This document shows, piece by piece, positions 1 through 64,000 of a stretch of 64,000 bases of DNA. Source of the DNA: Flavobacteriaceae bacterium (lineage in GTDB: Bacteria; Bacteroidota; Bacteroidia; Flavobacteriales; Flavobacteriaceae). Under the pieces are notes generated by a model. The model did not search any database. It was given only the letters and a program-made list of their open reading frames with translations, and was not told the origin of the DNA. A program made the position numbers and the translations under genes. Each line of letters opens with the position of its first letter. Positions within the stretch are counted from its first letter, which is position 1. The stretch is from contig CBFIIL010000003.1 in NCBI GenBank assembly GCA_965662485.1, positions 1,144-65,143 on the forward strand. Reading direction: 5' to 3'.

Positions 1-156
1 AAAAAAATCGTCTATGTGAGTTGCAACAGCGCAACTCAGGCAAGAGATTTGGCTATGATGGATTCAAAATATAAGATCATAAAAACTCAAGCAGTAGACA
101 TGTTTCCACAGACGCATCATGTAGAAAATGTTGTACTTTTGAAAAAAAGAATTTAG
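1..156 (+). CDS. rlmD: 23S rRNA (uracil-5)-methyltransferase RlmD, C-terminal fragment (gene starts before window)
   Basis: Frame 1 reads KIVYVSCNSATQARD...AVDMFPQTHHVENV, the TrmA/RlmD catalytic Cys and C-terminal motifs; stop TAG at 154-156. Confidence 0.9.
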   Translation, partial: KKIVYVSCNSATQARDLAMMDSKYKIIKTQAVDMFPQTHHVENVVLLKKRI

Positions 157-162
157 ATTTTT

Positions 163-666
163 ATGAATAGAATATCTTTTTTATGGATTTTTTTGTTGTT
201 CATCGCTTGTGAACCAGATGATGTATGTAGTGAAAATACACAAACTACCTCTCGCCTTGTTGTAGAGTTTTTTGATATCGGAATTTTAGATGAAACAAAA
301 ACCGTTGGAGGGCTTTTTGCTATTGGTATAGATGCACAAGGCAACGAAGTTGAAATTTCTGGCGAAAGCGTAAGTTCCCGTGATAAAATTGAATTACCTC
401 TCAATGGTACAACAAATCAAACACAATTCAAATTATATAAAAATTACAGTCTTATTAATGATGTCGTACAAGGCAATCCAGACGTAATTACCGTTGCCTA
501 CACCACTTCACCGGTATATGTTTCTCGTGCATGTGGTTACAAAAATGTGTATAATATTCAAGGGTTTAGCATCGAAACGGATAGCGATCTTTGGATGGTA
601 AATGCCGATATTATAGTGAATGATGTAACAAACGAAAATGAAACCCATGTTAAAATATTTCATTAA
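163..666 (+). CDS. Conserved flavobacterial lipoprotein (DUF6452-like)
   Basis: Lipobox-like FIAC followed by EPDDVC; YVSRACGYK motif. Confidence 0.7.
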   Translation: MNRISFLWIFLLFIACEPDDVCSENTQTTSRLVVEFFDIGILDETKTVGGLFAIGIDAQGNEVEISGESVSSRDKIELPLNGTTNQTQFKLYKNYSLINDVVQGNPDVITVAYTTSPVYVSRACGYKNVYNIQGFSIETDSDLWMVNADIIVNDVTNENETHVKIFH

Positions 667-1414
667 TTCCTTTTGTTTTTTATGGATAAGTAGCGTTTCG
701 TTTGCACAAAATGAAACTATCGATACTAGCAACAAAACCTCCACAGATAGTATTATTTTTCAAGACAAATACGGATTACGTTTTGGTGTAGATCTTAGCA
801 AATTTGGACGTACAGCCTTTGAAACAGACTACTCGGGGTTTGAAGTTAATGCAGATTATCGTTTGGGAAGACGCTTGTATGTTGCTGGTGAATTAGGATT
901 TGAAGAAAAAACCACTAAAACAGATTATTTAGATAGCAGTGCTAAAGGAAATTATTTTAAAGCAGGTGTCGATTATAATTTGTATAATAATTGGTTAGGA
1001 ATGGAAAATTTAATCATTAGCGGTCTACGCTTTGGATTATCAAGTTTTAGTCAAACACGAGATCGTTACACTATTTATGATACTAATAGCCAAACTTGGA
1101 CGCAAATTCAAAACAATGAAAGCGTTGAATTTTCAAACCTCACTGCAGCATGGGTAGAACTTATTTTTGGTTTAAAAGCTGAACTTTTTAATAATCTGTT
1201 TTTAGGATTCAATGTGCAATTAAAAGCTAGGATTTCAGAAAAATCACCAGATAATTTCGAGAATTTATATATCCCAGGTTTTGGACGAACATATGATAGT
1301 AGTAAAGTTGGCACAGGGTTCAGCTATACCCTGTCATACCTACTACCAATTTATAAAAAAGACAGAGTAAAAAAAGATGATTCAGAAGATACAGAACAAC
1401 CTCTCGAAGAATAG
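638..1414 (+). CDS. Outer-membrane beta-barrel-like protein (DUF6048-like)
   Basis: Signal peptide ending SFA-Q; alternating beta-strand pattern (YGLRFGVDLS, FSYTLSYLLP). Confidence 0.65.
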   Translation: MKPMLKYFINSFCFLWISSVSFAQNETIDTSNKTSTDSIIFQDKYGLRFGVDLSKFGRTAFETDYSGFEVNADYRLGRRLYVAGELGFEEKTTKTDYLDSSAKGNYFKAGVDYNLYNNWLGMENLIISGLRFGLSSFSQTRDRYTIYDTNSQTWTQIQNNESVEFSNLTAAWVELIFGLKAELFNNLFLGFNVQLKARISEKSPDNFENLYIPGFGRTYDSSKVGTGFSYTLSYLLPIYKKDRVKKDDSEDTEQPLEE

Positions 1415-1425
1415 AAAAAATTTTT

Positions 1426-3117
1426 CTAACGAATCAATTTTTTATATTTAATGCGCTTTGGCATAATATCTCCACCTAGTCGCTGACGTTTATTGGCTTC
1501 ATATTCACTAAAACTACCCTCATAAAAATAGATTTCCGAATTGCCTTCAAAGGCCAAAATATGGGTGCAAATCCGATCTAAAAACCAACGGTCGTGACTA
1601 ATTACAACCGCACACCCAGCAAAGTTCTCTAAACCTTCTTCTAAAGCCCGTAACGTATTAACATCCAAATCATTTGTAGGCTCATCTAATAGTAATACAT
1701 TGCCTTCTTCTTTTAGTGTCATTGCCAAATGAAGACGGTTTCGCTCTCCTCCAGAAAGCAATTTAACTTTTTTGTTTTGCTCACTTCCTGAAAAGTTAAA
1801 ACGACTCAAATAGGCACGAGAATTTACTTGTCTCCCACCCATCACTACAAGCTCCTGTTCGTCACTAAAATTTTGCCAAATCGTTTTTTCTGAATCAATA
1901 TTGGAATGGCTTTGATCAACATAGGCTATTTTTGCTGTTTCACCTACCTTAAATGATCCATTATCGGGAGTTTCCTCGCCCATAATCATCCTAAAAATCG
2001 TGGTCTTTCCTGCACCATTGGGACCAATGACACCAACAATACCTGCTTGTGGTAAATTAAAATTTAAATTATCGTAAAGTAGTTTTTCACCATAAGCCTT
2101 ACTAACACCTTCAGCATCAATAACATTTGTACCTAAACGTGGGCCATTTGGAATATAAATTTCTAGTTTTTCGTCAAGCTGTTTCTGATCTTGATTTAAA
2201 AGTTTATCATAATTCTTTAATCGTGCTTTTTGCTTGGTCTGACGCCCCTTTGCACCTTGTCGTACCCATTCCAACTCGCGTTCCAATGTTTTTTGACGCT
2301 TAGAAGCAGATTTATTTTCTTGAGCCAATCGTTTTGATTTTTGATCTAACCATGATGAATAATTTCCTTTCCAAGGAATACCCTCTCCTCTATCGAGTTC
2401 TAAAATCCATCCTGCCACATTATCCAAAAAATAACGGTCGTGTGTAACCGCAATAACAGTGCCTTTGTACTGCGCCAAATGCTGCTCTAACCAATGAACC
2501 GATTCTGCATCCAAATGGTTGGTAGGCTCATCCAAAAGTAATACATCAGGCTCCTGCAATAGTAAACGGCACAAGGCTACTCTACGACGTTCACCACCAG
2601 AAAGAACACCAATTTTTTTGTCGCCCTCTGGAGTGCGGAGCGCGTCCATAGCAATTTCTAATTTGGTATCAAGTTCCCAAGCATTAGCAGCATCAATTTT
2701 ATCTTGTAATTCAGCTTGACGATTCATAAGCTTTTCCATACGATCAGCATCTGAATAGACTTCTTCCAAACCAAACATATCGTTTATTTTGTTGTACTCG
2801 TCCAAAATGGCTACGGTTTCTGCAGCACCTTCTTTGACCACGTCTAAAACAGTTTTTTCGTTATCCAATTTAGGTTCTTGTTCTAGATAACCAACAGAAT
2901 AATCTTGTGAAAAAACCACATCGCCTTGATAATTTTTGTCAACACCTGCAATGATTTTTAAAAGTGTAGATTTTCCAGAACCATTAAGCCCTAGAATACC
3001 AATTTTAGCCCCATAGAAGAAGCTGAGATATATGTTTTTCAAAACGGGTGAATTGGCACTTTGGAAAGTTTTAGTGACCCCCGACATAGAAAAGATAATT
3101 TTTTTATCGTCGCTCAT
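1426..3117 (-). CDS. ettA: Energy-dependent translational throttle ABC-F ATPase EttA
   Basis: Two ABC domains (GLNGSGKST, GPNGAGKTT; LSGGE twice; DEPTN), no TM segments, LSFFYGAKIG and GNYSSWL typical of EttA. Confidence 0.92.
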   Translation of the reverse strand: MSDDKKIIFSMSGVTKTFQSANSPVLKNIYLSFFYGAKIGILGLNGSGKSTLLKIIAGVDKNYQGDVVFSQDYSVGYLEQEPKLDNEKTVLDVVKEGAAETVAILDEYNKINDMFGLEEVYSDADRMEKLMNRQAELQDKIDAANAWELDTKLEIAMDALRTPEGDKKIGVLSGGERRRVALCRLLLQEPDVLLLDEPTNHLDAESVHWLEQHLAQYKGTVIAVTHDRYFLDNVAGWILELDRGEGIPWKGNYSSWLDQKSKRLAQENKSASKRQKTLERELEWVRQGAKGRQTKQKARLKNYDKLLNQDQKQLDEKLEIYIPNGPRLGTNVIDAEGVSKAYGEKLLYDNLNFNLPQAGIVGVIGPNGAGKTTIFRMIMGEETPDNGSFKVGETAKIAYVDQSHSNIDSEKTIWQNFSDEQELVVMGGRQVNSRAYLSRFNFSGSEQNKKVKLLSGGERNRLHLAMTLKEEGNVLLLDEPTNDLDVNTLRALEEGLENFAGCAVVISHDRWFLDRICTHILAFEGNSEIYFYEGSFSEYEANKRQRLGGDIMPKRIKYKKLIR

Positions 3118-3293
3118 TATACACGTCCTTTTAAGGCATTAAACACCCAGGCAATAGCAAAGAACCCTACGCCAACTGCGGCAAAGCCCCAACCCGCAAC
3201 ATCATCGTAACGAAAAGCACCAAGTGCAATTAGAGAAACACCTACAAATATCATAATAAAAGTGGCCCAAGCCAATACTGTGTTTTTATTCAT
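3117..3293 (-). CDS. Small two-TM membrane protein, 58 aa (not in ORF track)
   Basis: MNKNTVLAWATFIMIFVGVSLIALGAFRYDDVAGWGFAAVGVGFFAIAWVFNALKGRV*; its stop overlaps the ettA start. Confidence 0.8.
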   Translation of the reverse strand: MNKNTVLAWATFIMIFVGVSLIALGAFRYDDVAGWGFAAVGVGFFAIAWVFNALKGRV

Positions 3294-3373
3294 TTTGTAA
3301 TTTTAAAATTTTAGGGAAATTCAAATATCGTGAATTTTAAAACTTTTATTTATGATTTTTCTAAAAAAATTCA

Positions 3374-4096
3374 CTAAAATTTCATTGGAACTTCAATAAA
3401 TAATAGCTGTGAATCCTGGTGTGCAACGATTTCAAACTGATTTAGATTAGAAACTCCCAAGGCATCTCTTTTGTTTAGTTGTTGATTTTCGATTCTTGAA
3501 CTTCCAAAGACTTGCATGACATACACACCATGAGTATTAGATTTTAATTGATACAGGAACTGATCACCTGCGTTCAAATTAATTCTAGAAATTTGGGCAT
3601 TCTGATAAACTTTTAGACTTGTTTCTAATTTAAAATCATCTATAGATTCTACTAAAATTTGTAATTCTCCAGCAGGAACCAGCTCAAAATGTTTTTGATC
3701 ATAGCGTGGTGATACACCTTCTCTATTTGTTAAAATCCAAATCTGAAATAACTTTAAATCCTCTGTTGATGATGCATTCATTTCGGAATGGTAAACACCT
3801 GTTCCTGCTGACATCACTTGAACCTCCCCTGCCTCAACCGTTAGCCACTGTTCTGTCATGGAGTCTTTGTGTTTTAAAACCCCAGACAGTGGTACTGTAA
3901 TAATTTCCATGTTATCATGAGGATGTGTGCCAAAACCCATGCCTGGAGCTATTTTATCATCATTCAAAACACGAAGTGCCCCAAAATTTATTTTATTGGT
4001 ATCAAAAAAGTGTGCAAAACTAAATGAGTGATTAGCTTCTAACCAACCATGATTAACATAGCCACGAGATCTTGATGGGTGAAAAATCATCTTCAT
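3374..4096 (-). CDS. Pirin family protein
   Basis: HGWLEANHSFSFA, GFGTHPHDNMEI, MSAGTGVYHSE metal-binding cupin motifs. Confidence 0.93.
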   Translation of the reverse strand: MKMIFHPSRSRGYVNHGWLEANHSFSFAHFFDTNKINFGALRVLNDDKIAPGMGFGTHPHDNMEIITVPLSGVLKHKDSMTEQWLTVEAGEVQVMSAGTGVYHSEMNASSTEDLKLFQIWILTNREGVSPRYDQKHFELVPAGELQILVESIDDFKLETSLKVYQNAQISRINLNAGDQFLYQLKSNTHGVYVMQVFGSSRIENQQLNKRDALGVSNLNQFEIVAHQDSQLLFIEVPMKF

Positions 4097-4197
4097 AAAA
4101 AGTATTTTAAATTATAATCATCAAGATTTACAAATCTTCGTTAAACTAAATCTAAAAAATGTAGAATATTGTTATTTTTGTTACAAAGATAACTACT

Positions 4198-5826
4198 ATG
4201 GACTTAAACTTCAATAAAAACGAAGACCAGAACAAACTCCTCTTATCCGACCTTAGGAAACGCTTTGCAAAAGTCAAATTAGGCGGTGGGACTTCAAAAA
4301 TTGAAAAACAACATGCCAAGGGTAAAATGACTGCTCGAGAGCGTATAGATTATCTTTTAGATCCAAAATCTGAATCCATTGAAATTGGTGCTTTTGCTGG
4401 CGAGGGCATGTATAGCAATCATGGTGGTTGTCCATCAGGCGGCGTAGTTGTAAAGATTGGATATATTGCAAAAAAGCAATGTGTTGTTGTAGCCAATGAT
4501 GCCACAGTAAAAGCTGGTGCTTGGTTTCCAATTACTGCTAAGAAAAATTTACGTGCACAAGAAATTGCTATAGAAAACAAACTTCCCATTATATATTTAG
4601 TGGATTCTGCAGGAGTTTATTTGCCCATGCAAGATGAAATTTTTCCCGATAAAGAACATTTTGGTCGAATTTTTAGAAACAATGCTATCATGAGTAGTAT
4701 GGGAATCACACAAATTTCGGCCATTATGGGAAGTTGTGTTGCTGGTGGTGCTTACCTCCCTATTATGAGTGATGAAGCTATTATTGTAGATAAAACAGCA
4801 AGTATATTTTTAGCAGGTAGCTATCTGGTAAAAGCGGCGATTGGAGAAAGCATAGATAATGAAACTCTTGGTGGAGCCACAACACATTGCGAAATTAGTG
4901 GTGTTACAGATTACAAAGCCAACAATGATAAAGATGCTTTAGATAAAATTAAATCCATTATGAACAAAATTGGGGCTGCTGAAAATGCTGGATTCAACCG
5001 TATAAAAGCTGTAAAACCCAAAGAAAATCCAGAGGATATTTTTGGTATTTTACCACGTTCTAGAGCCGATCAGTATGATACCTATGAAATTATTAAAAGA
5101 TTGGTTGATGATTCAGAATTTGAAGAATATAAAGCAGGATATGGAAAAACCATCATTACTTGTTATGCACGAATTGATGGCTGGGCTGTTGGGATTGTAG
5201 CCAATCAACGAAAGTTGGTTAAAACCAAAAAAGGAGAAATGCAGTTTGGTGGTGTTATTTATAATGATAGTGCAGACAAAGCCACTCGTTTTATTGCCAA
5301 TTGTAATCAGAAAAAAATTCCATTAGTCTTTTTACAAGACGTAACAGGGTTCATGGTCGGTAGTAAAAGTGAACACGGCGGAATAATAAAAGATGGAGCA
5401 AAAATGGTGAATGCCGTGAGTAACAGTGTTGTTCCAAAATTTACCATTATTACAGGCAATAGCTATGGTGCAGGGAATTATGCGATGTGCGGCAAGGCCT
5501 ACGACCCTAGATTGATTGTAGCTTGGCCTAGCGCCGAATTAGCTGTAATGAGCGGTAATAGTGCTGCTAAGGTATTATTGCAAATAGAAACCGCTGCGCT
5601 TAAGAAACAAGGAAAGAAAATATCTGATCAACAAGAAGCCGAATTACTTTCAAAGATTAAACAAAAATACGACGAACAGGTTTCGCCTTATTATGCGGCG
5701 TCTCACCTTTGGACCGATGCTATAATTAACCCTCTTGATACACGCAAATGGATTAGTATGGGAATTGAAGCGGCAAACCATGCTCCTATTGAAAAAGATT
5801 TTAATTTAGGTGTGATTCAAGTTTAA
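4198..5826 (+). CDS. Acyl-CoA carboxylase carboxyltransferase (beta) subunit, methylcrotonyl-CoA carboxylase-like
   Basis: ANDATVKAGAW, DSAGVYLPMQDEIFPD, GSCVAGGAY, GNSYGAGNYAMCGKAY. Confidence 0.9.
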   Translation: MDLNFNKNEDQNKLLLSDLRKRFAKVKLGGGTSKIEKQHAKGKMTARERIDYLLDPKSESIEIGAFAGEGMYSNHGGCPSGGVVVKIGYIAKKQCVVVANDATVKAGAWFPITAKKNLRAQEIAIENKLPIIYLVDSAGVYLPMQDEIFPDKEHFGRIFRNNAIMSSMGITQISAIMGSCVAGGAYLPIMSDEAIIVDKTASIFLAGSYLVKAAIGESIDNETLGGATTHCEISGVTDYKANNDKDALDKIKSIMNKIGAAENAGFNRIKAVKPKENPEDIFGILPRSRADQYDTYEIIKRLVDDSEFEEYKAGYGKTIITCYARIDGWAVGIVANQRKLVKTKKGEMQFGGVIYNDSADKATRFIANCNQKKIPLVFLQDVTGFMVGSKSEHGGIIKDGAKMVNAVSNSVVPKFTIITGNSYGAGNYAMCGKAYDPRLIVAWPSAELAVMSGNSAAKVLLQIETAALKKQGKKISDQQEAELLSKIKQKYDEQVSPYYAASHLWTDAIINPLDTRKWISMGIEAANHAPIEKDFNLGVIQV

Positions 5827-6873
5827 CGTTTCAAGTGTTTTCTGACGTTGAATTTTTCCTGAACTTGTTTCACAAAATTCTTTTATGAAGTAGATGTTTT
5901 TTGGTCGTTTTTTTGAATCTATATCACTAAAATTTAATTCCAAATCTTGTGAATTTCCTTCAATAATTAAAATTACTTTTTGCCCTAGTAATTGATCGGG
6001 GATTGAAGTAATATAAAACCGATTGTTGATTTGATCTTGAAGGGCTTTCTCTATCTGCTCTGGATATATTTTTATACCCCCTGAATTAATCACATTATCA
6101 AATCGACCTAACCATTTAAAGGAATCATTCGAAACTAGAGTAACAACATCATTTGTGTACAAAACTTCCGGGGTTAGTTTTGGAGCTTTAACCACTAGGC
6201 AACCATTATCATCAACAGCAATTGAAATATCTGGTAAAACTGTAAAGACTCCTTTTCCTTGTGATAAATTTTTTGCAGCTATATGACTGACTGTTTCTGT
6301 CATTCCATAGGTTTCAAAAATTGATGACGGATGCCCTTCCAATTGGTTTTGTAAAGCCCTAGAAACGGGTGCGCCTCCTACAATTAGAGTTTTAATTTGA
6401 TTTAATTTTGAAAAAGAATTATGAACTTGTAATGGCACCATAGCCGAAAAATCATATTGCTTCGTAATGTGCTTCAAAGGACTTGAAGAAGGCTCTATGA
6501 CATCCAATTTTAAACCTAAAACCCATGCACGAACAAACATCATTTTGGCGGCTATATAAGAAAAAGGCAAACAACAAAGTGCAGAATTTTCCGGTAACAA
6601 ATTAAAAAAATCTCCAGTTGCTTTAGCAGAACTGATAAAAGCAGATTTTGGAGCTATAATATGCTTTGGTTTGGATGTTGTTCCAGAAGTCTTTAGGACT
6701 ATATCCTTTGAATCATCAATCCAATTCAGAATAAATTCACCTAAGTGTGTCTCATTTACATTGTCACTTAAAATTAGATTCTCTGCCAAAACTTTTAAGG
6801 AATCCATAGAATAATGAATACCATTCAATTGAAACGCTTCGTTAAAGTTGTTAAAAACGGTGTTTGTGCTCAA
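5806..6873 (-). CDS. menE: O-succinylbenzoate-CoA ligase (short Bacteroidota type)
   Basis: TSGTTSKPK AMP-binding loop, YGMTETVSH, GRFDNVINSGG; within men cluster. Confidence 0.85.
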   Translation of the reverse strand: MSTNTVFNNFNEAFQLNGIHYSMDSLKVLAENLILSDNVNETHLGEFILNWIDDSKDIVLKTSGTTSKPKHIIAPKSAFISSAKATGDFFNLLPENSALCCLPFSYIAAKMMFVRAWVLGLKLDVIEPSSSPLKHITKQYDFSAMVPLQVHNSFSKLNQIKTLIVGGAPVSRALQNQLEGHPSSIFETYGMTETVSHIAAKNLSQGKGVFTVLPDISIAVDDNGCLVVKAPKLTPEVLYTNDVVTLVSNDSFKWLGRFDNVINSGGIKIYPEQIEKALQDQINNRFYITSIPDQLLGQKVILIIEGNSQDLELNFSDIDSKKRPKNIYFIKEFCETSSGKIQRQKTLETLNLNHT

Positions 6874-6876
6874 AAA

Positions 6877-7803
6877 CTAGTTATTAGTTACTGTTCCAAA
6901 TAATTTTTCTTTCCAATTGGTCCATTCATATTTCTTAGCAAAAACAATTAAAAGAATTGGATAAATGACAAAAACAGGAAAAAACACTTCTACATTTGAC
7001 ATTTCTGGATCAGAAATATCTTTTAAAATAGAATGGGTTTGAAATGCTGTCCAATCTGCAGTAAGAAGAAGTGCGGCAATAAGATTATTGGCTGCATGAA
7101 AACCCAAAGCCAATTCTAAACCTTCATCCATAAGAGTCATTATACCCAATAAAAATCCTGTTCCTATATAATGTACCAAAAGGACATAACCCAACTTATC
7201 AATTTCTGGATTTGCAATGTGCAACAATCCAAATAAGGTTGAAGTTAAAATAAGTGGTACCCACCTATTTTTTGCTAAAACTCCAAGGCCTTGCATCAAA
7301 TAGCCTCTAAAAAGATATTCTTCAAAACTTGTTTGTAATGGAATAAAAACAATTGAAATTAATACTAAAATTAGAAATGGGATAGGTTTAAAATTAAAGG
7401 TGTAATTTTCTGGAGAAGAGTAATATTCCAATAAAATAAAAACACACGTTGTTACCCCCCAAACTAGAAAAGCAAACCAAAAACGATTCCAGTCTATTTT
7501 AACCCTAGAAGTTGTAAGACTTCTTAAAGTTTGTTTATGAATATATTTTACGACTAAAAAAACAACCACCAACCCGACAGCAAAAGACAATAGTAATAGA
7601 AAAAGGCTAAGGTTTAAATCAAGAATTGACATCATAGCATCATAATCCAAAGATGATAAATCTCCTCCATTTGCTATTGATTTAGTTATTATTGCAATTA
7701 AAAATGGTATTTGACCAAGCTGTGATCCAATAAAAATAAGAAGAACTCCAACGAGATATAACCACCAATCATGTTCGACTTTAAATGCTTGTTTGATATA
7801 CAT
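6877..7803 (-). CDS. CPBP (Abi/CAAX-like) intramembrane glutamic endopeptidase
   Basis: EEYLFRG, FGLLH, HAANN motifs; many TM helices. Confidence 0.88.
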   Translation of the reverse strand: MYIKQAFKVEHDWWLYLVGVLLIFIGSQLGQIPFLIAIITKSIANGGDLSSLDYDAMMSILDLNLSLFLLLLSFAVGLVVVFLVVKYIHKQTLRSLTTSRVKIDWNRFWFAFLVWGVTTCVFILLEYYSSPENYTFNFKPIPFLILVLISIVFIPLQTSFEEYLFRGYLMQGLGVLAKNRWVPLILTSTLFGLLHIANPEIDKLGYVLLVHYIGTGFLLGIMTLMDEGLELALGFHAANNLIAALLLTADWTAFQTHSILKDISDPEMSNVEVFFPVFVIYPILLIVFAKKYEWTNWKEKLFGTVTNN

Positions 7804-7806
7804 AGT

Positions 7807-8841
7807 TTAAATTTTTAAATTCCACTTTTCTTTTGGGTTGTACTGCAAATTACCATTATTTATTTGTAATGGGGATAAAAAATTATTCGAAAAAAGCATA
7901 CCTGTTCCCAAACCCTGAGGTCTTTTGACATTTAGATTGTAGGTCCATTGTGCAATAGCATTAAGTCCAATATTACTTTCTAATGCGCTTGTAATCCACC
8001 AGCCAATATTTTGGTTTTCAGCTAGATCAATCCACGACTGACTTCCTAAAAATCCACCAACAAGGGTGGGTTTTAAGATGATATAATGAGGATTAATAGT
8101 TTGTAGCAATTGTTTACGTCTTGTTACATCGTGAACTCCAATCAGTTCTTCATCAAGTGCAATGGGAAGTGGTGTTTTATCACAAAGTTTGGCCATTGCA
8201 TCATATTGGCCTTGTTTTATAGGTTGCTCTATCGAATGTAATGCATAATCTGACAAACGCTTGAGTTTTTCCAAAGCATCAGACTCAGAAAAAGCACCAT
8301 TGGCGTCAACACGAATCTCAATGGTTTTAGCATCAAATTCTTTTCTTATGGATTGAATAAGAGCCAACTCCGTTTCAAAATCTATAGCACCGATTTTCAT
8401 TTTTAAACAATCAAATCCTGCATCAAGTTTAGTACGAATCTGAGATTTTATAAACTGCTTATCCCCCATCCAAATCAATCCATTAATGGGTATAGAGTCC
8501 TTACCCTCTGTAAATTTTGATGGAAATAAAACATGTGAAGATTTTGCTTTTAAATCTAAAAAAGCCATTTCTAAACCAAATTGAATTGAAGGGAATTCTA
8601 TCAATTTTTTTAATAAATTTTCTAAACCCAAATTGATATGATCGCAAACCCATTGTAATGTTTGCTCAAAATCAGGTCTATCATCACAACTCAATCCACG
8701 AAACATTCCACACTCTCCTATGCCATTAAAATTTTTATTTTCAATGTTGATAAACCATGTATCTTTTGTGGTTAATACGCCTCTAGAAGTCCCACTAGCT
8801 TGTTTAAATTGTAATTGATATTTATAAAACGAGGCTTTCAT
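7807..8841 (-). CDS. menC: o-succinylbenzoate synthase
   Basis: Enolase superfamily KMKIG, RVDANG, IEQP, ALDEEL; men cluster context. Confidence 0.88.
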   Translation of the reverse strand: MKASFYKYQLQFKQASGTSRGVLTTKDTWFINIENKNFNGIGECGMFRGLSCDDRPDFEQTLQWVCDHINLGLENLLKKLIEFPSIQFGLEMAFLDLKAKSSHVLFPSKFTEGKDSIPINGLIWMGDKQFIKSQIRTKLDAGFDCLKMKIGAIDFETELALIQSIRKEFDAKTIEIRVDANGAFSESDALEKLKRLSDYALHSIEQPIKQGQYDAMAKLCDKTPLPIALDEELIGVHDVTRRKQLLQTINPHYIILKPTLVGGFLGSQSWIDLAENQNIGWWITSALESNIGLNAIAQWTYNLNVKRPQGLGTGMLFSNNFLSPLQINNGNLQYNPKEKWNLKI

Positions 8842-8854
8842 TTATATTAATTTA

Positions 8855-9772
8855 TCAAGAGTGAAGGTTTTCAATAATCAGTGCCACAGCAAATAAGAGC
8901 GCCAAAACGAAGGTTGACAATGCTACACGTTTTAGATGAGGGTCAAAGTCTTTTGGATTCTTAATAAAAAAAACAGCCTTTAAATGAAATAGTAAAGGTA
9001 AAAATGCAATCCAACTCAAATACATGATTTTTGAGTATGATATTGAAAATTGAAAAATCAACATTAATACGATTGCAGAAAGTATCAAGGCGAAATGATA
9101 TATTTTTGATGACTTCATCCCTAAATATCCAGCCAATGTAATTTTATTAGATTTCAAATCAGTTTCTAAATCTCTCATGTTATTTAAATTCAAAACAGCA
9201 GCACTAAGACATCCAATTGCAGTTGCTGGAATTAGTAGCATCGAATCTAGATCTTTAGCAAATAAAAAATACGTCCCCATAACGCTAAGCCAACCAAAAA
9301 ATAAAAACACCATCAAATCGCCAAGAGCCCTGTAACCATAGGCCGATTTTCCAACGGTATAGGTGATTGCTGCATATATTGAAATTGCCCCTAAAACAAT
9401 GAAAATTAATGAATTAAATAGTTGACTAACTCCAAAAGCCATATACGTCAAAAGAAGGGCTAAAATTGCACTCAATATTGCGTTTATGATTACAGCATTT
9501 TTCATTTGTTTTGGGGAAATCGCACCACTTTGTAAGGCGCGTTCTGGTCCAATTCTTGAGTTATTGTCTGTCCCTTTGATACCATCGCCATAGTCGTTGG
9601 CTAAATTTGATAAAATTTGAAAACTAAGCGTTGTAAGAATTATAAAAATAAAAATTAGTATATCGAAAAAACCTGAGAAGTATGCATAACTTGAACCTAC
9701 AACCGCTCCTGAAATGGAAAGCGGCAAGGTGCGTAATCGAAACGCTGAAATCCAAGTTTTTAGTCGCGCCAT
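8855..9772 (-). CDS. menA: 1,4-dihydroxy-2-naphthoate prenyltransferase
   Basis: RLRTLPLS, NLANDYGDGIKGTD, NNMRDLETD UbiA/MenA motifs. Confidence 0.93.
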   Translation of the reverse strand: MARLKTWISAFRLRTLPLSISGAVVGSSYAYFSGFFDILIFIFIILTTLSFQILSNLANDYGDGIKGTDNNSRIGPERALQSGAISPKQMKNAVIINAILSAILALLLTYMAFGVSQLFNSLIFIVLGAISIYAAITYTVGKSAYGYRALGDLMVFLFFGWLSVMGTYFLFAKDLDSMLLIPATAIGCLSAAVLNLNNMRDLETDLKSNKITLAGYLGMKSSKIYHFALILSAIVLMLIFQFSISYSKIMYLSWIAFLPLLFHLKAVFFIKNPKDFDPHLKRVALSTFVLALLFAVALIIENLHS

Positions 9773-9773
9773 A

Positions 9774-10613
9774 CTACGGAATCCATTTTTTATTAAAATT
9801 TGGTGGACGTTTTTCTAAAAATGCATCTCTTCCCTCTTTGGCTTCATCGGTCATGTAGGCCAATCGAGTGGCTTCTCCTGCAAAAACTTGTTGGCCAACC
9901 ATACCATCATCTGTTAGGTTCATGGCAAACTTTAGCATTTTTATTGAAATTGGTGATTTTTCTAAAATTTCTTGTGCCCATTCAAAGGCTGTTTGTTCTA
10001 ATTTTTCGTGAGGAATCACCGCATTAACCATACCCATTTCATAAGCCTCTTGTGCAGAATAGTTTCTTCCTAAAAAGAAAATTTCACGTGCTTTTTTTTG
10101 ACCAACCATCTTAGCTAAATATGCAGATCCATAACCACCATCAAAACTAGTAACGTCAGCATCGGTTTGTTTAAAAATTGCGTGTTCTTGACTCGCTAAT
10201 GTCAAATCGCAAACAACATGTAAACTATGCCCACCTCCAACAGCCCAACCAGATACAACAGCAATCACAGCTTTTGGCATAAAACGAATAAGTCGTTGGA
10301 CCTCTAAAATATTCAATCGGTGATAACCATCTTTTCCTACATAGCCTTCTTGTCCTCGTGCTTTTTGATCGCCACCACTACAAAAAGAAAATACGCCATC
10401 TTTTGGCGATGGTCCTTCTGAACTTAACAAGACAACTCCAATGGAAGTATCTTCGTTGGCATCATGAAAAGCAGTTAATAATTCTGACGTTGTTTGAGGA
10501 CGAAATGCATTTCTTACTTCTGGACGATTGAATGCTATTCGCGCTACCCCATCACACTTTTTGTAAGTAATATCTTCAAATTCAATTGCAGTTTTCCATT
10601 GTATTGTACTCAT
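9774..10613 (-). CDS. menB: 1,4-dihydroxy-2-naphthoyl-CoA synthase
   Basis: FCSGGDQK, GGGHSLHVVCDLT, SFDGGYG, EGRDAFLEKR. Confidence 0.96.
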   Translation of the reverse strand: MSTIQWKTAIEFEDITYKKCDGVARIAFNRPEVRNAFRPQTTSELLTAFHDANEDTSIGVVLLSSEGPSPKDGVFSFCSGGDQKARGQEGYVGKDGYHRLNILEVQRLIRFMPKAVIAVVSGWAVGGGHSLHVVCDLTLASQEHAIFKQTDADVTSFDGGYGSAYLAKMVGQKKAREIFFLGRNYSAQEAYEMGMVNAVIPHEKLEQTAFEWAQEILEKSPISIKMLKFAMNLTDDGMVGQQVFAGEATRLAYMTDEAKEGRDAFLEKRPPNFNKKWIP

Positions 10614-10622
10614 AATTCGGTG

Positions 10623-11459
10623 TTATTTGTTGACTAAATAAATCCCATCGGTTTCAAGACGTACTAAACGCTTTTTATAAAGTGTCCCTAATGCTTTTTT
10701 AAAGGTCTTTTTGCTCATTTGCACTACTTCTCTAATTACTTCTGGAGAAGACTTATCAGTGATGTCTAAAAATCCATTATTATCATTGATAAAATCCAAA
10801 AGCGATTGAGCGCTTGGCTCAATATTACGATAACCGATTTGGGAAAGACTGATGTCAATTTTATTGCTGGGTCTAATTTTTTTGACAATACCTTTTAACT
10901 TATCTCCAATGCTTAAATCTTTAAAAATATCATCTTTAAAAATTAATCCTAAATGGCGTTTATTGATGATGACATTCATACCAAGATCAGAGGGGTGAGA
11001 AACAATCAAATCGACTTCTTCAAAAGGTTCAACGGTAAGTTCTTTGTTGTCCAAAAAACGATTGGTTTTGCTAGATGCCACCAAACGCTCTGAGGTCTCA
11101 TCCAAATAGCAGTATACCAAATACCATCCTCCTTTTTTCATTTTAAAAGCTTGCTCTCGAAAAGGACAAAACAATTCTTTAACCATTCCCCAATCTAAAA
11201 AAGCACCAAATTCATTGACAGCATTACAACGTAAAAGGGCAAATTCTCCTTTTTTTATGTATGGCGTATCTGTAACAGCAACCAATCGCTCATCATTATC
11301 CAAATAGACAAAAACATCTAAAACGTCATCAATTTCAAAAGTATTTGGAACATATCTGTTTGGCAATAAAACCTCATTGTCCTCATCATCACCCAAAAAA
11401 AGTCCTGGATCTGTATCCCTTAAAATTCTTAATCTATTGTACTCCCCTAATTGAATCAT
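10623..11459 (-). CDS. cvfB: CvfB-family S1 RNA-binding protein
   Basis: GAFLDWG, SKKTFKKALGTLYK; start moved to MIQLG at 11459, just after a TACCTTTG promoter element. Confidence 0.85.
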   Translation of the reverse strand: MIQLGEYNRLRILRDTDPGLFLGDDEDNEVLLPNRYVPNTFEIDDVLDVFVYLDNDERLVAVTDTPYIKKGEFALLRCNAVNEFGAFLDWGMVKELFCPFREQAFKMKKGGWYLVYCYLDETSERLVASSKTNRFLDNKELTVEPFEEVDLIVSHPSDLGMNVIINKRHLGLIFKDDIFKDLSIGDKLKGIVKKIRPSNKIDISLSQIGYRNIEPSAQSLLDFINDNNGFLDITDKSSPEVIREVVQMSKKTFKKALGTLYKKRLVRLETDGIYLVNK

Positions 11460-11679
11460 TGTGCAAAGGTAAGCATAATGCAACAGAAATGTAACTCCAA
11501 TACGACAAATTGAAATCCATAAATTGAGATTAAAATCTACCTCAAAAAAATATTTAATTTATGTTCATTGCATTGATAAGATTATAATTTTAAGATTGAA
11601 TTTTTACAATATCCTCAAAAATTTAATAAAATTTCATTCTACGAAGTTTAAAGTTGACAATTTGTATAATTTAGCTGAA

Positions 11680-12534
11680 ATGAAAAAATTCACCATTATA
11701 GTTCGTTGCAATGATCAACAAGGAATAATTTCAGCCACAACTAGTTTTATACTTGAAAATCAGGGAAATATCACCTATGTAGATCAACATGTCGACCACG
11801 AACAAGGTGTGTTTTTTATGCGTTTAGAATGTGATTTTCTAAGCACACTATTTTCAAGCATTGAATTCTCAAAATCATTTGAAAAATCAGTTGCTAAGAA
11901 GTTTAACATGAATTGGGAATTGTTTGATTCTGAATCTATACCAAAAATGGCGCTTTTTGTGTCGAAGTATGACCATTGTTTATATGATATTTTAGGCCGT
12001 TTTAAATCTGGTGAACTAAAAGTTGAAATACCATTTATTTGCAGTAATCATAAAGATTTGGGGGAAATTGCGGAGCGTTTTGACATCCCTTTCTTTCATG
12101 TGCCCATTTCTGCTGAAACACGAAAAGAGGCAGAACTTCGACATTTGGAGTTACTTAAATCATATGATGCAGATTTTGTGGTATTGGCACGTTATATGCA
12201 AATAATTCCACAAGGATTAATTGATGCCTACCCCTCAAAAATCATAAATATTCATCACTCTTTCTTACCTGCATTTGTGGGTGCAAAACCTTATCATTCT
12301 GCATTCGAGCGTGGTGTGAAAATTATTGGAGCAACCTCACATTATGTAACAACAGAATTGGATGCTGGCCCTATTATTGAGCAAGATGTATCTCGAGTAT
12401 CGCACACTCATACCATAAAAGATTTAATCAGCAAAGGTAGGGATTTAGAGAAAATTGTACTTTCCACAGCTATTAAACATCATATTCAAAGAAAAGTGAT
12501 GGTATATGATAATAAAACAGTTATTTTTTCTTGA
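11680..12534 (+). CDS. purU: Formyltetrahydrofolate deformylase
   Basis: ACT domain, VLARYMQI, INIHHSFLPAF, GATSHYVT, LDAGPIIEQD; likely start MKKFT at 11680. Confidence 0.94.
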   Translation: MKKFTIIVRCNDQQGIISATTSFILENQGNITYVDQHVDHEQGVFFMRLECDFLSTLFSSIEFSKSFEKSVAKKFNMNWELFDSESIPKMALFVSKYDHCLYDILGRFKSGELKVEIPFICSNHKDLGEIAERFDIPFFHVPISAETRKEAELRHLELLKSYDADFVVLARYMQIIPQGLIDAYPSKIINIHHSFLPAFVGAKPYHSAFERGVKIIGATSHYVTTELDAGPIIEQDVSRVSHTHTIKDLISKGRDLEKIVLSTAIKHHIQRKVMVYDNKTVIFS

Positions 12535-12544
12535 TTTTATAAAA

Positions 12545-12574
12545 AAAAGCATCATGAAAAATCATAATGCTTTT
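12545..12574. terminator. Probable bidirectional intrinsic terminator between purU and DUF2853 gene
   Basis: AAAAGCATCATGA-AAAA-TCATAATGCTTTT imperfect hairpin between convergent genes. Confidence 0.6.
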
Positions 12575-12595
12575 CTTTAAATTTTAAAGCTTATT

Positions 12596-12934
12596 CTAAT
12601 AAACAGATTCCTTACCAAAATGTTTAGTTAGTAAATAATACACAACTGCGCGGTATTTATTGCGGTTAGACTGACCATAAAGGTCTAGAACTTTGTTGAT
12701 ACCTTCATCTAATTTTGGAGAATCGCTCAGTCCTAGTTTTTTGATTAAAAAGTTGTTACGGATGGTTTCAATCTCATTTGGATCGCTTCCAGCAACAGTA
12801 CTTGCATCATCTTTATAGATAGAAGGACCACAGCCAATAGTGACTTTTGTTAATAATTCCATATCTGGATTTACATTACATTTCGATTTTAAATCCTCCG
12901 CATACTTTTCAATAAGTTGTTCTTTTTTGTTCAT
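12596..12934 (-). CDS. DUF2853 family protein
   Basis: VTIGCGPSIY, NFLIKKLGL, RNKYRAVVYYLL characteristic of this family. Confidence 0.8.
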   Translation of the reverse strand: MNKKEQLIEKYAEDLKSKCNVNPDMELLTKVTIGCGPSIYKDDASTVAGSDPNEIETIRNNFLIKKLGLSDSPKLDEGINKVLDLYGQSNRNKYRAVVYYLLTKHFGKESVY

Positions 12935-13039
12935 AACAATTCTAGGGTTTATTAATAATTATTTTGGTATTGTCAAACACAATATCCTATACGACATGAC
13001 ACATAATTTTTAAAAAAGTCACATTTTTTTTCAAAAAAG

Positions 13040-14725
13040 TTAGACTAATTGATCAAAATAAGAGAGAAGAATCTTATCGTTTTCGGAATATGGAGTAAAT
13101 ATTTCAAGTAGTTTTGGTGTATTATTGTCATTAAAAAATGTAAATAAAGCATCATTTAATGTCGCTATTGAATCAGCAGAACTATATGTGAATCCAAAAT
13201 CTTGAGCAAGAGTTTTTGCAGAACGTTGGTGCTTGGTTTCAAAATAGGTTTCAAAAAGTTCAGAATTATCATTTCCTGGTAAAATTCTAAAAATCCCACC
13301 GCCATTATTATTAACAACAATAATTTTAAAGTTATCAGGAATATAATTGTTCCATAGACCATTGATGTCATACAAAAAACTTAAATCGCCTGTAATCAAA
13401 AGCGTAGGAAGTTGAGATACAACAGAAGCTCCAACAGCGGTACTTGTAGAGCCATCTATGCCACTAGTTCCCCTGTTACAGTACAAATGAATCGAGCTAT
13501 CAAACTCAAAAAGCTGCAAATAACGAATTGCAGAGCTATTTCCCGACTGAACCATATAATTATTTGGTATTGCTTCAGAAATCAATTCAAAGGCCTTAAA
13601 ATCACTAAAAGGCATGGATTTTAGGTAGTTGGTGTGTCTTTTTAAACGCAATTGTTTTATGGCGTTCCAAGTTTTAAAATAAGTACTGTCTGATGATTTT
13701 GAGGATTTAAACAATGCTTTAAAAAATACAGTTGGAGTGCATTTAAAATGCTTGTTTAAACAAAAGTAAGTGTCGTTTGCCTTATGGTTGTCAATATGCC
13801 AATGCTGGTTGGGTTTGTAATCCCTTAGAAATGCTTTTACTTTTTTGGATACAATAAGTCCACCAAAAGTGACCAATAAATCAGGTTGAAGTTGTTTAAA
13901 TTCATTCTTTTTTAAAGGTGCTATCAATTGATCAATTGAGGGGAAAAAATTTGGATGGTGCAAATTAGAGGTGGTCTCTGTAAGGACGATTACAGAGGGG
14001 TCATTCGCTAAATGTTCTATAATTGATGATTCCAAAGAATTTGGAGGTTTTACGCCCACCAATACTAGCTTTCTTTTAGCATTTTGCCACGTTTTTAGTG
14101 TTGAATTGCTAATTTGAATAGAAGTGTTGAGTAATTCTTTTTTTAAAACACTCTGTATTAAAATAGGTTGATTTACAGTTTCATATAAAGGTTCATCAAA
14201 AGGAATATTAATATGTACTGGACCCATTTTTTGTTGAGCGTTATCAAGTGCTTTAGAGATGAGTATTTGCGCTTTTTTTTGAAAATATTGCACTCCAAAA
14301 GGAAAGCGTTTTTTTGTTGGTTTCAAATTGGCTTCAAAAAGAACATGCTTACCAAAAGCATGGGGTTGAATAATGGTTTGACCATCGCCAACATTGATAA
14401 GATGCGGAGGACGATCGGCAGAAATAACCACCAATGGTAGACCAGTATAAAATGCTTCTGCAACAGCAGGATAATAATTTAATAATGCACTACCAGAAGT
14501 ACAAACAACTGCTACAGGTTCTGAAGTTTGTTGAGCAATACCCAATGCAAAAAAGGCAGCAGAACGTTCGTCAACAATACTATAACACTTAAAAAAAGAT
14601 TGATTCGTAAAACCAATAGTAAGCGGTGCGTTACGACTCCCCGGTGAAATTACAATATGTTTTACACCTTTGGCTTCGCAAAGTTGGATTATGAATTGTG
14701 CTAAATCGTGTTTTGGCCATTTCAT
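13040..14725 (-). CDS. menD: SEPHCHC synthase
   Basis: SPGSRNAPL, DERSAAFFALG, CTSGSA, NRGTSGIDG, GDLSFLYD; start moved to MKWPK at 14725. Confidence 0.95.
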   Translation of the reverse strand: MKWPKHDLAQFIIQLCEAKGVKHIVISPGSRNAPLTIGFTNQSFFKCYSIVDERSAAFFALGIAQQTSEPVAVVCTSGSALLNYYPAVAEAFYTGLPLVVISADRPPHLINVGDGQTIIQPHAFGKHVLFEANLKPTKKRFPFGVQYFQKKAQILISKALDNAQQKMGPVHINIPFDEPLYETVNQPILIQSVLKKELLNTSIQISNSTLKTWQNAKRKLVLVGVKPPNSLESSIIEHLANDPSVIVLTETTSNLHHPNFFPSIDQLIAPLKKNEFKQLQPDLLVTFGGLIVSKKVKAFLRDYKPNQHWHIDNHKANDTYFCLNKHFKCTPTVFFKALFKSSKSSDSTYFKTWNAIKQLRLKRHTNYLKSMPFSDFKAFELISEAIPNNYMVQSGNSSAIRYLQLFEFDSSIHLYCNRGTSGIDGSTSTAVGASVVSQLPTLLITGDLSFLYDINGLWNNYIPDNFKIIVVNNNGGGIFRILPGNDNSELFETYFETKHQRSAKTLAQDFGFTYSSADSIATLNDALFTFFNDNNTPKLLEIFTPYSENDKILLSYFDQLV

Positions 14726-14780
14726 TAGTGTGCAAAGGTATTCATTTTGCACCATTTTGTTATGTTAAAAAAGATGTAAT

Positions 14781-15845
14781 TTAAGAACCTAAAACAGACT
14801 TTATGGTGTTCAATTTTTCCTCTGTTTCGTTCCATTCTTTGTCCACATCGGATTTTGAAGTAATTCCACCTCCTGCAAAAAGTGTTGCAAAATTATTTTC
14901 AAAATGCATACATCGCAAATTAACGACTAGGTTTGTAAATGGAATATGATTTTCATTGGGTATGTTTATTTCACCTAGAAAACCTGAGTAATATGCACGA
15001 TTTATGGTTTCATTATTTCCAATAAAGTCCATAGCCAAAGATTTTGGCGTACCACAAACAGCTGGTGTTGGATGAATACTAAAAATTAGATTTTTTAGAG
15101 ATTCTGAAGTCACCTTAAGTTTACCTATTAAAGTTGTTTGAAGATGCAACAGTTTTCCTGCTTTTATAGTTTTTGGAGCAGAAACTTCTAATTCTGTAAG
15201 GTGCTGTGACAATTCATTTTTTAAAAATTCTGTTACGATTTTTTGTTCTTCATGATTTTTGGTGTCCCACTCCACTTGAGACAAGCCCTTGTAAACTTGT
15301 GTTCCTGCCAAAGCCATGGTCCTTACTTTTCGACCTTTAATTTTCAATAGTGTTTCGGGTGAAGCCCCTAACCAAAATCCTGTTTTCGGATGAAACCAAC
15401 AGTAGACATAAGCTTCTGGATAAGAAGTTGCAATGGACAAAAAAAGTTCAATCTCATCGTAGTTATGAAATTCTAATGTTAAGGTTCGTGCCAAAACTAC
15501 TTTCTCTAATTCAGATGAATTAATCTCATCTATGGCTTGGCGGATTAAATTTTTATGTATTGATGGTTCTGACTTTAGAGCAGTTGGATTATTTTTTTTT
15601 AAAGAAATTGGTGTAGTGTCTAAATGCAATTCTTTTGATGCTTCTAAAGGGATTAAATATGTTGGAATTGTATTATCAAACGGGGAAAAAACAAATCCTA
15701 TTTCTTTAAAATCTGAGGTTGTGTATGTTTTAGTGTTTGTTTGAAGTGTGGCTTTGATTGAAGTTTTACCAAAATCAGAATATAAAACAAATGGCTTGTT
15801 TTCTTGAATTTGTAATTTTATTAAACCAAAGAAAGAGTTGGGCAT
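14781..15845 (-). CDS. menF: Isochorismate synthase
   Basis: KVVLAR, GASPE, ALAGT, HPTPAVCG, AGGGIT chorismate-binding motifs. Confidence 0.9.
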   Translation of the reverse strand: MPNSFFGLIKLQIQENKPFVLYSDFGKTSIKATLQTNTKTYTTSDFKEIGFVFSPFDNTIPTYLIPLEASKELHLDTTPISLKKNNPTALKSEPSIHKNLIRQAIDEINSSELEKVVLARTLTLEFHNYDEIELFLSIATSYPEAYVYCWFHPKTGFWLGASPETLLKIKGRKVRTMALAGTQVYKGLSQVEWDTKNHEEQKIVTEFLKNELSQHLTELEVSAPKTIKAGKLLHLQTTLIGKLKVTSESLKNLIFSIHPTPAVCGTPKSLAMDFIGNNETINRAYYSGFLGEINIPNENHIPFTNLVVNLRCMHFENNFATLFAGGGITSKSDVDKEWNETEEKLNTIKSVLGS

Positions 15846-15851
15846 TATTAG

Positions 15852-16271
15852 TTATTTTGGAAGTGTGATTGTCGTTAATTTACACAAAGAAACAAGATCA
15901 TTATTATCATTTGTAACTTTAATATCAAATACCTGAGTTGTTCGACCGCTATGTATACATTTTGCTTTAGCATAAACAAACCCCTCTTTCACACTTTTTA
16001 CATGTTGAGCCGATAGATCTATACCGCGCACAAAATAGGTGTCTGTATCTAGAAAAATATGTGCTGCAAAACTACCTACGGTTTCAGCCAGTGCTGCAGT
16101 TGCTCCACCATGAAGCACTCCATCGGGCTGATGAACACGATTGTTTACAGGCATTTTTGCAATGATAAAATCGTCTCCAGCATCTACAAATTCAATTTGT
16201 AGAGTTTCCATTAAATTACCTTTACAGACCTTATTGGCTTCATGTAGTAATTCTTCTTTGGATAATTTCAT
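15852..16271 (-). CDS. menI: PaaI/hotdog thioesterase, probable DHNA-CoA thioesterase
   Basis: HQPDGVLHGGATAALAETVGS; directly upstream of menF. Confidence 0.78.
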   Translation of the reverse strand: MKLSKEELLHEANKVCKGNLMETLQIEFVDAGDDFIIAKMPVNNRVHQPDGVLHGGATAALAETVGSFAAHIFLDTDTYFVRGIDLSAQHVKSVKEGFVYAKAKCIHSGRTTQVFDIKVTNDNNDLVSLCKLTTITLPK

Positions 16272-16307
16272 TAGTTTTAAAATTTTAGTAAAAATACAAA
16301 AAGAAAA

Positions 16308-16325
16308 AACGGCTGAATAGCCGTT
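16308..16325 (-). terminator. Intrinsic terminator (second one downstream of proteorhodopsin)
   Basis: AACGGCT-GAAT-AGCCGTT hairpin followed on the minus strand by a U-rich run. Confidence 0.55.
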
Positions 16326-16344
16326 GAACGTTAAAAATTAATCA

Positions 16345-16378
16345 AAAAAAAGCGCAATTAAAATTGCGCCTTTTTTTT
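16345..16378. terminator. Intrinsic terminator downstream of proteorhodopsin
   Basis: GCGCAATT-AA-AATTGCGC hairpin flanked by A and T runs. Confidence 0.75.
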
Positions 16379-16399
16379 AAAGTTAAATTGGTATTACAA

Positions 16400-17131
16400 T
16401 TAAGCAGTCTTTTTAACAGCTAAAGAGTAAATAACTAGTCCAAATCCAATCTTGTTGATTGCATCTGCAATGTTGTAAAGAACTTGCATGTCAAGCTCCA
16501 TTCCGAAGAATTGTCCTGCTGCTCCATACCATCCCTCAGTTCCAGCCATGTAACCTACTGGATAAATTGCCCATCCAACAAGTACAAACCAGCAAAGGAT
16601 TTTGTGAGCATGTAAAACATCTCCACCAGCTTCTTTAGCTAATTTTGCTGCTCCACCTAACCAGATTTCATAAACAATCACGAAATAAGCAATACCTGAA
16701 ATAGTACCCCAGATTACTGCGTCTCCTCCAGATTCTCCAATGTAACCAGTTACAAGCATAATAACAGATAATAAAATCATCTTGTTAAGTAATGTTTTTG
16801 TAGCACCAGCCACCTTAAGAATCAAATAGAATTCAACACACATTAATGGTACTGTAAGAATCCAATCTACATAACGGAATGCTGTAACATTTTCAAGTGC
16901 TCCAGCCATAGCCGCATCTCTCATGTACCAGTAATGAACTGCTGCAATGAAAGTAATTAAACCAGAAACTAAAACTGAAGATCTCCATTTTTTGTCAAAT
17001 TGGTTTAATGAAAGGAAAAAGAAGGCAGATGCTGCCATCATAGCCATACATCCAATAAAGAATGTGAAATTCACTGGGTCGTTAACGTTACCAGTAACGT
17101 CTGCAACAAGTGGTAAGAATAAATTTGTCAT
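16400..17131 (-). CDS. Proteorhodopsin, light-driven proton pump, green-absorbing type
   Basis: RYVDWILTVPLMCVE (D89, T93, M97, E100 = DTE with Met at tuning site), H66 in AVHYWYMR, DAINK with Schiff-base K227, seven TM helices. Confidence 0.96.
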   Translation of the reverse strand: MTNLFLPLVADVTGNVNDPVNFTFFIGCMAMMAASAFFFLSLNQFDKKWRSSVLVSGLITFIAAVHYWYMRDAAMAGALENVTAFRYVDWILTVPLMCVEFYLILKVAGATKTLLNKMILLSVIMLVTGYIGESGGDAVIWGTISGIAYFVIVYEIWLGGAAKLAKEAGGDVLHAHKILCWFVLVGWAIYPVGYMAGTEGWYGAAGQFFGMELDMQVLYNIADAINKIGFGLVIYSLAVKKTA

Positions 17132-17162
17132 TTTTCTAAAAATTTTGTTAGTTTTGTTTTAA

Positions 17163-17170
17163 CAAATGTA
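17163..17170 (-). promoter_or_regulatory. Bacteroidota -7 promoter element for proteorhodopsin
   Basis: TACATTTG on minus strand, ~30 nt before the ATG. Confidence 0.55.
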
Positions 17171-17241
17171 TCAATTTTTTAGACAAAAGTTTATCAAATG
17201 AATTTTTTTTTGCTCCAAAACTGATTATTTAACAAATATTT

Positions 17242-18135
17242 ATGAAAAAAAATTACAGATTCTCAATCGTGTTTAGCTTCCTTGGATTGTGGATTACTAC
17301 CTTATTTCCCGAAGATTTTGAACTTTTTTTAGGCTTTTTTCTCATTTTCACATTTGGGATGATACATGGTTCTAATGATATGTTGATTGTTAATAAACTA
17401 ACAAATCTTAAAAAAACGAGTTTTATCAAAACCCTCGCAACATATCTCCTCGTTGTCAGCATTGCGGTGTTAATTTTCTACTGGCTACCTAGTATTGCAT
17501 TAATCCTTTTTGTTTGTTTTAGCGCCTATCATTTTGGAGAACAGCACTGGGAAGAAAGTCTTGAATCAATTACGAATACATCGAAAAGACTTTATTTTTT
17601 CGCCTATGGTCTTTTTGTTTTATTTATGGTGTTTTATTTTAATGAAGCAAGTGTTAAAATGATTGTGAATGAAATCAGTGGGATGACATTAAATCAATTA
17701 TATACTGAACATGTATTAATAACACTTGGAGTTTTTATGCTAAGCTTTTTAGCTGTAATGTTGAGACAGAAAGAAATTAAGTTAAATACAGTTATAACAG
17801 AGCTGTTTACTCTTTTGGTGCTTGTTATAATATTCAAATCCTCTTCGCTCATATGGGGGTTCACCATTTATTTTATCATCTGGCACAGTATCCCATCATT
17901 ATTGGAGCAAATACGATTTGCATATGGTAGTTTAGACCGAAAAAATATTATAAATTATACAAAAGCTGCCCTTCCTTATTGGCTAGTTTCTTTGGTTGGA
18001 ATGACTTTACTTTATTTTGTTTTTAAGGACGAAAAACATTTTTATAGTTTGTTCTTTGCTTTTATTGCCGCTGTAACCTTTCCACATTCTATTGTAATGT
18101 TGAAAATGTTCACTAAAAAAAGTAAACATTTTTAA
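17242..18135 (+). CDS. blh: Brp/Blh beta-carotene 15,15'-dioxygenase (retinal synthesis)
   Basis: Four His motifs (GMIHGSND, AYHFGEQH, IWHSIPS, TFPHSIVM), multi-TM, adjacent to rhodopsin. Confidence 0.93.
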   Translation: MKKNYRFSIVFSFLGLWITTLFPEDFELFLGFFLIFTFGMIHGSNDMLIVNKLTNLKKTSFIKTLATYLLVVSIAVLIFYWLPSIALILFVCFSAYHFGEQHWEESLESITNTSKRLYFFAYGLFVLFMVFYFNEASVKMIVNEISGMTLNQLYTEHVLITLGVFMLSFLAVMLRQKEIKLNTVITELFTLLVLVIIFKSSSLIWGFTIYFIIWHSIPSLLEQIRFAYGSLDRKNIINYTKAALPYWLVSLVGMTLLYFVFKDEKHFYSLFFAFIAAVTFPHSIVMLKMFTKKSKHF

Positions 18136-18139
18136 TAAA

Positions 18140-18171
18140 AAAAAAGCACAACCAAATGGTTGTGCTTTTTT
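18140..18171. terminator. Bidirectional intrinsic terminator between blh and dnaK
   Basis: Perfect inverted repeat AAAAAAGCACAACCA-AA-TGGTTGTGCTTTTTT. Confidence 0.88.
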
Positions 18172-18190
18172 AAATCAGTAAAATTAATTT

Positions 18191-20095
18191 TTATTTAACT
18201 TCTTCGAAATCAACATCTTCAACATTGTCGCCTTCAGATTGTGCATCTGAACCAGCTTCTGGACCAGCATCTCCACCTGCAGCTTGCGCTTCTTGTTGAG
18301 CTTTGTACATTTCTTCGCTTGCAACTTTCCATGCCTCGTTGATTTTTTCTAAAGCAGGATCTATAATTGCAATATCTTTTGTTTCGTAAGCTTTTTTCAA
18401 TTCTTCCAAAGCAGCTTCAATTGGTTGTTTTTTGTCGTCTGACAACTTATCACCAAATTCTTTTAATTGCTTTTCTGTTTGAAAAATCATCGCATCGGCA
18501 CTGTTGAGCTTATCAGCAGTCTCCTTTGCCTTGGCATCAGCTTCAGCATTTGCTTCTGCGTCTTGCTTCATTTTCTGAATTTCCTCTTCGGTCAAACCAG
18601 ATGACGCTTCAATACGAATATCTTGCGATTTATTAGTTGCTTTATCTGTTGCAGAAACCTTTATAATTCCATTGGCGTCAATATCAAAAGTAACTTCAAT
18701 TTGAGGTACACCTCTTTGTGCTGGTGGAATTCCATCTAAATGAAAACGTCCAATAGTTTTGTTATCGCCTGCCATAGCACGTTCCCCTTGAAGCACATGA
18801 ATTTCTACAGAGGGCTGATTATCAGCAGCTGTTGAAAATACTTGTGATTTCTTTGTTGGAATTGTTGTATTGGCTTCTATTAACTTTGTCATTACATTAC
18901 CCATAGTTTCAATTCCAAGCGATAATGGAGTAACGTCCAAAAGCAATACATCTTTAACATCTCCTGTCAGTACTCCGCCTTGAATGGCTGCTCCTACGGC
19001 AACAACCTCATCTGGATTTACACCTTTATTAGGTTTTTTACCAAAAAATTGCTCAACCGCCTCTTGTACTGCTGGAATACGTGTTGATCCTCCTACCAAT
19101 ATGATTTCATCAATATCGCTTTTTGAAAGACCTGCGGCTTTTAGTGCAGTTTCACATGGCTTGATTGTTCTTTTTACTAAATCATCGATTAATTGCTCAA
19201 ATTTTGAACGCGACAATGTACGTACTAAGTGTTTTGGTCCGCTAGCCGTTGCTGTTACATAAGGCAAGTTGATCTCTGTTTGAGCAGAAGATGAAAGTTC
19301 AATTTTTGCTTTTTCTGCAGCTTCCTTTAAACGCTGAAGCGCCATAGGATCTTTTCTAAGGTCCATATCCTCATCAGCTATAAATTCTTCTGCTAACCAG
19401 TTTATAATTTTTTCATCAACATCATCACCTCCTAGGTGTGTATCTCCATCTGTAGAAAGTACTTCAAATACACCATCTCCAAGTTCCAAAATAGAAACAT
19501 CGTGAGTACCACCACCAAAGTCAAAAACAACAATAGTTTGGTCTTTCCCTTTTTTATCTAATCCATAAGCCAATGCAGCAGCTGTTGGCTCATTTATAAT
19601 TCGTCTTACTTTTAAACCTGCAATTTCGCCAGCTTCTTTTGTGGCTTGACGTTGCGCATCATTAAAGTAGGCAGGAACCGTAACTACAGCTTCTGTTACT
19701 TCTTGATCTAAAAACTCCTCTGCAGTTTTTTTCATTTTCTGAAGGACCATAGCAGAAAGCTCTTGTGGTGTGTACAAACGTCCATCGATATCCACACGTG
19801 GTGTATCGTTATCTCCCTTAACTACTTGATATGGGACACGCCCAACCTCTTGTTTAGATTCAGAGAATTTGTTACCCATAAAACGCTTTATAGAGTATAC
19901 GGTTTTCTTAGGGTTTGTAACAGCTTGACGTTTTGCAGGATCGCCTACTTTTATTTCGCCGCCTTCTACAAAAGCAATTACTGAGGGTGTAGTGCGTCGT
20001 CCTTCGGCATTGGTGATGACTACAGGCTCATTACCTTCCATAACAGAAACACATGAGTTGGTCGTTCCTAAATCAATTCCAATAATTTTACTCAT
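18191..20095 (-). CDS. dnaK: Chaperone DnaK
   Basis: [32 protein letters not shown] Hsp70 signatures. Confidence 0.98.
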
Positions 20096-20140
20096 AATTT
20101 ATATGTTGTTTAGATTGTTTTTATTTTATATATCTCTATA

Positions 20141-20184
20141 GTCAATCATTATGCCATGACAGAAAATATGACAAGGTGTCATAT
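20141..20184 (-). promoter_or_regulatory. Putative sigma54-like promoter and palindromic operator upstream of dnaK
   Basis: TGGCATAATGATTGAC (GG-N10-GA) on minus strand plus perfect palindrome ATATGACA-AGG-TGTCATAT. Confidence 0.5.
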
Positions 20185-20230
20185 AAAAACGTTTCTTTTT
20201 CACTATTTTTACCAAAAATATTAAGGCATC

Positions 20231-21046
20231 ATGTCAAATAAAAAAGAATATAAGCGCATCACTGTCAAGTCTTTAGTAGAAATGAAATCTACAGAAGAAA
20301 AGATTTCGATGCTAACGGCCTATGATTATACCATGGCAAAAATTGTTGATGGCGCAGGGGTAGATGTGATTCTTGTTGGCGATTCTGCAAGTAATGTTAT
20401 GGCTGGACACGAAACTACATTGCCCATAACATTGGATCAAATGATTTATCATGCATCATCAGTGGTTCGTGCTATTGAACGCTCACTTGTGGTTGTTGAT
20501 TTGCCTTTTGGAACGTATCAAAGTGATTCTAAAGAGGCTTTGCGGTCTGCTATTCGCATCATGAAAGAAAGTGGTGGTCACGCTGTAAAACTCGAAGGAG
20601 GAAAAGAAATAAAAGATTCAATAAAAAAAATACTTAATGCTGGAATACCAGTGATGGGACATTTGGGACTTACCCCTCAGTCAATATATAAATTTGGCAC
20701 TTACACTGTTCGTGCAAAAGAGGAAGAAGAAGCTGAGCAACTTCTAAAAGATGCAAAAATGTTAGAACGCATTGGGTGCTTTGCCATTGTTCTTGAAAAA
20801 ATTCCCGCAAAATTAGCCAAAGAAGTTGCAGAAAGCATTAGTATTCCTGTTATTGGTATTGGCGCTGGCGCTGATGTAGACGGGCAAGTTTTGGTGCTTC
20901 ATGATATGATTGGAATGACACACGAATTCAATCCACGCTTTTTAAGACGTTATATGAACCTCTACGAAACTATGACCACAAGTATTGGGCAATATGTAAA
21001 TGATGTAAAATCATCTGATTTTCCCAATGCTGAAGAGCAATACTAA
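20231..21046 (+). CDS. panB: 3-methyl-2-oxobutanoate hydroxymethyltransferase
   Basis: [38 protein letters not shown]. Confidence 0.97.
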
Positions 21047-21049
21047 GTC

Positions 21050-21754
21050 ATGTCTAGAGTCGTTACAAATGCCTCAAACGTACAAGTCATTTATGAAGAC
21101 AACCATCTGATAGCAGTCAATAAACGTGTTGGTGATATCGTTCAGGGTGATAAAACTAATGACTCGCCTCTATCAGAAATAATTAAAGCATATCTTAAAA
21201 AAAAGTACAACAAGCCAGGCGCAGTTTTTCTTGGTGTTGTTCATCGGCTTGATCGCCCTACTTCTGGTGTCGTTATTTTTGCGAAAACATCAAAAGCGCT
21301 TTCGCGTATGAATCAACTATTTCAAGAGAAGAAAATTGATAAAACCTATTGGGCACTTGTAAAAAATAATCCACCAAAGCAAAAAGATACTCTTGTGCAT
21401 TGGTTAAAGAAAAACCAAAAAACAAACACATCAAAAGTTTACCCCAAAGAAGTAAATGGAAGCAAAAAAGCTATTTTACATTACACCACAATTTTTAAAC
21501 TTGATGCTTACCACTTATTAGAGATCACACTTGAAACTGGTCGCTCACACCAAATAAGAAGCCAATTATCGTATATTGGTTGTTCAATTAAAGGAGATTT
21601 GAAATATGGCTTCAAAAGAAGTAATCCAGACGGAGGAATTCATTTACATGCAAAAAAAGTAAAATTTATTCATCCTGTTTCCAAAACCCCAATCTCTATA
21701 TGTGCCAAGCCCCCAAAAGATGTATTATGGAACGAATGTTTAAAAAAGTACTGA
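21050..21754 (+). CDS. RluA-family pseudouridine synthase
   Basis: HRLDRPTSG catalytic motif, TGRSHQIR, GDLKYG. Confidence 0.92.
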   Translation: MSRVVTNASNVQVIYEDNHLIAVNKRVGDIVQGDKTNDSPLSEIIKAYLKKKYNKPGAVFLGVVHRLDRPTSGVVIFAKTSKALSRMNQLFQEKKIDKTYWALVKNNPPKQKDTLVHWLKKNQKTNTSKVYPKEVNGSKKAILHYTTIFKLDAYHLLEITLETGRSHQIRSQLSYIGCSIKGDLKYGFKRSNPDGGIHLHAKKVKFIHPVSKTPISICAKPPKDVLWNECLKKY

Positions 21755-21755
21755 T

Positions 21756-23135
21756 ATGGAACATATTAAACAACTTAAAAACACACAAAAAACCTTTTTC
21801 AAATCTGGAAAAACTCGAGATATATCATTTATTAAGGCAAAACTAAAAGCACTCAAAAGCACAATCATTTCAAATGAAAATGCAATTTATGATGCACTTT
21901 ACAAAGATTTTAAAAAATCTAAATTTGAAACTTATTTTAGTGAAATTGGCATTCTAATTTCCGAAATAGAAATGACACTAAAAAACATTGAAAAATGGAA
22001 TAAACCAAAGAAAGTGCGATCTGCTGCACTTAATTTTCCTTCGAAAGACTATATTTTTAGCGAGCCGTACGGAACAGTTCTTATTATTGCGCCATGGAAT
22101 TATCCATTTCAGCTAGCTATAGCCCCCATTATTTCGGCCATAGCAGCAGGAAATACTGTTATACTAAAGCCAAGCGAGCTCACACCTCATACAGCACAAA
22201 TTATTGAAGATATTCTTTCTGATGTATTTAAAAAAGCACATTTAAGCGTTATTCAAGGAGGAGTCCCAGAAACAACTGCTCTTTTGGACGAACGCTGGGA
22301 TTACATTTTTTTTACTGGAAGTGTCCCCGTAGGAAAAATTGTTGCCAAAGCAGCTGCTCAATATATGACTCCAGTAACTCTGGAATTGGGCGGCAAAAAC
22401 CCATGTATTATTGATGATAGTGTTGATATAAAATTAACAGCAAAACGTTTGGTTTGGGGCAAATTTGTCAATGCTGGACAAACTTGTATTGCTCCTGATT
22501 ACATTTTAGCAAAAGAATCTATAAAATCTGAGCTCATCGAACAGCTCAAGATTGAAATTACAAAAGCATATGGGGAAAATCCTCAACAATCTGAAGATTA
22601 TCCTAGAATTGTAAACGGTAAAAATCTTAAACGACTTGTAGATATGCTAAAAGAGGGCGACATTGTACATGGTGGTGACATTGATAATGATGATAACTAT
22701 CTTGCTCCAACGCTAATAAATGAACCCACATTGGATAGTAAAGTAATGAAAGGTGAAATATTTGGTCCAATCTTACCCATCTTAAAATATTCGGATACAA
22801 CAGAAATCTCCAATATCATTAGCCGTTTTGAAAAACCCCTGGGTTTTTATGTGTTTTCAAACCGTAAAGAATTCTATACAACGCTCATCAAAACATTTAG
22901 TTTTGGGGGCGGATCTATAAATGATACTATGATTCATTTTGGCAACCCTAGATTGCCTTTTGGTGGTGTTGGCGATAGCGGTATTGGTGCTTATCATGGG
23001 CGTCTTGGATTCGATACATTTTCGCATAAAAAAGGAATAACTATCAAAGCCAATTGGTTGGATATTCCACTGCGATATGCACCCTACAAAAACAAACTTA
23101 AAAAAATAAAAAATGCTTTTAAATGGTTGGGTTAA
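21756..23135 (+). CDS. Aldehyde dehydrogenase (ALDH3-like)
   Basis: PWNYP, FFTGS, TLELGGKNP, NAGQTCIAPDY, EIFGPILP. Confidence 0.93.
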   Translation: MEHIKQLKNTQKTFFKSGKTRDISFIKAKLKALKSTIISNENAIYDALYKDFKKSKFETYFSEIGILISEIEMTLKNIEKWNKPKKVRSAALNFPSKDYIFSEPYGTVLIIAPWNYPFQLAIAPIISAIAAGNTVILKPSELTPHTAQIIEDILSDVFKKAHLSVIQGGVPETTALLDERWDYIFFTGSVPVGKIVAKAAAQYMTPVTLELGGKNPCIIDDSVDIKLTAKRLVWGKFVNAGQTCIAPDYILAKESIKSELIEQLKIEITKAYGENPQQSEDYPRIVNGKNLKRLVDMLKEGDIVHGGDIDNDDNYLAPTLINEPTLDSKVMKGEIFGPILPILKYSDTTEISNIISRFEKPLGFYVFSNRKEFYTTLIKTFSFGGGSINDTMIHFGNPRLPFGGVGDSGIGAYHGRLGFDTFSHKKGITIKANWLDIPLRYAPYKNKLKKIKNAFKWLG

Positions 23136-23230
23136 AATACTTAAAAGTCACAATAGATTTTTCTTATTATAAACACCTAAACCATTTATTTTCAGTTATT
23201 TATGTAATTTATATAAAGCTTTAATTTAAT

Positions 23231-24769
23231 TTAACCCAACCACCCCTCTCGATCTAAACTTCGGTACTGAATAGCTTCACTAATATGCATGCTTTCTATA
23301 GATTTTGAAGCTTCCAAATCGGCAATTGTACGTGCCACTTTTAAGATTCTATCATAGGCTCTAGCCGATAAATTTAAACGTTCCATAGCCTGCTTCAAAA
23401 GTGACTTTGAAACCTCATCCAAAACACAAAAATTCCGTATGTGTTTAGTTTGCATTTGAGCATTATAATGAACTGCACTCAAATTCTCAAAACGTTGAGT
23501 TTGCAATTGTCTTGCTTTTGTTACTCGTTCTCTAATGATTATGGAAGATTCGCCGCGACGTTCTTCAGTCAGTTTTTCAAATGGAACTGGCGTTACCTCC
23601 ACGTGAATATCAATACGATCTAATAACGGACCTGAAATTTTCCCCATATATCGTTGTATTTCAGCAGGAGACGAAGTTAATGGTGCTGATGGATCATTAA
23701 AAAAACCGCTTGGGCTTGGGTTCATACTAGCTACTAGCATAAAACTACTCGGATAAGTAACGGTAAACTTTGCTCTAGAAATCGTAACTTCCAAATCCTC
23801 CAATGGTTGGCGCATTACTTCTAGAACAGAACGTTTAAACTCCGGCAACTCGTCTAAAAACAACACCCCATTGTGTGCCATTGAAATTTCACCCAGCTGA
23901 GGGTACTGCCCCCCACCTACGAGAGCAACATCTGAAATGGTATGGTGTGGCGAACGAAATGGACGCTGAGTCATCAAACCTGATGGTGAACGCAATCGTC
24001 CAACAACAGAATGAATTTTGGTCGTTTCTAAAGCTTCTTGCAACGTCATTGGAGGTAAAATAGACGGTAATCGCTTGGCTAACATTGTTTTTCCGCTTCC
24101 TGGTGGCCCAATTAATATGATATTATGACCTCCAGCAGCGGCAATTTCCATACAACGCTTTATGCTTTCTTGACCCTTTACGTCTGCAAAATCAAATTCT
24201 GGTCTCAATAATGCGCTTTCAAATTCTTTATTTATATCAAAATGTGTTGGTCTTAGTGTTTTATTTTTATCAAAGAAGTTGATTACATCAATAATGTGCT
24301 TAACGCCATAAACCATCAGTCCTTGAACAATGGCAGCTTCTTTGGCATTTTCATCAGGGAGAATAAACCCCTTAAAACCTTCTTCCTTGGCCTTAATAGC
24401 AATTGGCAAAGCCCCTTTTATAGGCTGAAGACTGCCATCTAAAGATAATTCACCCATAATTACATAACGCTCCATTTCTTGAGCTTTAATTTGATTTGAA
24501 GCTGCAAGAATTCCCACTGCTAGGGTTAAATCATAAGCAGAGCCCTCTTTACGCATATCTGCTGGAGACATATTGATGATGATTTTTTTACCTGGAATCC
24601 TAAAGCCATTGTTTTCTAGTGCAGCTGCAATTCGAAAATTACTTTCTTTTATGGCATTATCAGGAAGACCTACAAGATGATAACCAATGCCATTATCAAC
24701 ATTGACTTCTACGGTGATGGTGTGGGCCTCTACACCAAAAACAGCGCTTCCATAAACTTTTTTTAACAT
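23231..24769 (-). CDS. comM: YifB/ComM Mg-chelatase-like AAA+ ATPase
   Basis: VGLPD, GPPGSGKTM, PFRSPHH, LFLDELPEF, SGPLLDRID, LSARAYDR. Confidence 0.9.
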   Translation of the reverse strand: MLKKVYGSAVFGVEAHTITVEVNVDNGIGYHLVGLPDNAIKESNFRIAAALENNGFRIPGKKIIINMSPADMRKEGSAYDLTLAVGILAASNQIKAQEMERYVIMGELSLDGSLQPIKGALPIAIKAKEEGFKGFILPDENAKEAAIVQGLMVYGVKHIIDVINFFDKNKTLRPTHFDINKEFESALLRPEFDFADVKGQESIKRCMEIAAAGGHNIILIGPPGSGKTMLAKRLPSILPPMTLQEALETTKIHSVVGRLRSPSGLMTQRPFRSPHHTISDVALVGGGQYPQLGEISMAHNGVLFLDELPEFKRSVLEVMRQPLEDLEVTISRAKFTVTYPSSFMLVASMNPSPSGFFNDPSAPLTSSPAEIQRYMGKISGPLLDRIDIHVEVTPVPFEKLTEERRGESSIIIRERVTKARQLQTQRFENLSAVHYNAQMQTKHIRNFCVLDEVSKSLLKQAMERLNLSARAYDRILKVARTIADLEASKSIESMHISEAIQYRSLDREGWLG

Positions 24770-24826
24770 ATGATAGATTTGAGTATTTAAAAATATGAAA
24801 AATAATCAAACTGTTATTTGATTTTT

Positions 24827-24883
24827 AAAATGTTAATGTTTGTTTAATTATTGATAATAAACTTTGAACAAGCTTTATTTTTG
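24827..24883 (+). promoter_or_regulatory. Promoter with conserved upstream box (copy 1)
   Basis: AAAATGTTAATGTTTGTTTAATT at 24827-24849 and TATTTTTG -7 element at 24876-24883; same layout at 30479-30535. Confidence 0.65.
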
Positions 24884-24900
24884 TAGAAATCAATTTAACA

Positions 24901-25557
24901 ATGGCTAAAAAAACTAAACTTACTAAACAAAGACTTATTGAATTATTTATGGACAATGTTTTGGAACACAATGAAACTCCAAAAAGCGTCTATGCATTTG
25001 CAAAAATGAATCATTTTGAAGAATCCGAATTTTATAGCTTTTTTGGTTCATTTCAAGCTCTTGAATCTTCAATATTTGAAACTTTTTTCGACAATACGAT
25101 AAAAACCCTTAAAAAAAGTAAAGACTACAAAAATTACGACGCTCAAAATAAATTATTGAGCTTTTATTTTACTTTTTTTGGAAATCTTACTGCTAATCGT
25201 AGCTATGTTGTCCATGCTTTGGAAACTTCAATTGGAGGGCTTAATACCCTAAAAAAACTCAAACCACTACGAAAAAAGTTTCTTGAATTTGTCGATGAAT
25301 TAGAACTTGTTGATTTTGAAATAAAAAATAAACGCATTGATGATATTAAAGATAATGTGGTGAATGAATCCTATTGGATTCAGGCACTTGTAACACTAAA
25401 ATTTTGGTTAGATGATGACTCTACAGATTTTGAAAAGACTGATCTTTTTATTGAAAAATCTATTGCAGCAAGTTTCGAATTAGCACACACCAAACCTCTA
25501 AAGAGCGTTGTAGATTTTGGAAAGTTTTTGTTTAAAGAAAAAATGGGGGCTAATTAA
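24901..25557 (+). CDS. TetR-fold protein with degenerate HTH; COQ9-like C-terminal motif
   Basis: HTH-like KSVYAFAKMNHFEESEFYSFFGS; C-terminal FWLDDDSTDFEKTDLFIEKSI. Confidence 0.7.
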   Translation: MAKKTKLTKQRLIELFMDNVLEHNETPKSVYAFAKMNHFEESEFYSFFGSFQALESSIFETFFDNTIKTLKKSKDYKNYDAQNKLLSFYFTFFGNLTANRSYVVHALETSIGGLNTLKKLKPLRKKFLEFVDELELVDFEIKNKRIDDIKDNVVNESYWIQALVTLKFWLDDDSTDFEKTDLFIEKSIAASFELAHTKPLKSVVDFGKFLFKEKMGAN

Positions 25558-26870
25558 TGAAATCAATAGACCGAATCCCAACATCAAAATTACAACGTGC
25601 CTCAAAAATTGTTTCAACAGGAGCAAAAGTTGGAGTTAATTATATTAAGTATTACGGAGAAAGATTGAGTAAATCTGAAGAAATTGCAAAAGACAATTTA
25701 AATAAAAATAATGCTGACGATATTTACAGTGGACTAAAACAGCTAAAAGGAAGTGCTTTAAAAGTTGCACAAATGCTCAGCATGGAAAAAAATATTTTAC
25801 CACAAGCTTATGTTGAGAAATTCTCTTTGGCTCAATTTTCCGTTCCGCCTCTATCCTCTCCTCTGGTTGTCAAAACATTCAAAAAATATTTTGGCAAAGC
25901 ACCTGATGTTATTTTTGATGAATTTGATGCTAATTCTGTTAACGCAGCTAGCATTGGCCAGGTTCATCGTGCCAAAAAAAATGGAAAAGATTTGGCAGTT
26001 AAAATTCAATATCCTGGTGTTGCAGACAGCATAAAATCTGATTTATCCTTGGTAAAGCCAATTGCAATTAAAATGTTTAACATTAAAGGAAAAGATTCGG
26101 ACAAATATTTCAAAGAAGTTGAAGATAAATTAACTGAAGAAACCGATTATTCTTTAGAAATTAAACAAAGTCAAGAAATTGCAAAGGCCTGTGCGCACAT
26201 TCCTAATATTCTGTTTCCAACATATTACAAAGAATATTCATCAAACAGAATATTGACGATGGATTATATGCAGGGTCAACATTTATCGGAGTTTGCGAAA
26301 CACAACACAGACCAAGAAAATGCGAATAGATTAGGTCAAGCGTTGTGGGATTTTTATATGCATCAAATTCATAACCTTAAAAAGGTACACGCAGACCCGC
26401 ATCCTGGCAATTTTTTAATTAATGACAACATACAACTAATCGCTCTTGATTTTGGATGCATGAAAGTAATTCCAGATGAATTTTATTTACCATACTTTGA
26501 ATTGGCTAATCCAAATATTATCAATAATCCTCGCTTGTTCTCTGAAAAATTATACGAATTAGAAATTCTTACTCCCAATGATACCAAAGACGAAACCACG
26601 TTTTTTACAGCGATGTTTCATGAGTTATTAAGTGTATTTACACTTCCATTTCAACAAGATGGTTTTGATTTTTCAGATCCAGAATTTTTTGGGAAAATTG
26701 GCGATTTGGCAGAGCGCTACAGTAAAAATACAGAATTAAGGAAGTTCAATAGCAACAGAGGATCAAAACATTTTATTTATATGAACAGAACATTTTTTGG
26801 ATTGTACAATTTAATGTTTGATTTAAAATCCAATGCTGTAAAAATTAATCAATTTCAACATTACAAATGA
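25557..26870 (+). CDS. ABC1/UbiB/COQ8-family atypical kinase
   Basis: ALKVAQMLS (KxGQ-like), AASIGQVH, AVKIQYPGVA, EETDY, HADPHPGNF, DFG. Confidence 0.92.
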   Translation: MKSIDRIPTSKLQRASKIVSTGAKVGVNYIKYYGERLSKSEEIAKDNLNKNNADDIYSGLKQLKGSALKVAQMLSMEKNILPQAYVEKFSLAQFSVPPLSSPLVVKTFKKYFGKAPDVIFDEFDANSVNAASIGQVHRAKKNGKDLAVKIQYPGVADSIKSDLSLVKPIAIKMFNIKGKDSDKYFKEVEDKLTEETDYSLEIKQSQEIAKACAHIPNILFPTYYKEYSSNRILTMDYMQGQHLSEFAKHNTDQENANRLGQALWDFYMHQIHNLKKVHADPHPGNFLINDNIQLIALDFGCMKVIPDEFYLPYFELANPNIINNPRLFSEKLYELEILTPNDTKDETTFFTAMFHELLSVFTLPFQQDGFDFSDPEFFGKIGDLAERYSKNTELRKFNSNRGSKHFIYMNRTFFGLYNLMFDLKSNAVKINQFQHYK

Positions 26871-27502
26871 TACACCTAAAACGTCAAGATTTTGAAGAAT
26901 TAGATAATATATTTAGAATAAATCTGATAAATAGTTGCTCCGGATTTAAATCAGCAAACCTTATTGGAACAAAGTCAAATTTAGGAATTCCAAATGTGGC
27001 TGTTTTTAGTTCAGTAACTCATTTGGGTTCCAATCCACCTTTACTTGGTGTTATATTTAGGCCTGTAACTGATGTTCCACGAAATACTTATGAAAACATC
27101 AAAGAAACAGGGCAATTTACAATTAATCATATTGACGCTTCTATCATAAAAGACGCTCATCACACTTCTGCTAAGTACGATAAGGACGTTTCAGAATTTG
27201 ATATAACTAATCTAGAGGAAGAATATAAAAATGGTTGGCATGCTCCTTTTGTAAAAAATGCACCCATTCAAATTGCACTTACCTACTGCGAGGAATACGA
27301 AATAAAGGCCAATGGTACTATTCAACTCATAGGAGAAATTAAAGATTTATTTATAAAATCTGATCTTCTTGAAAATGATGGTTTTATTAATTTATCTAAA
27401 GCTAATATTATAGCGATCAATGGATTAGATGGATATACCGTACCAACACTTAAAGAGCGAATGAGTTATCAAAGGCCAAAAAAAATAGTAAAAACGAAAT
27501 AA
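26867..27502 (+). CDS. Flavin reductase-like (split-barrel) protein
   Basis: [36 protein letters not shown]. Confidence 0.85.
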
Positions 27503-27509
27503 CAACTGG

Positions 27510-27647
27510 TTGAAAAAATCTGAGTTACCATCAAAAATCTGTGTTGTGTGTCAACGTCCATTTTCGTGGCGCAAGAAATGGGAACGTGACTGGGAGTTTG
27601 TAAAATATTGTAGTAAAAAATGCAGCAACAACAAGACACATCGCTAA
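27510..27647 (+). CDS. DUF2256-like Cys4 small protein, 45 aa (not in ORF track)
   Basis: TTG start; [45 protein letters not shown]; overlaps the DASH gene start. Confidence 0.85.
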
Positions 27648-28927
27648 TTTGGTTTAGAAATGATTTAAGGACACAAGACAATACTGTTTTGTTGTCGGCT
27701 CTATCAACTTCTAAACAGGTTATAGGAGTGTATTTTTTAGAGCCTAATCAGTTTAAAATAAATAAATATGGGTTCAAAAAAATGGAGAAGTATAGAGTTA
27801 AATTTCTTCTTGAAACTTTAAATTGTCTTCAACAAGAGCTTCACAAATTAAATATCACACTTTTAGTGTATCAAGATTCTGCAAAAGAGCAAATGAAGCA
27901 TATTGTGGAAACTTATAATGTTAGTACTATTTATTTACAAAAGGAATGGACTGATGAAGAAAATACTTCGTTTAATGATGTAAAGGATAGTCTTAACGAA
28001 ACAGTTATTTTTCATGACATTTATGATCAATTTTTATTTCATCCAGAGGATGTTCCATTTCACTTTAAGGATACGCCAAAGGTATTTACACAGTTCAGAA
28101 AAACATTAGAGAAAAAAGCAATAGTTAGAAACTTAATAAAAATTCAGCCACAGAGTGCAACATACTTGTTGAAAACTACAACTAAAATTCCCACTTTGAG
28201 AGACTTAGGCTACGAAGATTTTGAAGTAGACAAACGATCTGTTTTTCCATTTCTTGGTGGAGAAAATGCAGCATTCCAGCGGTTGGAACATTACTTCTTT
28301 GAAACTAAATCACTTGGTGTTTATAAAAAAACAAGAAATGGGCTTTTAGGGCTCAACTACAGTTCAAAGTTTTCTCCTTGGCTTGCAAATGGAAGCATCT
28401 CAGCGAGACAAATTTATTGGAACGTTAAAGAATTTGAAAGTCAATTTTTCTCTAACCAGTCGACCTATTGGTTGATATTTGAATTGATTTGGCGTGATTT
28501 CTTTAAGTATGTATCCCTTAAGCATGCTAATGAAATTTTCAAAATAGATGGCATTCTAAAACAACAATATCAATGGTCGGACCATCAAAAATATGTCGAT
28601 GAATGGATTCATGGCGAAACTTCAGACGATTTTGTAAACGCCAACATGTTAGAACTTAAAAATACGGGCTGGATGAGCAACCGAGGTCGGCAAAACGTAG
28701 CTTCATTTTTTGCGAAAACACAAAAACTAGACTGGCGAATTGGCGCTGCTTATTTTGAGTCAATGTTAATCGATTATGATGTACATAGCAATTATGGGAA
28801 TTGGATGTATGTATCAGGGGTTGGAAATGACCCTAGAGATCGTGTCTTTAATGTAAAACTTCAAGCCGAACGCTATGATTCAAATAAGAAATATAGGAAA
28901 CAATGGCTACAATCTAAACTCTTTTAA
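27620..28927 (+). CDS. Cryptochrome DASH
   Basis: [58 protein letters not shown]. Confidence 0.93.
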
Positions 28928-30460
28928 ATGAAAACATTACGACTCATTTTAGGCGATCAATTAAATCCACATCACTCTTGGTATAACCACATAGACGACA
29001 ATGTTTTATACTGTATGTTTGAAATGCGGCAGGAGACTGACTATGTGAGGCATCATATTCAAAAAGTAATTGGCTTTTTTTCAGCTATGCGAGAATTTGC
29101 CAGCCTGTTGGAGCAAAAGAGTCATAATGTCATTTATTTTAATATTGTAGATGTTGAAAATCAACATGATTTAGAAAAAAATATAAAACTTTTAATTGAA
29201 CAAAACGCTGTAGAGAATTTTGAATATCAAGCACCAGATGAGTACCGTTTGGAAGAACAATTAAAATCAATATGTAATGATTTGTCAATTAGCAGCTCAA
29301 GTTGTGATACAGAGCATTTTTTAACTACAAGAAACGAGCTTACTGATTTTTTTGAAGGAAAAAAACAACTCCTAATGGAGCGTTTTTATCGTAATATGCG
29401 AAAAAAACATCATATTTTAATGGTGGGGGAACAGCCTGAAGGTGGCGTTTGGAATTATGACCATAACAACAGAAAAAAATGGAAAGGAAGTCCAGAAATA
29501 CCTAATTACAAGGCCTTCAAAAACGATGTAAAACAAATTTGCAAGGATATTTCATCGAGCAAATTAGATACTATTGGGCTTTTTGAAGGCGATTATTTTG
29601 AATATCCCATAAACTTAAAACAAGCTCAAGAACAGTTAGCCTACTTTTGCAAATTCCTGCTCCCTCATTTTGGAGACTATCAAGATGCGCTACACAACGA
29701 AGAAGTCTATCTTTTTCACTCGCGTTTGTCTTTTGCGATGAATACAAAAATTATCAGCTCAAAGGAAATAATTGAGGCTGTTATGACACATTATCGCCAA
29801 CACATGGATAATATTGATATTGCACAAGTTGAAGGCTTTATTCGTCAAGTTATTGGTTGGCGGGAGTATATGCGTGGCATGTATTGGAAAGAAATGCCAT
29901 CTTACAAAACATTAAATGAGTTAGAAAATCATGAGGATATTCCTGAGTTCTTTTGGACAGGAAATACTAAAATGAATTGTCTTCAAAAAACTATCAAAAA
30001 CTCTTTGGAACATGCCTATGCACATCACATCCAGCGATTGATGATTACTGGAAATTATTTGTTGCTAACACAAACGCATCCAGATGCTGTAGATGATTGG
30101 TATTTGGGAATTTACATAGATGCCATTCAATGGGTGCAATTGCCAAATACACGAGGGATGAGTCAGTATGCCGATGGTGGTAAGATAGCGACAAAACCTT
30201 ATGTTTCATCTGGCAGCTATATCAATAAAATGAGCAACTATTGTAGTTCCTGCCACTACAAGGTGAAAGAAAAAATAGGCCCTAATGCATGCCCATTTAA
30301 TAGTTTGTATTGGAATTTTTTGGATGATAAAAAAACAAAACTCTACAACAATCAACGCATGCGAATGATGTATTCTGTTTTAAATAAATTTTCAGCAGAT
30401 GATTTACATGAAATGAAACTTCGTGCAGCTGAAATTATTGCACATCCAGAGCAATTTTAA
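28928..30460 (+). CDS. FeS bacterial cryptochrome/(6-4) photolyase (CryB/PhrB-like)
   Basis: LILGDQL, HIQK, YAHHIQRLM, four cluster Cys (MNCL, YCSSCHY, ACPFN), TKPYVSSGSYI. Confidence 0.92.
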   Translation: MKTLRLILGDQLNPHHSWYNHIDDNVLYCMFEMRQETDYVRHHIQKVIGFFSAMREFASLLEQKSHNVIYFNIVDVENQHDLEKNIKLLIEQNAVENFEYQAPDEYRLEEQLKSICNDLSISSSSCDTEHFLTTRNELTDFFEGKKQLLMERFYRNMRKKHHILMVGEQPEGGVWNYDHNNRKKWKGSPEIPNYKAFKNDVKQICKDISSSKLDTIGLFEGDYFEYPINLKQAQEQLAYFCKFLLPHFGDYQDALHNEEVYLFHSRLSFAMNTKIISSKEIIEAVMTHYRQHMDNIDIAQVEGFIRQVIGWREYMRGMYWKEMPSYKTLNELENHEDIPEFFWTGNTKMNCLQKTIKNSLEHAYAHHIQRLMITGNYLLLTQTHPDAVDDWYLGIYIDAIQWVQLPNTRGMSQYADGGKIATKPYVSSGSYINKMSNYCSSCHYKVKEKIGPNACPFNSLYWNFLDDKKTKLYNNQRMRMMYSVLNKFSADDLHEMKLRAAEIIAHPEQF

Positions 30461-30478
30461 TCTGTTAAAGAAAAACTA

Positions 30479-30545
30479 AAAATGTTAATATTTGTTTAAT
30501 TGTAACAACTCATTGTGCAACATTGTTTATGTTTGAAATAAACAA
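30479..30545 (+). promoter_or_regulatory. Promoter with conserved upstream box (copy 2) and overlapping palindrome
   Basis: AAAATGTTAATATTTGTTTAATT at 30479-30501; TATGTTTG at 30528-30535; TTGTTTAT-N7-ATAAACAA at 30523-30545. Confidence 0.65.
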
Positions 30546-30556
30546 ATTCGATTACT

Positions 30557-30985
30557 TTGGTTTTAGATACAACACATTACGATAAAGAACATAAATTACT
30601 GATCAATGAATTTGTTGGTGAATCTTACAGCTTCTGGCAAGCCCTCAAGCGTGGAGGCATTGGCTCAAAACGAATGATTGTAGACAAGCTAAGCCCAAAC
30701 CTAAACTATATTTCAAATATCACATCCGATATAAATTATGCCAATATTGAGATAAGAAAAAAAGGAATCTTAATCCATATCACCAAAGGGCTTAAAAACT
30801 TTACCTGGGCCATACCATTTTATCAACTAGTTTTTTACAAAACAAACTTTACAAGTATTCATGCACAAGGGAAATTTATTCACTTTAGAAATTCAAAAAC
30901 TTTTAAAGAGAATAAATCTTTTTTTAGAAACTTGATGAATGAAAAGATAAATTTTGATCAACAGTACATTTTGCCTCAACTATGA
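30557..30985 (+). CDS. Hypothetical protein
   Basis: 142-aa ORF with TTG start, first gene after promoter copy 2, overlaps next gene. Confidence 0.7.
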   Translation: MVLDTTHYDKEHKLLINEFVGESYSFWQALKRGGIGSKRMIVDKLSPNLNYISNITSDINYANIEIRKKGILIHITKGLKNFTWAIPFYQLVFYKTNFTSIHAQGKFIHFRNSKTFKENKSFFRNLMNEKINFDQQYILPQL

Positions 30986-31254
30986 AACTCACAGCTGTTG
31001 AAATAGATAGAATAATTGAAATGGCGTGGGAAGACCGCACCACTTTTGATGCAATAAAATTCCAATTTGGGCTTTCAGAACAACAGGTTATTGAACTGAT
31101 GCGAAATCAAATGAAACCGAAAAGTTTCAGACATTGGCGCGCTAGAGTTCAAGGACGAAAAACAAAACATCAAAAATTGCGTGAATTTGAATCTGGTCGA
31201 TTTAAATGCACTAGACAACGAGCAATTTCCAATAACAAAATTTCAAAACGCTAA
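30982..31254 (+). CDS. TIGR03643/DUF2805 family protein
   Basis: RIIEMAWEDRTTFDAIKFQFGLSE...SFRHWRARVQGRKTKH. Confidence 0.85.
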   Translation: MKLTAVEIDRIIEMAWEDRTTFDAIKFQFGLSEQQVIELMRNQMKPKSFRHWRARVQGRKTKHQKLREFESGRFKCTRQRAISNNKISKR

Positions 31255-31262
31255 AAATTAAT

Positions 31263-31940
31263 ATGGATATAAAAAAAACAAATCATCTAAATGGAATTTC
31301 TCATTACGAAATTGGTGATGATCACCTCTACACTGGACTAGAAACTCCAATAAAAAAAGATGCTTTTCTGTTAAGTGACGAAGAAAAAAAGAAAAAAATT
31401 TCAATCCTTTTTGAGGAGATTATGAATGTTATTGGCTTAGATTTAGAAGATGATTCTTTGAAAGGAACTCCTGATCGTGTTGCTAAAATGTACATTGATG
31501 AAATCTTTTCTGGGTTAAACCCAAAAAATAAGCCTCAGATAGCTTTGTTTGATAACAAATATCAATACAATCAGATGTTGGTTGAGAAAAATATTACATT
31601 CTACTCTAACTGTGAACATCATTTTGTTCCCATAATAGGTAAAGCACATGTTGCTTACATTTCTTCTGGGAAAGTCATTGGATTATCTAAGCTAAACAGA
31701 ATAGTACAATTTTTTGCAAAACGTCCGCAAGTCCAAGAACGCTTAACTAATCAAATTGGTGAGGAATTGAAAAACATACTGGGAACCAATGATGTTGCAG
31801 TTATTATTGACGCCAAGCATCTCTGCGTTTCATCCAGAGGAATAAAAGACGAAACGTCATCAACAGTCACTGCCTTTTACAGTGGTGCATTTACCAACTC
31901 AGCAAAAATTGCAGAGCTCAATAATTATATAAATTCATAA
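31263..31940 (+). CDS. folE: GTP cyclohydrolase I
   Basis: TPDRVAKMY, SNCEHHFVP, GLSKLNR, RPQVQERLT, HLCVSSRG. Confidence 0.96.
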   Translation: MDIKKTNHLNGISHYEIGDDHLYTGLETPIKKDAFLLSDEEKKKKISILFEEIMNVIGLDLEDDSLKGTPDRVAKMYIDEIFSGLNPKNKPQIALFDNKYQYNQMLVEKNITFYSNCEHHFVPIIGKAHVAYISSGKVIGLSKLNRIVQFFAKRPQVQERLTNQIGEELKNILGTNDVAVIIDAKHLCVSSRGIKDETSSTVTAFYSGAFTNSAKIAELNNYINS

Positions 31941-31941
31941 T

Positions 31942-32166
31942 ATGAGTACAGTTCAAAAAGGAGAAGAATTTTTAAACAAAAGTTTGAAATTTAAAAATAC
32001 AAGCGAAAGAATTGAAGCCTCAAGAGAAGTAAAGGCTTTAATTCTAGGGATTAATGAAATTTACAAATCAAACAAGGATCCAAAATTGATGGATTTGATG
32101 AAAGACTTAACCCTAGTTAAACAAAAAATTGAAAAACGCTTAAAAGGAAGGCCTTTAACATCATGA
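31942..32166 (+). CDS. Small helical hypothetical protein
   Basis: 74-aa ORF tightly packed between folE and SDR gene. Confidence 0.65.
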   Translation: MSTVQKGEEFLNKSLKFKNTSERIEASREVKALILGINEIYKSNKDPKLMDLMKDLTLVKQKIEKRLKGRPLTS

Positions 32167-32846
32167 AAACAATCATTATTGTCGGTGGAAGTCGAGGGAT
32201 TGGTAGAGCAACTATTGAAGCGCTTTTGCCTAATTATAAGTTAATTAACATCAGTAGAAACGCACCAGATTTTGAACATGCAAATTTAACACATTACAAC
32301 TGTGATGTGATTTCAGACGATCTGCCAAATATTGAGAGTGCTGATGGTCTTATATATTGCCCTGGGAGCATAAACTTAAAGCCGTTCAAAAGATTAAGTT
32401 TAGAAGATTTTAGAAACGACTTTGAGATTAATGTTATTGGTGCAATAAAAAGTATTCAGGCCTATTCTCCTGCTCTTATAAAATCTGAATCTGGTTCAAT
32501 TGTGCTTTTTAGTACAGTAGCGACTGCAATGGGCATGCCTTTTCATGCAAGCGTTTCTACTGCAAAATCTGCTGTGGAAGGGCTTATGAAGTCTATTGCA
32601 GCAGACCTTGCTCCAAAAGTAAGGGTTAATGCTATTGCGCCAACAATCACACAAACAGATTTGGCTGCAAAATTGCTACGCAATGAACGTATGGTAGAAA
32701 ATACAATACAAAGACATCCCTTAAAAAAATTCTTGGAACCCGGCGAAGTTGCATCAATGGTTGAGTATTTAATTTCAGATGTATCAAAATCAATTTCAGG
32801 CCAAGTTTTTAAATTGGATTGTGGAATTGTATCCTTAAAAATTTAG
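32163..32846 (+). CDS. Short-chain dehydrogenase/reductase
   Basis: GGSRGIG Rossmann motif, VRVNAIAP; His in place of the usual catalytic Tyr (FHASVSTAK). Confidence 0.88.
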   Translation: MKTIIIVGGSRGIGRATIEALLPNYKLINISRNAPDFEHANLTHYNCDVISDDLPNIESADGLIYCPGSINLKPFKRLSLEDFRNDFEINVIGAIKSIQAYSPALIKSESGSIVLFSTVATAMGMPFHASVSTAKSAVEGLMKSIAADLAPKVRVNAIAPTITQTDLAAKLLRNERMVENTIQRHPLKKFLEPGEVASMVEYLISDVSKSISGQVFKLDCGIVSLKI

Positions 32847-32847
32847 T

Positions 32848-33390
32848 ATGAAGATTATAAAGCTATTAACAATTTTTTTATTCAGTATAAATCTAGCGAA
32901 AGCGCAATACAACAAAAAAATGAGTATTTACGATATTAATATTAATGCCTTAGATGGTACACAGGTAGACTTAAAAACATTTCAAGGAAAACATATTTTG
33001 TTTGTAAATGTTGCGTCTGAATGTGGTTTTACAAATCAATACGAAGGACTTCAAAAACTATATGATACCTATAAAGATGATTTGATGGTTATTGGTGTTC
33101 CTTGTAATCAATTTGGACAACAAGAACCTGGAAATTCAGAACAAATTCAATCGTTTTGTCAAAAAAATTATGGGGTCACTTTCTTGATGACTGAAAAAGT
33201 AAATGTAAAAGGAAAAGATAAGCATCCATTGTACGAATGGCTTACAAACAAAGACTTAAATGGAAAGAACAGTACCACAGTAAAATGGAATTTCCAAAAG
33301 TATGTTATTGGTCGAAACGGTGAATACATTGATTATTTTTATTCGATGACAAAACCAATGAGTAGTAAGATCACAAAATTAATTCAATAA
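32848..33390 (+). CDS. Glutathione peroxidase-family (Cys) peroxidase
   Basis: VNVASECGFT, PCNQFGQQEPG, KWNFQKY. Confidence 0.93.
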   Translation: MKIIKLLTIFLFSINLAKAQYNKKMSIYDININALDGTQVDLKTFQGKHILFVNVASECGFTNQYEGLQKLYDTYKDDLMVIGVPCNQFGQQEPGNSEQIQSFCQKNYGVTFLMTEKVNVKGKDKHPLYEWLTNKDLNGKNSTTVKWNFQKYVIGRNGEYIDYFYSMTKPMSSKITKLIQ

Positions 33391-33392
33391 AA

Positions 33393-33560
33393 ATGTTTGG
33401 ATTATTTAAAAGAAAAACTGAAACTGAAAAACTGCAAATTCGCTACAAAAAATTAATGGCAGAATGGCATAACCTATCATCAATAGACCGTGCAGCTAGT
33501 GATGAAAAATATGCTGAGGCACAGGAGGTTTTAACTCAAATTGAAAAATTAGAACAATAA
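33393..33560 (+). CDS. Small protein, Lacal_2735-like, 55 aa (not in ORF track)
   Basis: MFGLFKRKTETEKLQIRYKKLMAEWHNLSSIDRAASDEKYAEAQEVLTQIEKLEQ*; fills the gap, stop overlaps the tspO ATG. Confidence 0.82.
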   Translation: MFGLFKRKTETEKLQIRYKKLMAEWHNLSSIDRAASDEKYAEAQEVLTQIEKLEQ

Positions 33561-34021
33561 TGAAATTTACATCAACATTAATACTGTTTTTGGTTCTTAA
33601 TTTTGGAGCATTATGGATAGGCACAGTGTTGATGAATGATGGTCCACAATCTTTATGGTACACATCTCTAAATCAAGCACCGTGGACTCCAATGGGATGG
33701 GTGTTTGGAGCAGCTTGGACATGTGTCATGATTTTCTTTTCTGTATTCATGACTTTTCTTGTTCAAAATGAAAACCTAAAAAAAGTATCCTTATTGTTTG
33801 CCATACAATTTGTATTGAATGTTTCATGGAATTACGTTTTTTTTAATCAACACCTTACAGGTCTTGGGATTCTGATAATCATTCTTTTAACCATACTTAC
33901 ATTTTATTTCTTAATTGCATTCAAATCTACATTAAACAACAATCGTTTCTTTGTTCTACCCTATTGTTTATGGCTTCTCTTGGCCACATCTCTTAACGCT
34001 TATATTGTGATTTATAACTAG
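33560..34021 (+). CDS. tspO: TspO/MBR tryptophan-rich sensory protein
   Basis: WYTSLNQAPWTPMGWVFGAAW, LNVSWNYVFF, PYCLWLLLATSLN. Confidence 0.9.
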   Translation: MKFTSTLILFLVLNFGALWIGTVLMNDGPQSLWYTSLNQAPWTPMGWVFGAAWTCVMIFFSVFMTFLVQNENLKKVSLLFAIQFVLNVSWNYVFFNQHLTGLGILIIILLTILTFYFLIAFKSTLNNNRFFVLPYCLWLLLATSLNAYIVIYN

Positions 34022-34489
34022 ATGAAAATATATACACTACACACAAAACAGAATCTTCCGATTTCTGTAGATGAAGCTTGGCAGTTTTTGTCCAGTCCAG
34101 AAAATTTAAAAACTATAACACCAGATTATATGGGGTTCCATATTCTGTCTGGAGCTGATCGCGAAATGTTTCCTGGGCAAATCATCCAATACATTGTTAC
34201 ACCAGTTTTAGGAATAAAAACTAAATGGGTAACTGAAATAACACATGTTAAAAACAAAGCATACTTTGTAGACGAACAACGTTTTGGACCATACGCCTTG
34301 TGGCATCATAAACATTTTATTCGCCCTATTGAGGGTGGCGTTGAAATGGAAGATATTGTGGATTACAAGCTCCCATTTGGACTACTTGGCAGACTAGCGC
34401 ATCCTATTTTAGTAAAACCAAAATTGAAAGAAATTTTTGATTATCGTCACAAGAAACTTATTGAACTTTTTGGTCCGTATAAGTCATGA
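34022..34489 (+). CDS. SRPBCC (START/Bet v1-like) lipid-binding protein
   Basis: FLSSPENLKTITP, WVTEIT, FVDEQRFGPYALWHHKH, IFDYR. Confidence 0.87.
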   Translation: MKIYTLHTKQNLPISVDEAWQFLSSPENLKTITPDYMGFHILSGADREMFPGQIIQYIVTPVLGIKTKWVTEITHVKNKAYFVDEQRFGPYALWHHKHFIRPIEGGVEMEDIVDYKLPFGLLGRLAHPILVKPKLKEIFDYRHKKLIELFGPYKS

Positions 34490-35787
34490 ATCCAACAGCA
34501 CTATTTTGGTTTAGAAGAGATCTACGCTTACATGATCAACATGGGTTGTATAAGGCCCTAAAAAACCACAAAAGCGTACTTCTCATTTTTATTTTTGATC
34601 CTGAAATTCTTGACAATTTACCTGAAGATGACGCTAGAGTTGATTTTATTTATAATCAGATAAAAACACTCAACAATGCACTAGAAAAATACAATACTGC
34701 AATTCACACGTATTATGGAAAACCTTTGGATGTTTTTCAAAAATTGACCAAAGAGAACAACATTCAAGCCGTGTATGCCAACCATGATTATGAACCCTAT
34801 GCTCTCCAAAGAGACCAAAAAGTTGTTGACTTTCTTAAGGGGCATAAAATTGAATTCAAGACCTACAAAGACCAAGTAATTTTTGAAAAAAATGAGGTAA
34901 AAAAAGACGATGGCCTGCCCTACAAAGTATACACCCCCTACTCAAAAAAATGGTTGAATTTATTTAAAGAAGAATACGTTTCACCATACTGTAGTGAAAC
35001 ACTTTTAGAGCATTGCACAAAAATTGAAACTCCAAAATGGGTTGAAATGAACGTAATGGGTTTTGTACCTTCAAAAGTTAAAATCACTCCCTATACTATA
35101 GACAATAAGCTGATTGATTTATATGAAGAACAACGAAACACACCCTCAGTGGCAGGAACTTCAAGACTTGGACCACATCTACGCTTTGGAACTGTAAGTG
35201 TACGGGAAATCGTTTTAAAAGCAAGAAAAAGAGAAAATATCACTTTCCTAAAAGAACTCATTTGGCGAGAGTTTTTTATGCAAATACTATGGCATTTTCC
35301 ACATACGGTATCCAAAAGTTTTAAGCCACAATATGATGCTATACAGTGGAGAAATAACCAAGAAGAATTTGAAAAATGGTGTGCAGGCAGAACGGGTTAT
35401 CCTCTTGTAGACGCTGGCATACGAGAATTAAATGAAACAGGATTTATGCATAACAGAGTGCGAATGCTTGTAGGAAGTTTTTTATGTAAGCATTTACTGA
35501 TAGATTGGCGATGGGGAGAGGCCTACTTTGCCCAAAAACTTCATGATTTTGAATTATCAAGTAATGTAAGTAATTGGCAATGGGTAGCTGGTTGTGGTGT
35601 AGATGCTGCTCCATATTTTAGAATATTTAATCCCACAACACAAATTACAAAATTTGACAAAGAGCATAAATATATCAAAAAGTGGGTGCCTGAATATCAG
35701 AAATTTGATTACCCCTCTCCTATTGTAGACCATAAATTTGCCAGAGAAAGATGCTTGAAAACCTATAAAAAAGCTTTGAATAAATAG
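34486..35787 (+). CDS. phrB: Deoxyribodipyrimidine (CPD) photolyase
   Basis: WFRRDLRLHD, TSRLGPHLRFG, ELIWREF, TGYPLVDAG, MHNRVRM, DAAPYFRIFNP. Confidence 0.93.
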   Translation: MNPTALFWFRRDLRLHDQHGLYKALKNHKSVLLIFIFDPEILDNLPEDDARVDFIYNQIKTLNNALEKYNTAIHTYYGKPLDVFQKLTKENNIQAVYANHDYEPYALQRDQKVVDFLKGHKIEFKTYKDQVIFEKNEVKKDDGLPYKVYTPYSKKWLNLFKEEYVSPYCSETLLEHCTKIETPKWVEMNVMGFVPSKVKITPYTIDNKLIDLYEEQRNTPSVAGTSRLGPHLRFGTVSVREIVLKARKRENITFLKELIWREFFMQILWHFPHTVSKSFKPQYDAIQWRNNQEEFEKWCAGRTGYPLVDAGIRELNETGFMHNRVRMLVGSFLCKHLLIDWRWGEAYFAQKLHDFELSSNVSNWQWVAGCGVDAAPYFRIFNPTTQITKFDKEHKYIKKWVPEYQKFDYPSPIVDHKFARERCLKTYKKALNK

Positions 35788-35794
35788 AAATAAG

Positions 35795-37108
35795 CTACGT
35801 TTCTATGCGCTCAATTTTAGCACCAATGGCCTTTAGGCGTTCATCAATATTTTGATACCCCCTATCTATTTGTTCAATATTGTGAATTGTTGAAGTTCCT
35901 TTTGCTGAAAGAGCAGCAATAAGCAATGAAATACCTGCTCTAATATCTGGTGAGGTCATTGTTGTCGCTTTTAATTGAGACTTAAAATCGTGACCAATGA
36001 CAGAAGCTCTATGGGGATCACAAAGAATAACTTTTGCTCCCATATCGATTAGTTTGTCTACAAAAAACAAACGGCTTTCAAACATTTTTTGATGAATCAA
36101 TACACTACCGCGTGCTTGTGTGGCTATGACTAAAATAATACTCAAAAGATCGGGTGTAAATCCTGGCCATGGGGAATCAGAAATTGTTAAAATTGATCCG
36201 TCTATATAGTTTTGAACTTCATATCCGTCTTTGTGAGCAGGGATAAAAATATCGTCATCTTTTCGTTCTATTGTTATTCCTAATTTCCTAAAAACGTTTG
36301 GAATAACCCCCAAATCATCCCAACTTACATTTTTTATGGTAAGCTCACTTTTTGTCATTGCAGCAAGTCCAATCCAACTTCCAATTTCAATCATATCTGG
36401 CAGCATAGTGTGTTCTGTACCTTCAAGTGAATCTACACCATCAATGGTGAGAAGGTTAGATCCAATACCATTAATTTTTGCGCCCATTCTATTCAACATT
36501 TTGCAAAGTTGTTGCAAATATGGCTCACAAGCTGCATTGTAAATTGTAGTTGTCCCATTCGCCAATACAGCAGCCATAACAATATTGGCTGTTCCTGTAA
36601 CAGATGCTTCATCCAAAAGCATGTAAGTTCCTTGAAGTTGGTCGGATTCTACGCCATAAAAATGGTCTTCTTTGTTATATCGAAATGTTGCACCTAATTT
36701 TATAAAGCCATCAAAATGTGTGTCTAAACGTCTACGTCCAATTTTATCGCCTCCAGGTTTTGGTATATAGCCTTTCCCAAATCGGGTAAGCATAGGGCCT
36801 ACAATCATGATAGAGCCTCTTAGTCCTGCTCCATCAACTTTAAATTCCGCAGACTCAAGATACTTTAAATCGATTTTATTGGCTTGAAAAGTATATGAAC
36901 TTTCCGATAATTGCTCTATGGACACCCCTAATTTTCCTAACAAGGAAATAAGTTTGTTAACATCAATAATATTTGGAATATTGTGAATGGTAATTTTTTC
37001 CGAAGTAAGCAACACGGCACATAAAATCTGAAGTGCTTCGTTTTTTGCTCCTTGTGGTTGGATTGATCCCTTGAGTTGATGACCGCCTTCAATTTTAAAT
37101 GACTTCAA
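35795..37108 (-). CDS. murA: UDP-N-acetylglucosamine 1-carboxyvinyltransferase
   Basis: GAKNEAL, PGGDKIGRR (Asp at the fosfomycin-target Cys position), SVTGTAN, PDIRAG, IDRGY. Confidence 0.95.
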   Translation of the reverse strand: MKSFKIEGGHQLKGSIQPQGAKNEALQILCAVLLTSEKITIHNIPNIIDVNKLISLLGKLGVSIEQLSESSYTFQANKIDLKYLESAEFKVDGAGLRGSIMIVGPMLTRFGKGYIPKPGGDKIGRRRLDTHFDGFIKLGATFRYNKEDHFYGVESDQLQGTYMLLDEASVTGTANIVMAAVLANGTTTIYNAACEPYLQQLCKMLNRMGAKINGIGSNLLTIDGVDSLEGTEHTMLPDMIEIGSWIGLAAMTKSELTIKNVSWDDLGVIPNVFRKLGITIERKDDDIFIPAHKDGYEVQNYIDGSILTISDSPWPGFTPDLLSIILVIATQARGSVLIHQKMFESRLFFVDKLIDMGAKVILCDPHRASVIGHDFKSQLKATTMTSPDIRAGISLLIAALSAKGTSTIHNIEQIDRGYQNIDERLKAIGAKIERIET

Positions 37109-37154
37109 TGGATATTTTTTTTTGGTGGGTTAGTTTCTAATTTTATTTACCTTT

Positions 37155-37805
37155 TTAGTAACGCTTACGATTTCGATTATTCTTTTTCGATTTATGTGAT
37201 TTCTTGTAATTGTTCTTCTTGGTTTGCATTTTAATCAGTACTGATGAATCGGCCAATTTTTCTTCTGTTTTTCTTATATCAATAGTTCCATTAGACAATT
37301 CATAAAGATGATTTAAAATAACAACATCTTCAACAGTGTCCTTGTTCCAATTTAGGAAAGATTTTTTCATATGATTGGCAATGGTGATGACCAAAGCATT
37401 TTTCATATCGCCTTCATCCCAAGACGATGCCACATCAATCATTGTTTTAATATTGTTTCCATAAAAACGATACTTTGGATAATTTTGTGGATAGTGTAAT
37501 GGATCAGGCTTTGTATTTAAAATTTCCTCCGAAGGTTTTTCAAAAGGTGAATCGGCATCAAGTTTAAAACCAGACATGATAAAAAGCTGATCCCATAGTT
37601 TGTGCTGAAAATCAGGAACATCACGTAAATGTGGTTGCATATTACCCATAACAGAAATAATGGCTTTGGCCAGTCTATTTCTTTCATCTTTGGAGTCTTG
37701 AGCAACGGCATGATTTATCATTTTTTGGATATGTCTTCCATATTCTGGAATGATAAGATGTTCGCGCTCTGTATTGTATTCGAGTTGGTCTGTTAAGGAT
37801 GTCAT
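37155..37805 (-). CDS. DUF4290 domain protein
   Basis: LEYNTER, IPEYGRHIQ, KLWDQL; usual murA neighbour. Confidence 0.8.
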   Translation of the reverse strand: MTSLTDQLEYNTEREHLIIPEYGRHIQKMINHAVAQDSKDERNRLAKAIISVMGNMQPHLRDVPDFQHKLWDQLFIMSGFKLDADSPFEKPSEEILNTKPDPLHYPQNYPKYRFYGNNIKTMIDVASSWDEGDMKNALVITIANHMKKSFLNWNKDTVEDVVILNHLYELSNGTIDIRKTEEKLADSSVLIKMQTKKNNYKKSHKSKKNNRNRKRY

Positions 37806-37875
37806 TAAATAAATTTATGTTATTACGCTGCAAAGTACAAAAATTAAACAAAAAAGTGAATTATAAACTAAAGGA

Positions 37876-38169
37876 TTACAAAGAAATAACGCCTTCAACA
37901 TCACGGCTAATTAGCTTGTATTTTTCAATAACTGCCTCTGGATCTTTCATCACGACATGAATTGAAATACTTACATAGTTTCCTTTTTTTGATGCAGTGC
38001 TGTTAATAACAGCTCCCATATTATCAAAAACAGATTCTATTGCATCAACTTTATGTTGATCTGATGTAACGATAAATTTAAAAAGATAAGCTGTTGGCCA
38101 CGAAGATGTTTCGTAAAGCTGTGATTTTAATTTTGTATAAAATTCTTCCGAATTATTTGAACTTTGCAT
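37876..38169 (-). CDS. DUF493 (YbeD-like) protein
   Basis: WPTAYLFKFIV, SKKGNYVSIS, GVISL. Confidence 0.85.
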   Translation of the reverse strand: MQSSNNSEEFYTKLKSQLYETSSWPTAYLFKFIVTSDQHKVDAIESVFDNMGAVINSTASKKGNYVSISIHVVMKDPEAVIEKYKLISRDVEGVISL

Positions 38170-38262
38170 GATTACTAAGTTATGCTACAAATATACATCA
38201 ACTCATATTTTTTATTTAACTTTTAAATCACGAATTTTACAGAAATAAGACACATACGTTAG

Positions 38263-38793
38263 ATGCCAAAAAAAATAGCACTTATTGGTGGGCCTGCAAC
38301 AGGAAAAACAACTTTAATCAATGCTCTAAAAGCACAGGGTTATTATTGTATGGAAGAAATTTCAAGGCAAGTTACATTAGAGGCACAAAAAAATGGTATA
38401 GAACAACTGTTTTTAGAAGACCCCATATGGTTCAGCAAACAACTGTTAGGTGGTCGTAAAAAGCAATTTTTAGATGCTCAAAACTCACATGAACCAATTG
38501 TCTTCTTCGATCGTGGGCTTCCAGATATAGTGGCGTATTTAGACTATATAAATTCCGATTATGACCAAGAATTTATAACGGTTTGTGAAGTTCACAAATA
38601 CGATAAAATTTTTATTTTACCACCCTGGAAAGCTATTTACAAGACGGATAATGAACGTTATGAATCTTTTGATCAATTATTAGAAATTCAAGGTTATCTC
38701 AAAAAATGGTATTCCAAATTTGGTTATGAAATTATTGAGGTCAATATTGGACCAATCGAGGAGCGCATAAAATTTATTCTCAACAGAATTTAA
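38263..38793 (+). CDS. AAA_28/NadR-like P-loop ATPase
   Basis: GGPATGKTT, FFDRGLPD, DNERYE. Confidence 0.8.
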   Translation: MPKKIALIGGPATGKTTLINALKAQGYYCMEEISRQVTLEAQKNGIEQLFLEDPIWFSKQLLGGRKKQFLDAQNSHEPIVFFDRGLPDIVAYLDYINSDYDQEFITVCEVHKYDKIFILPPWKAIYKTDNERYESFDQLLEIQGYLKKWYSKFGYEIIEVNIGPIEERIKFILNRI

Positions 38794-38799
38794 AAACAA

Positions 38800-40701
38800 A
38801 TGACTCTTCCACTTCAAATACTAAAACGCTATTGGAAGTTTTCCAAATTTAGACCCCAGCAAGAGGAAATTATTCAATCTGTTTTGAATCAACAAGATTG
38901 TGTAGCTCTACTTCCAACAGGTGGTGGAAAGTCTCTTTGTTTTCAAATTCCTGCCCTAATAAACGATGGAATTTGTATCGTTGTTTCTCCTTTAATTGCC
39001 TTGATGCAAGACCAAGTTAATACTCTTAATAATAAAGACATAAAAGCTATTGCACTCACAAATTTGAATCATTTCAGCGATTTGGAACGCATACTTGATA
39101 ACTGTGTTTATGGGAATTATAAATTTCTTTATTTATCTCCAGAACGACTACAAAACCCATTCATTCAAGAGCGTATTAAATTGATGAATGTTAATTTAAT
39201 TGCAGTAGACGAAGCGCATTGTATCAGCCAATGGGGACATGATTTTAGACCTGCATACAGATCTATAAACATACTAAAAACATTGCACCCAAAAGTTGCT
39301 ACAATAGCACTTACTGCATCAGCAACAAAACGTGTTGTTGAAGATATAAAAGAACAACTTAAACTAGAACAACCTACAATATTCAGACACTCATTTAATA
39401 GAAAAAATTTAAGTTATCAATCACTGCTTTTTGAAGACAAAGATTTTAAAATCATAGAACTTCTAAAACAAAACAAAGAAAGTGCTATTGTTTACACTGG
39501 AAGCCGATCGGCAACACAACAATTGGCTAAAATGCTTAACAGCAATGGTATTTCTAGTGGGTATTATCATGGTGGATTGAGTGCTGAAGAAAAAGAGCAA
39601 CACTATCACCAATGGATTTCAGATGAAACGAGAGTTATTGTAGCCACAAATGCTTTTGGCATGGGAATCGATAAAGCTGATGTTTCAATAGTTATTCATA
39701 TCAATATTCCTGAAAGTCTCGAACATTATTTTCAAGAAGCTGGTCGTGCAGGTCGAAATCAAAAAGAAGCAAAAGCCATACTTTTAGTTGGGCCAAATGA
39801 CATTGAAATCGCAAAAAAATGGTACATAGATTATGTTCCCAATGTCGATTTTTTAAAGTTGATTTATAAAAAACTATGCACCTATTTTCAGATTGCATAT
39901 GGCGAATTGAACGAAGAAAAACATGGATTTAATTTCAACGCTTTTTGTAATTTATATGAACTGTCCAAACGAAAAACATATAATGGATTAAAAGTTTTGG
40001 ACAGACATGGATTAATTATATTTGAAGAACTTTTTAAAAAGAAAACAAGTTTACAGTTTTTGGTCAATCACAATGTTCTAATAGACTATATAAAACACAA
40101 TGACGAACTTCGATTGATGATTACAACAATTTTAAGAACCTACGAAAAAATTCATAGTCAAGAAACGTATATTGATATAGAAAAAATTGCTAAAACACTA
40201 AATATAAGGTCCTCTTCAATTATTCAAAACCTAGATACTTTGGCCGCAAAAGAAATTGTAAAGTTTAAAAGTATAAACACCGATGCGCAAATTACATTAT
40301 CTCAACCTAGAGAGGATGATAAAGCTATAAATCGAATTTCGAAAGAAGTAAAAGAATATAATAAAGTAAAACTCCGCAAAATTGGAGCTGTCATTAATTA
40401 TATTGAAAATAATAATATTTGCAAAAGCAAGCAATTATTGACCTACTTTGATGAACCAAATTCTAAAGCATGTGGCATTTGTAATGTTTGTACAAAAAAA
40501 GAAAACTCAATAGTCCCTTTTGAAAAAGAAAATGTAGATTTGATTTTGAAATCAATAGAAGATAAACCTATGACATCTAGAATGTTAGAGTTAAATTTAT
40601 CACTATCGAACAAAGAGGTTGTTTCTATTTTAAAACACTTGCTTGAACTCAAAAAAATTGAACAAACTCAAACGAATAAATTTCAAATTAAATGTCCATA
40701 G
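38800..40701 (+). CDS. recQ: RecQ-family ATP-dependent DNA helicase
   Basis: PTGGGKS, DEAHCISQWGHDFRP, ATNAFGMGIDK, QEAGRAGR, CGICNVC. Confidence 0.92.
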   Translation: MTLPLQILKRYWKFSKFRPQQEEIIQSVLNQQDCVALLPTGGGKSLCFQIPALINDGICIVVSPLIALMQDQVNTLNNKDIKAIALTNLNHFSDLERILDNCVYGNYKFLYLSPERLQNPFIQERIKLMNVNLIAVDEAHCISQWGHDFRPAYRSINILKTLHPKVATIALTASATKRVVEDIKEQLKLEQPTIFRHSFNRKNLSYQSLLFEDKDFKIIELLKQNKESAIVYTGSRSATQQLAKMLNSNGISSGYYHGGLSAEEKEQHYHQWISDETRVIVATNAFGMGIDKADVSIVIHINIPESLEHYFQEAGRAGRNQKEAKAILLVGPNDIEIAKKWYIDYVPNVDFLKLIYKKLCTYFQIAYGELNEEKHGFNFNAFCNLYELSKRKTYNGLKVLDRHGLIIFEELFKKKTSLQFLVNHNVLIDYIKHNDELRLMITTILRTYEKIHSQETYIDIEKIAKTLNIRSSSIIQNLDTLAAKEIVKFKSINTDAQITLSQPREDDKAINRISKEVKEYNKVKLRKIGAVINYIENNNICKSKQLLTYFDEPNSKACGICNVCTKKENSIVPFEKENVDLILKSIEDKPMTSRMLELNLSLSNKEVVSILKHLLELKKIEQTQTNKFQIKCP

Positions 40702-41651
40702 CAAAAGAACAATTACGTATAATCTTTATGGGAACTCCAGAATTTGCAGTTCATATTCTTGATGGATTAGTACAACAAAATTACAATGTGGTTGGCGTAA
40801 TTACTGCGCCAGATCGTCCAGCAGGGCGTGGCCAAAAAGTAAAACTATCTGCAGTAAAAATATACGCCCAAAATCATCAACTGAATGTTCTTCAACCAGA
40901 AAATTTAAAACATCCTGATTTTATTGCAACACTAGACACTTTAAACCCTAATTTACAAGTAGTTGTAGCGTTTAGAATGTTACCAAAAGTGGTTTGGCAT
41001 ATGCCAAAATATGGTACTTTTAATCTTCATGCGTCTTTGTTGCCACAATACAGAGGCGCAGCGCCCATCAATTGGGCTATTATTAATGGAGAAAAAGAAA
41101 CAGGCGTTAGTACATTTTTTATTGATGAAAAAATTGATACTGGTGCTTTAATTTTTCAAAAAAGTATTCCTATTTCAAATGAAGATACCGCAGGAACGCT
41201 TCATGATAAACTTATGAATGAAGGTAAAATATTAACGCTAAAAACTGTTGAAGCTATTTGTAACAATTCAATAAAAACTATACAACAACCTCAATCTATT
41301 GAATTAAAAACAGCACATAAACTCAATAAAGAAAATTGTAAAATTGATTGGCAAAAAAGTGGTGAAGACATTCGAAATCTTGTTCGTGGATTAAATCCTT
41401 ACCCTGCTGCATGGGCTGAATTAAAAAATGGGACTGAAACCTTTAATGTTAAAATCTATAAAGTACAATTTGAAAAATCAAATCACAAAAATCCAATAGG
41501 AACACTGATTGTTAAAAAATCTTCAATAAACGTCTGTATTAATAACGGATATATTAATGTAATTGACTTTAAATTTCCAGGAAAAAAACAAATGAATGTA
41601 AAATCATTTCTCAATGGGTTTTCGTTTCAAAACAACTCTAAAATGATTTAA
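40692..41651 (+). CDS. fmt: Methionyl-tRNA formyltransferase
   Basis: FMGTPEFA, NLHASLLPQYRGAAPI, LNPYPAAW. Confidence 0.97.
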   Translation: MSIAKEQLRIIFMGTPEFAVHILDGLVQQNYNVVGVITAPDRPAGRGQKVKLSAVKIYAQNHQLNVLQPENLKHPDFIATLDTLNPNLQVVVAFRMLPKVVWHMPKYGTFNLHASLLPQYRGAAPINWAIINGEKETGVSTFFIDEKIDTGALIFQKSIPISNEDTAGTLHDKLMNEGKILTLKTVEAICNNSIKTIQQPQSIELKTAHKLNKENCKIDWQKSGEDIRNLVRGLNPYPAAWAELKNGTETFNVKIYKVQFEKSNHKNPIGTLIVKKSSINVCINNGYINVIDFKFPGKKQMNVKSFLNGFSFQNNSKMI

Positions 41652-41766
41652 TCATCCATTCTCAAATGTGAGTTAAAAATCTGGTAACCAATAGAATAAA
41701 ATATTAGTTTTTTTTAAAAATTGAAATATATTACATAATTTTATGGAAACCCAAATCATTAAAATT

Positions 41767-42696
41767 ATGAAAACTAAATTATTATTTCTATTTATTGCCT
41801 TATGTTTATTTGCTAATTCGCAAAACCCTGATGCTACACCTCAGGATGACATATACATCAAAACCATTTTTAACCTTCAAAACTACGCGTCGGGAAATAA
41901 CACTTATGACATTGCTTTTGTGGCTATAGAAGTTAAAAACGACATTGATAGAAACAATTATAAAATCCGACACACAGATGCAAATGGTGAGATTGATGAA
42001 CGATTTTTTCGTCAAAACAACAATCCTCACTTTCCAATGAAATATATATCGAGTACACCTCCTGATTATTCCTCCCAAATTAATTCACCAGACCTGTTAT
42101 TTGGAGGAACACAAATTTATGAAGTCGATGGTTTTAGTTCGGAAGGCTATGACATCATGAACGGTACTGGGGGTTATGGATATTCCATAATGCATGATAT
42201 TCTTGGTGGATCAATAACAAATAAACACTTTGCACGCTGTTGATGGGCAGATTTACATTCCGATTTTAATAATTCTTCAAATACAACAATCGAATTATTG
42301 TATAATGTAAATGGAACATGGACGGTATTTGATGTATGGGAAGGACCATTGCAACACAACAAGTATGATCAACGCAATGTAGATACCCCAAATGAAGCTT
42401 TTACAGCGAGTGAATGGGATCGAAACCAAGACAGTTCTTCTGGCGTTGGAACCTTAAACACAGGTGTTGTAGAATTTGATGATGCAATTTTTATCGCTCC
42501 AAATCCTGTTCTTACTGATTTTCAAATTCAGAACCTCAAAAAACAATCATCGTATAAGATTTTAAATGCTTCAGGTATGATGGTACAAACCGGAACAATT
42601 TCAAGAGGTGAGTCTGTTCAAACTCAAAATTTAAATTCTGGACTATATATTTTAGTTCTAAACTCTGGTCAACATTTTAAGTTTTTAAAAAAATAG
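41767..42696 (+). pseudogene. T9SS type-A cargo protein interrupted by a single in-frame TGA (42241-42243)
   Basis: Signal peptide MKTKLLFLFIALCLFANS-Q; ORFs 41743-42243 and 42298-42696 share a frame with one stop between them; C-terminal IAPNP...NLNSGLYIL...KFLKK CTD. Confidence 0.65.
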
Positions 42697-42713
42697 ACCA
42701 AAAAAACATAATT

Positions 42714-42742
42714 AAAAAAGCAGCTTACGGCTGCTTTTTTTT
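42714..42742 (+). terminator. Intrinsic terminator
   Basis: AAAAAAGCAGC-TTACG-GCTGCTTTTTTTT. Confidence 0.85.
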
Positions 42743-42821
42743 GGTAAAAGTCAAAAAAACAATTTGTATTTCAAGAAAACTAAAATTATTTAATTAAATT
42801 TAGGTTGAAATAATTTAAATT

Positions 42822-43373
42822 TTGAGTCTACAAAAAGGGAAAATATTAATCGCTGAACCCTCCATTATTGGAGATGTTTCTTTCAATAGATCTATTATTT
42901 TACTTGCAGATCACAGCACAGAAGGATCTATTGGTTTTATCCTAAACAAACCTTTAGATTATAATCTTGGAGATCTAATTCCCGAAATTAATTCTACTTT
43001 CAAAGTGTATAATGGAGGACCTGTACAGCAAGATAATTTATATTTTATACACAAAGTTCCTGAGCTTATTCCTGGAAGTATTGAAATTTCCAAAGGGCTT
43101 TTTTGGAGTGGTGATTTTAAACATATTTCTAATTTAATTACTGAACAAAAAATTGATGAAAATGATATTCAATTTTTTCTGGGCTACTCGGGATGGGATG
43201 CCAATCAACTAAATTCTGAATTAAATTCAAATACTTGGATACTTTCGGAAAACACCCATCAAAGTGATATTATTCGTGCTGTAGACACTTCTTTTTGGAA
43301 AGAAAAGATGTTAGCCCTTGGAGGAGAATATAGTATTTGGTCCAATGCACCTGAGCACCCATCGTACAATTAG
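42822..43373 (+). CDS. YqgE/AlgH family protein
   Basis: GFILNKP, GGPV, FLGYSGW, NAPEHPSYN. Confidence 0.9.
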   Translation: MSLQKGKILIAEPSIIGDVSFNRSIILLADHSTEGSIGFILNKPLDYNLGDLIPEINSTFKVYNGGPVQQDNLYFIHKVPELIPGSIEISKGLFWSGDFKHISNLITEQKIDENDIQFFLGYSGWDANQLNSELNSNTWILSENTHQSDIIRAVDTSFWKEKMLALGGEYSIWSNAPEHPSYN

Positions 43374-44215
43374 CCCAACCTCAATTTTGTATTTAACATT
43401 CCCAAAAGTACTTTTGAAACTTCGGAAGTATAAGTTTTTTTGCGATACTTTGTCACTGGTACAATACCCTGAATGACATTAGTGATAAAAATTTCGTCAG
43501 CTTTTTGAAGTTCAAAAGGAGAAATTGAAGATTCATCGAGTACGTATTCTGATGATTTTGAGATAATTTCAATCAATTTTTCTCTAATAATTCCTTTTAA
43601 ACAGCCATCTGTTAATGGGGCTGTTTTAATGGTATTTCCTTTAACCAAAAACACATTGCCATTAAGCGCTTCAATAACACTTTTGTTGTTGTTAAGCAAT
43701 AAACAATTATTGTAGTTGTTTTCTTTAGCAAAAATACTACCAACAACATTCAAAACTTTATTATTTGTTTTTAATGTTGAAAGCAAATTAGGTGCTATGA
43801 GATAGTCTTTAAACAATTCTATTTCATAATAGCTGTCCTGAATTTTATAAATATCTGAGTCCAATTCAGAAACAGAAATTGTAAAAGAAACCGCATTGGT
43901 CTCTGGCGCATAATAGCCTTCACTATCTCGAAAAACCGTAAGTTTTGCTCTGTAGGATACTGCATTGGATGACAGTGAATTTACTAAACTCATAATTTGT
44001 TCTTCCAAGAATTCGGGAGTAAAATTCATCGGGATTTCCATACGAAGAATACGCATAGAAGCCATTAAACGAAAATAATGTGATTCCCAAAATAAGGGTT
44101 TATTGTTATTGATTTTTAGGGTCTCAAAAACAGCATCACCATAAGCAAAGCCCCTATTTAATGTAGATAGTTTTGCCTTTGAATCTTCAAAAATTATTCC
44201 GTTGACATTAATCAT
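43370..44215 (-). CDS. Class IV aminotransferase (PabC-like)
   Basis: NRGFAYGDAVFET, LKT, GCLKGIIR, ADEIFITN. Confidence 0.85.
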   Translation of the reverse strand: MINVNGIIFEDSKAKLSTLNRGFAYGDAVFETLKINNNKPLFWESHYFRLMASMRILRMEIPMNFTPEFLEEQIMSLVNSLSSNAVSYRAKLTVFRDSEGYYAPETNAVSFTISVSELDSDIYKIQDSYYEIELFKDYLIAPNLLSTLKTNNKVLNVVGSIFAKENNYNNCLLLNNNKSVIEALNGNVFLVKGNTIKTAPLTDGCLKGIIREKLIEIISKSSEYVLDESSISPFELQKADEIFITNVIQGIVPVTKYRKKTYTSEVSKVLLGMLNTKLRLG

Positions 44216-44268
44216 AAAAAAATCTAGAAAATTTGAAGCAAATATACGTCAAAATAAGATGAACGTTT

Positions 44269-44655
44269 CTAGCGCGAACCTAAAACTTGTTTTAAGCTAG
44301 AGATTTGATTTTCCCACAACATTTTGGCTTCATCTACTTCATCATCATCTGAAAAATCGGTAACAATCAACGATACGTCTTTTGTTATGCCATCGACTTG
44401 AATTCGAAGTTCAAAATAACAACTATCATCATCAGCGTCTAGCCACTTAAACTTGATGCGTTCTGTGCTTTTTTTAGTTATTAATTTTGCTTTTTCTTCA
44501 GAATCGTCCCAAATAAAAGTAAACAACTCTCCTCTTGAATTAACATTATCTGCAAACCATTCGGAAAGCCCCGATGGTGTGGAAATATAATTATATAATA
44601 ATTGTGGCGAAGCTTGTATGGGGAATTCTATTTCGAATTTTACTTTGGTACTCAT
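44269..44655 (-). CDS. START-like domain protein
   Basis: ISTPSGLSEWFADNV, Bacteroidota START-like family. Confidence 0.82.
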   Translation of the reverse strand: MSTKVKFEIEFPIQASPQLLYNYISTPSGLSEWFADNVNSRGELFTFIWDDSEEKAKLITKKSTERIKFKWLDADDDSCYFELRIQVDGITKDVSLIVTDFSDDDEVDEAKMLWENQISSLKQVLGSR

Positions 44656-44783
44656 GGTTGTTGTTAATTAGATTTTCAATATATACATTAATTTATAACT
44701 ATTGAAAGAAAAAAAATATTTTTTACAAAGCATTTTATTTGAAAGGCAATCATTTTGTTTCTATATTTGCACCCACAATTTAT

Positions 44784-44857
44784 GGCGTGGTAGCTCAGTT
44801 GGTTAGAGCGTCGGATTCATAACCCGGAGGTCGGGAGTTCAAATCTCCCCCACGCTA
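44784..44857 (+). tRNA. tRNA-Met (CAT), probably elongator; CCA not encoded
   Basis: Cloverleaf: GGCGTGG/CCACGCT acceptor, GCTC/GAGC D-stem, TTCATAA anticodon loop, GGGAG-TTCAAAT-CTCCC T-arm; TATATTTG promoter at 44762-44769. Confidence 0.93.
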
Positions 44858-44861
44858 CATT

Positions 44862-44889
44862 AAACCCTTGATTTTCAAGGGTTTTTTTT
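44862..44889. terminator. Bidirectional terminator between tRNA-Met and hisS
   Basis: AAACCCTTGA-TTT-TCAAGGGTTT followed by T run. Confidence 0.85.
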
Positions 44890-44890
44890 A

Positions 44891-46261
44891 TCATATGACT
44901 CTAGACTGTAACGTTAGTAAATCAACTGTTTCTTGAGCACCGGTTGTCATATTTTTTAAGGTGAAGTTATTGTTAGATAACTCCTCCTCACCTACTAAAA
45001 CCACATATGGAATGTTGCGCTTATTGGCATATGTAATTTGCTTTTTTAGTTTTGTAGCGTCAGGATAAAGTTCTGCAGTAATTCCATTGGCTCGTAAAGT
45101 TTGAATAGCTTTATAACAATAAAGACTTTCATTTGTACCAAAATTTGTAAAAAGCACTGCTGTTGTTTGTTGATTATTGTCGGGGAAAAGATCTAGTTCC
45201 TCCATTACGAGTGCAATTCTATCGAGCCCAAAACTGATTCCTACACCACTAATTCCTTTTAAACCAAAAATACTTGTAAGGTCATCATAGCGACCTCCTC
45301 CTCCGATAGAACCCATGGCTATACCGTCTGGGGCAGAAACTTCAAAAATAGCACCTGTATAATAATTCAATCCTCGTGCTAAGGTTAGATTTAGTTTTAG
45401 AGTTGCCGTTTTAAGTCCTAAATCATTGATTGTATTTGAAATAAATTCCAATTCGTTAATTCCAGCACTCCCCACTTCTGATGCTCCCAACAAAAGTTTA
45501 AGCGACTTCAATTGACTGTCAAAATCACCACTCAAACTAAATAAGGGTTCTAGGATTTTAATGCCTTCAGAAGATATTCCTTTTTGTAGCATCTCATCTT
45601 TGACCTTTTCTGCACCTATTTTATCGAGTTTATCAAGTGCAATTGTAAAATCAATGAGTTTGTCTTGAGCTCCAATTCGTTCTGCTATAGCAGATAAAAT
45701 TTTTCTATTGTTAATATTGATAGTAACGCCTTCAAGTTTTAAGTCTGAAAAAATAGCATCATAAAGCTGAATAAATTCAACTTCTTGCCACAAGGAATTT
45801 GAACCAACAACATCTGCATCACATTGATAAAATTCTTGAAAACGTCCCTTTTGGGGACGATCGGCACGCCAAACAGGTTGTATTTGGTAGCGTTTGAATG
45901 GAAGCGTGATGTCATTTTGATATTGAACAACATAGCGGGCAAACGGTACAGTGAGGTCATAACGCAACGCCTTTTCTGAAAGTGAATTGGAAAAACGGGA
46001 TAAATGGCCTTCTTTAAGAGCGCTTAAATCTGCTTTTTTAACCTTGTCACCGGAGTTTAATATTTTAAAAATAAGGCGATCACCTTCTTCTCCATATTTA
46101 CCCAAAAGTGTTTCAGATAACTCAAAACTAGGAGTTTCAATAGGCTCAAAACCAAAGGCCTTAAAATTTGACTTTATGGTATTGAAGATGAATTCACGAT
46201 TGGCAATTTGCAGCGAATTAAAATCTCTAGTTCCTTTTGCTATTCTTGGTTTTGTTGCCAT
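44891..46261 (-). CDS. hisS: Histidine-tRNA ligase
   Basis: KGTRDF, LRYDLTVP, RADRPQKGRFQEFYQCD, ARGLNYYTG, GGGRYD. Confidence 0.97.
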   Translation of the reverse strand: MATKPRIAKGTRDFNSLQIANREFIFNTIKSNFKAFGFEPIETPSFELSETLLGKYGEEGDRLIFKILNSGDKVKKADLSALKEGHLSRFSNSLSEKALRYDLTVPFARYVVQYQNDITLPFKRYQIQPVWRADRPQKGRFQEFYQCDADVVGSNSLWQEVEFIQLYDAIFSDLKLEGVTININNRKILSAIAERIGAQDKLIDFTIALDKLDKIGAEKVKDEMLQKGISSEGIKILEPLFSLSGDFDSQLKSLKLLLGASEVGSAGINELEFISNTINDLGLKTATLKLNLTLARGLNYYTGAIFEVSAPDGIAMGSIGGGGRYDDLTSIFGLKGISGVGISFGLDRIALVMEELDLFPDNNQQTTAVLFTNFGTNESLYCYKAIQTLRANGITAELYPDATKLKKQITYANKRNIPYVVLVGEEELSNNNFTLKNMTTGAQETVDLLTLQSRVI

Positions 46262-46300
46262 AAGTTCTTATTAATAACAAATATCTTATTTTTTGCAACG

Positions 46301-46771
46301 CTATCCAATGAGTTGTTCAAAATACTTAAACAATTCTCCTTTGGTGATGCTTGCCCCTTTTTCAATCAATTCAAAAATATTAAGATTTTTCTCGCCTACA
46401 ACTTCTTTTTCTGCATCAAATAGCTCCACCTTATCAGACATTATGTTTTCTCTAAGCCAAGAAAACCCTTCTCTTGTTGTTAAGTCAATAGAATGTGAAT
46501 TTATTTTTAGGCCTAATAATGCAATTGTTTTTTCTTTAATTTTAAACAAATACATGTGTTGAGGCGCTATATTTTCCAAAAATTCTACTTTTCCTAAAAC
46601 ACCATCCCAAACCAAATCACTAAAAATATCCATTTCCTCTTCGGCTACTTTTGGTTGATTTGTCTTAATTTTAGTCCACTCTTCTCCAGTAATAGATTGT
46701 GTGGCTAAAAAATTGATAAATTCTTGGTGTAATTCTTCAAATTGTTCTTTGGTTAATCTTCTGTATTTCAT
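46301..46771 (-). CDS. DUF6495-like conserved protein
   Basis: MKYRRLTKEQFEELHQEFINFLA N-terminus typical of this flavobacterial family. Confidence 0.72.
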   Translation of the reverse strand: MKYRRLTKEQFEELHQEFINFLATQSITGEEWTKIKTNQPKVAEEEMDIFSDLVWDGVLGKVEFLENIAPQHMYLFKIKEKTIALLGLKINSHSIDLTTREGFSWLRENIMSDKVELFDAEKEVVGEKNLNIFELIEKGASITKGELFKYFEQLIG

Positions 46772-46787
46772 CTCAAAATATTAACAA

Positions 46788-46814
46788 AAAAGGTCTGTTG
46801 AAAACAGACCTTTT
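46788..46814 (-). terminator. Terminator of rpsF-rpsR-rplI operon
   Basis: AAAAGGTCTGTT-GAA-AACAGACCTTTT. Confidence 0.85.
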
Positions 46815-46836
46815 GAAAATCAAACATATTCTTTAT

Positions 46837-47289
46837 TTACGCCTTTGCAGGGACAATTTCAAAAGGAAGTTCGACATGAACATCTCGATGTAAACGTACA
46901 TTAGCGGTATATTTACCTAAACGCTTTACGTTGCCTCCTGTTACATAAATGAATTTCTTATCTACAGCATGTCCAGCACTTTCAAGAGCTTTAGAAACAT
47001 TGATATTGTTCACAGAGCCAAACAACTTGTCTCCAGAACCAACTTTTGCAGCAATTTTTACCTCCAAAGCTTTTATCGCCTCAGCAACTTTTTGTGCATC
47101 TTCAATGATTTTCTTTTCTTTAAAAGCACGTTGCTTTAAGTTTTCAGCAAGCACTTTTTTTGCAGATGTGGTAGCAAGAATCGCCTTGCCACCAGGAATT
47201 AAAAAATTTCTACCATAACCATTTTTAACTGTTACAATATCGTCTTTAAAACCTAGTCCTTCTACGTCTTGTTTTAATATTAGTTCCAT
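46837..47289 (-). CDS. rplI: 50S ribosomal protein L9
   Basis: VKNGYGRNFLIP, KLFGSV. Confidence 0.97.
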   Translation of the reverse strand: MELILKQDVEGLGFKDDIVTVKNGYGRNFLIPGGKAILATTSAKKVLAENLKQRAFKEKKIIEDAQKVAEAIKALEVKIAAKVGSGDKLFGSVNNINVSKALESAGHAVDKKFIYVTGGNVKRLGKYTANVRLHRDVHVELPFEIVPAKA

Positions 47290-47302
47290 AGTTATGATAA
47301 TT

Positions 47303-47596
47303 TTATTTTAATAAATCTGCAACATATGGCATTAAAGCTAAGTGTCTAGCTCTTTTTACTGCAGTTGCAACTTTACGTTGGTATTTTAAAGATGTTCCTG
47401 TAAGTCGTCTTGGTAAAAGCTTACCTTGTTCATTGACGAACTTCAATAAAAAATCGGGATCTTTGTAATCAATATACTTAATTCCAGATTTCTTAAAACG
47501 ACAATACTTCTTAGTTTTATTTGTATCAATATTGAGAGGAGTCAAATATCTAATTTCACCACCCTTTTTGCCTTTTGCTTGTTGTTCTATTGACAT
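47303..47596 (-). CDS. rpsR: 30S ribosomal protein S18
   Basis: [28 protein letters not shown]. Confidence 0.97.
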
Positions 47597-47598
47597 AA

Positions 47599-47937
47599 TT
47601 ACGCTTTTTCTTTTAGTTTAACTCTTCTTCGTTCTGCCCATGAAATGGCATGCTTGTCAAGTTTTACAGTAAGGTAACGCATAAAACGCTCGTCACGTCT
47701 AAACTCAACTTCAAGTGAGCTTATAGCTTCACCTGGTGCAGTAAATTCAAATAAGTGGTAAAATCCACTTTTTTTGTTTTGGATTGGGTAGGCCAATTTT
47801 TTTAGCCCCCAATCTTCTTTTGATACCATCTTAGCTCCTTTAGAAACGAGAAAATCTTCGTATTTCTTTACTGTTTCCTTTATCTGATCTTCAGATAAAA
47901 CGGGATTTAAGATGAAAACAGTTTCGTAATGATTCAT
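47599..47937 (-). CDS. rpsF: 30S ribosomal protein S6
   Basis: [19 protein letters not shown]. Confidence 0.97.
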
Positions 47938-48108
47938 ATATATAATTTTAAAATGGATGCAAAAATAACTATTTTATATGGCTTAAACAACAATACATCA
48001 CACCTTTTTTTTATTTTAATTTACTCCTTTTAACGATGATTATTGGATTTTATCGAAATTATATTTAAATTTGGTGATAAATTTTATCATGCCAAAACCA
48101 ATTTTACT

Positions 48109-48819
48109 ATGAAAATTAATTGTATTGTTATAGACCCACACACGATTCAAAGAATTAATACGATTTCCAAAATTAACAAAAACGATGAATTACGTTTTGT
48201 AAATGAATTTAGTTCATGTTCTGAAGCTCTGGAGTATATTGAAAAAAATAATACGGATTTAATTTTTCTTGAAGTCGATACTCCAAACATAAATGGTTTT
48301 GAATTTTTAGATTTGATTAAAACCAATGGTGAAAAAATGCCAAAAGTGATTATCACTACTAAAAATACCGAACACGCGTTTAAGTCATACAGATACAGTG
48401 TTGTGGATTTTTTAGCAAAACCACTAAATGATTCTTTATTTCATGGTGCCGTTGAAAAAGTTTTAAAGCTGACAACTCAAAAAAGCACAACCAATGATTC
48501 AGATACACAACATATTTTTATCAAGAGTAACCTAAAAAAACGAAAAGTCTATACCAAAGACATCAAATGGATTGAAGCTCTTGGAGACTATGTAAAGCTT
48601 ATCACCGATAATGGCAGTTTTGTTATATTATCTACAATGAAAGCTTTTGAAAATGAATTGCCATCAAATAAATTTTTAAGAATTCATAAATCCTATATTA
48701 TAAATCTTAAAAAAGTGGAACGCTACAACAGCAAGTTTGTAGAAATTGATAACTCACAAATTCCACTAAGTAGAAACAAAAAGACCACGCTTACCGAAGC
48801 TCTAGAAATAACATCTTAG
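48109..48819 (+). CDS. LytTR-family response regulator with degenerate receiver domain
   Basis: REC-like N-terminus (IVIDPH, DLIFLEVDTP, DFLAKP); LytTR IEALGDYV, FLRIHKSYIIN; likely start MKINC at 48109. Confidence 0.88.
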   Translation: MKINCIVIDPHTIQRINTISKINKNDELRFVNEFSSCSEALEYIEKNNTDLIFLEVDTPNINGFEFLDLIKTNGEKMPKVIITTKNTEHAFKSYRYSVVDFLAKPLNDSLFHGAVEKVLKLTTQKSTTNDSDTQHIFIKSNLKKRKVYTKDIKWIEALGDYVKLITDNGSFVILSTMKAFENELPSNKFLRIHKSYIINLKKVERYNSKFVEIDNSQIPLSRNKKTTLTEALEITS

Positions 48820-48820
48820 T

Positions 48821-51289
48821 TTAGTAATTATCGACATTAATTACCAATCGAATTGGACGAAACAATTTTGTACTCAAGAAACTGTTTTTTACCCGATGAA
48901 TTATCGTTTTTGTTTTTTGTAAAGATTGCTCATCAGGAATTTTAATTAGTATGTTCTTATGATACAAGTTTCTTATCCTTGAAACTGGCGGAAATTCTGG
49001 CCCTAAAACATTTGAACCAAAAAATTGAGACAGTGATTTAGCCAACCAAGCTGCACCTTCATTTACTCTGTTGTAATCTTTGTGTTTTAATGTGATTTTT
49101 ATAATTCTATAATAAGGAGGGTATTTATAAATTCTACGCTGATAGGTTTGTTCGTTAAACATTTTAACATAATCATTCATTGAAACCTGTTGTAAAATAT
49201 TGTGATGCGGATTGTAGGATTGAATAATCACTTTACCTCTTATTTTTGTACGTCCCGCCCTACCCGATACTTGCTGCAAGAGTTGAAAACAGCGTTCATG
49301 AGCTCTAAAATCGGGGAAGTTTATAAGCTGGTCGGTATTGAGCACTCCTACTAACTTTATGTCTCTAAAATCTAGACCTTTTGTAAGCATTTGAGTACCA
49401 ACTAAAATATCTATTTCCTTTTGTTCAAACTTTTGAATAATTCGCTCATAGCTGTACTTTCCACGTGTGGTATCCAAATCCATACGAGCAACTTTTGCTT
49501 CTGGAAAAAGAGTCATGGTTTCTTCTTGAATTTGTTCTGTTCCAAACCCTTTAGTATCTAAATCTACCCCACCACATGCACCGCATTGCTTTTGAGAAAC
49601 AATACTATAGCTACAATAATGACAGCGCAATTGATTTGAATACTGATGATACGTTAAACTCACATCACAATTTGGGCACTCCGGACTATGACCACATGTA
49701 TTACAAGATAGAATTGGCGCATACCCGCGCCTGTTTTGAAATAATATAATTTGATGATTATTGTCCAATGCCTCTTTCATTTCAGAAATAAGACGATCGC
49801 TAAAATGTCCAGTCATTCGCTTTCGTTTGTATTTATCTTTTAAATCCACCAATTCTATTTCTGGAAGAATAACATCGTTGTAACGTTTTGTCAAAGAAAC
49901 ATAACCGTACTTTTGCTGTATAGTAGCATTAAAATAACTTTCAATACTTGGTGTTGCAGATCCTAAAATTGTTTTTGCTTTGTGTAGACCTGCCAAAACA
50001 ATAGCAGTATCCCTAGCATGATAACGTGGGGCGGGATCAAATTGTTTGTATGAGGGCTCATGTTCCTCATCTATTATAACTAAACCAAGATTTGAAAAGG
50101 GTAAGAATAATGACGACCGCGCTCCTATCACAACCCTAGAACGTTCAGAATTTTGCAACACTCGATTCCAAATTTCTACTCGTTCATTTGGATTGAAGCG
50201 CGAATGATAAACTTCTATTTGATCTCCAAAAAAATGCTTTAACCTTAAAACCAATTGAGAAGTTAGTGCAATCTCTGGAACCAAGAACAAGGCTTGTTGA
50301 TGATTTTCTAGCGCTTCTTCTATCAATTTTACATAAATTTCAGTCTTTCCAGAAGAGGTTACACCATGAAAAAGGCACACGTCTTTATCGAGAAGTACAG
50401 TTTTTATATTCGATAGAGCATCATTTTGAGCAGCACTAAGAATTACTGTTTTTTTGTGAGCCAATTCATCAAATTTTAATCGGTCTATTTCAATAAAATG
50501 CTCTTCAAAAACACCTTTATCAATCAATGTTTTTATTTGAGCAGAAGAACCACCACTAGTTTTTTTGATTTCAGCTACAGCAACTTTTTCTGAATCTTTT
50601 GATAATGAAAAATAGGCAAGAACAATTTGCTTTTGCTTTTTGGAACGTTGAAGTTGCTCCAAAAGAGCTTCCAAATTATGTTGTTTTGAATAATTGGTAT
50701 GAAGAGTTACACAACGTAGTAGTTTTGGCTTGTACTTCTGAACAAGTTCTTGACTTGTAGTAATCAGATGGGCATCTAGCAAAGGTTTTAAAACTTTAAA
50801 TGTATTTTTATTGTGCAATATTGAGTGTACTTCATCTACAGTTAATCGAGGTTCTTGTTGTAGGGCTTCAATGACAATAAATTGATCATCTGTTAGTGTG
50901 TTTTCATCGAATGAAACTTCTGGATGCAAAGCTATTATAGACTCACTCTGAAGTAACAATGCATTGGGTAAAGCCGCTGATAAAACATCGCCAATAGCAC
51001 ACATATAATATTGAGCAATCCAAGACCAGTGGCGTAATTGGACTTCGTGTATAATGGGTGTTTCGTCTATGATGCTATGAATGGATTTTACATCGTATGC
51101 GGTTGGTGCAGTATTATGAAGTTTAAATACCAAAGCGGTATATATTTTGCGTTTACCAAATGGAACAGCAACGCGCATACCAGGTTTGATAAATTCAAAT
51201 TCTGCTTCTGTAACTGCATATGAAAAATTACGCTCCAAAGGAAGTGGTAATATGACATCTATAAAATAGGAATGATTAATCAGTTGCAT
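48821..51289 (-). CDS. priA: Primosomal protein N'
   Basis: GVTSSGKTE, DEEHE, GSATPS, NRRGY, Cys-rich zinc region, GRAGR. Confidence 0.96.
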   Translation of the reverse strand: MQLINHSYFIDVILPLPLERNFSYAVTEAEFEFIKPGMRVAVPFGKRKIYTALVFKLHNTAPTAYDVKSIHSIIDETPIIHEVQLRHWSWIAQYYMCAIGDVLSAALPNALLLQSESIIALHPEVSFDENTLTDDQFIVIEALQQEPRLTVDEVHSILHNKNTFKVLKPLLDAHLITTSQELVQKYKPKLLRCVTLHTNYSKQHNLEALLEQLQRSKKQKQIVLAYFSLSKDSEKVAVAEIKKTSGGSSAQIKTLIDKGVFEEHFIEIDRLKFDELAHKKTVILSAAQNDALSNIKTVLLDKDVCLFHGVTSSGKTEIYVKLIEEALENHQQALFLVPEIALTSQLVLRLKHFFGDQIEVYHSRFNPNERVEIWNRVLQNSERSRVVIGARSSLFLPFSNLGLVIIDEEHEPSYKQFDPAPRYHARDTAIVLAGLHKAKTILGSATPSIESYFNATIQQKYGYVSLTKRYNDVILPEIELVDLKDKYKRKRMTGHFSDRLISEMKEALDNNHQIILFQNRRGYAPILSCNTCGHSPECPNCDVSLTYHQYSNQLRCHYCSYSIVSQKQCGACGGVDLDTKGFGTEQIQEETMTLFPEAKVARMDLDTTRGKYSYERIIQKFEQKEIDILVGTQMLTKGLDFRDIKLVGVLNTDQLINFPDFRAHERCFQLLQQVSGRAGRTKIRGKVIIQSYNPHHNILQQVSMNDYVKMFNEQTYQRRIYKYPPYYRIIKITLKHKDYNRVNEGAAWLAKSLSQFFGSNVLGPEFPPVSRIRNLYHKNILIKIPDEQSLQKTKTIIHRVKNSFLSTKLFRPIRLVINVDNY

Positions 51290-52215
51290 TTTTGTTTAAG
51301 TTGTTGCAAAGATGCGTTAAGCTCAAAACCGAGCAACAATATAATGGCGTTTAACCATAAATAAAATAACAAAATCAACAATGCTCCAATTGAACCATAT
51401 AACTGATTATAATTTGAAAAATTTTCGATGTAAAAACCAAATAAATACGAATTTAGAAGTACCAAAAGTGTTGTAAATAACGCGCCTACAGAAAAAAATC
51501 GTGACTGTTTGCCATCTTTTGTTCCAAAAAAATAAAGCACTGCAATGATTAAGTAAATCATAACTATAAAAAACAAAAATCTGGAAGCATCTAACCAAAA
51601 TAATTCAGTTGTGGCGTCTTCAATATTCAAGGTATCATACAAGGGATGAATCAAATAAATTTCAGAAAAACCAATACCAATAATGGTAATAATCAAAATT
51701 ATGACCAAAATGATTGAAACACCAAAAGCATAAAGATATTGATTGATAAAACTCCTATTGAATTGTTGATGATATGAATTTTCAAAGCCAGAAAAAACGG
51801 CATTAACTCCATTAGACATCAAAAACATTGAAATAAAAAAAACCGATGAAATAAGCCCACCTCCTCTATTTTTATTGATATTTTCAAAAATATTTTGATT
51901 GAAAAAATCTGAAGTGTTTGGAGGTAAAGAAGCGTCCAAAAAATTAAGAAAATCTGATTGAAATCCTTCAAAAGGAATGTATGGAATCAAGATAATAATA
52001 AACAAAAGAAATGGGAAAATTGCCATAAAAAAACTAAATGCTACTGCACTAGCGCGAATGGTAAGCGCACCATGAATAATCCCTAAAACATACATTTCAA
52101 GAAGATCATAAAGTGAAAGCCCCTCAAGGCCAGGAAGCTTAATGGATTTCAAAATGCGAAGAATCCAACGTAAAACAGGAATTTTTTCTATTTTTTGTTC
52201 AATGGACTTACTCAT
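51280..52215 (-). CDS. YihY/virulence factor BrkB family membrane protein
   Basis: AVAFSFFMAIFP, YNQLYGSIG, LLGFELN. Confidence 0.9.
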   Translation of the reverse strand: MSKSIEQKIEKIPVLRWILRILKSIKLPGLEGLSLYDLLEMYVLGIIHGALTIRASAVAFSFFMAIFPFLLFIIILIPYIPFEGFQSDFLNFLDASLPPNTSDFFNQNIFENINKNRGGGLISSVFFISMFLMSNGVNAVFSGFENSYHQQFNRSFINQYLYAFGVSIILVIILIITIIGIGFSEIYLIHPLYDTLNIEDATTELFWLDASRFLFFIVMIYLIIAVLYFFGTKDGKQSRFFSVGALFTTLLVLLNSYLFGFYIENFSNYNQLYGSIGALLILLFYLWLNAIILLLGFELNASLQQLKQKCN

Positions 52216-53072
52216 TTTACAGCCTTTAAACTGAGGTCCATGTTATAAACAGAATGTGTAAGCGAACCCGAAGAAATAAAATTAACACCACACTCGGCAT
52301 AATGACGTAAAGTTACTTCATTAATACCTCCTGAAGATTCTGTTTGACATTGATTGCCAATAAGTTCGACAGCGTCTTTAGTTTCTTGAATACTAAAATT
52401 ATCAATCAAAATACGATCTGCTCCACCATGTGCCAGAATAGCCCTGATTTCATCCATATCTCTAGCTTCAACAATGATTTTTAAATTGAGTTGATTTGCT
52501 CTAATATACGCTGTTGTTAAATCCAGTGCTGTGGTAACATCACCTGCAAAATCAATATGATTGTCTTTAAGCATAATCATATCGTACAATGCAAAACGAT
52601 GGTTTGCTCCACCACCAATGGTTACTGCCCATTTTTCTAAAGCACGGATACCAGGGGTTGTTTTTCGAGTATCTAAGATTTTAGTACCAGTTCCTTTCAG
52701 CAGGTCTACAAAATAATTTGTTTTTGTTGCAATAGCGCTCATCCGCTGCATTGCATTTAGAACAAGGCGTTCGGCTTTCAAAATAGATTGCTGAGGACCA
52801 ACAACCTCAAAGGCGATATCACCAAATTTGACAGCAGTTCCGTCATTAATATGCGCTTTCATCCGTAGTTTTGGATCAACATATTTAAAAACTTGACGTG
52901 CAAATTCTACACCTGCCAATATTCCTTTGTCTTTTACCAATAAATGTGCTTTGCCAAAAGTATGTTCTGGAATACAAGCCAATGAGCTGTGATCACCATC
53001 ACCAACATCTTCACGAATTGCGTTAACGATTATGATATCAATTTCATTTTGGAATGCTTCTGGACTGATCAT
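52212..53072 (-). CDS. nadC: Quinolinate phosphoribosyltransferase
   Basis: EDVGDGD, DTRKTTPG, KDNH, SSGGI; likely start MISPE at 53072. Confidence 0.95.
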   Translation of the reverse strand: MISPEAFQNEIDIIIVNAIREDVGDGDHSSLACIPEHTFGKAHLLVKDKGILAGVEFARQVFKYVDPKLRMKAHINDGTAVKFGDIAFEVVGPQQSILKAERLVLNAMQRMSAIATKTNYFVDLLKGTGTKILDTRKTTPGIRALEKWAVTIGGGANHRFALYDMIMLKDNHIDFAGDVTTALDLTTAYIRANQLNLKIIVEARDMDEIRAILAHGGADRILIDNFSIQETKDAVELIGNQCQTESSGGINEVTLRHYAECGVNFISSGSLTHSVYNMDLSLKAVK

Positions 53073-53155
53073 TTTGATTTTGTTTAAAGCTAAATTAAGA
53101 ATTTGAACCATTAAAAATAAAAAAATACCATGTAATTTATGATTAACTTTGATAC

Positions 53156-53629
53156 ATGAAAATTAAACTGCTAACCATTGGAAAAACAGACGATGCAGAA
53201 CTAGCGCATTTGATTCAAAAATATGAGTCAAGACTGAAGCATTATATTCAATTTTCACTAGAAATTATTCCTGATTTAAAAAATACCAAAAACCTAACGA
53301 AGGAAGTTCAAAAGGAAAAAGAAGGTGATTTGATTTTAAGTAAAATTTCTACTTCAGATCGGATGGTGCTTTTGGACGAAAATGGAACTTCTTTTGACTC
53401 AATAGAGTTTTCTAAATTCTTACAAAAACAGATGAATTCAGGAATAAAACAGTTGGTTTTTGTTATAGGTGGTCCTTATGGTTTCTCAGAAAAAATATAC
53501 GAAAAATCACAGAGAAAAATTTCACTTTCAAAAATGACTTTCTCACATCAAATGGTACGTTTGTTTGCAGTAGAACAAATTTACAGAGGATTTACGATCT
53601 TAAAAAATGAACCTTATCACCACCAATAA
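53156..53629 (+). CDS. rlmH: 23S rRNA pseudouridine-1915 N3-methyltransferase
   Basis: FVIGGPYG, SLSKMTFSHQMVR, EQIYR, PYHH. Confidence 0.96.
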   Translation: MKIKLLTIGKTDDAELAHLIQKYESRLKHYIQFSLEIIPDLKNTKNLTKEVQKEKEGDLILSKISTSDRMVLLDENGTSFDSIEFSKFLQKQMNSGIKQLVFVIGGPYGFSEKIYEKSQRKISLSKMTFSHQMVRLFAVEQIYRGFTILKNEPYHHQ

Positions 53630-53634
53630 ATATT

Positions 53635-54216
53635 ATGATTGAAATAGTTTTTGCAACAAATAACCCAAATAAACTTGAAGAAGTTCAAGCACAATTGCCA
53701 AAGGAAATTAAACTCATAAGCCTAGGAGATATTGGTTGTACAGAAGATATTCCTGAAACACAAAACACAATTGAGGGCAATGCTATTCAAAAGGCAAATT
53801 ATATCAAATCTAAATACCATTTAGATTGCTTTGCAGATGACACTGGACTTGAAGTTGAGATCTTAGATGGTGCGCCAGGTGTACACTCTGCAAGATATGC
53901 AGGTCCACAAAAAAATTCTGAAGACAACATGAATAAACTTCTCTATGCTTTGGAAAACAAAGCAAACAGACGAGCACAATTTAAAACTGTTATTGCATTA
54001 CATTACAATAGTGAATTGCTATTGTTTGAAGGCATTTGTAAAGGAGAGATTACTCAAGAAAAAGTAGGAACTGGAGGTTTTGGCTACGACCCTATATTCA
54101 AACCTTTTGGGAAACAAAATACCTTTGCTGAACTCTCGATGTTGGAAAAAAATAAAATTGGTCATAGAGGTCGAGCTGTTGCACAATTGATTCAATTTTT
54201 TAAAAACAACCATTAA
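53635..54216 (+). CDS. rdgB: Non-canonical purine NTP pyrophosphatase (RdgB/HAM1)
   Basis: ATNNPNK, ADDTGL, PGVHSARY, GFGYDPIF; terminal motif is GHR rather than the usual SHR. Confidence 0.92.
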   Translation: MIEIVFATNNPNKLEEVQAQLPKEIKLISLGDIGCTEDIPETQNTIEGNAIQKANYIKSKYHLDCFADDTGLEVEILDGAPGVHSARYAGPQKNSEDNMNKLLYALENKANRRAQFKTVIALHYNSELLLFEGICKGEITQEKVGTGGFGYDPIFKPFGKQNTFAELSMLEKNKIGHRGRAVAQLIQFFKNNH

Positions 54217-54245
54217 ATTAATAAATTAACGTACCTTTGCCGCAA

Positions 54246-54312
54246 ATCCTCAGGGTGAGGATGTGTTACAAGAAGTATGATAAATTGGTTCGATACGCTT
54301 CTAAGGTAACAC
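54246..54312 (+). ncRNA. Candidate structured 5' leader of DEAD-box helicase gene
   Basis: Follows TACCTTTG promoter (54232-54239); hairpins ATCCTCA/TGAGGAT and GTGTTAC..AGAAG/CTTCT..GTAACAC. Confidence 0.45.
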
Positions 54313-54339
54313 CTAATCGCACATCGAATACACATACGA

Positions 54340-56136
54340 ATGAACACATTCCAACAACTTGGTCTTGAAGACCATTTGCTTCAAGCCATCATTGATCTTG
54401 GTTTTGAAACACCAAGCGAAGTTCAACAAAAAGCAATTCCAACACTTCTTTCAGAAGAAAATGACCTTGTAGCACTCGCTCAAACAGGGACAGGAAAAAC
54501 AGCAGCATTTGGGTTTCCAATGCTCCAAAAAATTGATGTAAATAGCCGAACAACTCAAGGGCTTATTCTCTCGCCAACACGTGAATTGTGTTTACAAATC
54601 ACAAACGAGCTTAAACTTTATGGAAAATACTGTAAAGGTTTAAACGTCACGGCAATCTATGGTGGTGCAAGTATTACAGAACAAGCTAAAAACGTAAAAC
54701 GAGGAGCGCAAATAATTGTAGCCACACCTGGTCGTATGAAAGATATGATTAGCAGACGTTTGGTTGATATTTCAAAAATTGACTATGCAGTTTTAGATGA
54801 AGCTGATGAAATGCTCAATATGGGTTTTTTCGAAGATATAAAGGCTATTTTATCACATACACCACAAGAAAAATCGACATGGTTGTTTTCGGCAACTATG
54901 CCAAAAGAGGTTTCTATAATTGCAAAAAAATTCATGCTAAGCCCAACAGAAATAACTGTTGGACATAAAAACACAGGAAGCAAAAACGTTTCTCACGAAT
55001 ATTATTTAGTAGGATCAAGAGATCGTTATGCGGCTCTAAAGCGATTAGCAGATGCCAATCCAAGTATTTTTTCTGTGATTTTTTGTAGAACAAAACGTGA
55101 TACTCAAAAAGTTGCAGAAAAACTTATTGAAGATGGTTATAATGCTGGGGCTTTACATGGTGATTTGAGTCAAAATCAACGTGACTTGGTAATGAAATCT
55201 TTTAGAAATAAACAAATTCAAATGCTTGTAGCAACAGATGTTGCAGCCCGTGGAATTGACGTTGATGACATTACACATGTTATCAATTATCAACTTCCTG
55301 ATGAAATAGAAACTTACACCCACCGAAGTGGTCGTACTGGGCGCGCAGGAAAATCTGGTGTTTCCATGGTAATTATCACCAAAAGTGAACAACGCAAAAT
55401 CAAAACGATTGAAAAAATTATTCAAAAATCATTTGTAAAAAAAGATGTACCAGATGGTATGGAAATTTGTGAGGTTCAATTAAAAGCATTAGCCCACAAA
55501 ATTCATGACACAGAAATCAATCATGAAATTGACCCTTTTCTTGAAGAGATAAATTTATTACTTGAAGATACTAGCAAAGAAGAACTCATCAAAAAGTTTT
55601 TTTCTGTTGAATTTACACGCTTTTTTAATTACTATAAAAATGCTAAAAATCTAAACTCACCAAAAGGCAGTGATTCATTTTCGGAAGGAAAACAAGACGA
55701 TCAATCGGCACGTTTCTTTATCAATATTGGTAAAAAAGACGGTTACGATTGGATGAGTATGAAAGATTTTCTTAGGGACGCGCTTGAACTTAAACAAGAT
55801 GATGTTTTTAAAGTTGATGTAAAAGATAGTTTTTCGTTTTTCAATACTGAAACTATTCATATGCCAAAAGTCTTGGAATTTTTTACTGATTTTAAGCAAA
55901 ATGGACGCTATATCAACGTTGAAATTACAGAGAAAAAAGAACGTAGAGGCAATCGTAGGTTTGGAAAACAAAAAGGTGGGCGCTCTAGAAGAAAAGACGA
56001 ATTTAGATCGGAAAGTAGAGGAGGTAGAAAAAAGGAAAGAAGAAATGAAAATACTGGCCGTTCGCCACGCAGATCGTCTGACTTTAAACCGCAAGGAAGT
56101 GGCTCCTCAAGACCCAGAAGAAACAGAAGAAAATAG
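54340..56136 (+). CDS. deaD: DEAD-box RNA helicase, DeaD/CsdA-like with DbpA-type C-terminal domain
   Basis: AQTGTGKT, PTREL, DEAD, SAT, HRSGRTGRAG; Arg/Gly-rich tail. Confidence 0.9.
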   Translation: MNTFQQLGLEDHLLQAIIDLGFETPSEVQQKAIPTLLSEENDLVALAQTGTGKTAAFGFPMLQKIDVNSRTTQGLILSPTRELCLQITNELKLYGKYCKGLNVTAIYGGASITEQAKNVKRGAQIIVATPGRMKDMISRRLVDISKIDYAVLDEADEMLNMGFFEDIKAILSHTPQEKSTWLFSATMPKEVSIIAKKFMLSPTEITVGHKNTGSKNVSHEYYLVGSRDRYAALKRLADANPSIFSVIFCRTKRDTQKVAEKLIEDGYNAGALHGDLSQNQRDLVMKSFRNKQIQMLVATDVAARGIDVDDITHVINYQLPDEIETYTHRSGRTGRAGKSGVSMVIITKSEQRKIKTIEKIIQKSFVKKDVPDGMEICEVQLKALAHKIHDTEINHEIDPFLEEINLLLEDTSKEELIKKFFSVEFTRFFNYYKNAKNLNSPKGSDSFSEGKQDDQSARFFINIGKKDGYDWMSMKDFLRDALELKQDDVFKVDVKDSFSFFNTETIHMPKVLEFFTDFKQNGRYINVEITEKKERRGNRRFGKQKGGRSRRKDEFRSESRGGRKKERRNENTGRSPRRSSDFKPQGSGSSRPRRNRRK

Positions 56137-56220
56137 GTTAATTGTTAATTTTAAAACAAAATTTGGGCTGAAATTTGCTATATAAGCTGAGTTTAGTATT
56201 TTTAACTCAACAAATTTTCT

Positions 56221-56988
56221 ATGAAAAAACGCCTATACACTTTCCTCTTATTTGCTTTTACACTCTTTAGTTATAGTCAAGACTACTCTGTAGTTAGAGG
56301 AAAAATAGTGAATGCCGCTAATGACGAACCCATGGAAAATGTGAATATCGTCAATCTCAATCAAGTTTATGGAACTTCCACCGATATTGAAGGTGAATTT
56401 GAAATCAATGCAAAAGCAAATGATACTTTACACCTTTCTTTTTTGGGCTTTAAATCTATTAAAGTTAGAGTAACAAACGACTGGATTAATTTTGGGAACA
56501 CTACAACAATTGAACTCACAGAGCTTGCACTAGCTTTAGAAGAAGTTGTAGTCAATAAATTAAAACTTACAGGCTATTTAGAAGTTGACATCAAACAAGT
56601 TCCTATTCAAAAAAATATACGTTATAGCATATCTGGGCTCAATACTGGATATGAGTCTAGTCCACGATCGCCAAGTATGGTCACCAAAGTTTTGGGCGCC
56701 ATATTCAATCCTGCGGATTTCTTGTATAATATTTTTGGAAAAAAACCTCGCGAAATGAAAAAACTTCGCAAAATGAAAAAACAAGAGGAAATTCGAAACA
56801 TTCTTTCTTCTCGATTCGACAGAGAAATGCTAACCGCATTACTGCAAGTCGATAAGGTTGATTTAGAACTTCTTATTAGTGAATGCAATTACTCCGATGA
56901 TTTTATTAGAACTGCAAACGACCTTCAAATTCTTGACGCCATAAGCGAATGCTATGAAGAATATAAAATTCTTAGTAAAGGACGTTAA
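56221..56988 (+). CDS. Exported protein with carboxypeptidase-regulatory-like domain
   Basis: Signal peptide SYS-Q; GTSTDIEGEF, LSFLGFKS, LEEVVV. Confidence 0.8.
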   Translation: MKKRLYTFLLFAFTLFSYSQDYSVVRGKIVNAANDEPMENVNIVNLNQVYGTSTDIEGEFEINAKANDTLHLSFLGFKSIKVRVTNDWINFGNTTTIELTELALALEEVVVNKLKLTGYLEVDIKQVPIQKNIRYSISGLNTGYESSPRSPSMVTKVLGAIFNPADFLYNIFGKKPREMKKLRKMKKQEEIRNILSSRFDREMLTALLQVDKVDLELLISECNYSDDFIRTANDLQILDAISECYEEYKILSKGR

Positions 56989-57170
56989 GTTTGAGAATTT
57001 AAAAAAAGTTAAAAAATGTTTTGGGGTTTAACATTTTTTTATACATTTATGGTGTTAATGTTTGCCCCCAATCATGAACAACAACCGAAACTTCACACAT
57101 TTGGTTTCAACTTTTTTTCTTTTTGAGGGCGGTATTATTAAAAAATCAATAATAACTAAATCAAAATATT

Positions 57171-57422
57171 ATGGAAATTATTAGCACTTTAGTAATAGGA
57201 GCGATAGCTGGATGGCTTGGCAGTTCAATATTTAAAGGTAGTAGCCTTGGACTTATTGGAAATATCATTGTTGGTATTATTGGTAGTTTTGTTGGGAGCT
57301 GGTCTTTAGGAAAACTTGGCGTAAGTTTAGGCTCAGGTTGGGTTGGTGCTATTTTGACAGGTGCAGTTGGAGCACTAATAATATTATTTCTTCTTAATTT
57401 GATTTTCAAAAAACGGGTATAA
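57171..57422 (+). CDS. GlsB/YeaQ/YmgE stress-response membrane protein
   Basis: IGAIAGWLG, GLIGNIIVGIIGSFVG Gly-rich TM pattern. Confidence 0.88.
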   Translation: MEIISTLVIGAIAGWLGSSIFKGSSLGLIGNIIVGIIGSFVGSWSLGKLGVSLGSGWVGAILTGAVGALIILFLLNLIFKKRV

Positions 57423-57524
57423 GTCAAGAATAACCCTGCTTGACTTTCTTAGCCCCAATGCACACAATCTGTATGAAAATATGGTGCGTGTGCATTTTTT
57501 TTTAAATTTGTATAAATTTTAATT

Positions 57525-57923
57525 ATGCATCCATTTATAAAAAGCGGTTTAGCAGTTCTTGCAGGAATTTTTGTTGGAGGAATTGTGAATTTTGGTATTA
57601 TTATTCTTAGCAGTTCTATTATCCCACCACCAAATGGTGTGGATGTTTCTAATATTGAAAGTATAAAAACTAATATTCATCTATACAAACCAATTCATTT
57701 TCTATTTCCTTTTTTGGCTCATGCACTTGGTACTTTTTCTGGAGCAGTTTTAGCAATAAAAATTTCAAAACAAACAAAAATAGCATACATGGTAGCACTT
57801 GTATTCTTATATGGAGGCATTTCTATGATTACACAAGTGCCTAGTCCCATGTGGTTTACAGTACTAGATCTTGGACTTGGTTATATCCCAATGGCTTGGT
57901 TGGCTACAAAAATTTCGAGCTAG
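57525..57923 (+). CDS. Hypothetical membrane protein
   Basis: Four hydrophobic segments; IIPPPNGVD, PFLAHALG. Confidence 0.7.
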   Translation: MHPFIKSGLAVLAGIFVGGIVNFGIIILSSSIIPPPNGVDVSNIESIKTNIHLYKPIHFLFPFLAHALGTFSGAVLAIKISKQTKIAYMVALVFLYGGISMITQVPSPMWFTVLDLGLGYIPMAWLATKISS

Positions 57924-59167
57924 AGGCCTTTATTTTTTGCTTCAATCCACTTCGAAAAATATTTTGAACTTTGCATAGTGTGGTGCTGAAGTAAAATACC
58001 TGTAAAGTTTTTTATTCTGTGGGAATCCAAATTATTCTCTAAATATTGTATTCTTTCAATAAAAACTGAATAAAATCTTTCTGTCATAAATCTTTTTCTT
58101 AATGTCAAAAAACCAATATTTTGTGCAGACTCCCAAAGGTTTTTATTTGTGTATAGTTCAATTGCTTTCTCAATAAAATTATCTTCATCATTAGAAACAT
58201 GATTGTTATAATCGCAAGACTCAAAAATACCCTCAGCTGCAATTTCTGATAAAACACAGGGGGTTCCGTTGCGTATTGCATCTATAACTTTTCCTTTAAG
58301 ACCCGCTCCAAATTTAATTGGTGCCAATAGAACCCTAGAGGATAAAAGTACTTTATCTATATTCTCAACAAAACCATGGACAAAAAAGTTTTCTTTTTTG
58401 TTGGATAGACACAAATGTTGTGTTTTTGGATAAGAACCATAAATATTTAAAAATGCGTCAGGACATTTTTTTCTTAGTTTTGGCCAAATGTGCTTTTTTA
58501 AATATGTAACTGTATCTGCGTTTGGAGGATGAATAAAACTACCTACAAAAACAAAATCCTTGCGATTTTCAAAATCTGGCAACTCTTGCTGAGTTAGTAT
58601 TTGATTGAATTCTAAAAGAAAGGGTAAATACAGTATTAACGAAGTATCTATATTCAATTCCTTAGATAAAATATCAAACTCAACTTCAGAGATAATTAAA
58701 GATAAATCGCATCTGTAAATACTTGCCAATTCTCTTTTAGCGATATCATTTTTTAAAAAATCTTTTGAAAATTCAGTCGTTTTCAAATTTGCAATCTTTC
58801 GAGCTTTCCTTAAAAAATGAAGATCCTCTGTATCTAAAATGCGAATAGCTTTTGGGCAACAATTTGTGACGCGCCAACCAAATTGTTCTTCTGTTATAAA
58901 GCGATCAAATACAACACAATGCGGATTTAAATCTTTTATATATTCATCAAAACTGATATCATTCAGTTTGAGATTTATAGTTTTTACACCAATAGAATTT
59001 AGGTCAAAAGAATTTAAAGAATGTTTTGATGCAGATCCAAAAACAACATAAAAGCCTTGATTTTGGAAAAATTTTATCAATTGCAATATCCTTGTGCCAG
59101 CCGCTGTAGATTTTGGCTCTGGAAACACAGTTCCAATAAAAAAAACAATGGGAGATTTTGACCTCAA
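57920..59167 (-). CDS. Glycosyltransferase (GT-B, GT4-like)
   Basis: PEPKSTAAG, LDTEDLHFLR, GSFIHPPN, APIKFGAGLKGK. Confidence 0.85.
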   Translation of the reverse strand: MRSKSPIVFFIGTVFPEPKSTAAGTRILQLIKFFQNQGFYVVFGSASKHSLNSFDLNSIGVKTINLKLNDISFDEYIKDLNPHCVVFDRFITEEQFGWRVTNCCPKAIRILDTEDLHFLRKARKIANLKTTEFSKDFLKNDIAKRELASIYRCDLSLIISEVEFDILSKELNIDTSLILYLPFLLEFNQILTQQELPDFENRKDFVFVGSFIHPPNADTVTYLKKHIWPKLRKKCPDAFLNIYGSYPKTQHLCLSNKKENFFVHGFVENIDKVLLSSRVLLAPIKFGAGLKGKVIDAIRNGTPCVLSEIAAEGIFESCDYNNHVSNDEDNFIEKAIELYTNKNLWESAQNIGFLTLRKRFMTERFYSVFIERIQYLENNLDSHRIKNFTGILLQHHTMQSSKYFSKWIEAKNKGL

Positions 59168-59283
59168 ATTTTGGATAGATTATTTTTAACACTCAAAAAT
59201 AGGAATTAATCTTATCATCTGCTCAACAAATTAAAATCTTAGAACGAAAAGTGATATCTTTGCATTTTTAAAATGCAATCTTT

Positions 59284-60627
59284 ATGTCGTTAACACCATT
59301 AAACGCTATTTCCCCAATCGACGGACGCTACAGGTCAAAAACAAACAAACTTGCAGATTATTTCTCTGAAGAAGCTTTGATCAAGTATCGTGTTTTGGTT
59401 GAAATAGAATATTTTATTGCATTATGTGCAATTCCATTGCCGCAGCTTTCAGGGTTTGATTCTAATTTATTTGAAAATCTACGTAGTATTTACAAAAACT
59501 TTTCTTCCGAAGATGCAAAAGCGATAAAAGAAATAGAGCGTGTAACCAACCACGATGTTAAAGCTGTTGAGTATTTTATAAAGCAAAAATTTGATGCCTT
59601 AAATCTTAGCACATACAAAGAGTTTATTCATTTTGGGCTCACTTCACAAGACATTAATAATACCGCTATTCCACTGAGCATAAAAGACGCTGTTGAAAAT
59701 GTATATCTTCATGATTTTCAGGATATTATTAAAAAATTAGAAGGCTTTACTGAGGAGTGGAAATCTGTAACACTTTTGGCACGTACTCATGGCCAGCCGG
59801 CCTCTCCTACTCGATTAGGAAAAGAAATTGAAATCTTTAAAGTACGATTAGAAGAACAACTCAAAACATTAAAAACCATTCCGCATGCAGCAAAATTTGG
59901 TGGCGCAACAGGAAATTTTAATGCACACCATGTTGCATATCCAAATATCGATTGGAAAGCATTTGCTACATCATTTTTGAATACAAATTTAGGTCTTCAT
60001 CATTCTTTTCCAACAACTCAAATTGAGCACTACGACCATGCAGCGGCATTGTTTGATGCCATGAAGCGTATTAATACTATAATTATAGATATGAATCGAG
60101 ATTTTTGGACCTATATTTCGATGGATTATTTTAAACAAAAAATTAAAAAGGGTGAAGTTGGAAGTTCAGCGATGCCACACAAAGTTAACCCAATAGACTT
60201 TGAAAACAGCGAAGGTAATTTAGGTATTGCAAATGCTATTTTGGAGCATCTTGCTGCTAAGTTACCCATTTCTAGGTTACAACGTGATTTAACCGATAGT
60301 ACGGTACTTCGTAATGTTGGAGTTCCTTTTGCACATACTATAATTGCTTTTAAATCTACACTAAAAGGTTTAAATAAATTGCTACTTAATGAGCAGAAAA
60401 TTGCTAGTGATTTAGAAAAAAATTGGGCCGTTGTTGCTGAAGCTGTTCAAACTATTCTTAGACGTGAAGGATATCCTAACGCTTACGAGGCTTTAAAAGG
60501 ATTAACACGAACAAACGCAGCAATCACAAAGGGTTCTATTGCGAAGTTTATTGATACATTAGAAGTTAGCAATGACGTTAAGGAGGAGTTGAAAAAGATT
60601 ACGCCTTCAAATTATACTGGTATATAA
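59284..60627 (+). CDS. purB: Adenylosuccinate lyase
   Basis: SPIDGRY, TNHDVKAVEY, ARTHGQ, GSSAMPHKVNPIDFENSEGN. Confidence 0.97.
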   Translation: MSLTPLNAISPIDGRYRSKTNKLADYFSEEALIKYRVLVEIEYFIALCAIPLPQLSGFDSNLFENLRSIYKNFSSEDAKAIKEIERVTNHDVKAVEYFIKQKFDALNLSTYKEFIHFGLTSQDINNTAIPLSIKDAVENVYLHDFQDIIKKLEGFTEEWKSVTLLARTHGQPASPTRLGKEIEIFKVRLEEQLKTLKTIPHAAKFGGATGNFNAHHVAYPNIDWKAFATSFLNTNLGLHHSFPTTQIEHYDHAAALFDAMKRINTIIIDMNRDFWTYISMDYFKQKIKKGEVGSSAMPHKVNPIDFENSEGNLGIANAILEHLAAKLPISRLQRDLTDSTVLRNVGVPFAHTIIAFKSTLKGLNKLLLNEQKIASDLEKNWAVVAEAVQTILRREGYPNAYEALKGLTRTNAAITKGSIAKFIDTLEVSNDVKEELKKITPSNYTGI

Positions 60628-60660
60628 AAAACGCTCCGTATAGAATAGAGCGTTTTTTTT
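60626..60660. terminator. Bidirectional terminator after purB
   Basis: AAAAAACGCTC-loop-GAGCGTTTTTTTT between convergent genes. Confidence 0.78.
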
Positions 60661-60678
60661 GTAAGTTTTTTTTGTGAT

Positions 60679-61221
60679 TTAGAGCATAAAATCTAAAAAA
60701 CCATCAACATTCATTTCTTTTGTATCCAATTTGTTGATAATCGGACCGAGTTCCATGATTTTGGAGACATTCATTTCATCTCCCAAAACACGAATAATTG
60801 CAAAACCAAATTCTTTAGATTCACCAAAAATAACTAACTCATCTATAGCATCATCGTTACCAGTATACGTTATTTTGATTTTTCCTTCTTTAGGGTTCCC
60901 TAAACGCAACAACTCATTATAACTCTCATCTTTCAAAAGCTCTTTTATTTTAGTGACTTCTTCATCATATGTATCCAAACTTCCACTCTTTAAACTATAA
61001 CCAAGCATATTGAGTTTATCAATAGAATTAATGGCATCTTTTTGTGATTTAGTAACCTGAATATCATTGACTCCCAAAAAAGAAACAGGAACATCCATTG
61101 AAATAAAGTTTGGTGCTTCTTGATGATCTACAAAGTAGGTTTGTAAAGTTGGCTTTGTATCGCAACCTAGAAGAATAAAAAACAAAAGCACAAAAATTGA
61201 AGTAGTATTAAGTTGTTTCAT
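60679..61221 (-). CDS. DUF4252-like lipoprotein
   Basis: Lipobox LLGC; TLQTYFVD, FAIIRVLG. Confidence 0.75.
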   Translation of the reverse strand: MKQLNTTSIFVLLFFILLGCDTKPTLQTYFVDHQEAPNFISMDVPVSFLGVNDIQVTKSQKDAINSIDKLNMLGYSLKSGSLDTYDEEVTKIKELLKDESYNELLRLGNPKEGKIKITYTGNDDAIDELVIFGESKEFGFAIIRVLGDEMNVSKIMELGPIINKLDTKEMNVDGFLDFML

Positions 61222-61788
61222 TTATTCTTTTTTTGAGGCTTTTTTAAGTTGGTCTCCACCTGGAACATTAAGTTGAGTTGTAAGTTCCGAAACTTTACGC
61301 AAATCAATATCTCCTGTTAGGGAAAGTAAAACTGTTTCGATGATGCGTTGCTGTCCATTGATGCTAATATCTCGTTTTTCCATAGCTTTTGACAAGCCAT
61401 TAACAAGCATTAAAAGTTCAGAAACATGGTTCTCATCACTTCCAGATAGTACATAGAACTTGATGTTTTTTCCGTCATCTTTAATGCGCATCAATTCTTC
61501 TAGCGAAGAGGATTTGACGTAGCTTTCAACATCAGAAATGATGGCTTTAGAAACTTCGGCATCATCAGTTGTATAAACTGTTAGGTTGTTCAATGTTTTA
61601 ACTTGCTCCAAAAAAGCATCGGCTTCTGGATCATTAGTTTTTATTTTCATTTCGGCGAGCATGCCAAACATTTTCTGATTAACAACTACTGAACTAACAT
61701 TGTCCATGTCGTCATATTTTTCAAAAAGACTTTGTGCGAATGCCATTGGTGCAATGGCTAATAATAAAATAATTTTTAGATTTTTCAT
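61222..61788 (-). CDS. DUF4252-like exported protein
   Basis: Signal peptide AFA-Q; FEKY, LEELM, LTGDIDL. Confidence 0.78.
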   Translation of the reverse strand: MKNLKIILLLAIAPMAFAQSLFEKYDDMDNVSSVVVNQKMFGMLAEMKIKTNDPEADAFLEQVKTLNNLTVYTTDDAEVSKAIISDVESYVKSSSLEELMRIKDDGKNIKFYVLSGSDENHVSELLMLVNGLSKAMEKRDISINGQQRIIETVLLSLTGDIDLRKVSELTTQLNVPGGDQLKKASKKE

Positions 61789-61797
61789 GGTATAAAT

Positions 61798-62283
61798 TTA
61801 CTTGTTTATTTTAAAAATTTTGTTGGTTGTTGTGTTAAACGTATTGAGATATGTCATATTTTGTTCTCCTTTTTGCATTGCGTTAGAAAAAACTTCTAAA
61901 TTTTTGAGTTGGGAAGTTCCTTTGTTCAAATTATTTGATAGCAATTCTAGTGCTGTTTTTGTTTGATTATAAGCGAATATTTCGTCTTCTGAATATTGTA
62001 CTGTTGAAGTTGAATTATAGTTTAGAGCGAGACCAATCAGAATAACTACAGAAGCTGCTATAGAAAGATTTCTAAAAGAATGTATTCTTTTATTTAATTT
62101 TAAATCTGGTATATAGTCTTGTTGCTTTTCATTTGAAAAGTAGCAAAAAAGCGTCTTGTAATGTAACAGGTGTTCTGGAACGTCATTTTGTGCAAAAAAG
62201 TCGGCTAATTTTGCTTCTTGAGCGATTGAGGTTTCACCTCGATCATATTTTTTTAAAAGCTCTTCAATTGGCTGTAACTCCAT
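61798..62283 (-). CDS. Probable anti-sigma factor (single TM)
   Basis: LLKKYDRGETS N-terminus, SIAASVVILIG TM helix; overlaps ECF sigma gene. Confidence 0.68.
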   Translation of the reverse strand: MELQPIEELLKKYDRGETSIAQEAKLADFFAQNDVPEHLLHYKTLFCYFSNEKQQDYIPDLKLNKRIHSFRNLSIAASVVILIGLALNYNSTSTVQYSEDEIFAYNQTKTALELLSNNLNKGTSQLKNLEVFSNAMQKGEQNMTYLNTFNTTTNKIFKINK

Positions 62284-62779
62284 AATTATGTGCTTTAATT
62301 AATTTTTCTTTTAATGTCTTTCTTGCTCTTGAGAGCGCCACTCGAATAGCGGTTTCTTTCATGTCTAATACTTCTGCAATTTCTTTAAATTCGTATTGCT
62401 CTATATCTCTAAGTTGAATTATCAACTGTTGCTGAACAGGTAAAGTTTTTATGAATTTTTCTACTAAACTCACACTGTCTCTTACCTCTATCTTTTTTTG
62501 TAATTTTTGACTATGGTCCTCATAGTTATTGTGGGCTATTTTTAAATTTTGGGCGTATTTGGATTTCAATTTATCTAAACAATGATTTCGAGTAATTGTC
62601 ATCGCAAAAGCTTCAGGGTTTTTATATGAACCCAATTTTTCACGTAAATTCCATAGTTTCAAAAGAACATCTTGTGTGGCATCTTCTGCCTCCTCTACAG
62701 AAACCAAAAACCGTTTTGCAAAACGATACAGTTTATTTTTGAAAGGATCAATTAGTGCTATGTACTCTCTTTCATTCAT
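62264..62779 (-). CDS. ECF RNA polymerase sigma factor
   Basis: Region 2 (AEDATQDVLLKLW, TRNHCLD) and region 4 (FKEIAEVL, RVALSRARK). Confidence 0.92.
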   Translation of the reverse strand: MNEREYIALIDPFKNKLYRFAKRFLVSVEEAEDATQDVLLKLWNLREKLGSYKNPEAFAMTITRNHCLDKLKSKYAQNLKIAHNNYEDHSQKLQKKIEVRDSVSLVEKFIKTLPVQQQLIIQLRDIEQYEFKEIAEVLDMKETAIRVALSRARKTLKEKLIKAHNYGVTAN

Positions 62780-62801
62780 AAATTTGGTCCTGTTACAATT
62801 A

Positions 62802-62829
62802 TAGACGATTGTAAAATAATTTTGTTACA
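62802..62829 (-). promoter_or_regulatory. ECF-type autoregulatory promoter
   Basis: TGTAAC-N16-CGTCTA on minus strand, ~22 nt before the sigma ATG. Confidence 0.65.
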
Positions 62830-62935
62830 AAGAATAAAATTATTATATTTTTTAGTGTAAATTGTGGTACAAAATTTGCTTGATTAAAGATAAGGATATT
62901 TATATATCAAACGACAACCAAAAAATAGTAAACGT

Positions 62936-64000
62936 ATGAAAACAAAAATTAGATATATAGCTCTTACATTATTAATTGGGTTTTCATATGGTTGTTTTGA
63001 AGATAATGATGACAACACTACGGGTTCAACTAGCATAAAAGATTTTGTTTGGAAAGCTATGAATAGCGTATATCTTTATAACGCCAATGTACCAGACCTA
63101 GCGGATGATCGCTTTATAACTGAAACAGATTACAACAGTTTTTTAGACGGATATTCTTCTCCAGAAGACTTATTTGAAGACTTAGTCTTCGATCGTGAAA
63201 ATGTAGATCGTTTTAGTATAATTACCAGTAATTATTTTGAATTAGAACAATCACTTAGTGGTGTCGCCAAAAGAAGTGGTGCCGAATTCAATTTCTATCT
63301 TGTACCTGGAAGTACTACAGAAGTTTTTGGCATTGTTCGTCTTATATTGCCCAATAGTAATGCAAGCCAAACCTCACTCACAAGAGGGCAGGTTTTCAAT
63401 AAAGTCAATGGCACAACAATGACGACGAGTAATTATAGGTCTCTATTTAATAGTGATTCTTACACTATAAATTTGGCAAATTATGATGACAACAATACCA
63501 ATGATGTTTCAGATGACAGCATTAGCGATACCGCTGAAGATATTACATTAATTAAATCTATCTACACTGAAAACCCAGTATATAAAACAGAGGTTTTTAA
63601 TTTAAATAATAAAAAAATTGGATATCTAATGTATAATGGTTTTGTTGGAGAATTTGACTCAGAACTGAACAATGCTTTTGGAACATTTAAAGCCGAAAAT
63701 ATTGATCATCTTATTTTAGATCTTCGCTACAACCCTGGTGGTAGTGTAAGAACTGCAACTGCACTGGGTAGTATGATAACAGGTGGTTTTAATAATCAAG
63801 TTTTTGCAACATTAAAATACAATGAGGATTTGCAAAACAATAATTACGACTATGTTTTTACTGATGAGCTAACAAACGGTACATCTATCAATAGTTTAAA
63901 TTTGGACGAAGTTTATGTATTAACCTCAGGCGCTTCTGCTTCTGCTAGTGAAATGATTATCAATAGTTTAAAATCATATATTACAGTGGTACATATTGGA
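62936..64000 (+). CDS. S41-family (tail-specific) peptidase lipoprotein, runs off window end
   Basis: MKTKIRYIALTLLIGFSYGC lipobox; GYLMYNGF, LILDLRYNPGGSV, SASASEMII; open to 64000. Confidence 0.88.
   Translation, partial: MKTKIRYIALTLLIGFSYGCFEDNDDNTTGSTSIKDFVWKAMNSVYLYNANVPDLADDRFITETDYNSFLDGYSSPEDLFEDLVFDRENVDRFSIITSNYFELEQSLSGVAKRSGAEFNFYLVPGSTTEVFGIVRLILPNSNASQTSLTRGQVFNKVNGTTMTTSNYRSLFNSDSYTINLANYDDNNTNDVSDDSISDTAEDITLIKSIYTENPVYKTEVFNLNNKKIGYLMYNGFVGEFDSELNNAFGTFKAENIDHLILDLRYNPGGSVRTATALGSMITGGFNNQVFATLKYNEDLQNNNYDYVFTDELTNGTSINSLNLDEVYVLTSGASASASEMIINSLKSYITVVHIG

Follow-up and report, generated by a model that had tools for sequence, protein, structure and literature searches.

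The CarH/LitR family of regulators and its biology are already well known, and CarH is in use as an optogenetic tool. According to the accessible parts of two sources, the half-site core of CarH is TnnACA (PMC8156234), class I CarH operators are built from 11-bp direct repeats, three or four in tandem (PMC8156234, PMC9304148), and inverted repeats are dispensable for CarA of M. xanthus (PMC9304148). That light turns on proteorhodopsin, carotenoid and photolyase genes of marine flavobacteria has likewise been documented; for Dokdonia MED134 the accessible text of bioRxiv 10.1101/2023.12.25.573297 gives proteorhodopsin (PR), crtBI, photolyase, the cryptochrome-DASH operon and a MerR regulator as light-induced. 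In the literature searched, which lacked subscription papers and some key papers, no sensor or operator was named for this induction.

The window, a 64,000-nucleotide stretch of a Flavobacteriaceae genome of 34% GC, contains a photolyase cluster arranged in two plus-strand operons. Operon 1 (24901..30460) encodes a TetR_C_23 protein, an ABC1 kinase, a flavin reductase, DUF2256, a cryptochrome DASH and a photolyase-related protein (DPRP). Operon 2 (30557..35787) begins with a 142-aa unknown protein, DUF2805/TIGR03643, folE, a 74-aa unknown protein and an SDR, and continues with glutathione peroxidase, Lacal_2735, TspO, an SRPBCC-like protein and a photolyase. Only two sizeable gaps had been described in the cluster, and this count stands, a third gap (27503-27619) containing the DUF2256 gene of 43 aa (27510-27641, plus strand). 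Metatranscriptome contigs from 4 of the 23 listed runs cover the cluster, though starts, strand and level are not readable from contigs; positions 24300-24781 are without cover and the first pieces among those listed start at 24907-24925. One contig spans the promoter of operon 2, so transcription may read through from operon 1.

The two promoters share a box, located on the plus strand at 24827..24849 (box A) and 30479..30501 (box B). The features on which the original prediction was built were all recomputed: in the ungapped comparison 22/23 bases are equal, with a single difference, each box holds TGTT twice, 10 nt apart, AACA lies at an equal offset at both promoters, and a TAnnTTTG element begins 49 nt past the box start (24876 and 30528). 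By their sequence these last elements, TATTTTTG at 24876..24883 and TATGTTTG at 30528..30535 (both plus strand), are Bacteroidota sigmaA -7 elements, which the accessible part of PMC9723704 places at -12 to -5, and transcription would start near 24888 and 30540. With starts deduced from sequence, the offset of the -7 element is constant in 21/26 orthologues of the first promoter site (site A) and 24/27 of the second (site B). No conserved -33 TTG at constant distance was seen, by eye, in the site-A orthologue column counts. Chance was estimated on 1,523 upstream regions (about 1.16 million pairs) with dinucleotide-resampled sequence in 20 replicates, which yielded 1-9 pairs genome-wide sharing a 23-mer at no more than one mismatch, about 3e-6 per pair; a similar pair somewhere is thus expectable, but for two promoters of one cluster it is unlikely.

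The 23-nt box is a real shared sequence, yet it is too short: the AACA downstream closes a second half-site. The conserved unit is a 30-base palindrome, TGTTTAA-N16-TTAAACA, which ends 4 nt before the -7 element and of which the box comprises the left part only. Each box thus combines a TGTTAA element (24831-24836 and 30483-30488) with a left operator half-site. Palindrome A, TTGTTTAAT-N14-TTTGAACAA, lies at 24840..24871 (halves 24840-24848 and 24863-24871; 17.2 bits) and palindrome B, TTGTTTAAT-N14-GTGCAACAT, with a degenerate right half, at 30492..30523 (15.2 bits), neither with an assigned strand; theirs are the two highest palindrome scores within the window. A degenerate copy, likewise unstranded, is found between the divergent proteorhodopsin and blh genes (17155..17186; 9.0 bits). 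The consensus can be written TGTTTA-N18-TAAACA, with one core on the minus strand at offset 0 and the other on the plus strand at offset 24; among site-A orthologues the columns of the core, TAAACA on each strand, are nearly invariant and fit TnnACA. The likeness to CarH/LitR operators noticed at the outset holds, but as an inverted repeat and not as phased direct repeats. An 11-bp direct-repeat reading was discarded, no core being conserved at +/-11 nt among orthologues, where an optional TGTTAA lies at -10 (5/26 and 13/27). The box as a genome-wide motif was dropped for the palindrome; beyond the two boxes, nothing in the 1.75-Mb assembly comes within 3 mismatches of either. The palindrome motif is absent from the accessible passages of PMC5932025, PMC5613140, PMC7064467 and PMC9723704.

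Phylogenetic footprinting bore out the conservation of both sites. The dyad is present in 28/30 orthologous TetR-operon promoters (site A), 22 of them perfect, and alternative spacers always gave at least 2 mismatches. A PWM trained only on these site-A promoters and then applied to others scored at least 14 bits in 29/30 orthologous site-B promoters (best control spacer, 12.0) and in 23/30 crtI promoters; at proteorhodopsin promoters at least 12 bits were reached in 14/25 flavobacterial loci, against 2/25 with the most successful of six control spacers. The expected recurrence at crt and rhodopsin genes is true of the family; in this genome those sites are degenerate. The palindrome is also found at blh, ECF-sigma and fasciclin genes, and the left half is located exactly 23 nt upstream of the litR start in 27/30 loci. 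Sites A and B are conserved over dozens of genera, with half-sites fixed and spacer sequence varying. Across 121 Flavobacteriaceae genomes there are 474 palindrome matches versus 64 for the reversed pattern.

The distribution of the site follows that of litR. At least one site occurs in 99/99 Flavobacteriaceae genomes with litR (mean 4.68, control 0.53) and none in 16/22 genomes without it (mean 0.50, control 0.55); outside the family a site is found in 25/33 genomes with litR versus 50/200 without, p-values for such comparisons being overstated because the genomes are kin. In the phylum sample the site adjoins litR in 26/29 loci (controls, 0-4/29). A search with PF02607 for a hidden CarH, covering 5 of the 22 litR-negative genomes, gave a single frame of 891-916 aa (methionine-synthase size) in four and nothing in the fifth. 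In genome G067 litR is frameshifted. A genome-contig scan found 16 loci, none from Dokdonia.

The regulator was rightly said to be missing from the window, yet the genome encodes a MerR-B12 protein on another contig (C21:4863-5762), adjoining crtI. MerR_1 (PF13411), with an N-terminal MerR-type HTH, and B12-binding_2 are present in 47/47 homologues, among which W143, E153, H193 and G271 are invariant and H154 and E191 occur at 90% or more. The W143/E153/H154 motif (Wx9EH) is also in this genome's protein, where the base-off/His-on motif ExHxxG reads ETHDLG. The Rossmann family PF02310 matches 8/47 homologues, this genome's protein not among them. Both by sequence and by predicted fold (pLDDT 89.6; best fold match 5c8d/5c8e/5c8f) the best PDB match is T. 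thermophilus CarH. The genome also encodes an adenosyltransferase and methylmalonyl-CoA mutase. In most Flavobacteriaceae loci crtI directly follows litR, and the start of litR itself lies within the site; in other families an ECF sigma gene, itself bearing the site, comes after litR.

From these data the palindrome probably serves as operator for the flavobacterial CarH/LitR protein, a repressor of MerR type with predicted coenzyme B12 binding, which light would release from the DNA. In the dark, CarH loaded with AdoCbl would occupy both TnnACA half-sites, one at about -48 to -40, the other at about -25 to -17, thereby blocking sigmaA RNA polymerase; on illumination the Co-C bond would be broken, the repressor would be released and both photolyase/cryptochrome operons would be switched on. 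The original proposals, one factor for both promoters and a likeness to CarH/LitR, are both backed by footprinting and regulator co-occurrence.

Several findings speak against this reading, as do the published direct-repeat operators, the dispensable inverted repeats of CarA, the litR frameshift in G067 and the few PF02310 matches. Both this genome and its genus have degenerate sites at crtI (0.5 bits), litR (below 0) and proteorhodopsin (9.0). Among genus members with litR, site A retains 12-21 bits and site B is weak (median 10.2 bits), its key G being lost in three litR-bearing genomes (G370, G376, G384). Several top-scoring sites of this genome precede genes without a clear light link (a T9SS-type protein, a TonB receptor). 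The 5' part of the box behaves differently: TGTTAA at 44-48 nt before the -7 element occurs in 9/351 promoters of this genome (expected 1.8), including those of genes that, judging from their N-termini, resemble icd, sucC and glutamine synthetase, and in 6/167 promoters without the palindrome in other genomes (expected 1.3, P=0.002). TGTTAA, 45 nt before the -7 element, looks like a separate promoter element, likely outlasting palindrome decay; it would lie at about -57 to -52, upstream of the promoter and overlapping the operator, and its role is probably independent of the repressor.

A rival reading is that what functions in this genus is the 23-nt box, a direct repeat recognised by some second factor, be it an activator or, in an UP-like manner, RNA polymerase, the palindrome being a decaying relic. 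With a pattern defined after looking at the data, TGTTAA-N4-T(G/T/A)TTTA, the box is found in 20/20 genus site-B regions and 16/17 fetched site-A regions, with spacer and right half variable, and it is kept in genus MAGs in which no litR turned up and the palindrome scores lower (medians 6.5 and 1.1 bits); the excess of TGTTAA at 44-48 nt before the -7 element points the same way. However, these MAGs are 63-87% complete, so litR may have been missed in them, site A keeps its score in litR-bearing members, and family-wide TGTTAA occupies this offset in only 13/27 site-B and 5/26 site-A orthologues while both palindrome halves are nearly invariant. We consider this reading unlikely; it is in itself compatible with a CarH operator.

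Co-occurrence alone cannot identify the protein that binds the palindrome, which leaves room for another regulator co-inherited with CarH/LitR, such as the adjacent ECF sigma factor, whose gene bears the site in other families and is preceded by the best site of this genome. Yet in Flavobacteriaceae crtI mostly takes that place, the site covers the litR start and the half-site is the CarH-family core; moreover, a symmetric dyad with constant spacing to a sigmaA -7 element does not fit a sigma-factor promoter, and we judge this explanation improbable. TetR regulators commonly bind palindromes upstream of their own gene, and the TetR_C_23 gene starts 30 nt downstream of site A. Autoregulation by this protein is nonetheless largely refuted and has very little probability left: the site does not track tetR, being present in 23/23 genomes with litR and without a tetR match (mean 3.0), absent from genome G079 with tetR and no litR match, and lacking upstream of tetR in G079, G111 and G018. 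Chance likeness in AT-rich DNA or neutral promoter duplication, for which the base composition and the 1-9 resampled pairs could speak, is refuted by footprinting and hardly credible, since half-sites stay fixed across dozens of genera while the spacer varies.

Returning to the CarH operator, a broader proposition can be put at even chances: that Bacteroidota CarH reads inverted cores 24 bp apart, holding proteorhodopsin, retinal, carotenoid and photolyase genes in one regulon with B12-dependent light induction, and that this streamlined genus is dismantling the switch gene by gene while an undescribed TGTTAA element persists. The decayed sites named for the dismantling are those of litR, crtI and proteorhodopsin. 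With the 30-bp site defined and a candidate protein named, the sensor question becomes testable; together they would predict light-inducible versus constitutive strains and tie phototrophy to B12 availability.

The candidate resembles class I CarH/LitR of Thermus thermophilus, Bacillus megaterium and Myxococcales in its MerR HTH, four-helix cap, Rossmann fold, Wx9EH and ExHxxG, and the site resembles class I operators in its TnnACA core; with the starts predicted here it would, like them, overlap the promoters of carotenoid and photoprotection genes. Unlike the class I tandem repeats, it has one TnnACA core on each strand, at a distance of 24 bp, and none conserved between them. In the accessible part of PMC9758184, class II LitR (Pseudomonas PplR1/PmlR2) has an operator of two hexamers, as here, T(G/A)TACA-N12-TGTA(C/T)A, and a regulon including photolyase, cryptochrome-like and folE genes, as here; its spacer is 12 nt versus 18 nt here, and the consensus here departs from TGTACA-N12-TGTACA. 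Class II LitR is described without B12 binding and with a LOV partner in P. mendocina, whereas the protein here keeps the AdoCbl motifs. An ECF sigma gene beside or controlled by litR recalls the LitR-LitS system of Streptomyces (accessible part of PMC11519972); unlike it, the targets here have sigmaA -7 elements and bear the site directly. An inverted-repeat operator, if true, would be unlike any solved CarH complex and would widen the known DNA-binding modes of CarH.

The 23-mers at positions 24827-24849 and 30479-30501 (boxes A and B) are one base apart and the -7 elements begin 49 nt after 24827 and 30479, which bears out the shared box and the identical spacing of the original prediction. 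A comparable match would be expected by chance in about 3 per million pairs (1-9 pairs in 20 replicates, from 1,523 resampled upstream regions), and no further relative of the box pair within three mismatches was found in the whole 1.75-Mb, 172-contig assembly. The genes 3' of both boxes form a photoprotection cluster: operon 1 encodes TetR_C_23, ABC1 kinase, flavin reductase, DUF2256, cryptochrome DASH and a photolyase-related protein, and operon 2 a 142-aa unknown protein, DUF2805, folE, SDR, glutathione peroxidase, Lacal_2735, TspO, an SRPBCC-like protein and photolyase. The apparent gap ahead of cryptochrome DASH is taken up by the 43-aa DUF2256 gene (27510-27641, TTG start), which overlaps the cryptochrome DASH start. 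The cluster is preceded, at a distance of 7 kb, by proteorhodopsin and blh.

The shared part of the box is real, but as a unit the box is only the left half-site, with 13 nt upstream, of the palindrome TGTTTAA-N16-TTAAACA (site A, 24840-24871; site B, 30492-30523); the AACA noticed at the same offset in both promoters is present, but as the right half of that palindrome. The palindrome is conserved upstream of orthologues, occurring in 28 of 30 tetR promoters (121 family genomes gave 78 tetR matches, of which the best 30 were used) and without mismatch in 22 of those 28; with alternative spacers the best match had two mismatches. The exceptions are L012, with a weaker match far upstream only, and L020, with none. 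Upstream of the 142-aa gene (best 30 loci from 81 genomes with a match to it) at least 14 bits were reached in 29/30, the top control giving 12.0. The PWM was symmetrised and derived from 26 site-A orthologues, own genus and L012 excluded; the scores of these orthologues are circular, those of site B, crtI, litR and proteorhodopsin are not. The motif is above background frequency, the exact pattern giving 474 matches in the 121 genomes versus 64 for the reversed control. A TAnnTTTR element follows the palindrome at a fixed offset in 21/26 site-A and 24/27 site-B orthologues. Since the -7 box is set at -12 to -5, the span given in the accessible text of PMC9723704, the half-sites would lie at about -48 to -40 and -25 to -17 from the inferred start, the position of a repressor.

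The original prediction saw no CarH/LitR-type regulator in the window, and the genome does encode one, a 299-aa MerR + B12-binding_2 protein (litR) on contig C21 (4863-5762), immediately 5' of crtI. The carH/litR-crtI pair is followed by crtB-, crtZ- and crtY-like genes, called by eye from N-termini (C21:4863-9340; L079). Among the 30 best family litR loci, the left half-site stands exactly 23 nt 5' of the litR start codon in 27, only this half being counted because the right half overlaps the start codon, and at 23 of the loci crtI has a palindrome scoring 14 bits or more in front of it. All 99 litR-positive family genomes carry the palindrome (mean 4.68), and 16 of the 22 litR-negative ones have no site (mean 0.50, same as the control, 0.55), a weak HTH match alone (three genomes) being counted as negative and one fragmentary and one frameshifted gene as positive. 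In a phylum sample (250 genomes) a site occurs in 25/33 litR-positive versus 50/200 litR-negative genomes outside the family, and of the litR loci in the sample 26/29 have a site adjoining litR, often ahead of an ECF sigma gene; kinship among genomes inflates all these co-occurrence statistics. The TetR protein as explanation of the sites was rejected: sites are present in each of the 23 litR-positive genomes that lack a tetR match, and one genome with tetR and no litR (G079) has zero. At two loci (L163, L164; G111, G018) the tetR-ABC1 pair stands apart from the photolyase cluster, and its promoters lack the palindrome and have a common GTAA-TTTATAGGA-like word. Footprinting and litR co-occurrence support the predicted single, CarH/LitR-like regulator with LitR as candidate binder, although co-occurrence alone leaves the binding protein unproven. 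In 47 homologues, W143, E153, H193 and G271 never vary and H154 and E191 hardly do, in agreement with the Wx9EH and ExHxxG motifs by which CarH is defined (PMC8156234, accessible text); PF02310 matches just 8/47. By sequence and by predicted fold the best match is T. thermophilus CarH. In sequence, the protein has the defining features of class I CarH. Cobalamin adenosyltransferase and methylmalonyl-CoA mutase are encoded in the genome, and the cell therefore probably produces AdoCbl from B12 that it imports.

In 60 regions, chosen mostly around listed matches, there were 65 sites of at least 15 bits, one flagged intragenic. Recurring targets are both operons, crtI, litR, fasciclins, GLPGLI proteins and proteorhodopsin/blh; relatives (L109-L168) add GHMP kinase (two loci), CIA30, YceI, UbiA, a desaturase-family protein and DUF2867, and the 30 target proteins scanned there include 8 fasciclins and 3 GLPGLI/Porph_ging proteins. 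Several fasciclin promoters have two palindromes, 40-44 nt apart. Of 27 proteorhodopsin loci found, 25 were scorable, and 14 promoters reached at least 12 bits (11 at 46-56 nt 5' of the start) versus 2 for the best control. In the genome itself the PWM scan gave 15 sites scoring 14 bits or more, versus 1-8 for nine other spacers, sites A and B ranking 8th and 12th; such counts may be slightly too high because contig pairs C78/C99, C33/C56, C9/C67 and C17/C13 are near-duplicates, consistent with 3.75% contamination. Several strong sites precede genes with no known light link, among them one ahead of the gene for a T9SS-type protein and one in the space that separates a TonB receptor gene from a two-component propeller gene (L063:2712, L064:979; C32, C137). 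The top palindrome (23.3 bits) is ahead of an ECF sigma factor (C59:2260; L062:1761).

The genus has degenerate sites at crtI, litR and proteorhodopsin; for the autoregulatory and crtI sites this holds in this genome and likewise in eight close relatives. The palindrome between the divergent proteorhodopsin and blh genes (16400-18135) is weak here, and in several genus members it has moved to a 17-nt spacer (15.6 bits at spacer +1). One same-genus genome (G067) has a frameshifted litR (L103, C2:19613-20511); the same split gene and promoter occur in a record labelled Aeromicrobium sp. (L238), a record that, judged by this locus, appears to be flavobacterial. Site B is weak in the genus, its G missing from three litR-bearing genomes. 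Genus palindrome medians, litR not found versus litR-bearing, are 6.5 versus 17.2 for site A and 1.1 versus 10.2 for site B. The box is nonetheless near-invariant (20/20 site-B and 16/17 site-A regions, by a pattern drawn post hoc), and is kept in incomplete genus MAGs where no litR was found and the palindrome scores lower. TGTTAA lies 44-48 nt 5' of the -7 box in 9/351 promoters of the genome, 6 once boxes A and B and one duplicate are removed (P=0.011), and in 6/167 palindrome-free promoters of other genomes (P=0.002). Because the box persists despite palindrome decay and TGTTAA occurs at palindrome-free promoters, the near-identity of the boxes is likely due to two signals that overlap, one an operator half-site and the other a promoter-upstream element of a general kind.

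The boxes are part of what is probably a real regulatory element and a new operator variant of the known CarH system, with binding predicted. By the mechanism known for the CarH family, AdoCbl-bound CarH would most likely occupy both half-sites in the dark, excluding sigmaA polymerase, and photolysis would most likely free it from the operator in the light. The literature searched, which under-represents subscription journals, gave no description of a TGTTTAA-N16-TTAAACA operator. The targets resemble, at gene-list level, the light-induced set of Dokdonia MED134, which in the accessible part of the preprint comprises PR, crtBI, a MerR regulator, photolyase, a cryptochrome-DASH operon and an adhesion-domain lipoprotein (bioRxiv 10.1101/2023.12.25.573297). 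The system would function in the manner of class I CarH; however, published CarH operators are tandem 11-bp direct repeats (PMC8156234, PMC9304148), an arrangement that the flavobacterial operator lacks, and the class II LitR operator is TGTACA-N12-TGTACA (PMC9758184), as far as the accessible texts of these sources go, whereas here two TnnACA cores stand on opposite strands, 24 bp apart.

Follow-up and report, generated by a model that had tools for sequence, protein, structure and literature searches.

The 64,000-nucleotide stretch of Flavobacteriaceae DNA analysed here (the window) contains a TetR-like gene whose end overlaps the start of an ABC1 kinase gene, and the question that this locus raises is whether the two proteins are a regulator and a kinase or a lipid-handling unit resembling COQ9 and COQ8. 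An earlier sequence-only reading had favoured the second, adding an SRPBCC-type protein as a COQ10-like third member, and the sequences that it quoted were all found in the window. The gene of the TetR-fold partner (24901..25557; like all features of the pair, its promoter and the downstream cluster given below, on the + strand) encodes 218 amino acids, with HFEESEFYSFF at residues 38–48, and its stop codon shares TAATG at 25555–25559 with the ATG of the UbiB/ABC1 atypical kinase-like ATPase (25557..26870; 437 amino acids). The latter carries all three motifs quoted for it as well as KVAQ at residues 69–72 (25761..25772), replacing KxGQ. The partner motif FWLDDDSTDFEKTDLFIEKSI is present at residues 168–188 (25402..25464), but does not end the protein as had been stated, since the terminus lies 30 residues beyond it.

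The partner belongs to the Pfam family TetR_C_23 (PF17931; E 1.6e-38, 132.2 bits, cut-off 29.1), which was matched by 31/31 members of its alignment, whereas the scores for both COQ9 families did not reach their cut-offs, with E 0.032 and 14.3 bits for PF08511 (cut-off 20.5) and 17.8 bits for NCBIfam TIGR02396 (cut-off 74.55). A single-sequence search of the PDB with the partner gave nothing meaningful. Its predicted model (pLDDT 92.8) and a fold search identified a TetR fold whose N-terminal part forms a three-helix HTH (helix–turn–helix), and the top matches were PDB 3C07 from Streptomyces coelicolor (Z 17.2) and 3NI7 from Nitrosomonas europaea (Z 16.8), both deposited as TetR regulators. 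Human COQ9, at Z 13.8, stood level with the ordinary TetRs 3BJB (13.9), 3LWJ (13.8) and KstR (13.7) and below the COQ9-related 3NI7, which was the sole non-COQ9 PDB match at E<0.01 of a bacterial COQ9 query and which also has an acidic recognition helix; two alphaproteobacterial genes of the 3NI7 type, unlike the partner gene, adjoin a phasin-like gene and no kinase.

Most of the best-conserved columns of the partner fall in the ligand domain, where D172 is invariant in 150 family rows. The pattern W-x-x-D-x-S, which was defined after the families had been looked at, occurs in 145/150 family members and 35/37 COQ9 proteins and in 0/56 ordinary TetRs; the helix at residues 168–188 that bears it is common to COQ9, 3NI7 and 3C07, the W-x-x-D motif being present in the latter two. 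The C-terminal helix of COQ9 with D-x-S-x-x-x-x-x-T is likewise found in the partner, in the shared form D-x-S-x-D-F-E-x-T. The COQ9 helix given in the earlier reading proved accurate, as human COQ9 reads MMQDSSPDFEDTWRFLENRV, identical with partner residues 169–188 at 8/20 positions when aligned by eye without gaps. A C-terminal profile of 15 intact-HTH partners scored COQ9 at a median of 14.0 bits compared with 0.3 for 56 ordinary TetRs. In a search of 3NI7 and 3C07, a C-terminal profile reached them at E 0.26 and 2.4 only. This shared C-terminal motif indicates that the ligand half of the partner is related to COQ9.

Orthology with COQ9, on the other hand, was not borne out: the family profile aligned with Sphingomonas COQ9 (a shallow alignment, Neff 1.8) at a profile–profile probability of 3% and over the motif alone, and in structure the best of the ordinary TetRs were as close as human COQ9. 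Bacterial COQ9 has a conserved stretch, W-x-x-A-G-D-x-x-x-D-Y-N-x-Y-T-K-R, to which the profile search found no match in the partner family. The COQ7-binding surface patch of human COQ9 is given as D225–L247 in a source that describes COQ9 as a lipid-binding TetR-fold protein for which DNA binding is not predicted (PMC9774615), and nothing in the profile alignment lay over the bacterial COQ9 stretch matching this patch. One account (PMC5714133) describes as unclear what bacterial COQ9 originally did. The best sequence-profile matches of the partner were the fatty-acyl-CoA-sensing FadR repressors, a similarity that stops at about residue 145. Beyond the motif the model has an extra amphipathic helix (residues 199–216; 25495..25548) with D205, K208 and F209 conserved, a possible counterpart, in the model, of the membrane-binding amphipathic helix 10 of COQ9; structural alignments to COQ9 stop at about residue 199, and the hydrophobic moment of the helix (0.55) is near the 0.53 of one of the protein's ordinary surface helices. 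Compared with the COQ9 reference entries (PF08511, TIGR02396; PDB 4RHP, 6AWL and 6DEW), the partner is alike in having a TetR fold in which the DNA-binding domain is predicted not to function, perhaps in its extra C-terminal amphipathic helix, and in occurring with a UbiB-family ATPase, and differs in being found largely in bacteria without ubiquinone, in sharing an operon with its kinase and in having an HTH nearer to ordinary TetRs than to COQ9 (median N-terminal profile scores 8.4 and −2.1 bits respectively).

The HTH itself (residues 30–51; 24988..25053) folds normally in the model, with helices at 30–36 and 41–45 and pLDDT 97–98, and the partner gave no match to PF00440 (TetR_N). Compared with ordinary TetRs the HTH is degenerate, with position 43 (Thr in ordinary TetRs) being Asp or Glu in 97/148 family rows and in 1/39 ordinary TetRs, and position 51, where Lys has given way to Phe or Leu, being Lys or Arg in 5/148 and 36/39 respectively (17/56 ordinary TetRs that were not anchorable and 2/150 gapped family rows were left out). 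The mean net charge of residues 40–47 is −1.9 in the family and +1.0 in ordinary TetRs. As an acidic residue at position 41 is also found in 8/14 intact-HTH relatives, the acidic helix by itself proves little; both canonical residues, Thr43 and Lys51, are kept in all 14 of the anchored intact-HTH relatives. The conservation of E41, F44 and Y45 at 86–91% indicates that the region is still under selection. Two lineages have lost the HTH entirely: in G111, the single genome that had the kinase but no Pfam match for a partner, an HTH-less partner lies directly upstream (E 3.5e-8), and in G078 a 160-amino-acid HTH-less partner adjoins its kinase, so the gene outlives its DNA-binding domain.

These comparisons uphold the earlier view of the partner as a poor DNA binder, two contact residues being replaced family-wide and two lineages being without the HTH, and suggest that in Bacteroidota it has likely lost DNA binding. 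Versions of this pair whose HTH is intact were found in six phyla besides Bacteroidota. A quick tree places the partner-linked kinases in a single clade (SH-aLRT 96), the intact-HTH lineages being sister and outgroups; because these bracket the Bacteroidota clade, the loss looks derived. The statement that this is not a regulator–kinase pair finds no support, since the ancestral form was probably exactly that.

The kinase matches Pfam ABC1 (E 2.7e-56) and has the ABC1 domain, the A-rich loop and the catalytic K/E/D/N/D residues, with K149, E195, D280, N285 and D298 invariant in 106 rows; no transmembrane helix was predicted in it (highest 19-residue hydropathy 1.13). Its model superimposed on COQ8A with Z 33.0 (rmsd 2.9, 361 residues aligned), compared with Z 23–26 for mycobacterial ABC1 proteins and at most 12 for other kinases, which shows the proposed COQ8 fold, and the alignment to COQ8 runs from residue 51 to 437 with the N-terminal extension kept. 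The reported change of KxGQ to KxAQ was also verified: A71 is fixed in 106/106 aligned clade members, which thus depart from the invariant KxGQ of the superfamily, whereas deeper-branching partner-linked kinases retain it, KxAQ belonging to the Bacteroidota branch of the clade. Orthology to COQ8 was not supported: the kinase scores 88 bits against COQ8B where a COQ8-like protein of Ruegeria scores 262, and in a quick tree of 49 rows, without eukaryotic COQ8, it falls outside the clade of those bacterial proteins that most resemble COQ8.

Among known systems, COQ8A/COQ8B (ADCK3/4) with their alphaproteobacterial and Vibrio relatives offer the closest solved fold, the A-rich loop AASIG and an approximately 440-amino-acid form without C-terminal membrane helices; the present kinase differs in having KxAQ for KxGQ and HADPHPGN for QTDPN, and in forming a separate clade with a dedicated TetR-fold neighbour. 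Its best sequence matches in the PDB were MSMEG_1954 (111 bits) and Rv3197/MABP-1 (109 bits; E 2.5e-38 against the MABP-1 model), which share a similar catalytic loop and the same length class but have the lower fold scores of the mycobacterial proteins and a separate clade, and TetR_C_23 gave no match in the two actinobacterial records searched. Escherichia coli UbiB is of the same superfamily but aligns over residues 56–305 only and sits on a distant branch, and there is no ubiE–ubiJ context here; the UbiB model TIGR01982 matched at E 9e-45, under its cut-off. In the 88%-complete genome this kinase was the sole match of an E. coli UbiB query, and a UbiJ query gave none. A prediction of the kinase–partner complex from 106-row alignments scored 0.04 (mark 0.32) and speaks neither for nor against binding.

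The kinase gene lies directly downstream of the TetR_C_23 gene in 57/59 genomes of one Bacteroidota sample, and the two are linked in 60/70 genomes of a class-level sample, a pairing far above chance that makes them a conserved unit, as had been supposed. In 7/57 short loci the ORF caller gave no full-length pair. The genes are unlinked in the other ten genomes of the class-level sample; among five of these tested, the kinase was present elsewhere in four, and the fifth, G229, had no kinase match with the query used. Plasmid searches yielded no family members with a partner homologue as query, and PF17931 was absent from the four large plasmid-collection records searched. We found no description of the pair in literature searches with little coverage of subscription journals. 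We rejected a part for the pair in the core of menaquinone synthesis, as PF17931 was not found in 181/251 Bacteroidia genomes nor in 14 control genomes, Bacteroides thetaiotaomicron among them. A core role in carotenoid synthesis was likewise rejected on account of 128 crtI-positive genomes without the partner gene (a count that takes in the unpublished genomes G272 and G332, which enter nothing else); crtI tracks the pair weakly, being present in 60/70 genomes with it and 128/181 without.

Upstream of the pair lies an inverted repeat, TGTTTAA-N16-TTGAACA (24841..24870), a putative operator, followed by a putative housekeeping −7 promoter element (24876..24883) fitting TAnnTTTG, which we take to be the Bacteroidota consensus and which is present in 28/51 upstream regions. 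The palindrome occurs in 39/51 Flavobacteriaceae upstream regions, with the 16-bp spacer in 36, and in only 8/76 of those from wider loci; its score here is 19.4 bits compared with a shuffled maximum of 12.8. A shuffled-genome control was non-discriminating (2 and 2 matches in 0.6 Mb) and a reversed-pattern control gave 32 strand matches as against 2, so support for the palindrome comes from its conservation and the latter control. It is also found 5′ of crtI, carH and SRPBCC genes and is shared among such genes in five genomes. Of the 10 strong sites in the present genome, the majority stand before genes without an evident light role, one (C34) is probably inside a coding region, and the site at crtI is weak (6.8 bits). 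Half-sites 23 bp apart are too distant for one TetR dimer, and the palindrome also occurs in G054, a genome without the pair; autoregulation through it was rejected on both grounds. A CarH-like protein bearing three of four published signature motifs (GxxW, EH and GxxxP, with NxxH in place of GxxH) is encoded in the genome, and the likely reader of the palindrome is a B12 photoreceptor of the CarH/LitR type, not the TetR-like protein. As in CarH/LitR regulons, an operator-like site is common to carH, crtI and other stress genes, although here it consists of two inverted halves separated by 16 bp and its binder is deduced. This suggests light control of the pair in Flavobacteriaceae only. The proposed link to light stress is supported for that family; the light-cluster position is specific to certain lineages, being found in 9/80 loci.

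From these comparisons we would give an even chance to the explanation that an ATPase of COQ8 fold is paired with a TetR-fold protein likely no longer on DNA, the two likely acting together to bind and move an isoprenoid membrane lipid. The cargo would most likely be menaquinone or its light-damaged products, and the role of the pair would be accessory to lipid synthesis, with no core step. COQ8 is described as an ATP-gated chaperone of lipid intermediates, whose N-terminal extension obstructs the site for protein substrates, in a source that also argues that extraction driven by ATP is not required for making menaquinone (10.64898/2026.02.03.703536).

The alternative that survives best, though we consider it unlikely, is that the partner senses a ligand and serves the kinase as regulator or substrate, off DNA and in direct contact with the kinase as inhibitor, activator or phospho-acceptor, making a signalling switch rather than a lipid machine. 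The ancestor does look like a regulator, the kinase keeps all its catalytic residues, including the catalytic-loop HADPHPGN, and the clade-wide KxAQ with the conserved acidic HTH residues could make a new interface; moreover, a plant ABC1 protein is reportedly a true kinase. Against a switch, the extension at the N-terminus, which in COQ8 closes off the site for protein substrates, is retained in the kinase model, and the HTH surface can vanish entirely. Decidedly less probable is a partner that still binds DNA through an unusual recognition helix, as an ordinary regulator with its target operon: the normally folded HTH, the N-terminal profile favouring ordinary TetRs over COQ9 and the conserved palindrome within the partner's promoter would fit, but Thr43 and Lys51 are replaced family-wide when every anchored intact-HTH relative keeps both, two lineages have no HTH at all, and the spacing of the palindrome and its presence in G054 without the partner gene speak against it. 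We think it very improbable that the ligand of the pair is hydrophobic but not isoprenoid, for example acyl-CoA, oxidized fatty acids or a xenobiotic, and is handled in the manner of the mycobacterial macrolide-binding ATPase Rv3197/MABP-1, since despite the best sequence matches of the kinase to MSMEG_1954 and Rv3197 and of the partner to FadR proteins, the kinase fold is nearer COQ8A than Rv3197, and the similarity to FadR ends before the conserved COQ9-like C-terminal motif.

The third member of the proposed module lies within a light-stress cluster downstream of the pair, in which an accessory flavin reductase-like gene (26867..27502; Pfam Flavin_Reduct), overlapping the kinase stop and found near the pair in 8/80 loci, is followed by a DASH cryptochrome (27620..28927; TIGR02765, above cut-off), a photolyase-related protein (DPRP; 28928..30460; PF04244), a stretch comprising a 142-amino-acid ORF, DUF2805, folE, SDR, glutathione peroxidase and TspO (30557..34021), the SRPBCC-type protein (34022..34489) and, at the end of the cluster, a DNA photolyase (34486..35787; family searches). 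Genes that we take to be men genes, named by recognizing translated N-termini rather than by family search, lie at 5806–16271. The SRPBCC gene sits 7.2 kb and nine genes beyond the kinase and gave a weak, sub-threshold match to Polyketide_cyc (E 0.0032), so its likeness to COQ10 is putative. It has a photolyase within 5 kb in 62/71 genomes and the kinase within 15 kb in no more than 25/57 Flavobacteriaceae, and is likely co-regulated with the pair yet travels with photolyase. A three-protein COQ8/COQ9/COQ10-like complex shuttling carotenoids or retinal precursors is therefore highly improbable, even with the palindrome shared by the SRPBCC gene in two genomes and one Flavobacteriaceae locus at which the pair faces photolyase, SRPBCC, crtZ, crtB, crtI and carH (the crt names presumably correct, from recognition), since the SRPBCC gene is never under 4.5 kb from the kinase start, occurs without the kinase in 14 genomes and near the pair in 1/80 wider loci (about 8 kb each side), and ten pair-bearing genomes have no crtI match. 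The three-part module is thus not supported, though the gene pair itself stands.

If the pair does move an isoprenoid lipid, the ancestral partner may have been a TetR repressor that sensed a ligand and whose gene stood first in an operon with that of the ATPase; the Bacteroidota would have retained its ligand domain for its own sake. Like COQ8, the ATPase would extract the lipid from the membrane surface or release it there, and the partner would hold or present it in the manner of COQ9. In Flavobacteriaceae a CarH-type B12 photoreceptor may then have taken over transcription, by which the pair would have joined the light-stress response.

More tentatively, with the balance somewhat against it, we suggest that these kinases are an undescribed UbiB/ABC1 clade with its own COQ9-related partner, that the pair records the passage of a TetR repressor into a lipid-handling subunit, and that it is an ATP-driven quinone system. 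If so, the series from intact regulator through degenerate HTH to no HTH would parallel the origin of COQ9 or stem from the same branch, and menaquinone bacteria would have a two-protein, ATP-driven means of quinone extraction and presentation in light stress. How UbiB-family ATPases work beyond ubiquinone synthesis is poorly understood, and for this question the pair is a simple bacterial system, placing a COQ8-fold ATPase and a COQ9-related protein in one small operon of culturable menaquinone bacteria with no confounding ubiquinone pathway, so that cargo, coupling and phenotype are directly testable. The intact-, degenerate- and HTH-less versions would in turn provide a natural series on the repurposing of a repressor fold.

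Both open reading frames of the pair, their overlap and each motif quoted from them were confirmed in the window sequence. A domain search assigned the TetR-like partner (24901..25557, + strand) to the Pfam family TetR_C_23 (E 1.6e-38), with a below-threshold COQ9 match at residues 165-190, and the second gene (25557..26870, + strand; the kinase) to the ABC1 proteins. In this genome (1.75 Mb, 88% complete), which resembles those of small-genome marine Flavobacteriaceae, the kinase is followed, in order, by genes for a flavin reductase, a DASH cryptochrome, a photolyase-related protein, DUF2805, folE, an SDR, glutathione peroxidase, TspO, an SRPBCC-type protein and a photolyase; a blh gene was also detected near the pair, together with what we take to be a rhodopsin-like gene and men genes. 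Presumed pirin-like and aldehyde dehydrogenase genes (3374-4096 and 21756-23135), neighbours of the men, rhodopsin-like and light genes, could each relate to oxidative or apocarotenoid metabolism.

The partner and kinase, not the wider cluster, are the conserved unit. Among 201 Bacteroidota genomes, TetR_C_23 was found in 59 and a kinase of this clade in 60; the kinase lies directly 3′ of the partner in 57 of the 59, 1.4 kb away in one and unlinked in one, and the 60th kinase genome (G111) has a diverged partner, lacking the HTH, directly 5′ of the kinase. Across 251 Bacteroidia genomes the partner is present in 70, with the kinase within 0.8 kb in 60; five of the ten unlinked genomes were searched for the kinase and four have it elsewhere. 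The co-occurrence implied in the sequence-only reading was found; as kin are not independent, these counts describe inheritance and carry no statistical test. Other neighbours vary freely, with a photolyase, cryptochrome, DUF2805 or the 142-aa ORF of the light cluster within approximately 8 kb in only 9/80 loci. The light-gene link of the kinase is stronger within the Flavobacteriaceae, where a photolyase or cryptochrome lies within 15 kb in 27/59, a count lowered by contig breaks.

The partner gave a confident structure model (pLDDT 92.8), whose best fold matches were 3C07 (Z 17.2, rmsd 2.9, 196 aligned) and 3NI7 (Z 16.8, rmsd 3.0, 172 aligned). Human COQ9 (Z 13.8, rmsd 4.3-5.0) was level with the best ordinary TetRs, a tie where a fold closer to COQ9 had been anticipated. 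A Sphingomonas COQ9 search at E<0.01 matched only human COQ9 and 3NI7, and a 3NI7-like protein of Tistrella scores above the COQ9 Pfam cut-off and aligns with the partner family over 170 columns (probability 88.5); direct comparison of the family with Sphingomonas COQ9 was weak (3% probability). By region, ordinary TetRs score above COQ9 on the HTH profile, whereas on the C-terminal motif profile the medians were 5.3 bits for COQ9, 7.9 for 3NI7-like proteins and -1.2 for ordinary TetRs, a gap that widened (COQ9 14.0, ordinary TetRs 0.3) with a profile from less diverged, intact-HTH partners. From the fold matches, the 3NI7-COQ9 sequence link and these regional scores, we place the ligand domain in the TetR superfamily branch that holds COQ9, without the partner being a COQ9 orthologue; the proposed likeness stands in the first sense and falls in the second. 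In Tistrella and Azospirillum, presumed phasin-like genes adjoin TetR genes of the 3NI7-like type (L068:742-2061 and L071:1860-3165), a possible sign of a function at lipid or PHA granules.

The DNA-binding domain is degenerate and has likely stopped binding DNA. Between 148 rows of the partner family and 39 anchored ordinary TetRs, Thr43 is replaced, with D/E in 97/148 against 1/39, as is Lys51, with K/R in 5/148 against 36/39, and the net charge of the recognition helix turns negative; the HTH is wholly missing from the G078 and G111 partners and eroded in that of G150. Counting the other way, conservation of E41, F44 and Y45 stays high, and intact-HTH relatives too have an acidic residue at position 41. 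The G111 partner shares one open frame (L050:9831-10892) with an upstream domain that we take to be CYTH-like; it could be fused to this domain or be translated from an internal start of its own. In G150 and G078 a presumed polyprenyl-synthetase-like gene divergently adjoins the pair (L047:4561-5535 and L048:10645-11619).

In one genome, G323, the partner of the pair has a canonical HTH. A GTDB scan seeded with its kinase returned at least 80 loci (a partner gene in 67 among those listed) and at least 15 intact-HTH partners, which among the matches listed came from Pseudomonadota, Campylobacterota, Myxococcota, Acidobacteriota, Planctomycetota, Gemmatimonadota and one Flavobacteriales MAG, and kept both Thr43 and Lys51 in 14 of the 14 that could be anchored. 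A quick, midpoint-rooted kinase tree of 49 rows, with composition bias flagged, puts the partner-linked kinases into a single clade (SH-aLRT 96; partner detected for 26/27 rows). Within it lies the degenerate-HTH Bacteroidota/Rhodothermota group (98), which has intact-HTH lineages as its sister and as earlier branches. The regulator-kinase pair and the COQ-like module, set against each other in the sequence-only reading, are therefore better read as before and after. Short palindromes upstream of two intact-HTH partners, ATGAGTATACTCAT (L286:3145-3265) and TGAGCATGCTCA (L322:3167-3287), are candidate operators of the ancestral regulator. In G323 the pair (L253 / L175:4633-10538) is followed by a 396-aa gene that presumably resembles MpaB/DUF2236 oxygenases, a family associated with the cleavage of isoprenoid side chains, and, presumably, by an HXXEE-like membrane protein gene.

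The catalytic residues of the kinase are all invariant in the clade alignment. KxAQ is fixed there and KxGQ, described as invariant in the UbiB/ABC1 family (10.1101/2022.03.22.485346), is kept in deeper partner-linked branches. In sequence the kinase resembles mycobacterial Rv3197 and MSMEG_1954 slightly more than COQ8, against which it scores far below true COQ8-like bacterial proteins, whereas the predicted fold (pLDDT 86.1) is closest to COQ8A (Z 33.0 compared with 26.1). It is thus of the COQ8 fold type, as proposed, but not a COQ8 orthologue, and would work like COQ8. Alphaproteobacterial replicons also place presumed light-related genes beside COQ8-like kinases, a photolyase-like FAD-binding gene (L052:3520-6122) and PAS and folE genes (L054:4600-11164); recruitment of ABC1 kinases to light responses may have happened repeatedly.

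Directly 5′ of the presumed -7 element, 39/51 Flavobacteriaceae upstream regions carry the inverted repeat TGTTTAA-N16-TTAAACA, a putative operator located at 24841-24870 in the window. Searching five genomes for the exact pattern turned up 18 sites, and at the 17 examined the downstream genes, named by recognition, are presumably the pair (3), crtI (2), carH (2, plus one probably), SRPBCC (2), fasciclin-like lipoproteins (4), an MsrA-like gene (1) and others (2). Since G054 has sites and no pair, the palindrome is probably read by a CarH-like protein; in G000 (C21:4860-8605) a carH-like gene, its product bearing 3/4 photoreceptor signature motifs, precedes crtI, crtB and crtZ. The palindrome was seen in only 8/76 wider loci, and in the window genome it coincides only patchily with light genes. 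A weaker copy (15.2 bits, spacer 17, at 17155) lies between the divergent rhodopsin-like and blh genes (16400-18135), which may bring the rhodopsin module into the regulon as well; another (30460-30557, 11.6 bits), ahead of the 142-aa ORF, suggests that the light cluster has an internal promoter. This ORF, which travels with DUF2805, had no match in Pfam or NCBIfam.

The SRPBCC gene (34022..34489, + strand) is likely a member of the same regulon. Its proposed place as third subunit of a COQ8/9/10 module found no support in a survey of 81 Flavobacteriaceae genomes, where it behaves as a photolyase neighbour (within 5 kb in 62/71), lies no more than 15 kb from the kinase in 25/57, never starts less than 4.5 kb from the kinase start, and occurs without the kinase in 14 genomes.

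Because a lipid-pocket domain outlasted DNA binding beside a COQ8-fold ATPase, the simplest reading is a two-protein lipid-handling unit, to which we give about half of our belief, with the remainder divided among a signalling role, residual DNA binding, a non-isoprenoid ligand and the three-protein complex. Literature searches, supplements being outside their scope, returned no description of the pair. As cargo of the lipid-handling unit we favour menaquinone or its photoproducts, which would be handled under stress, and rank carotenoids second, because crtI does not track the pair (60/70 partner-bearing and 128/181 partner-less Bacteroidia genomes), many relatives among the 251 Bacteroidia genomes dispense with the pair in menaquinone synthesis, and most phyla carrying it are menaquinone users. 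In eight small genomes of family f78 (L173-L182) the partner and kinase are unlinked, the C-terminal helix of the partner is changed and crtI is present in only two; these genomes make a natural experiment on whether partner and kinase still interact.
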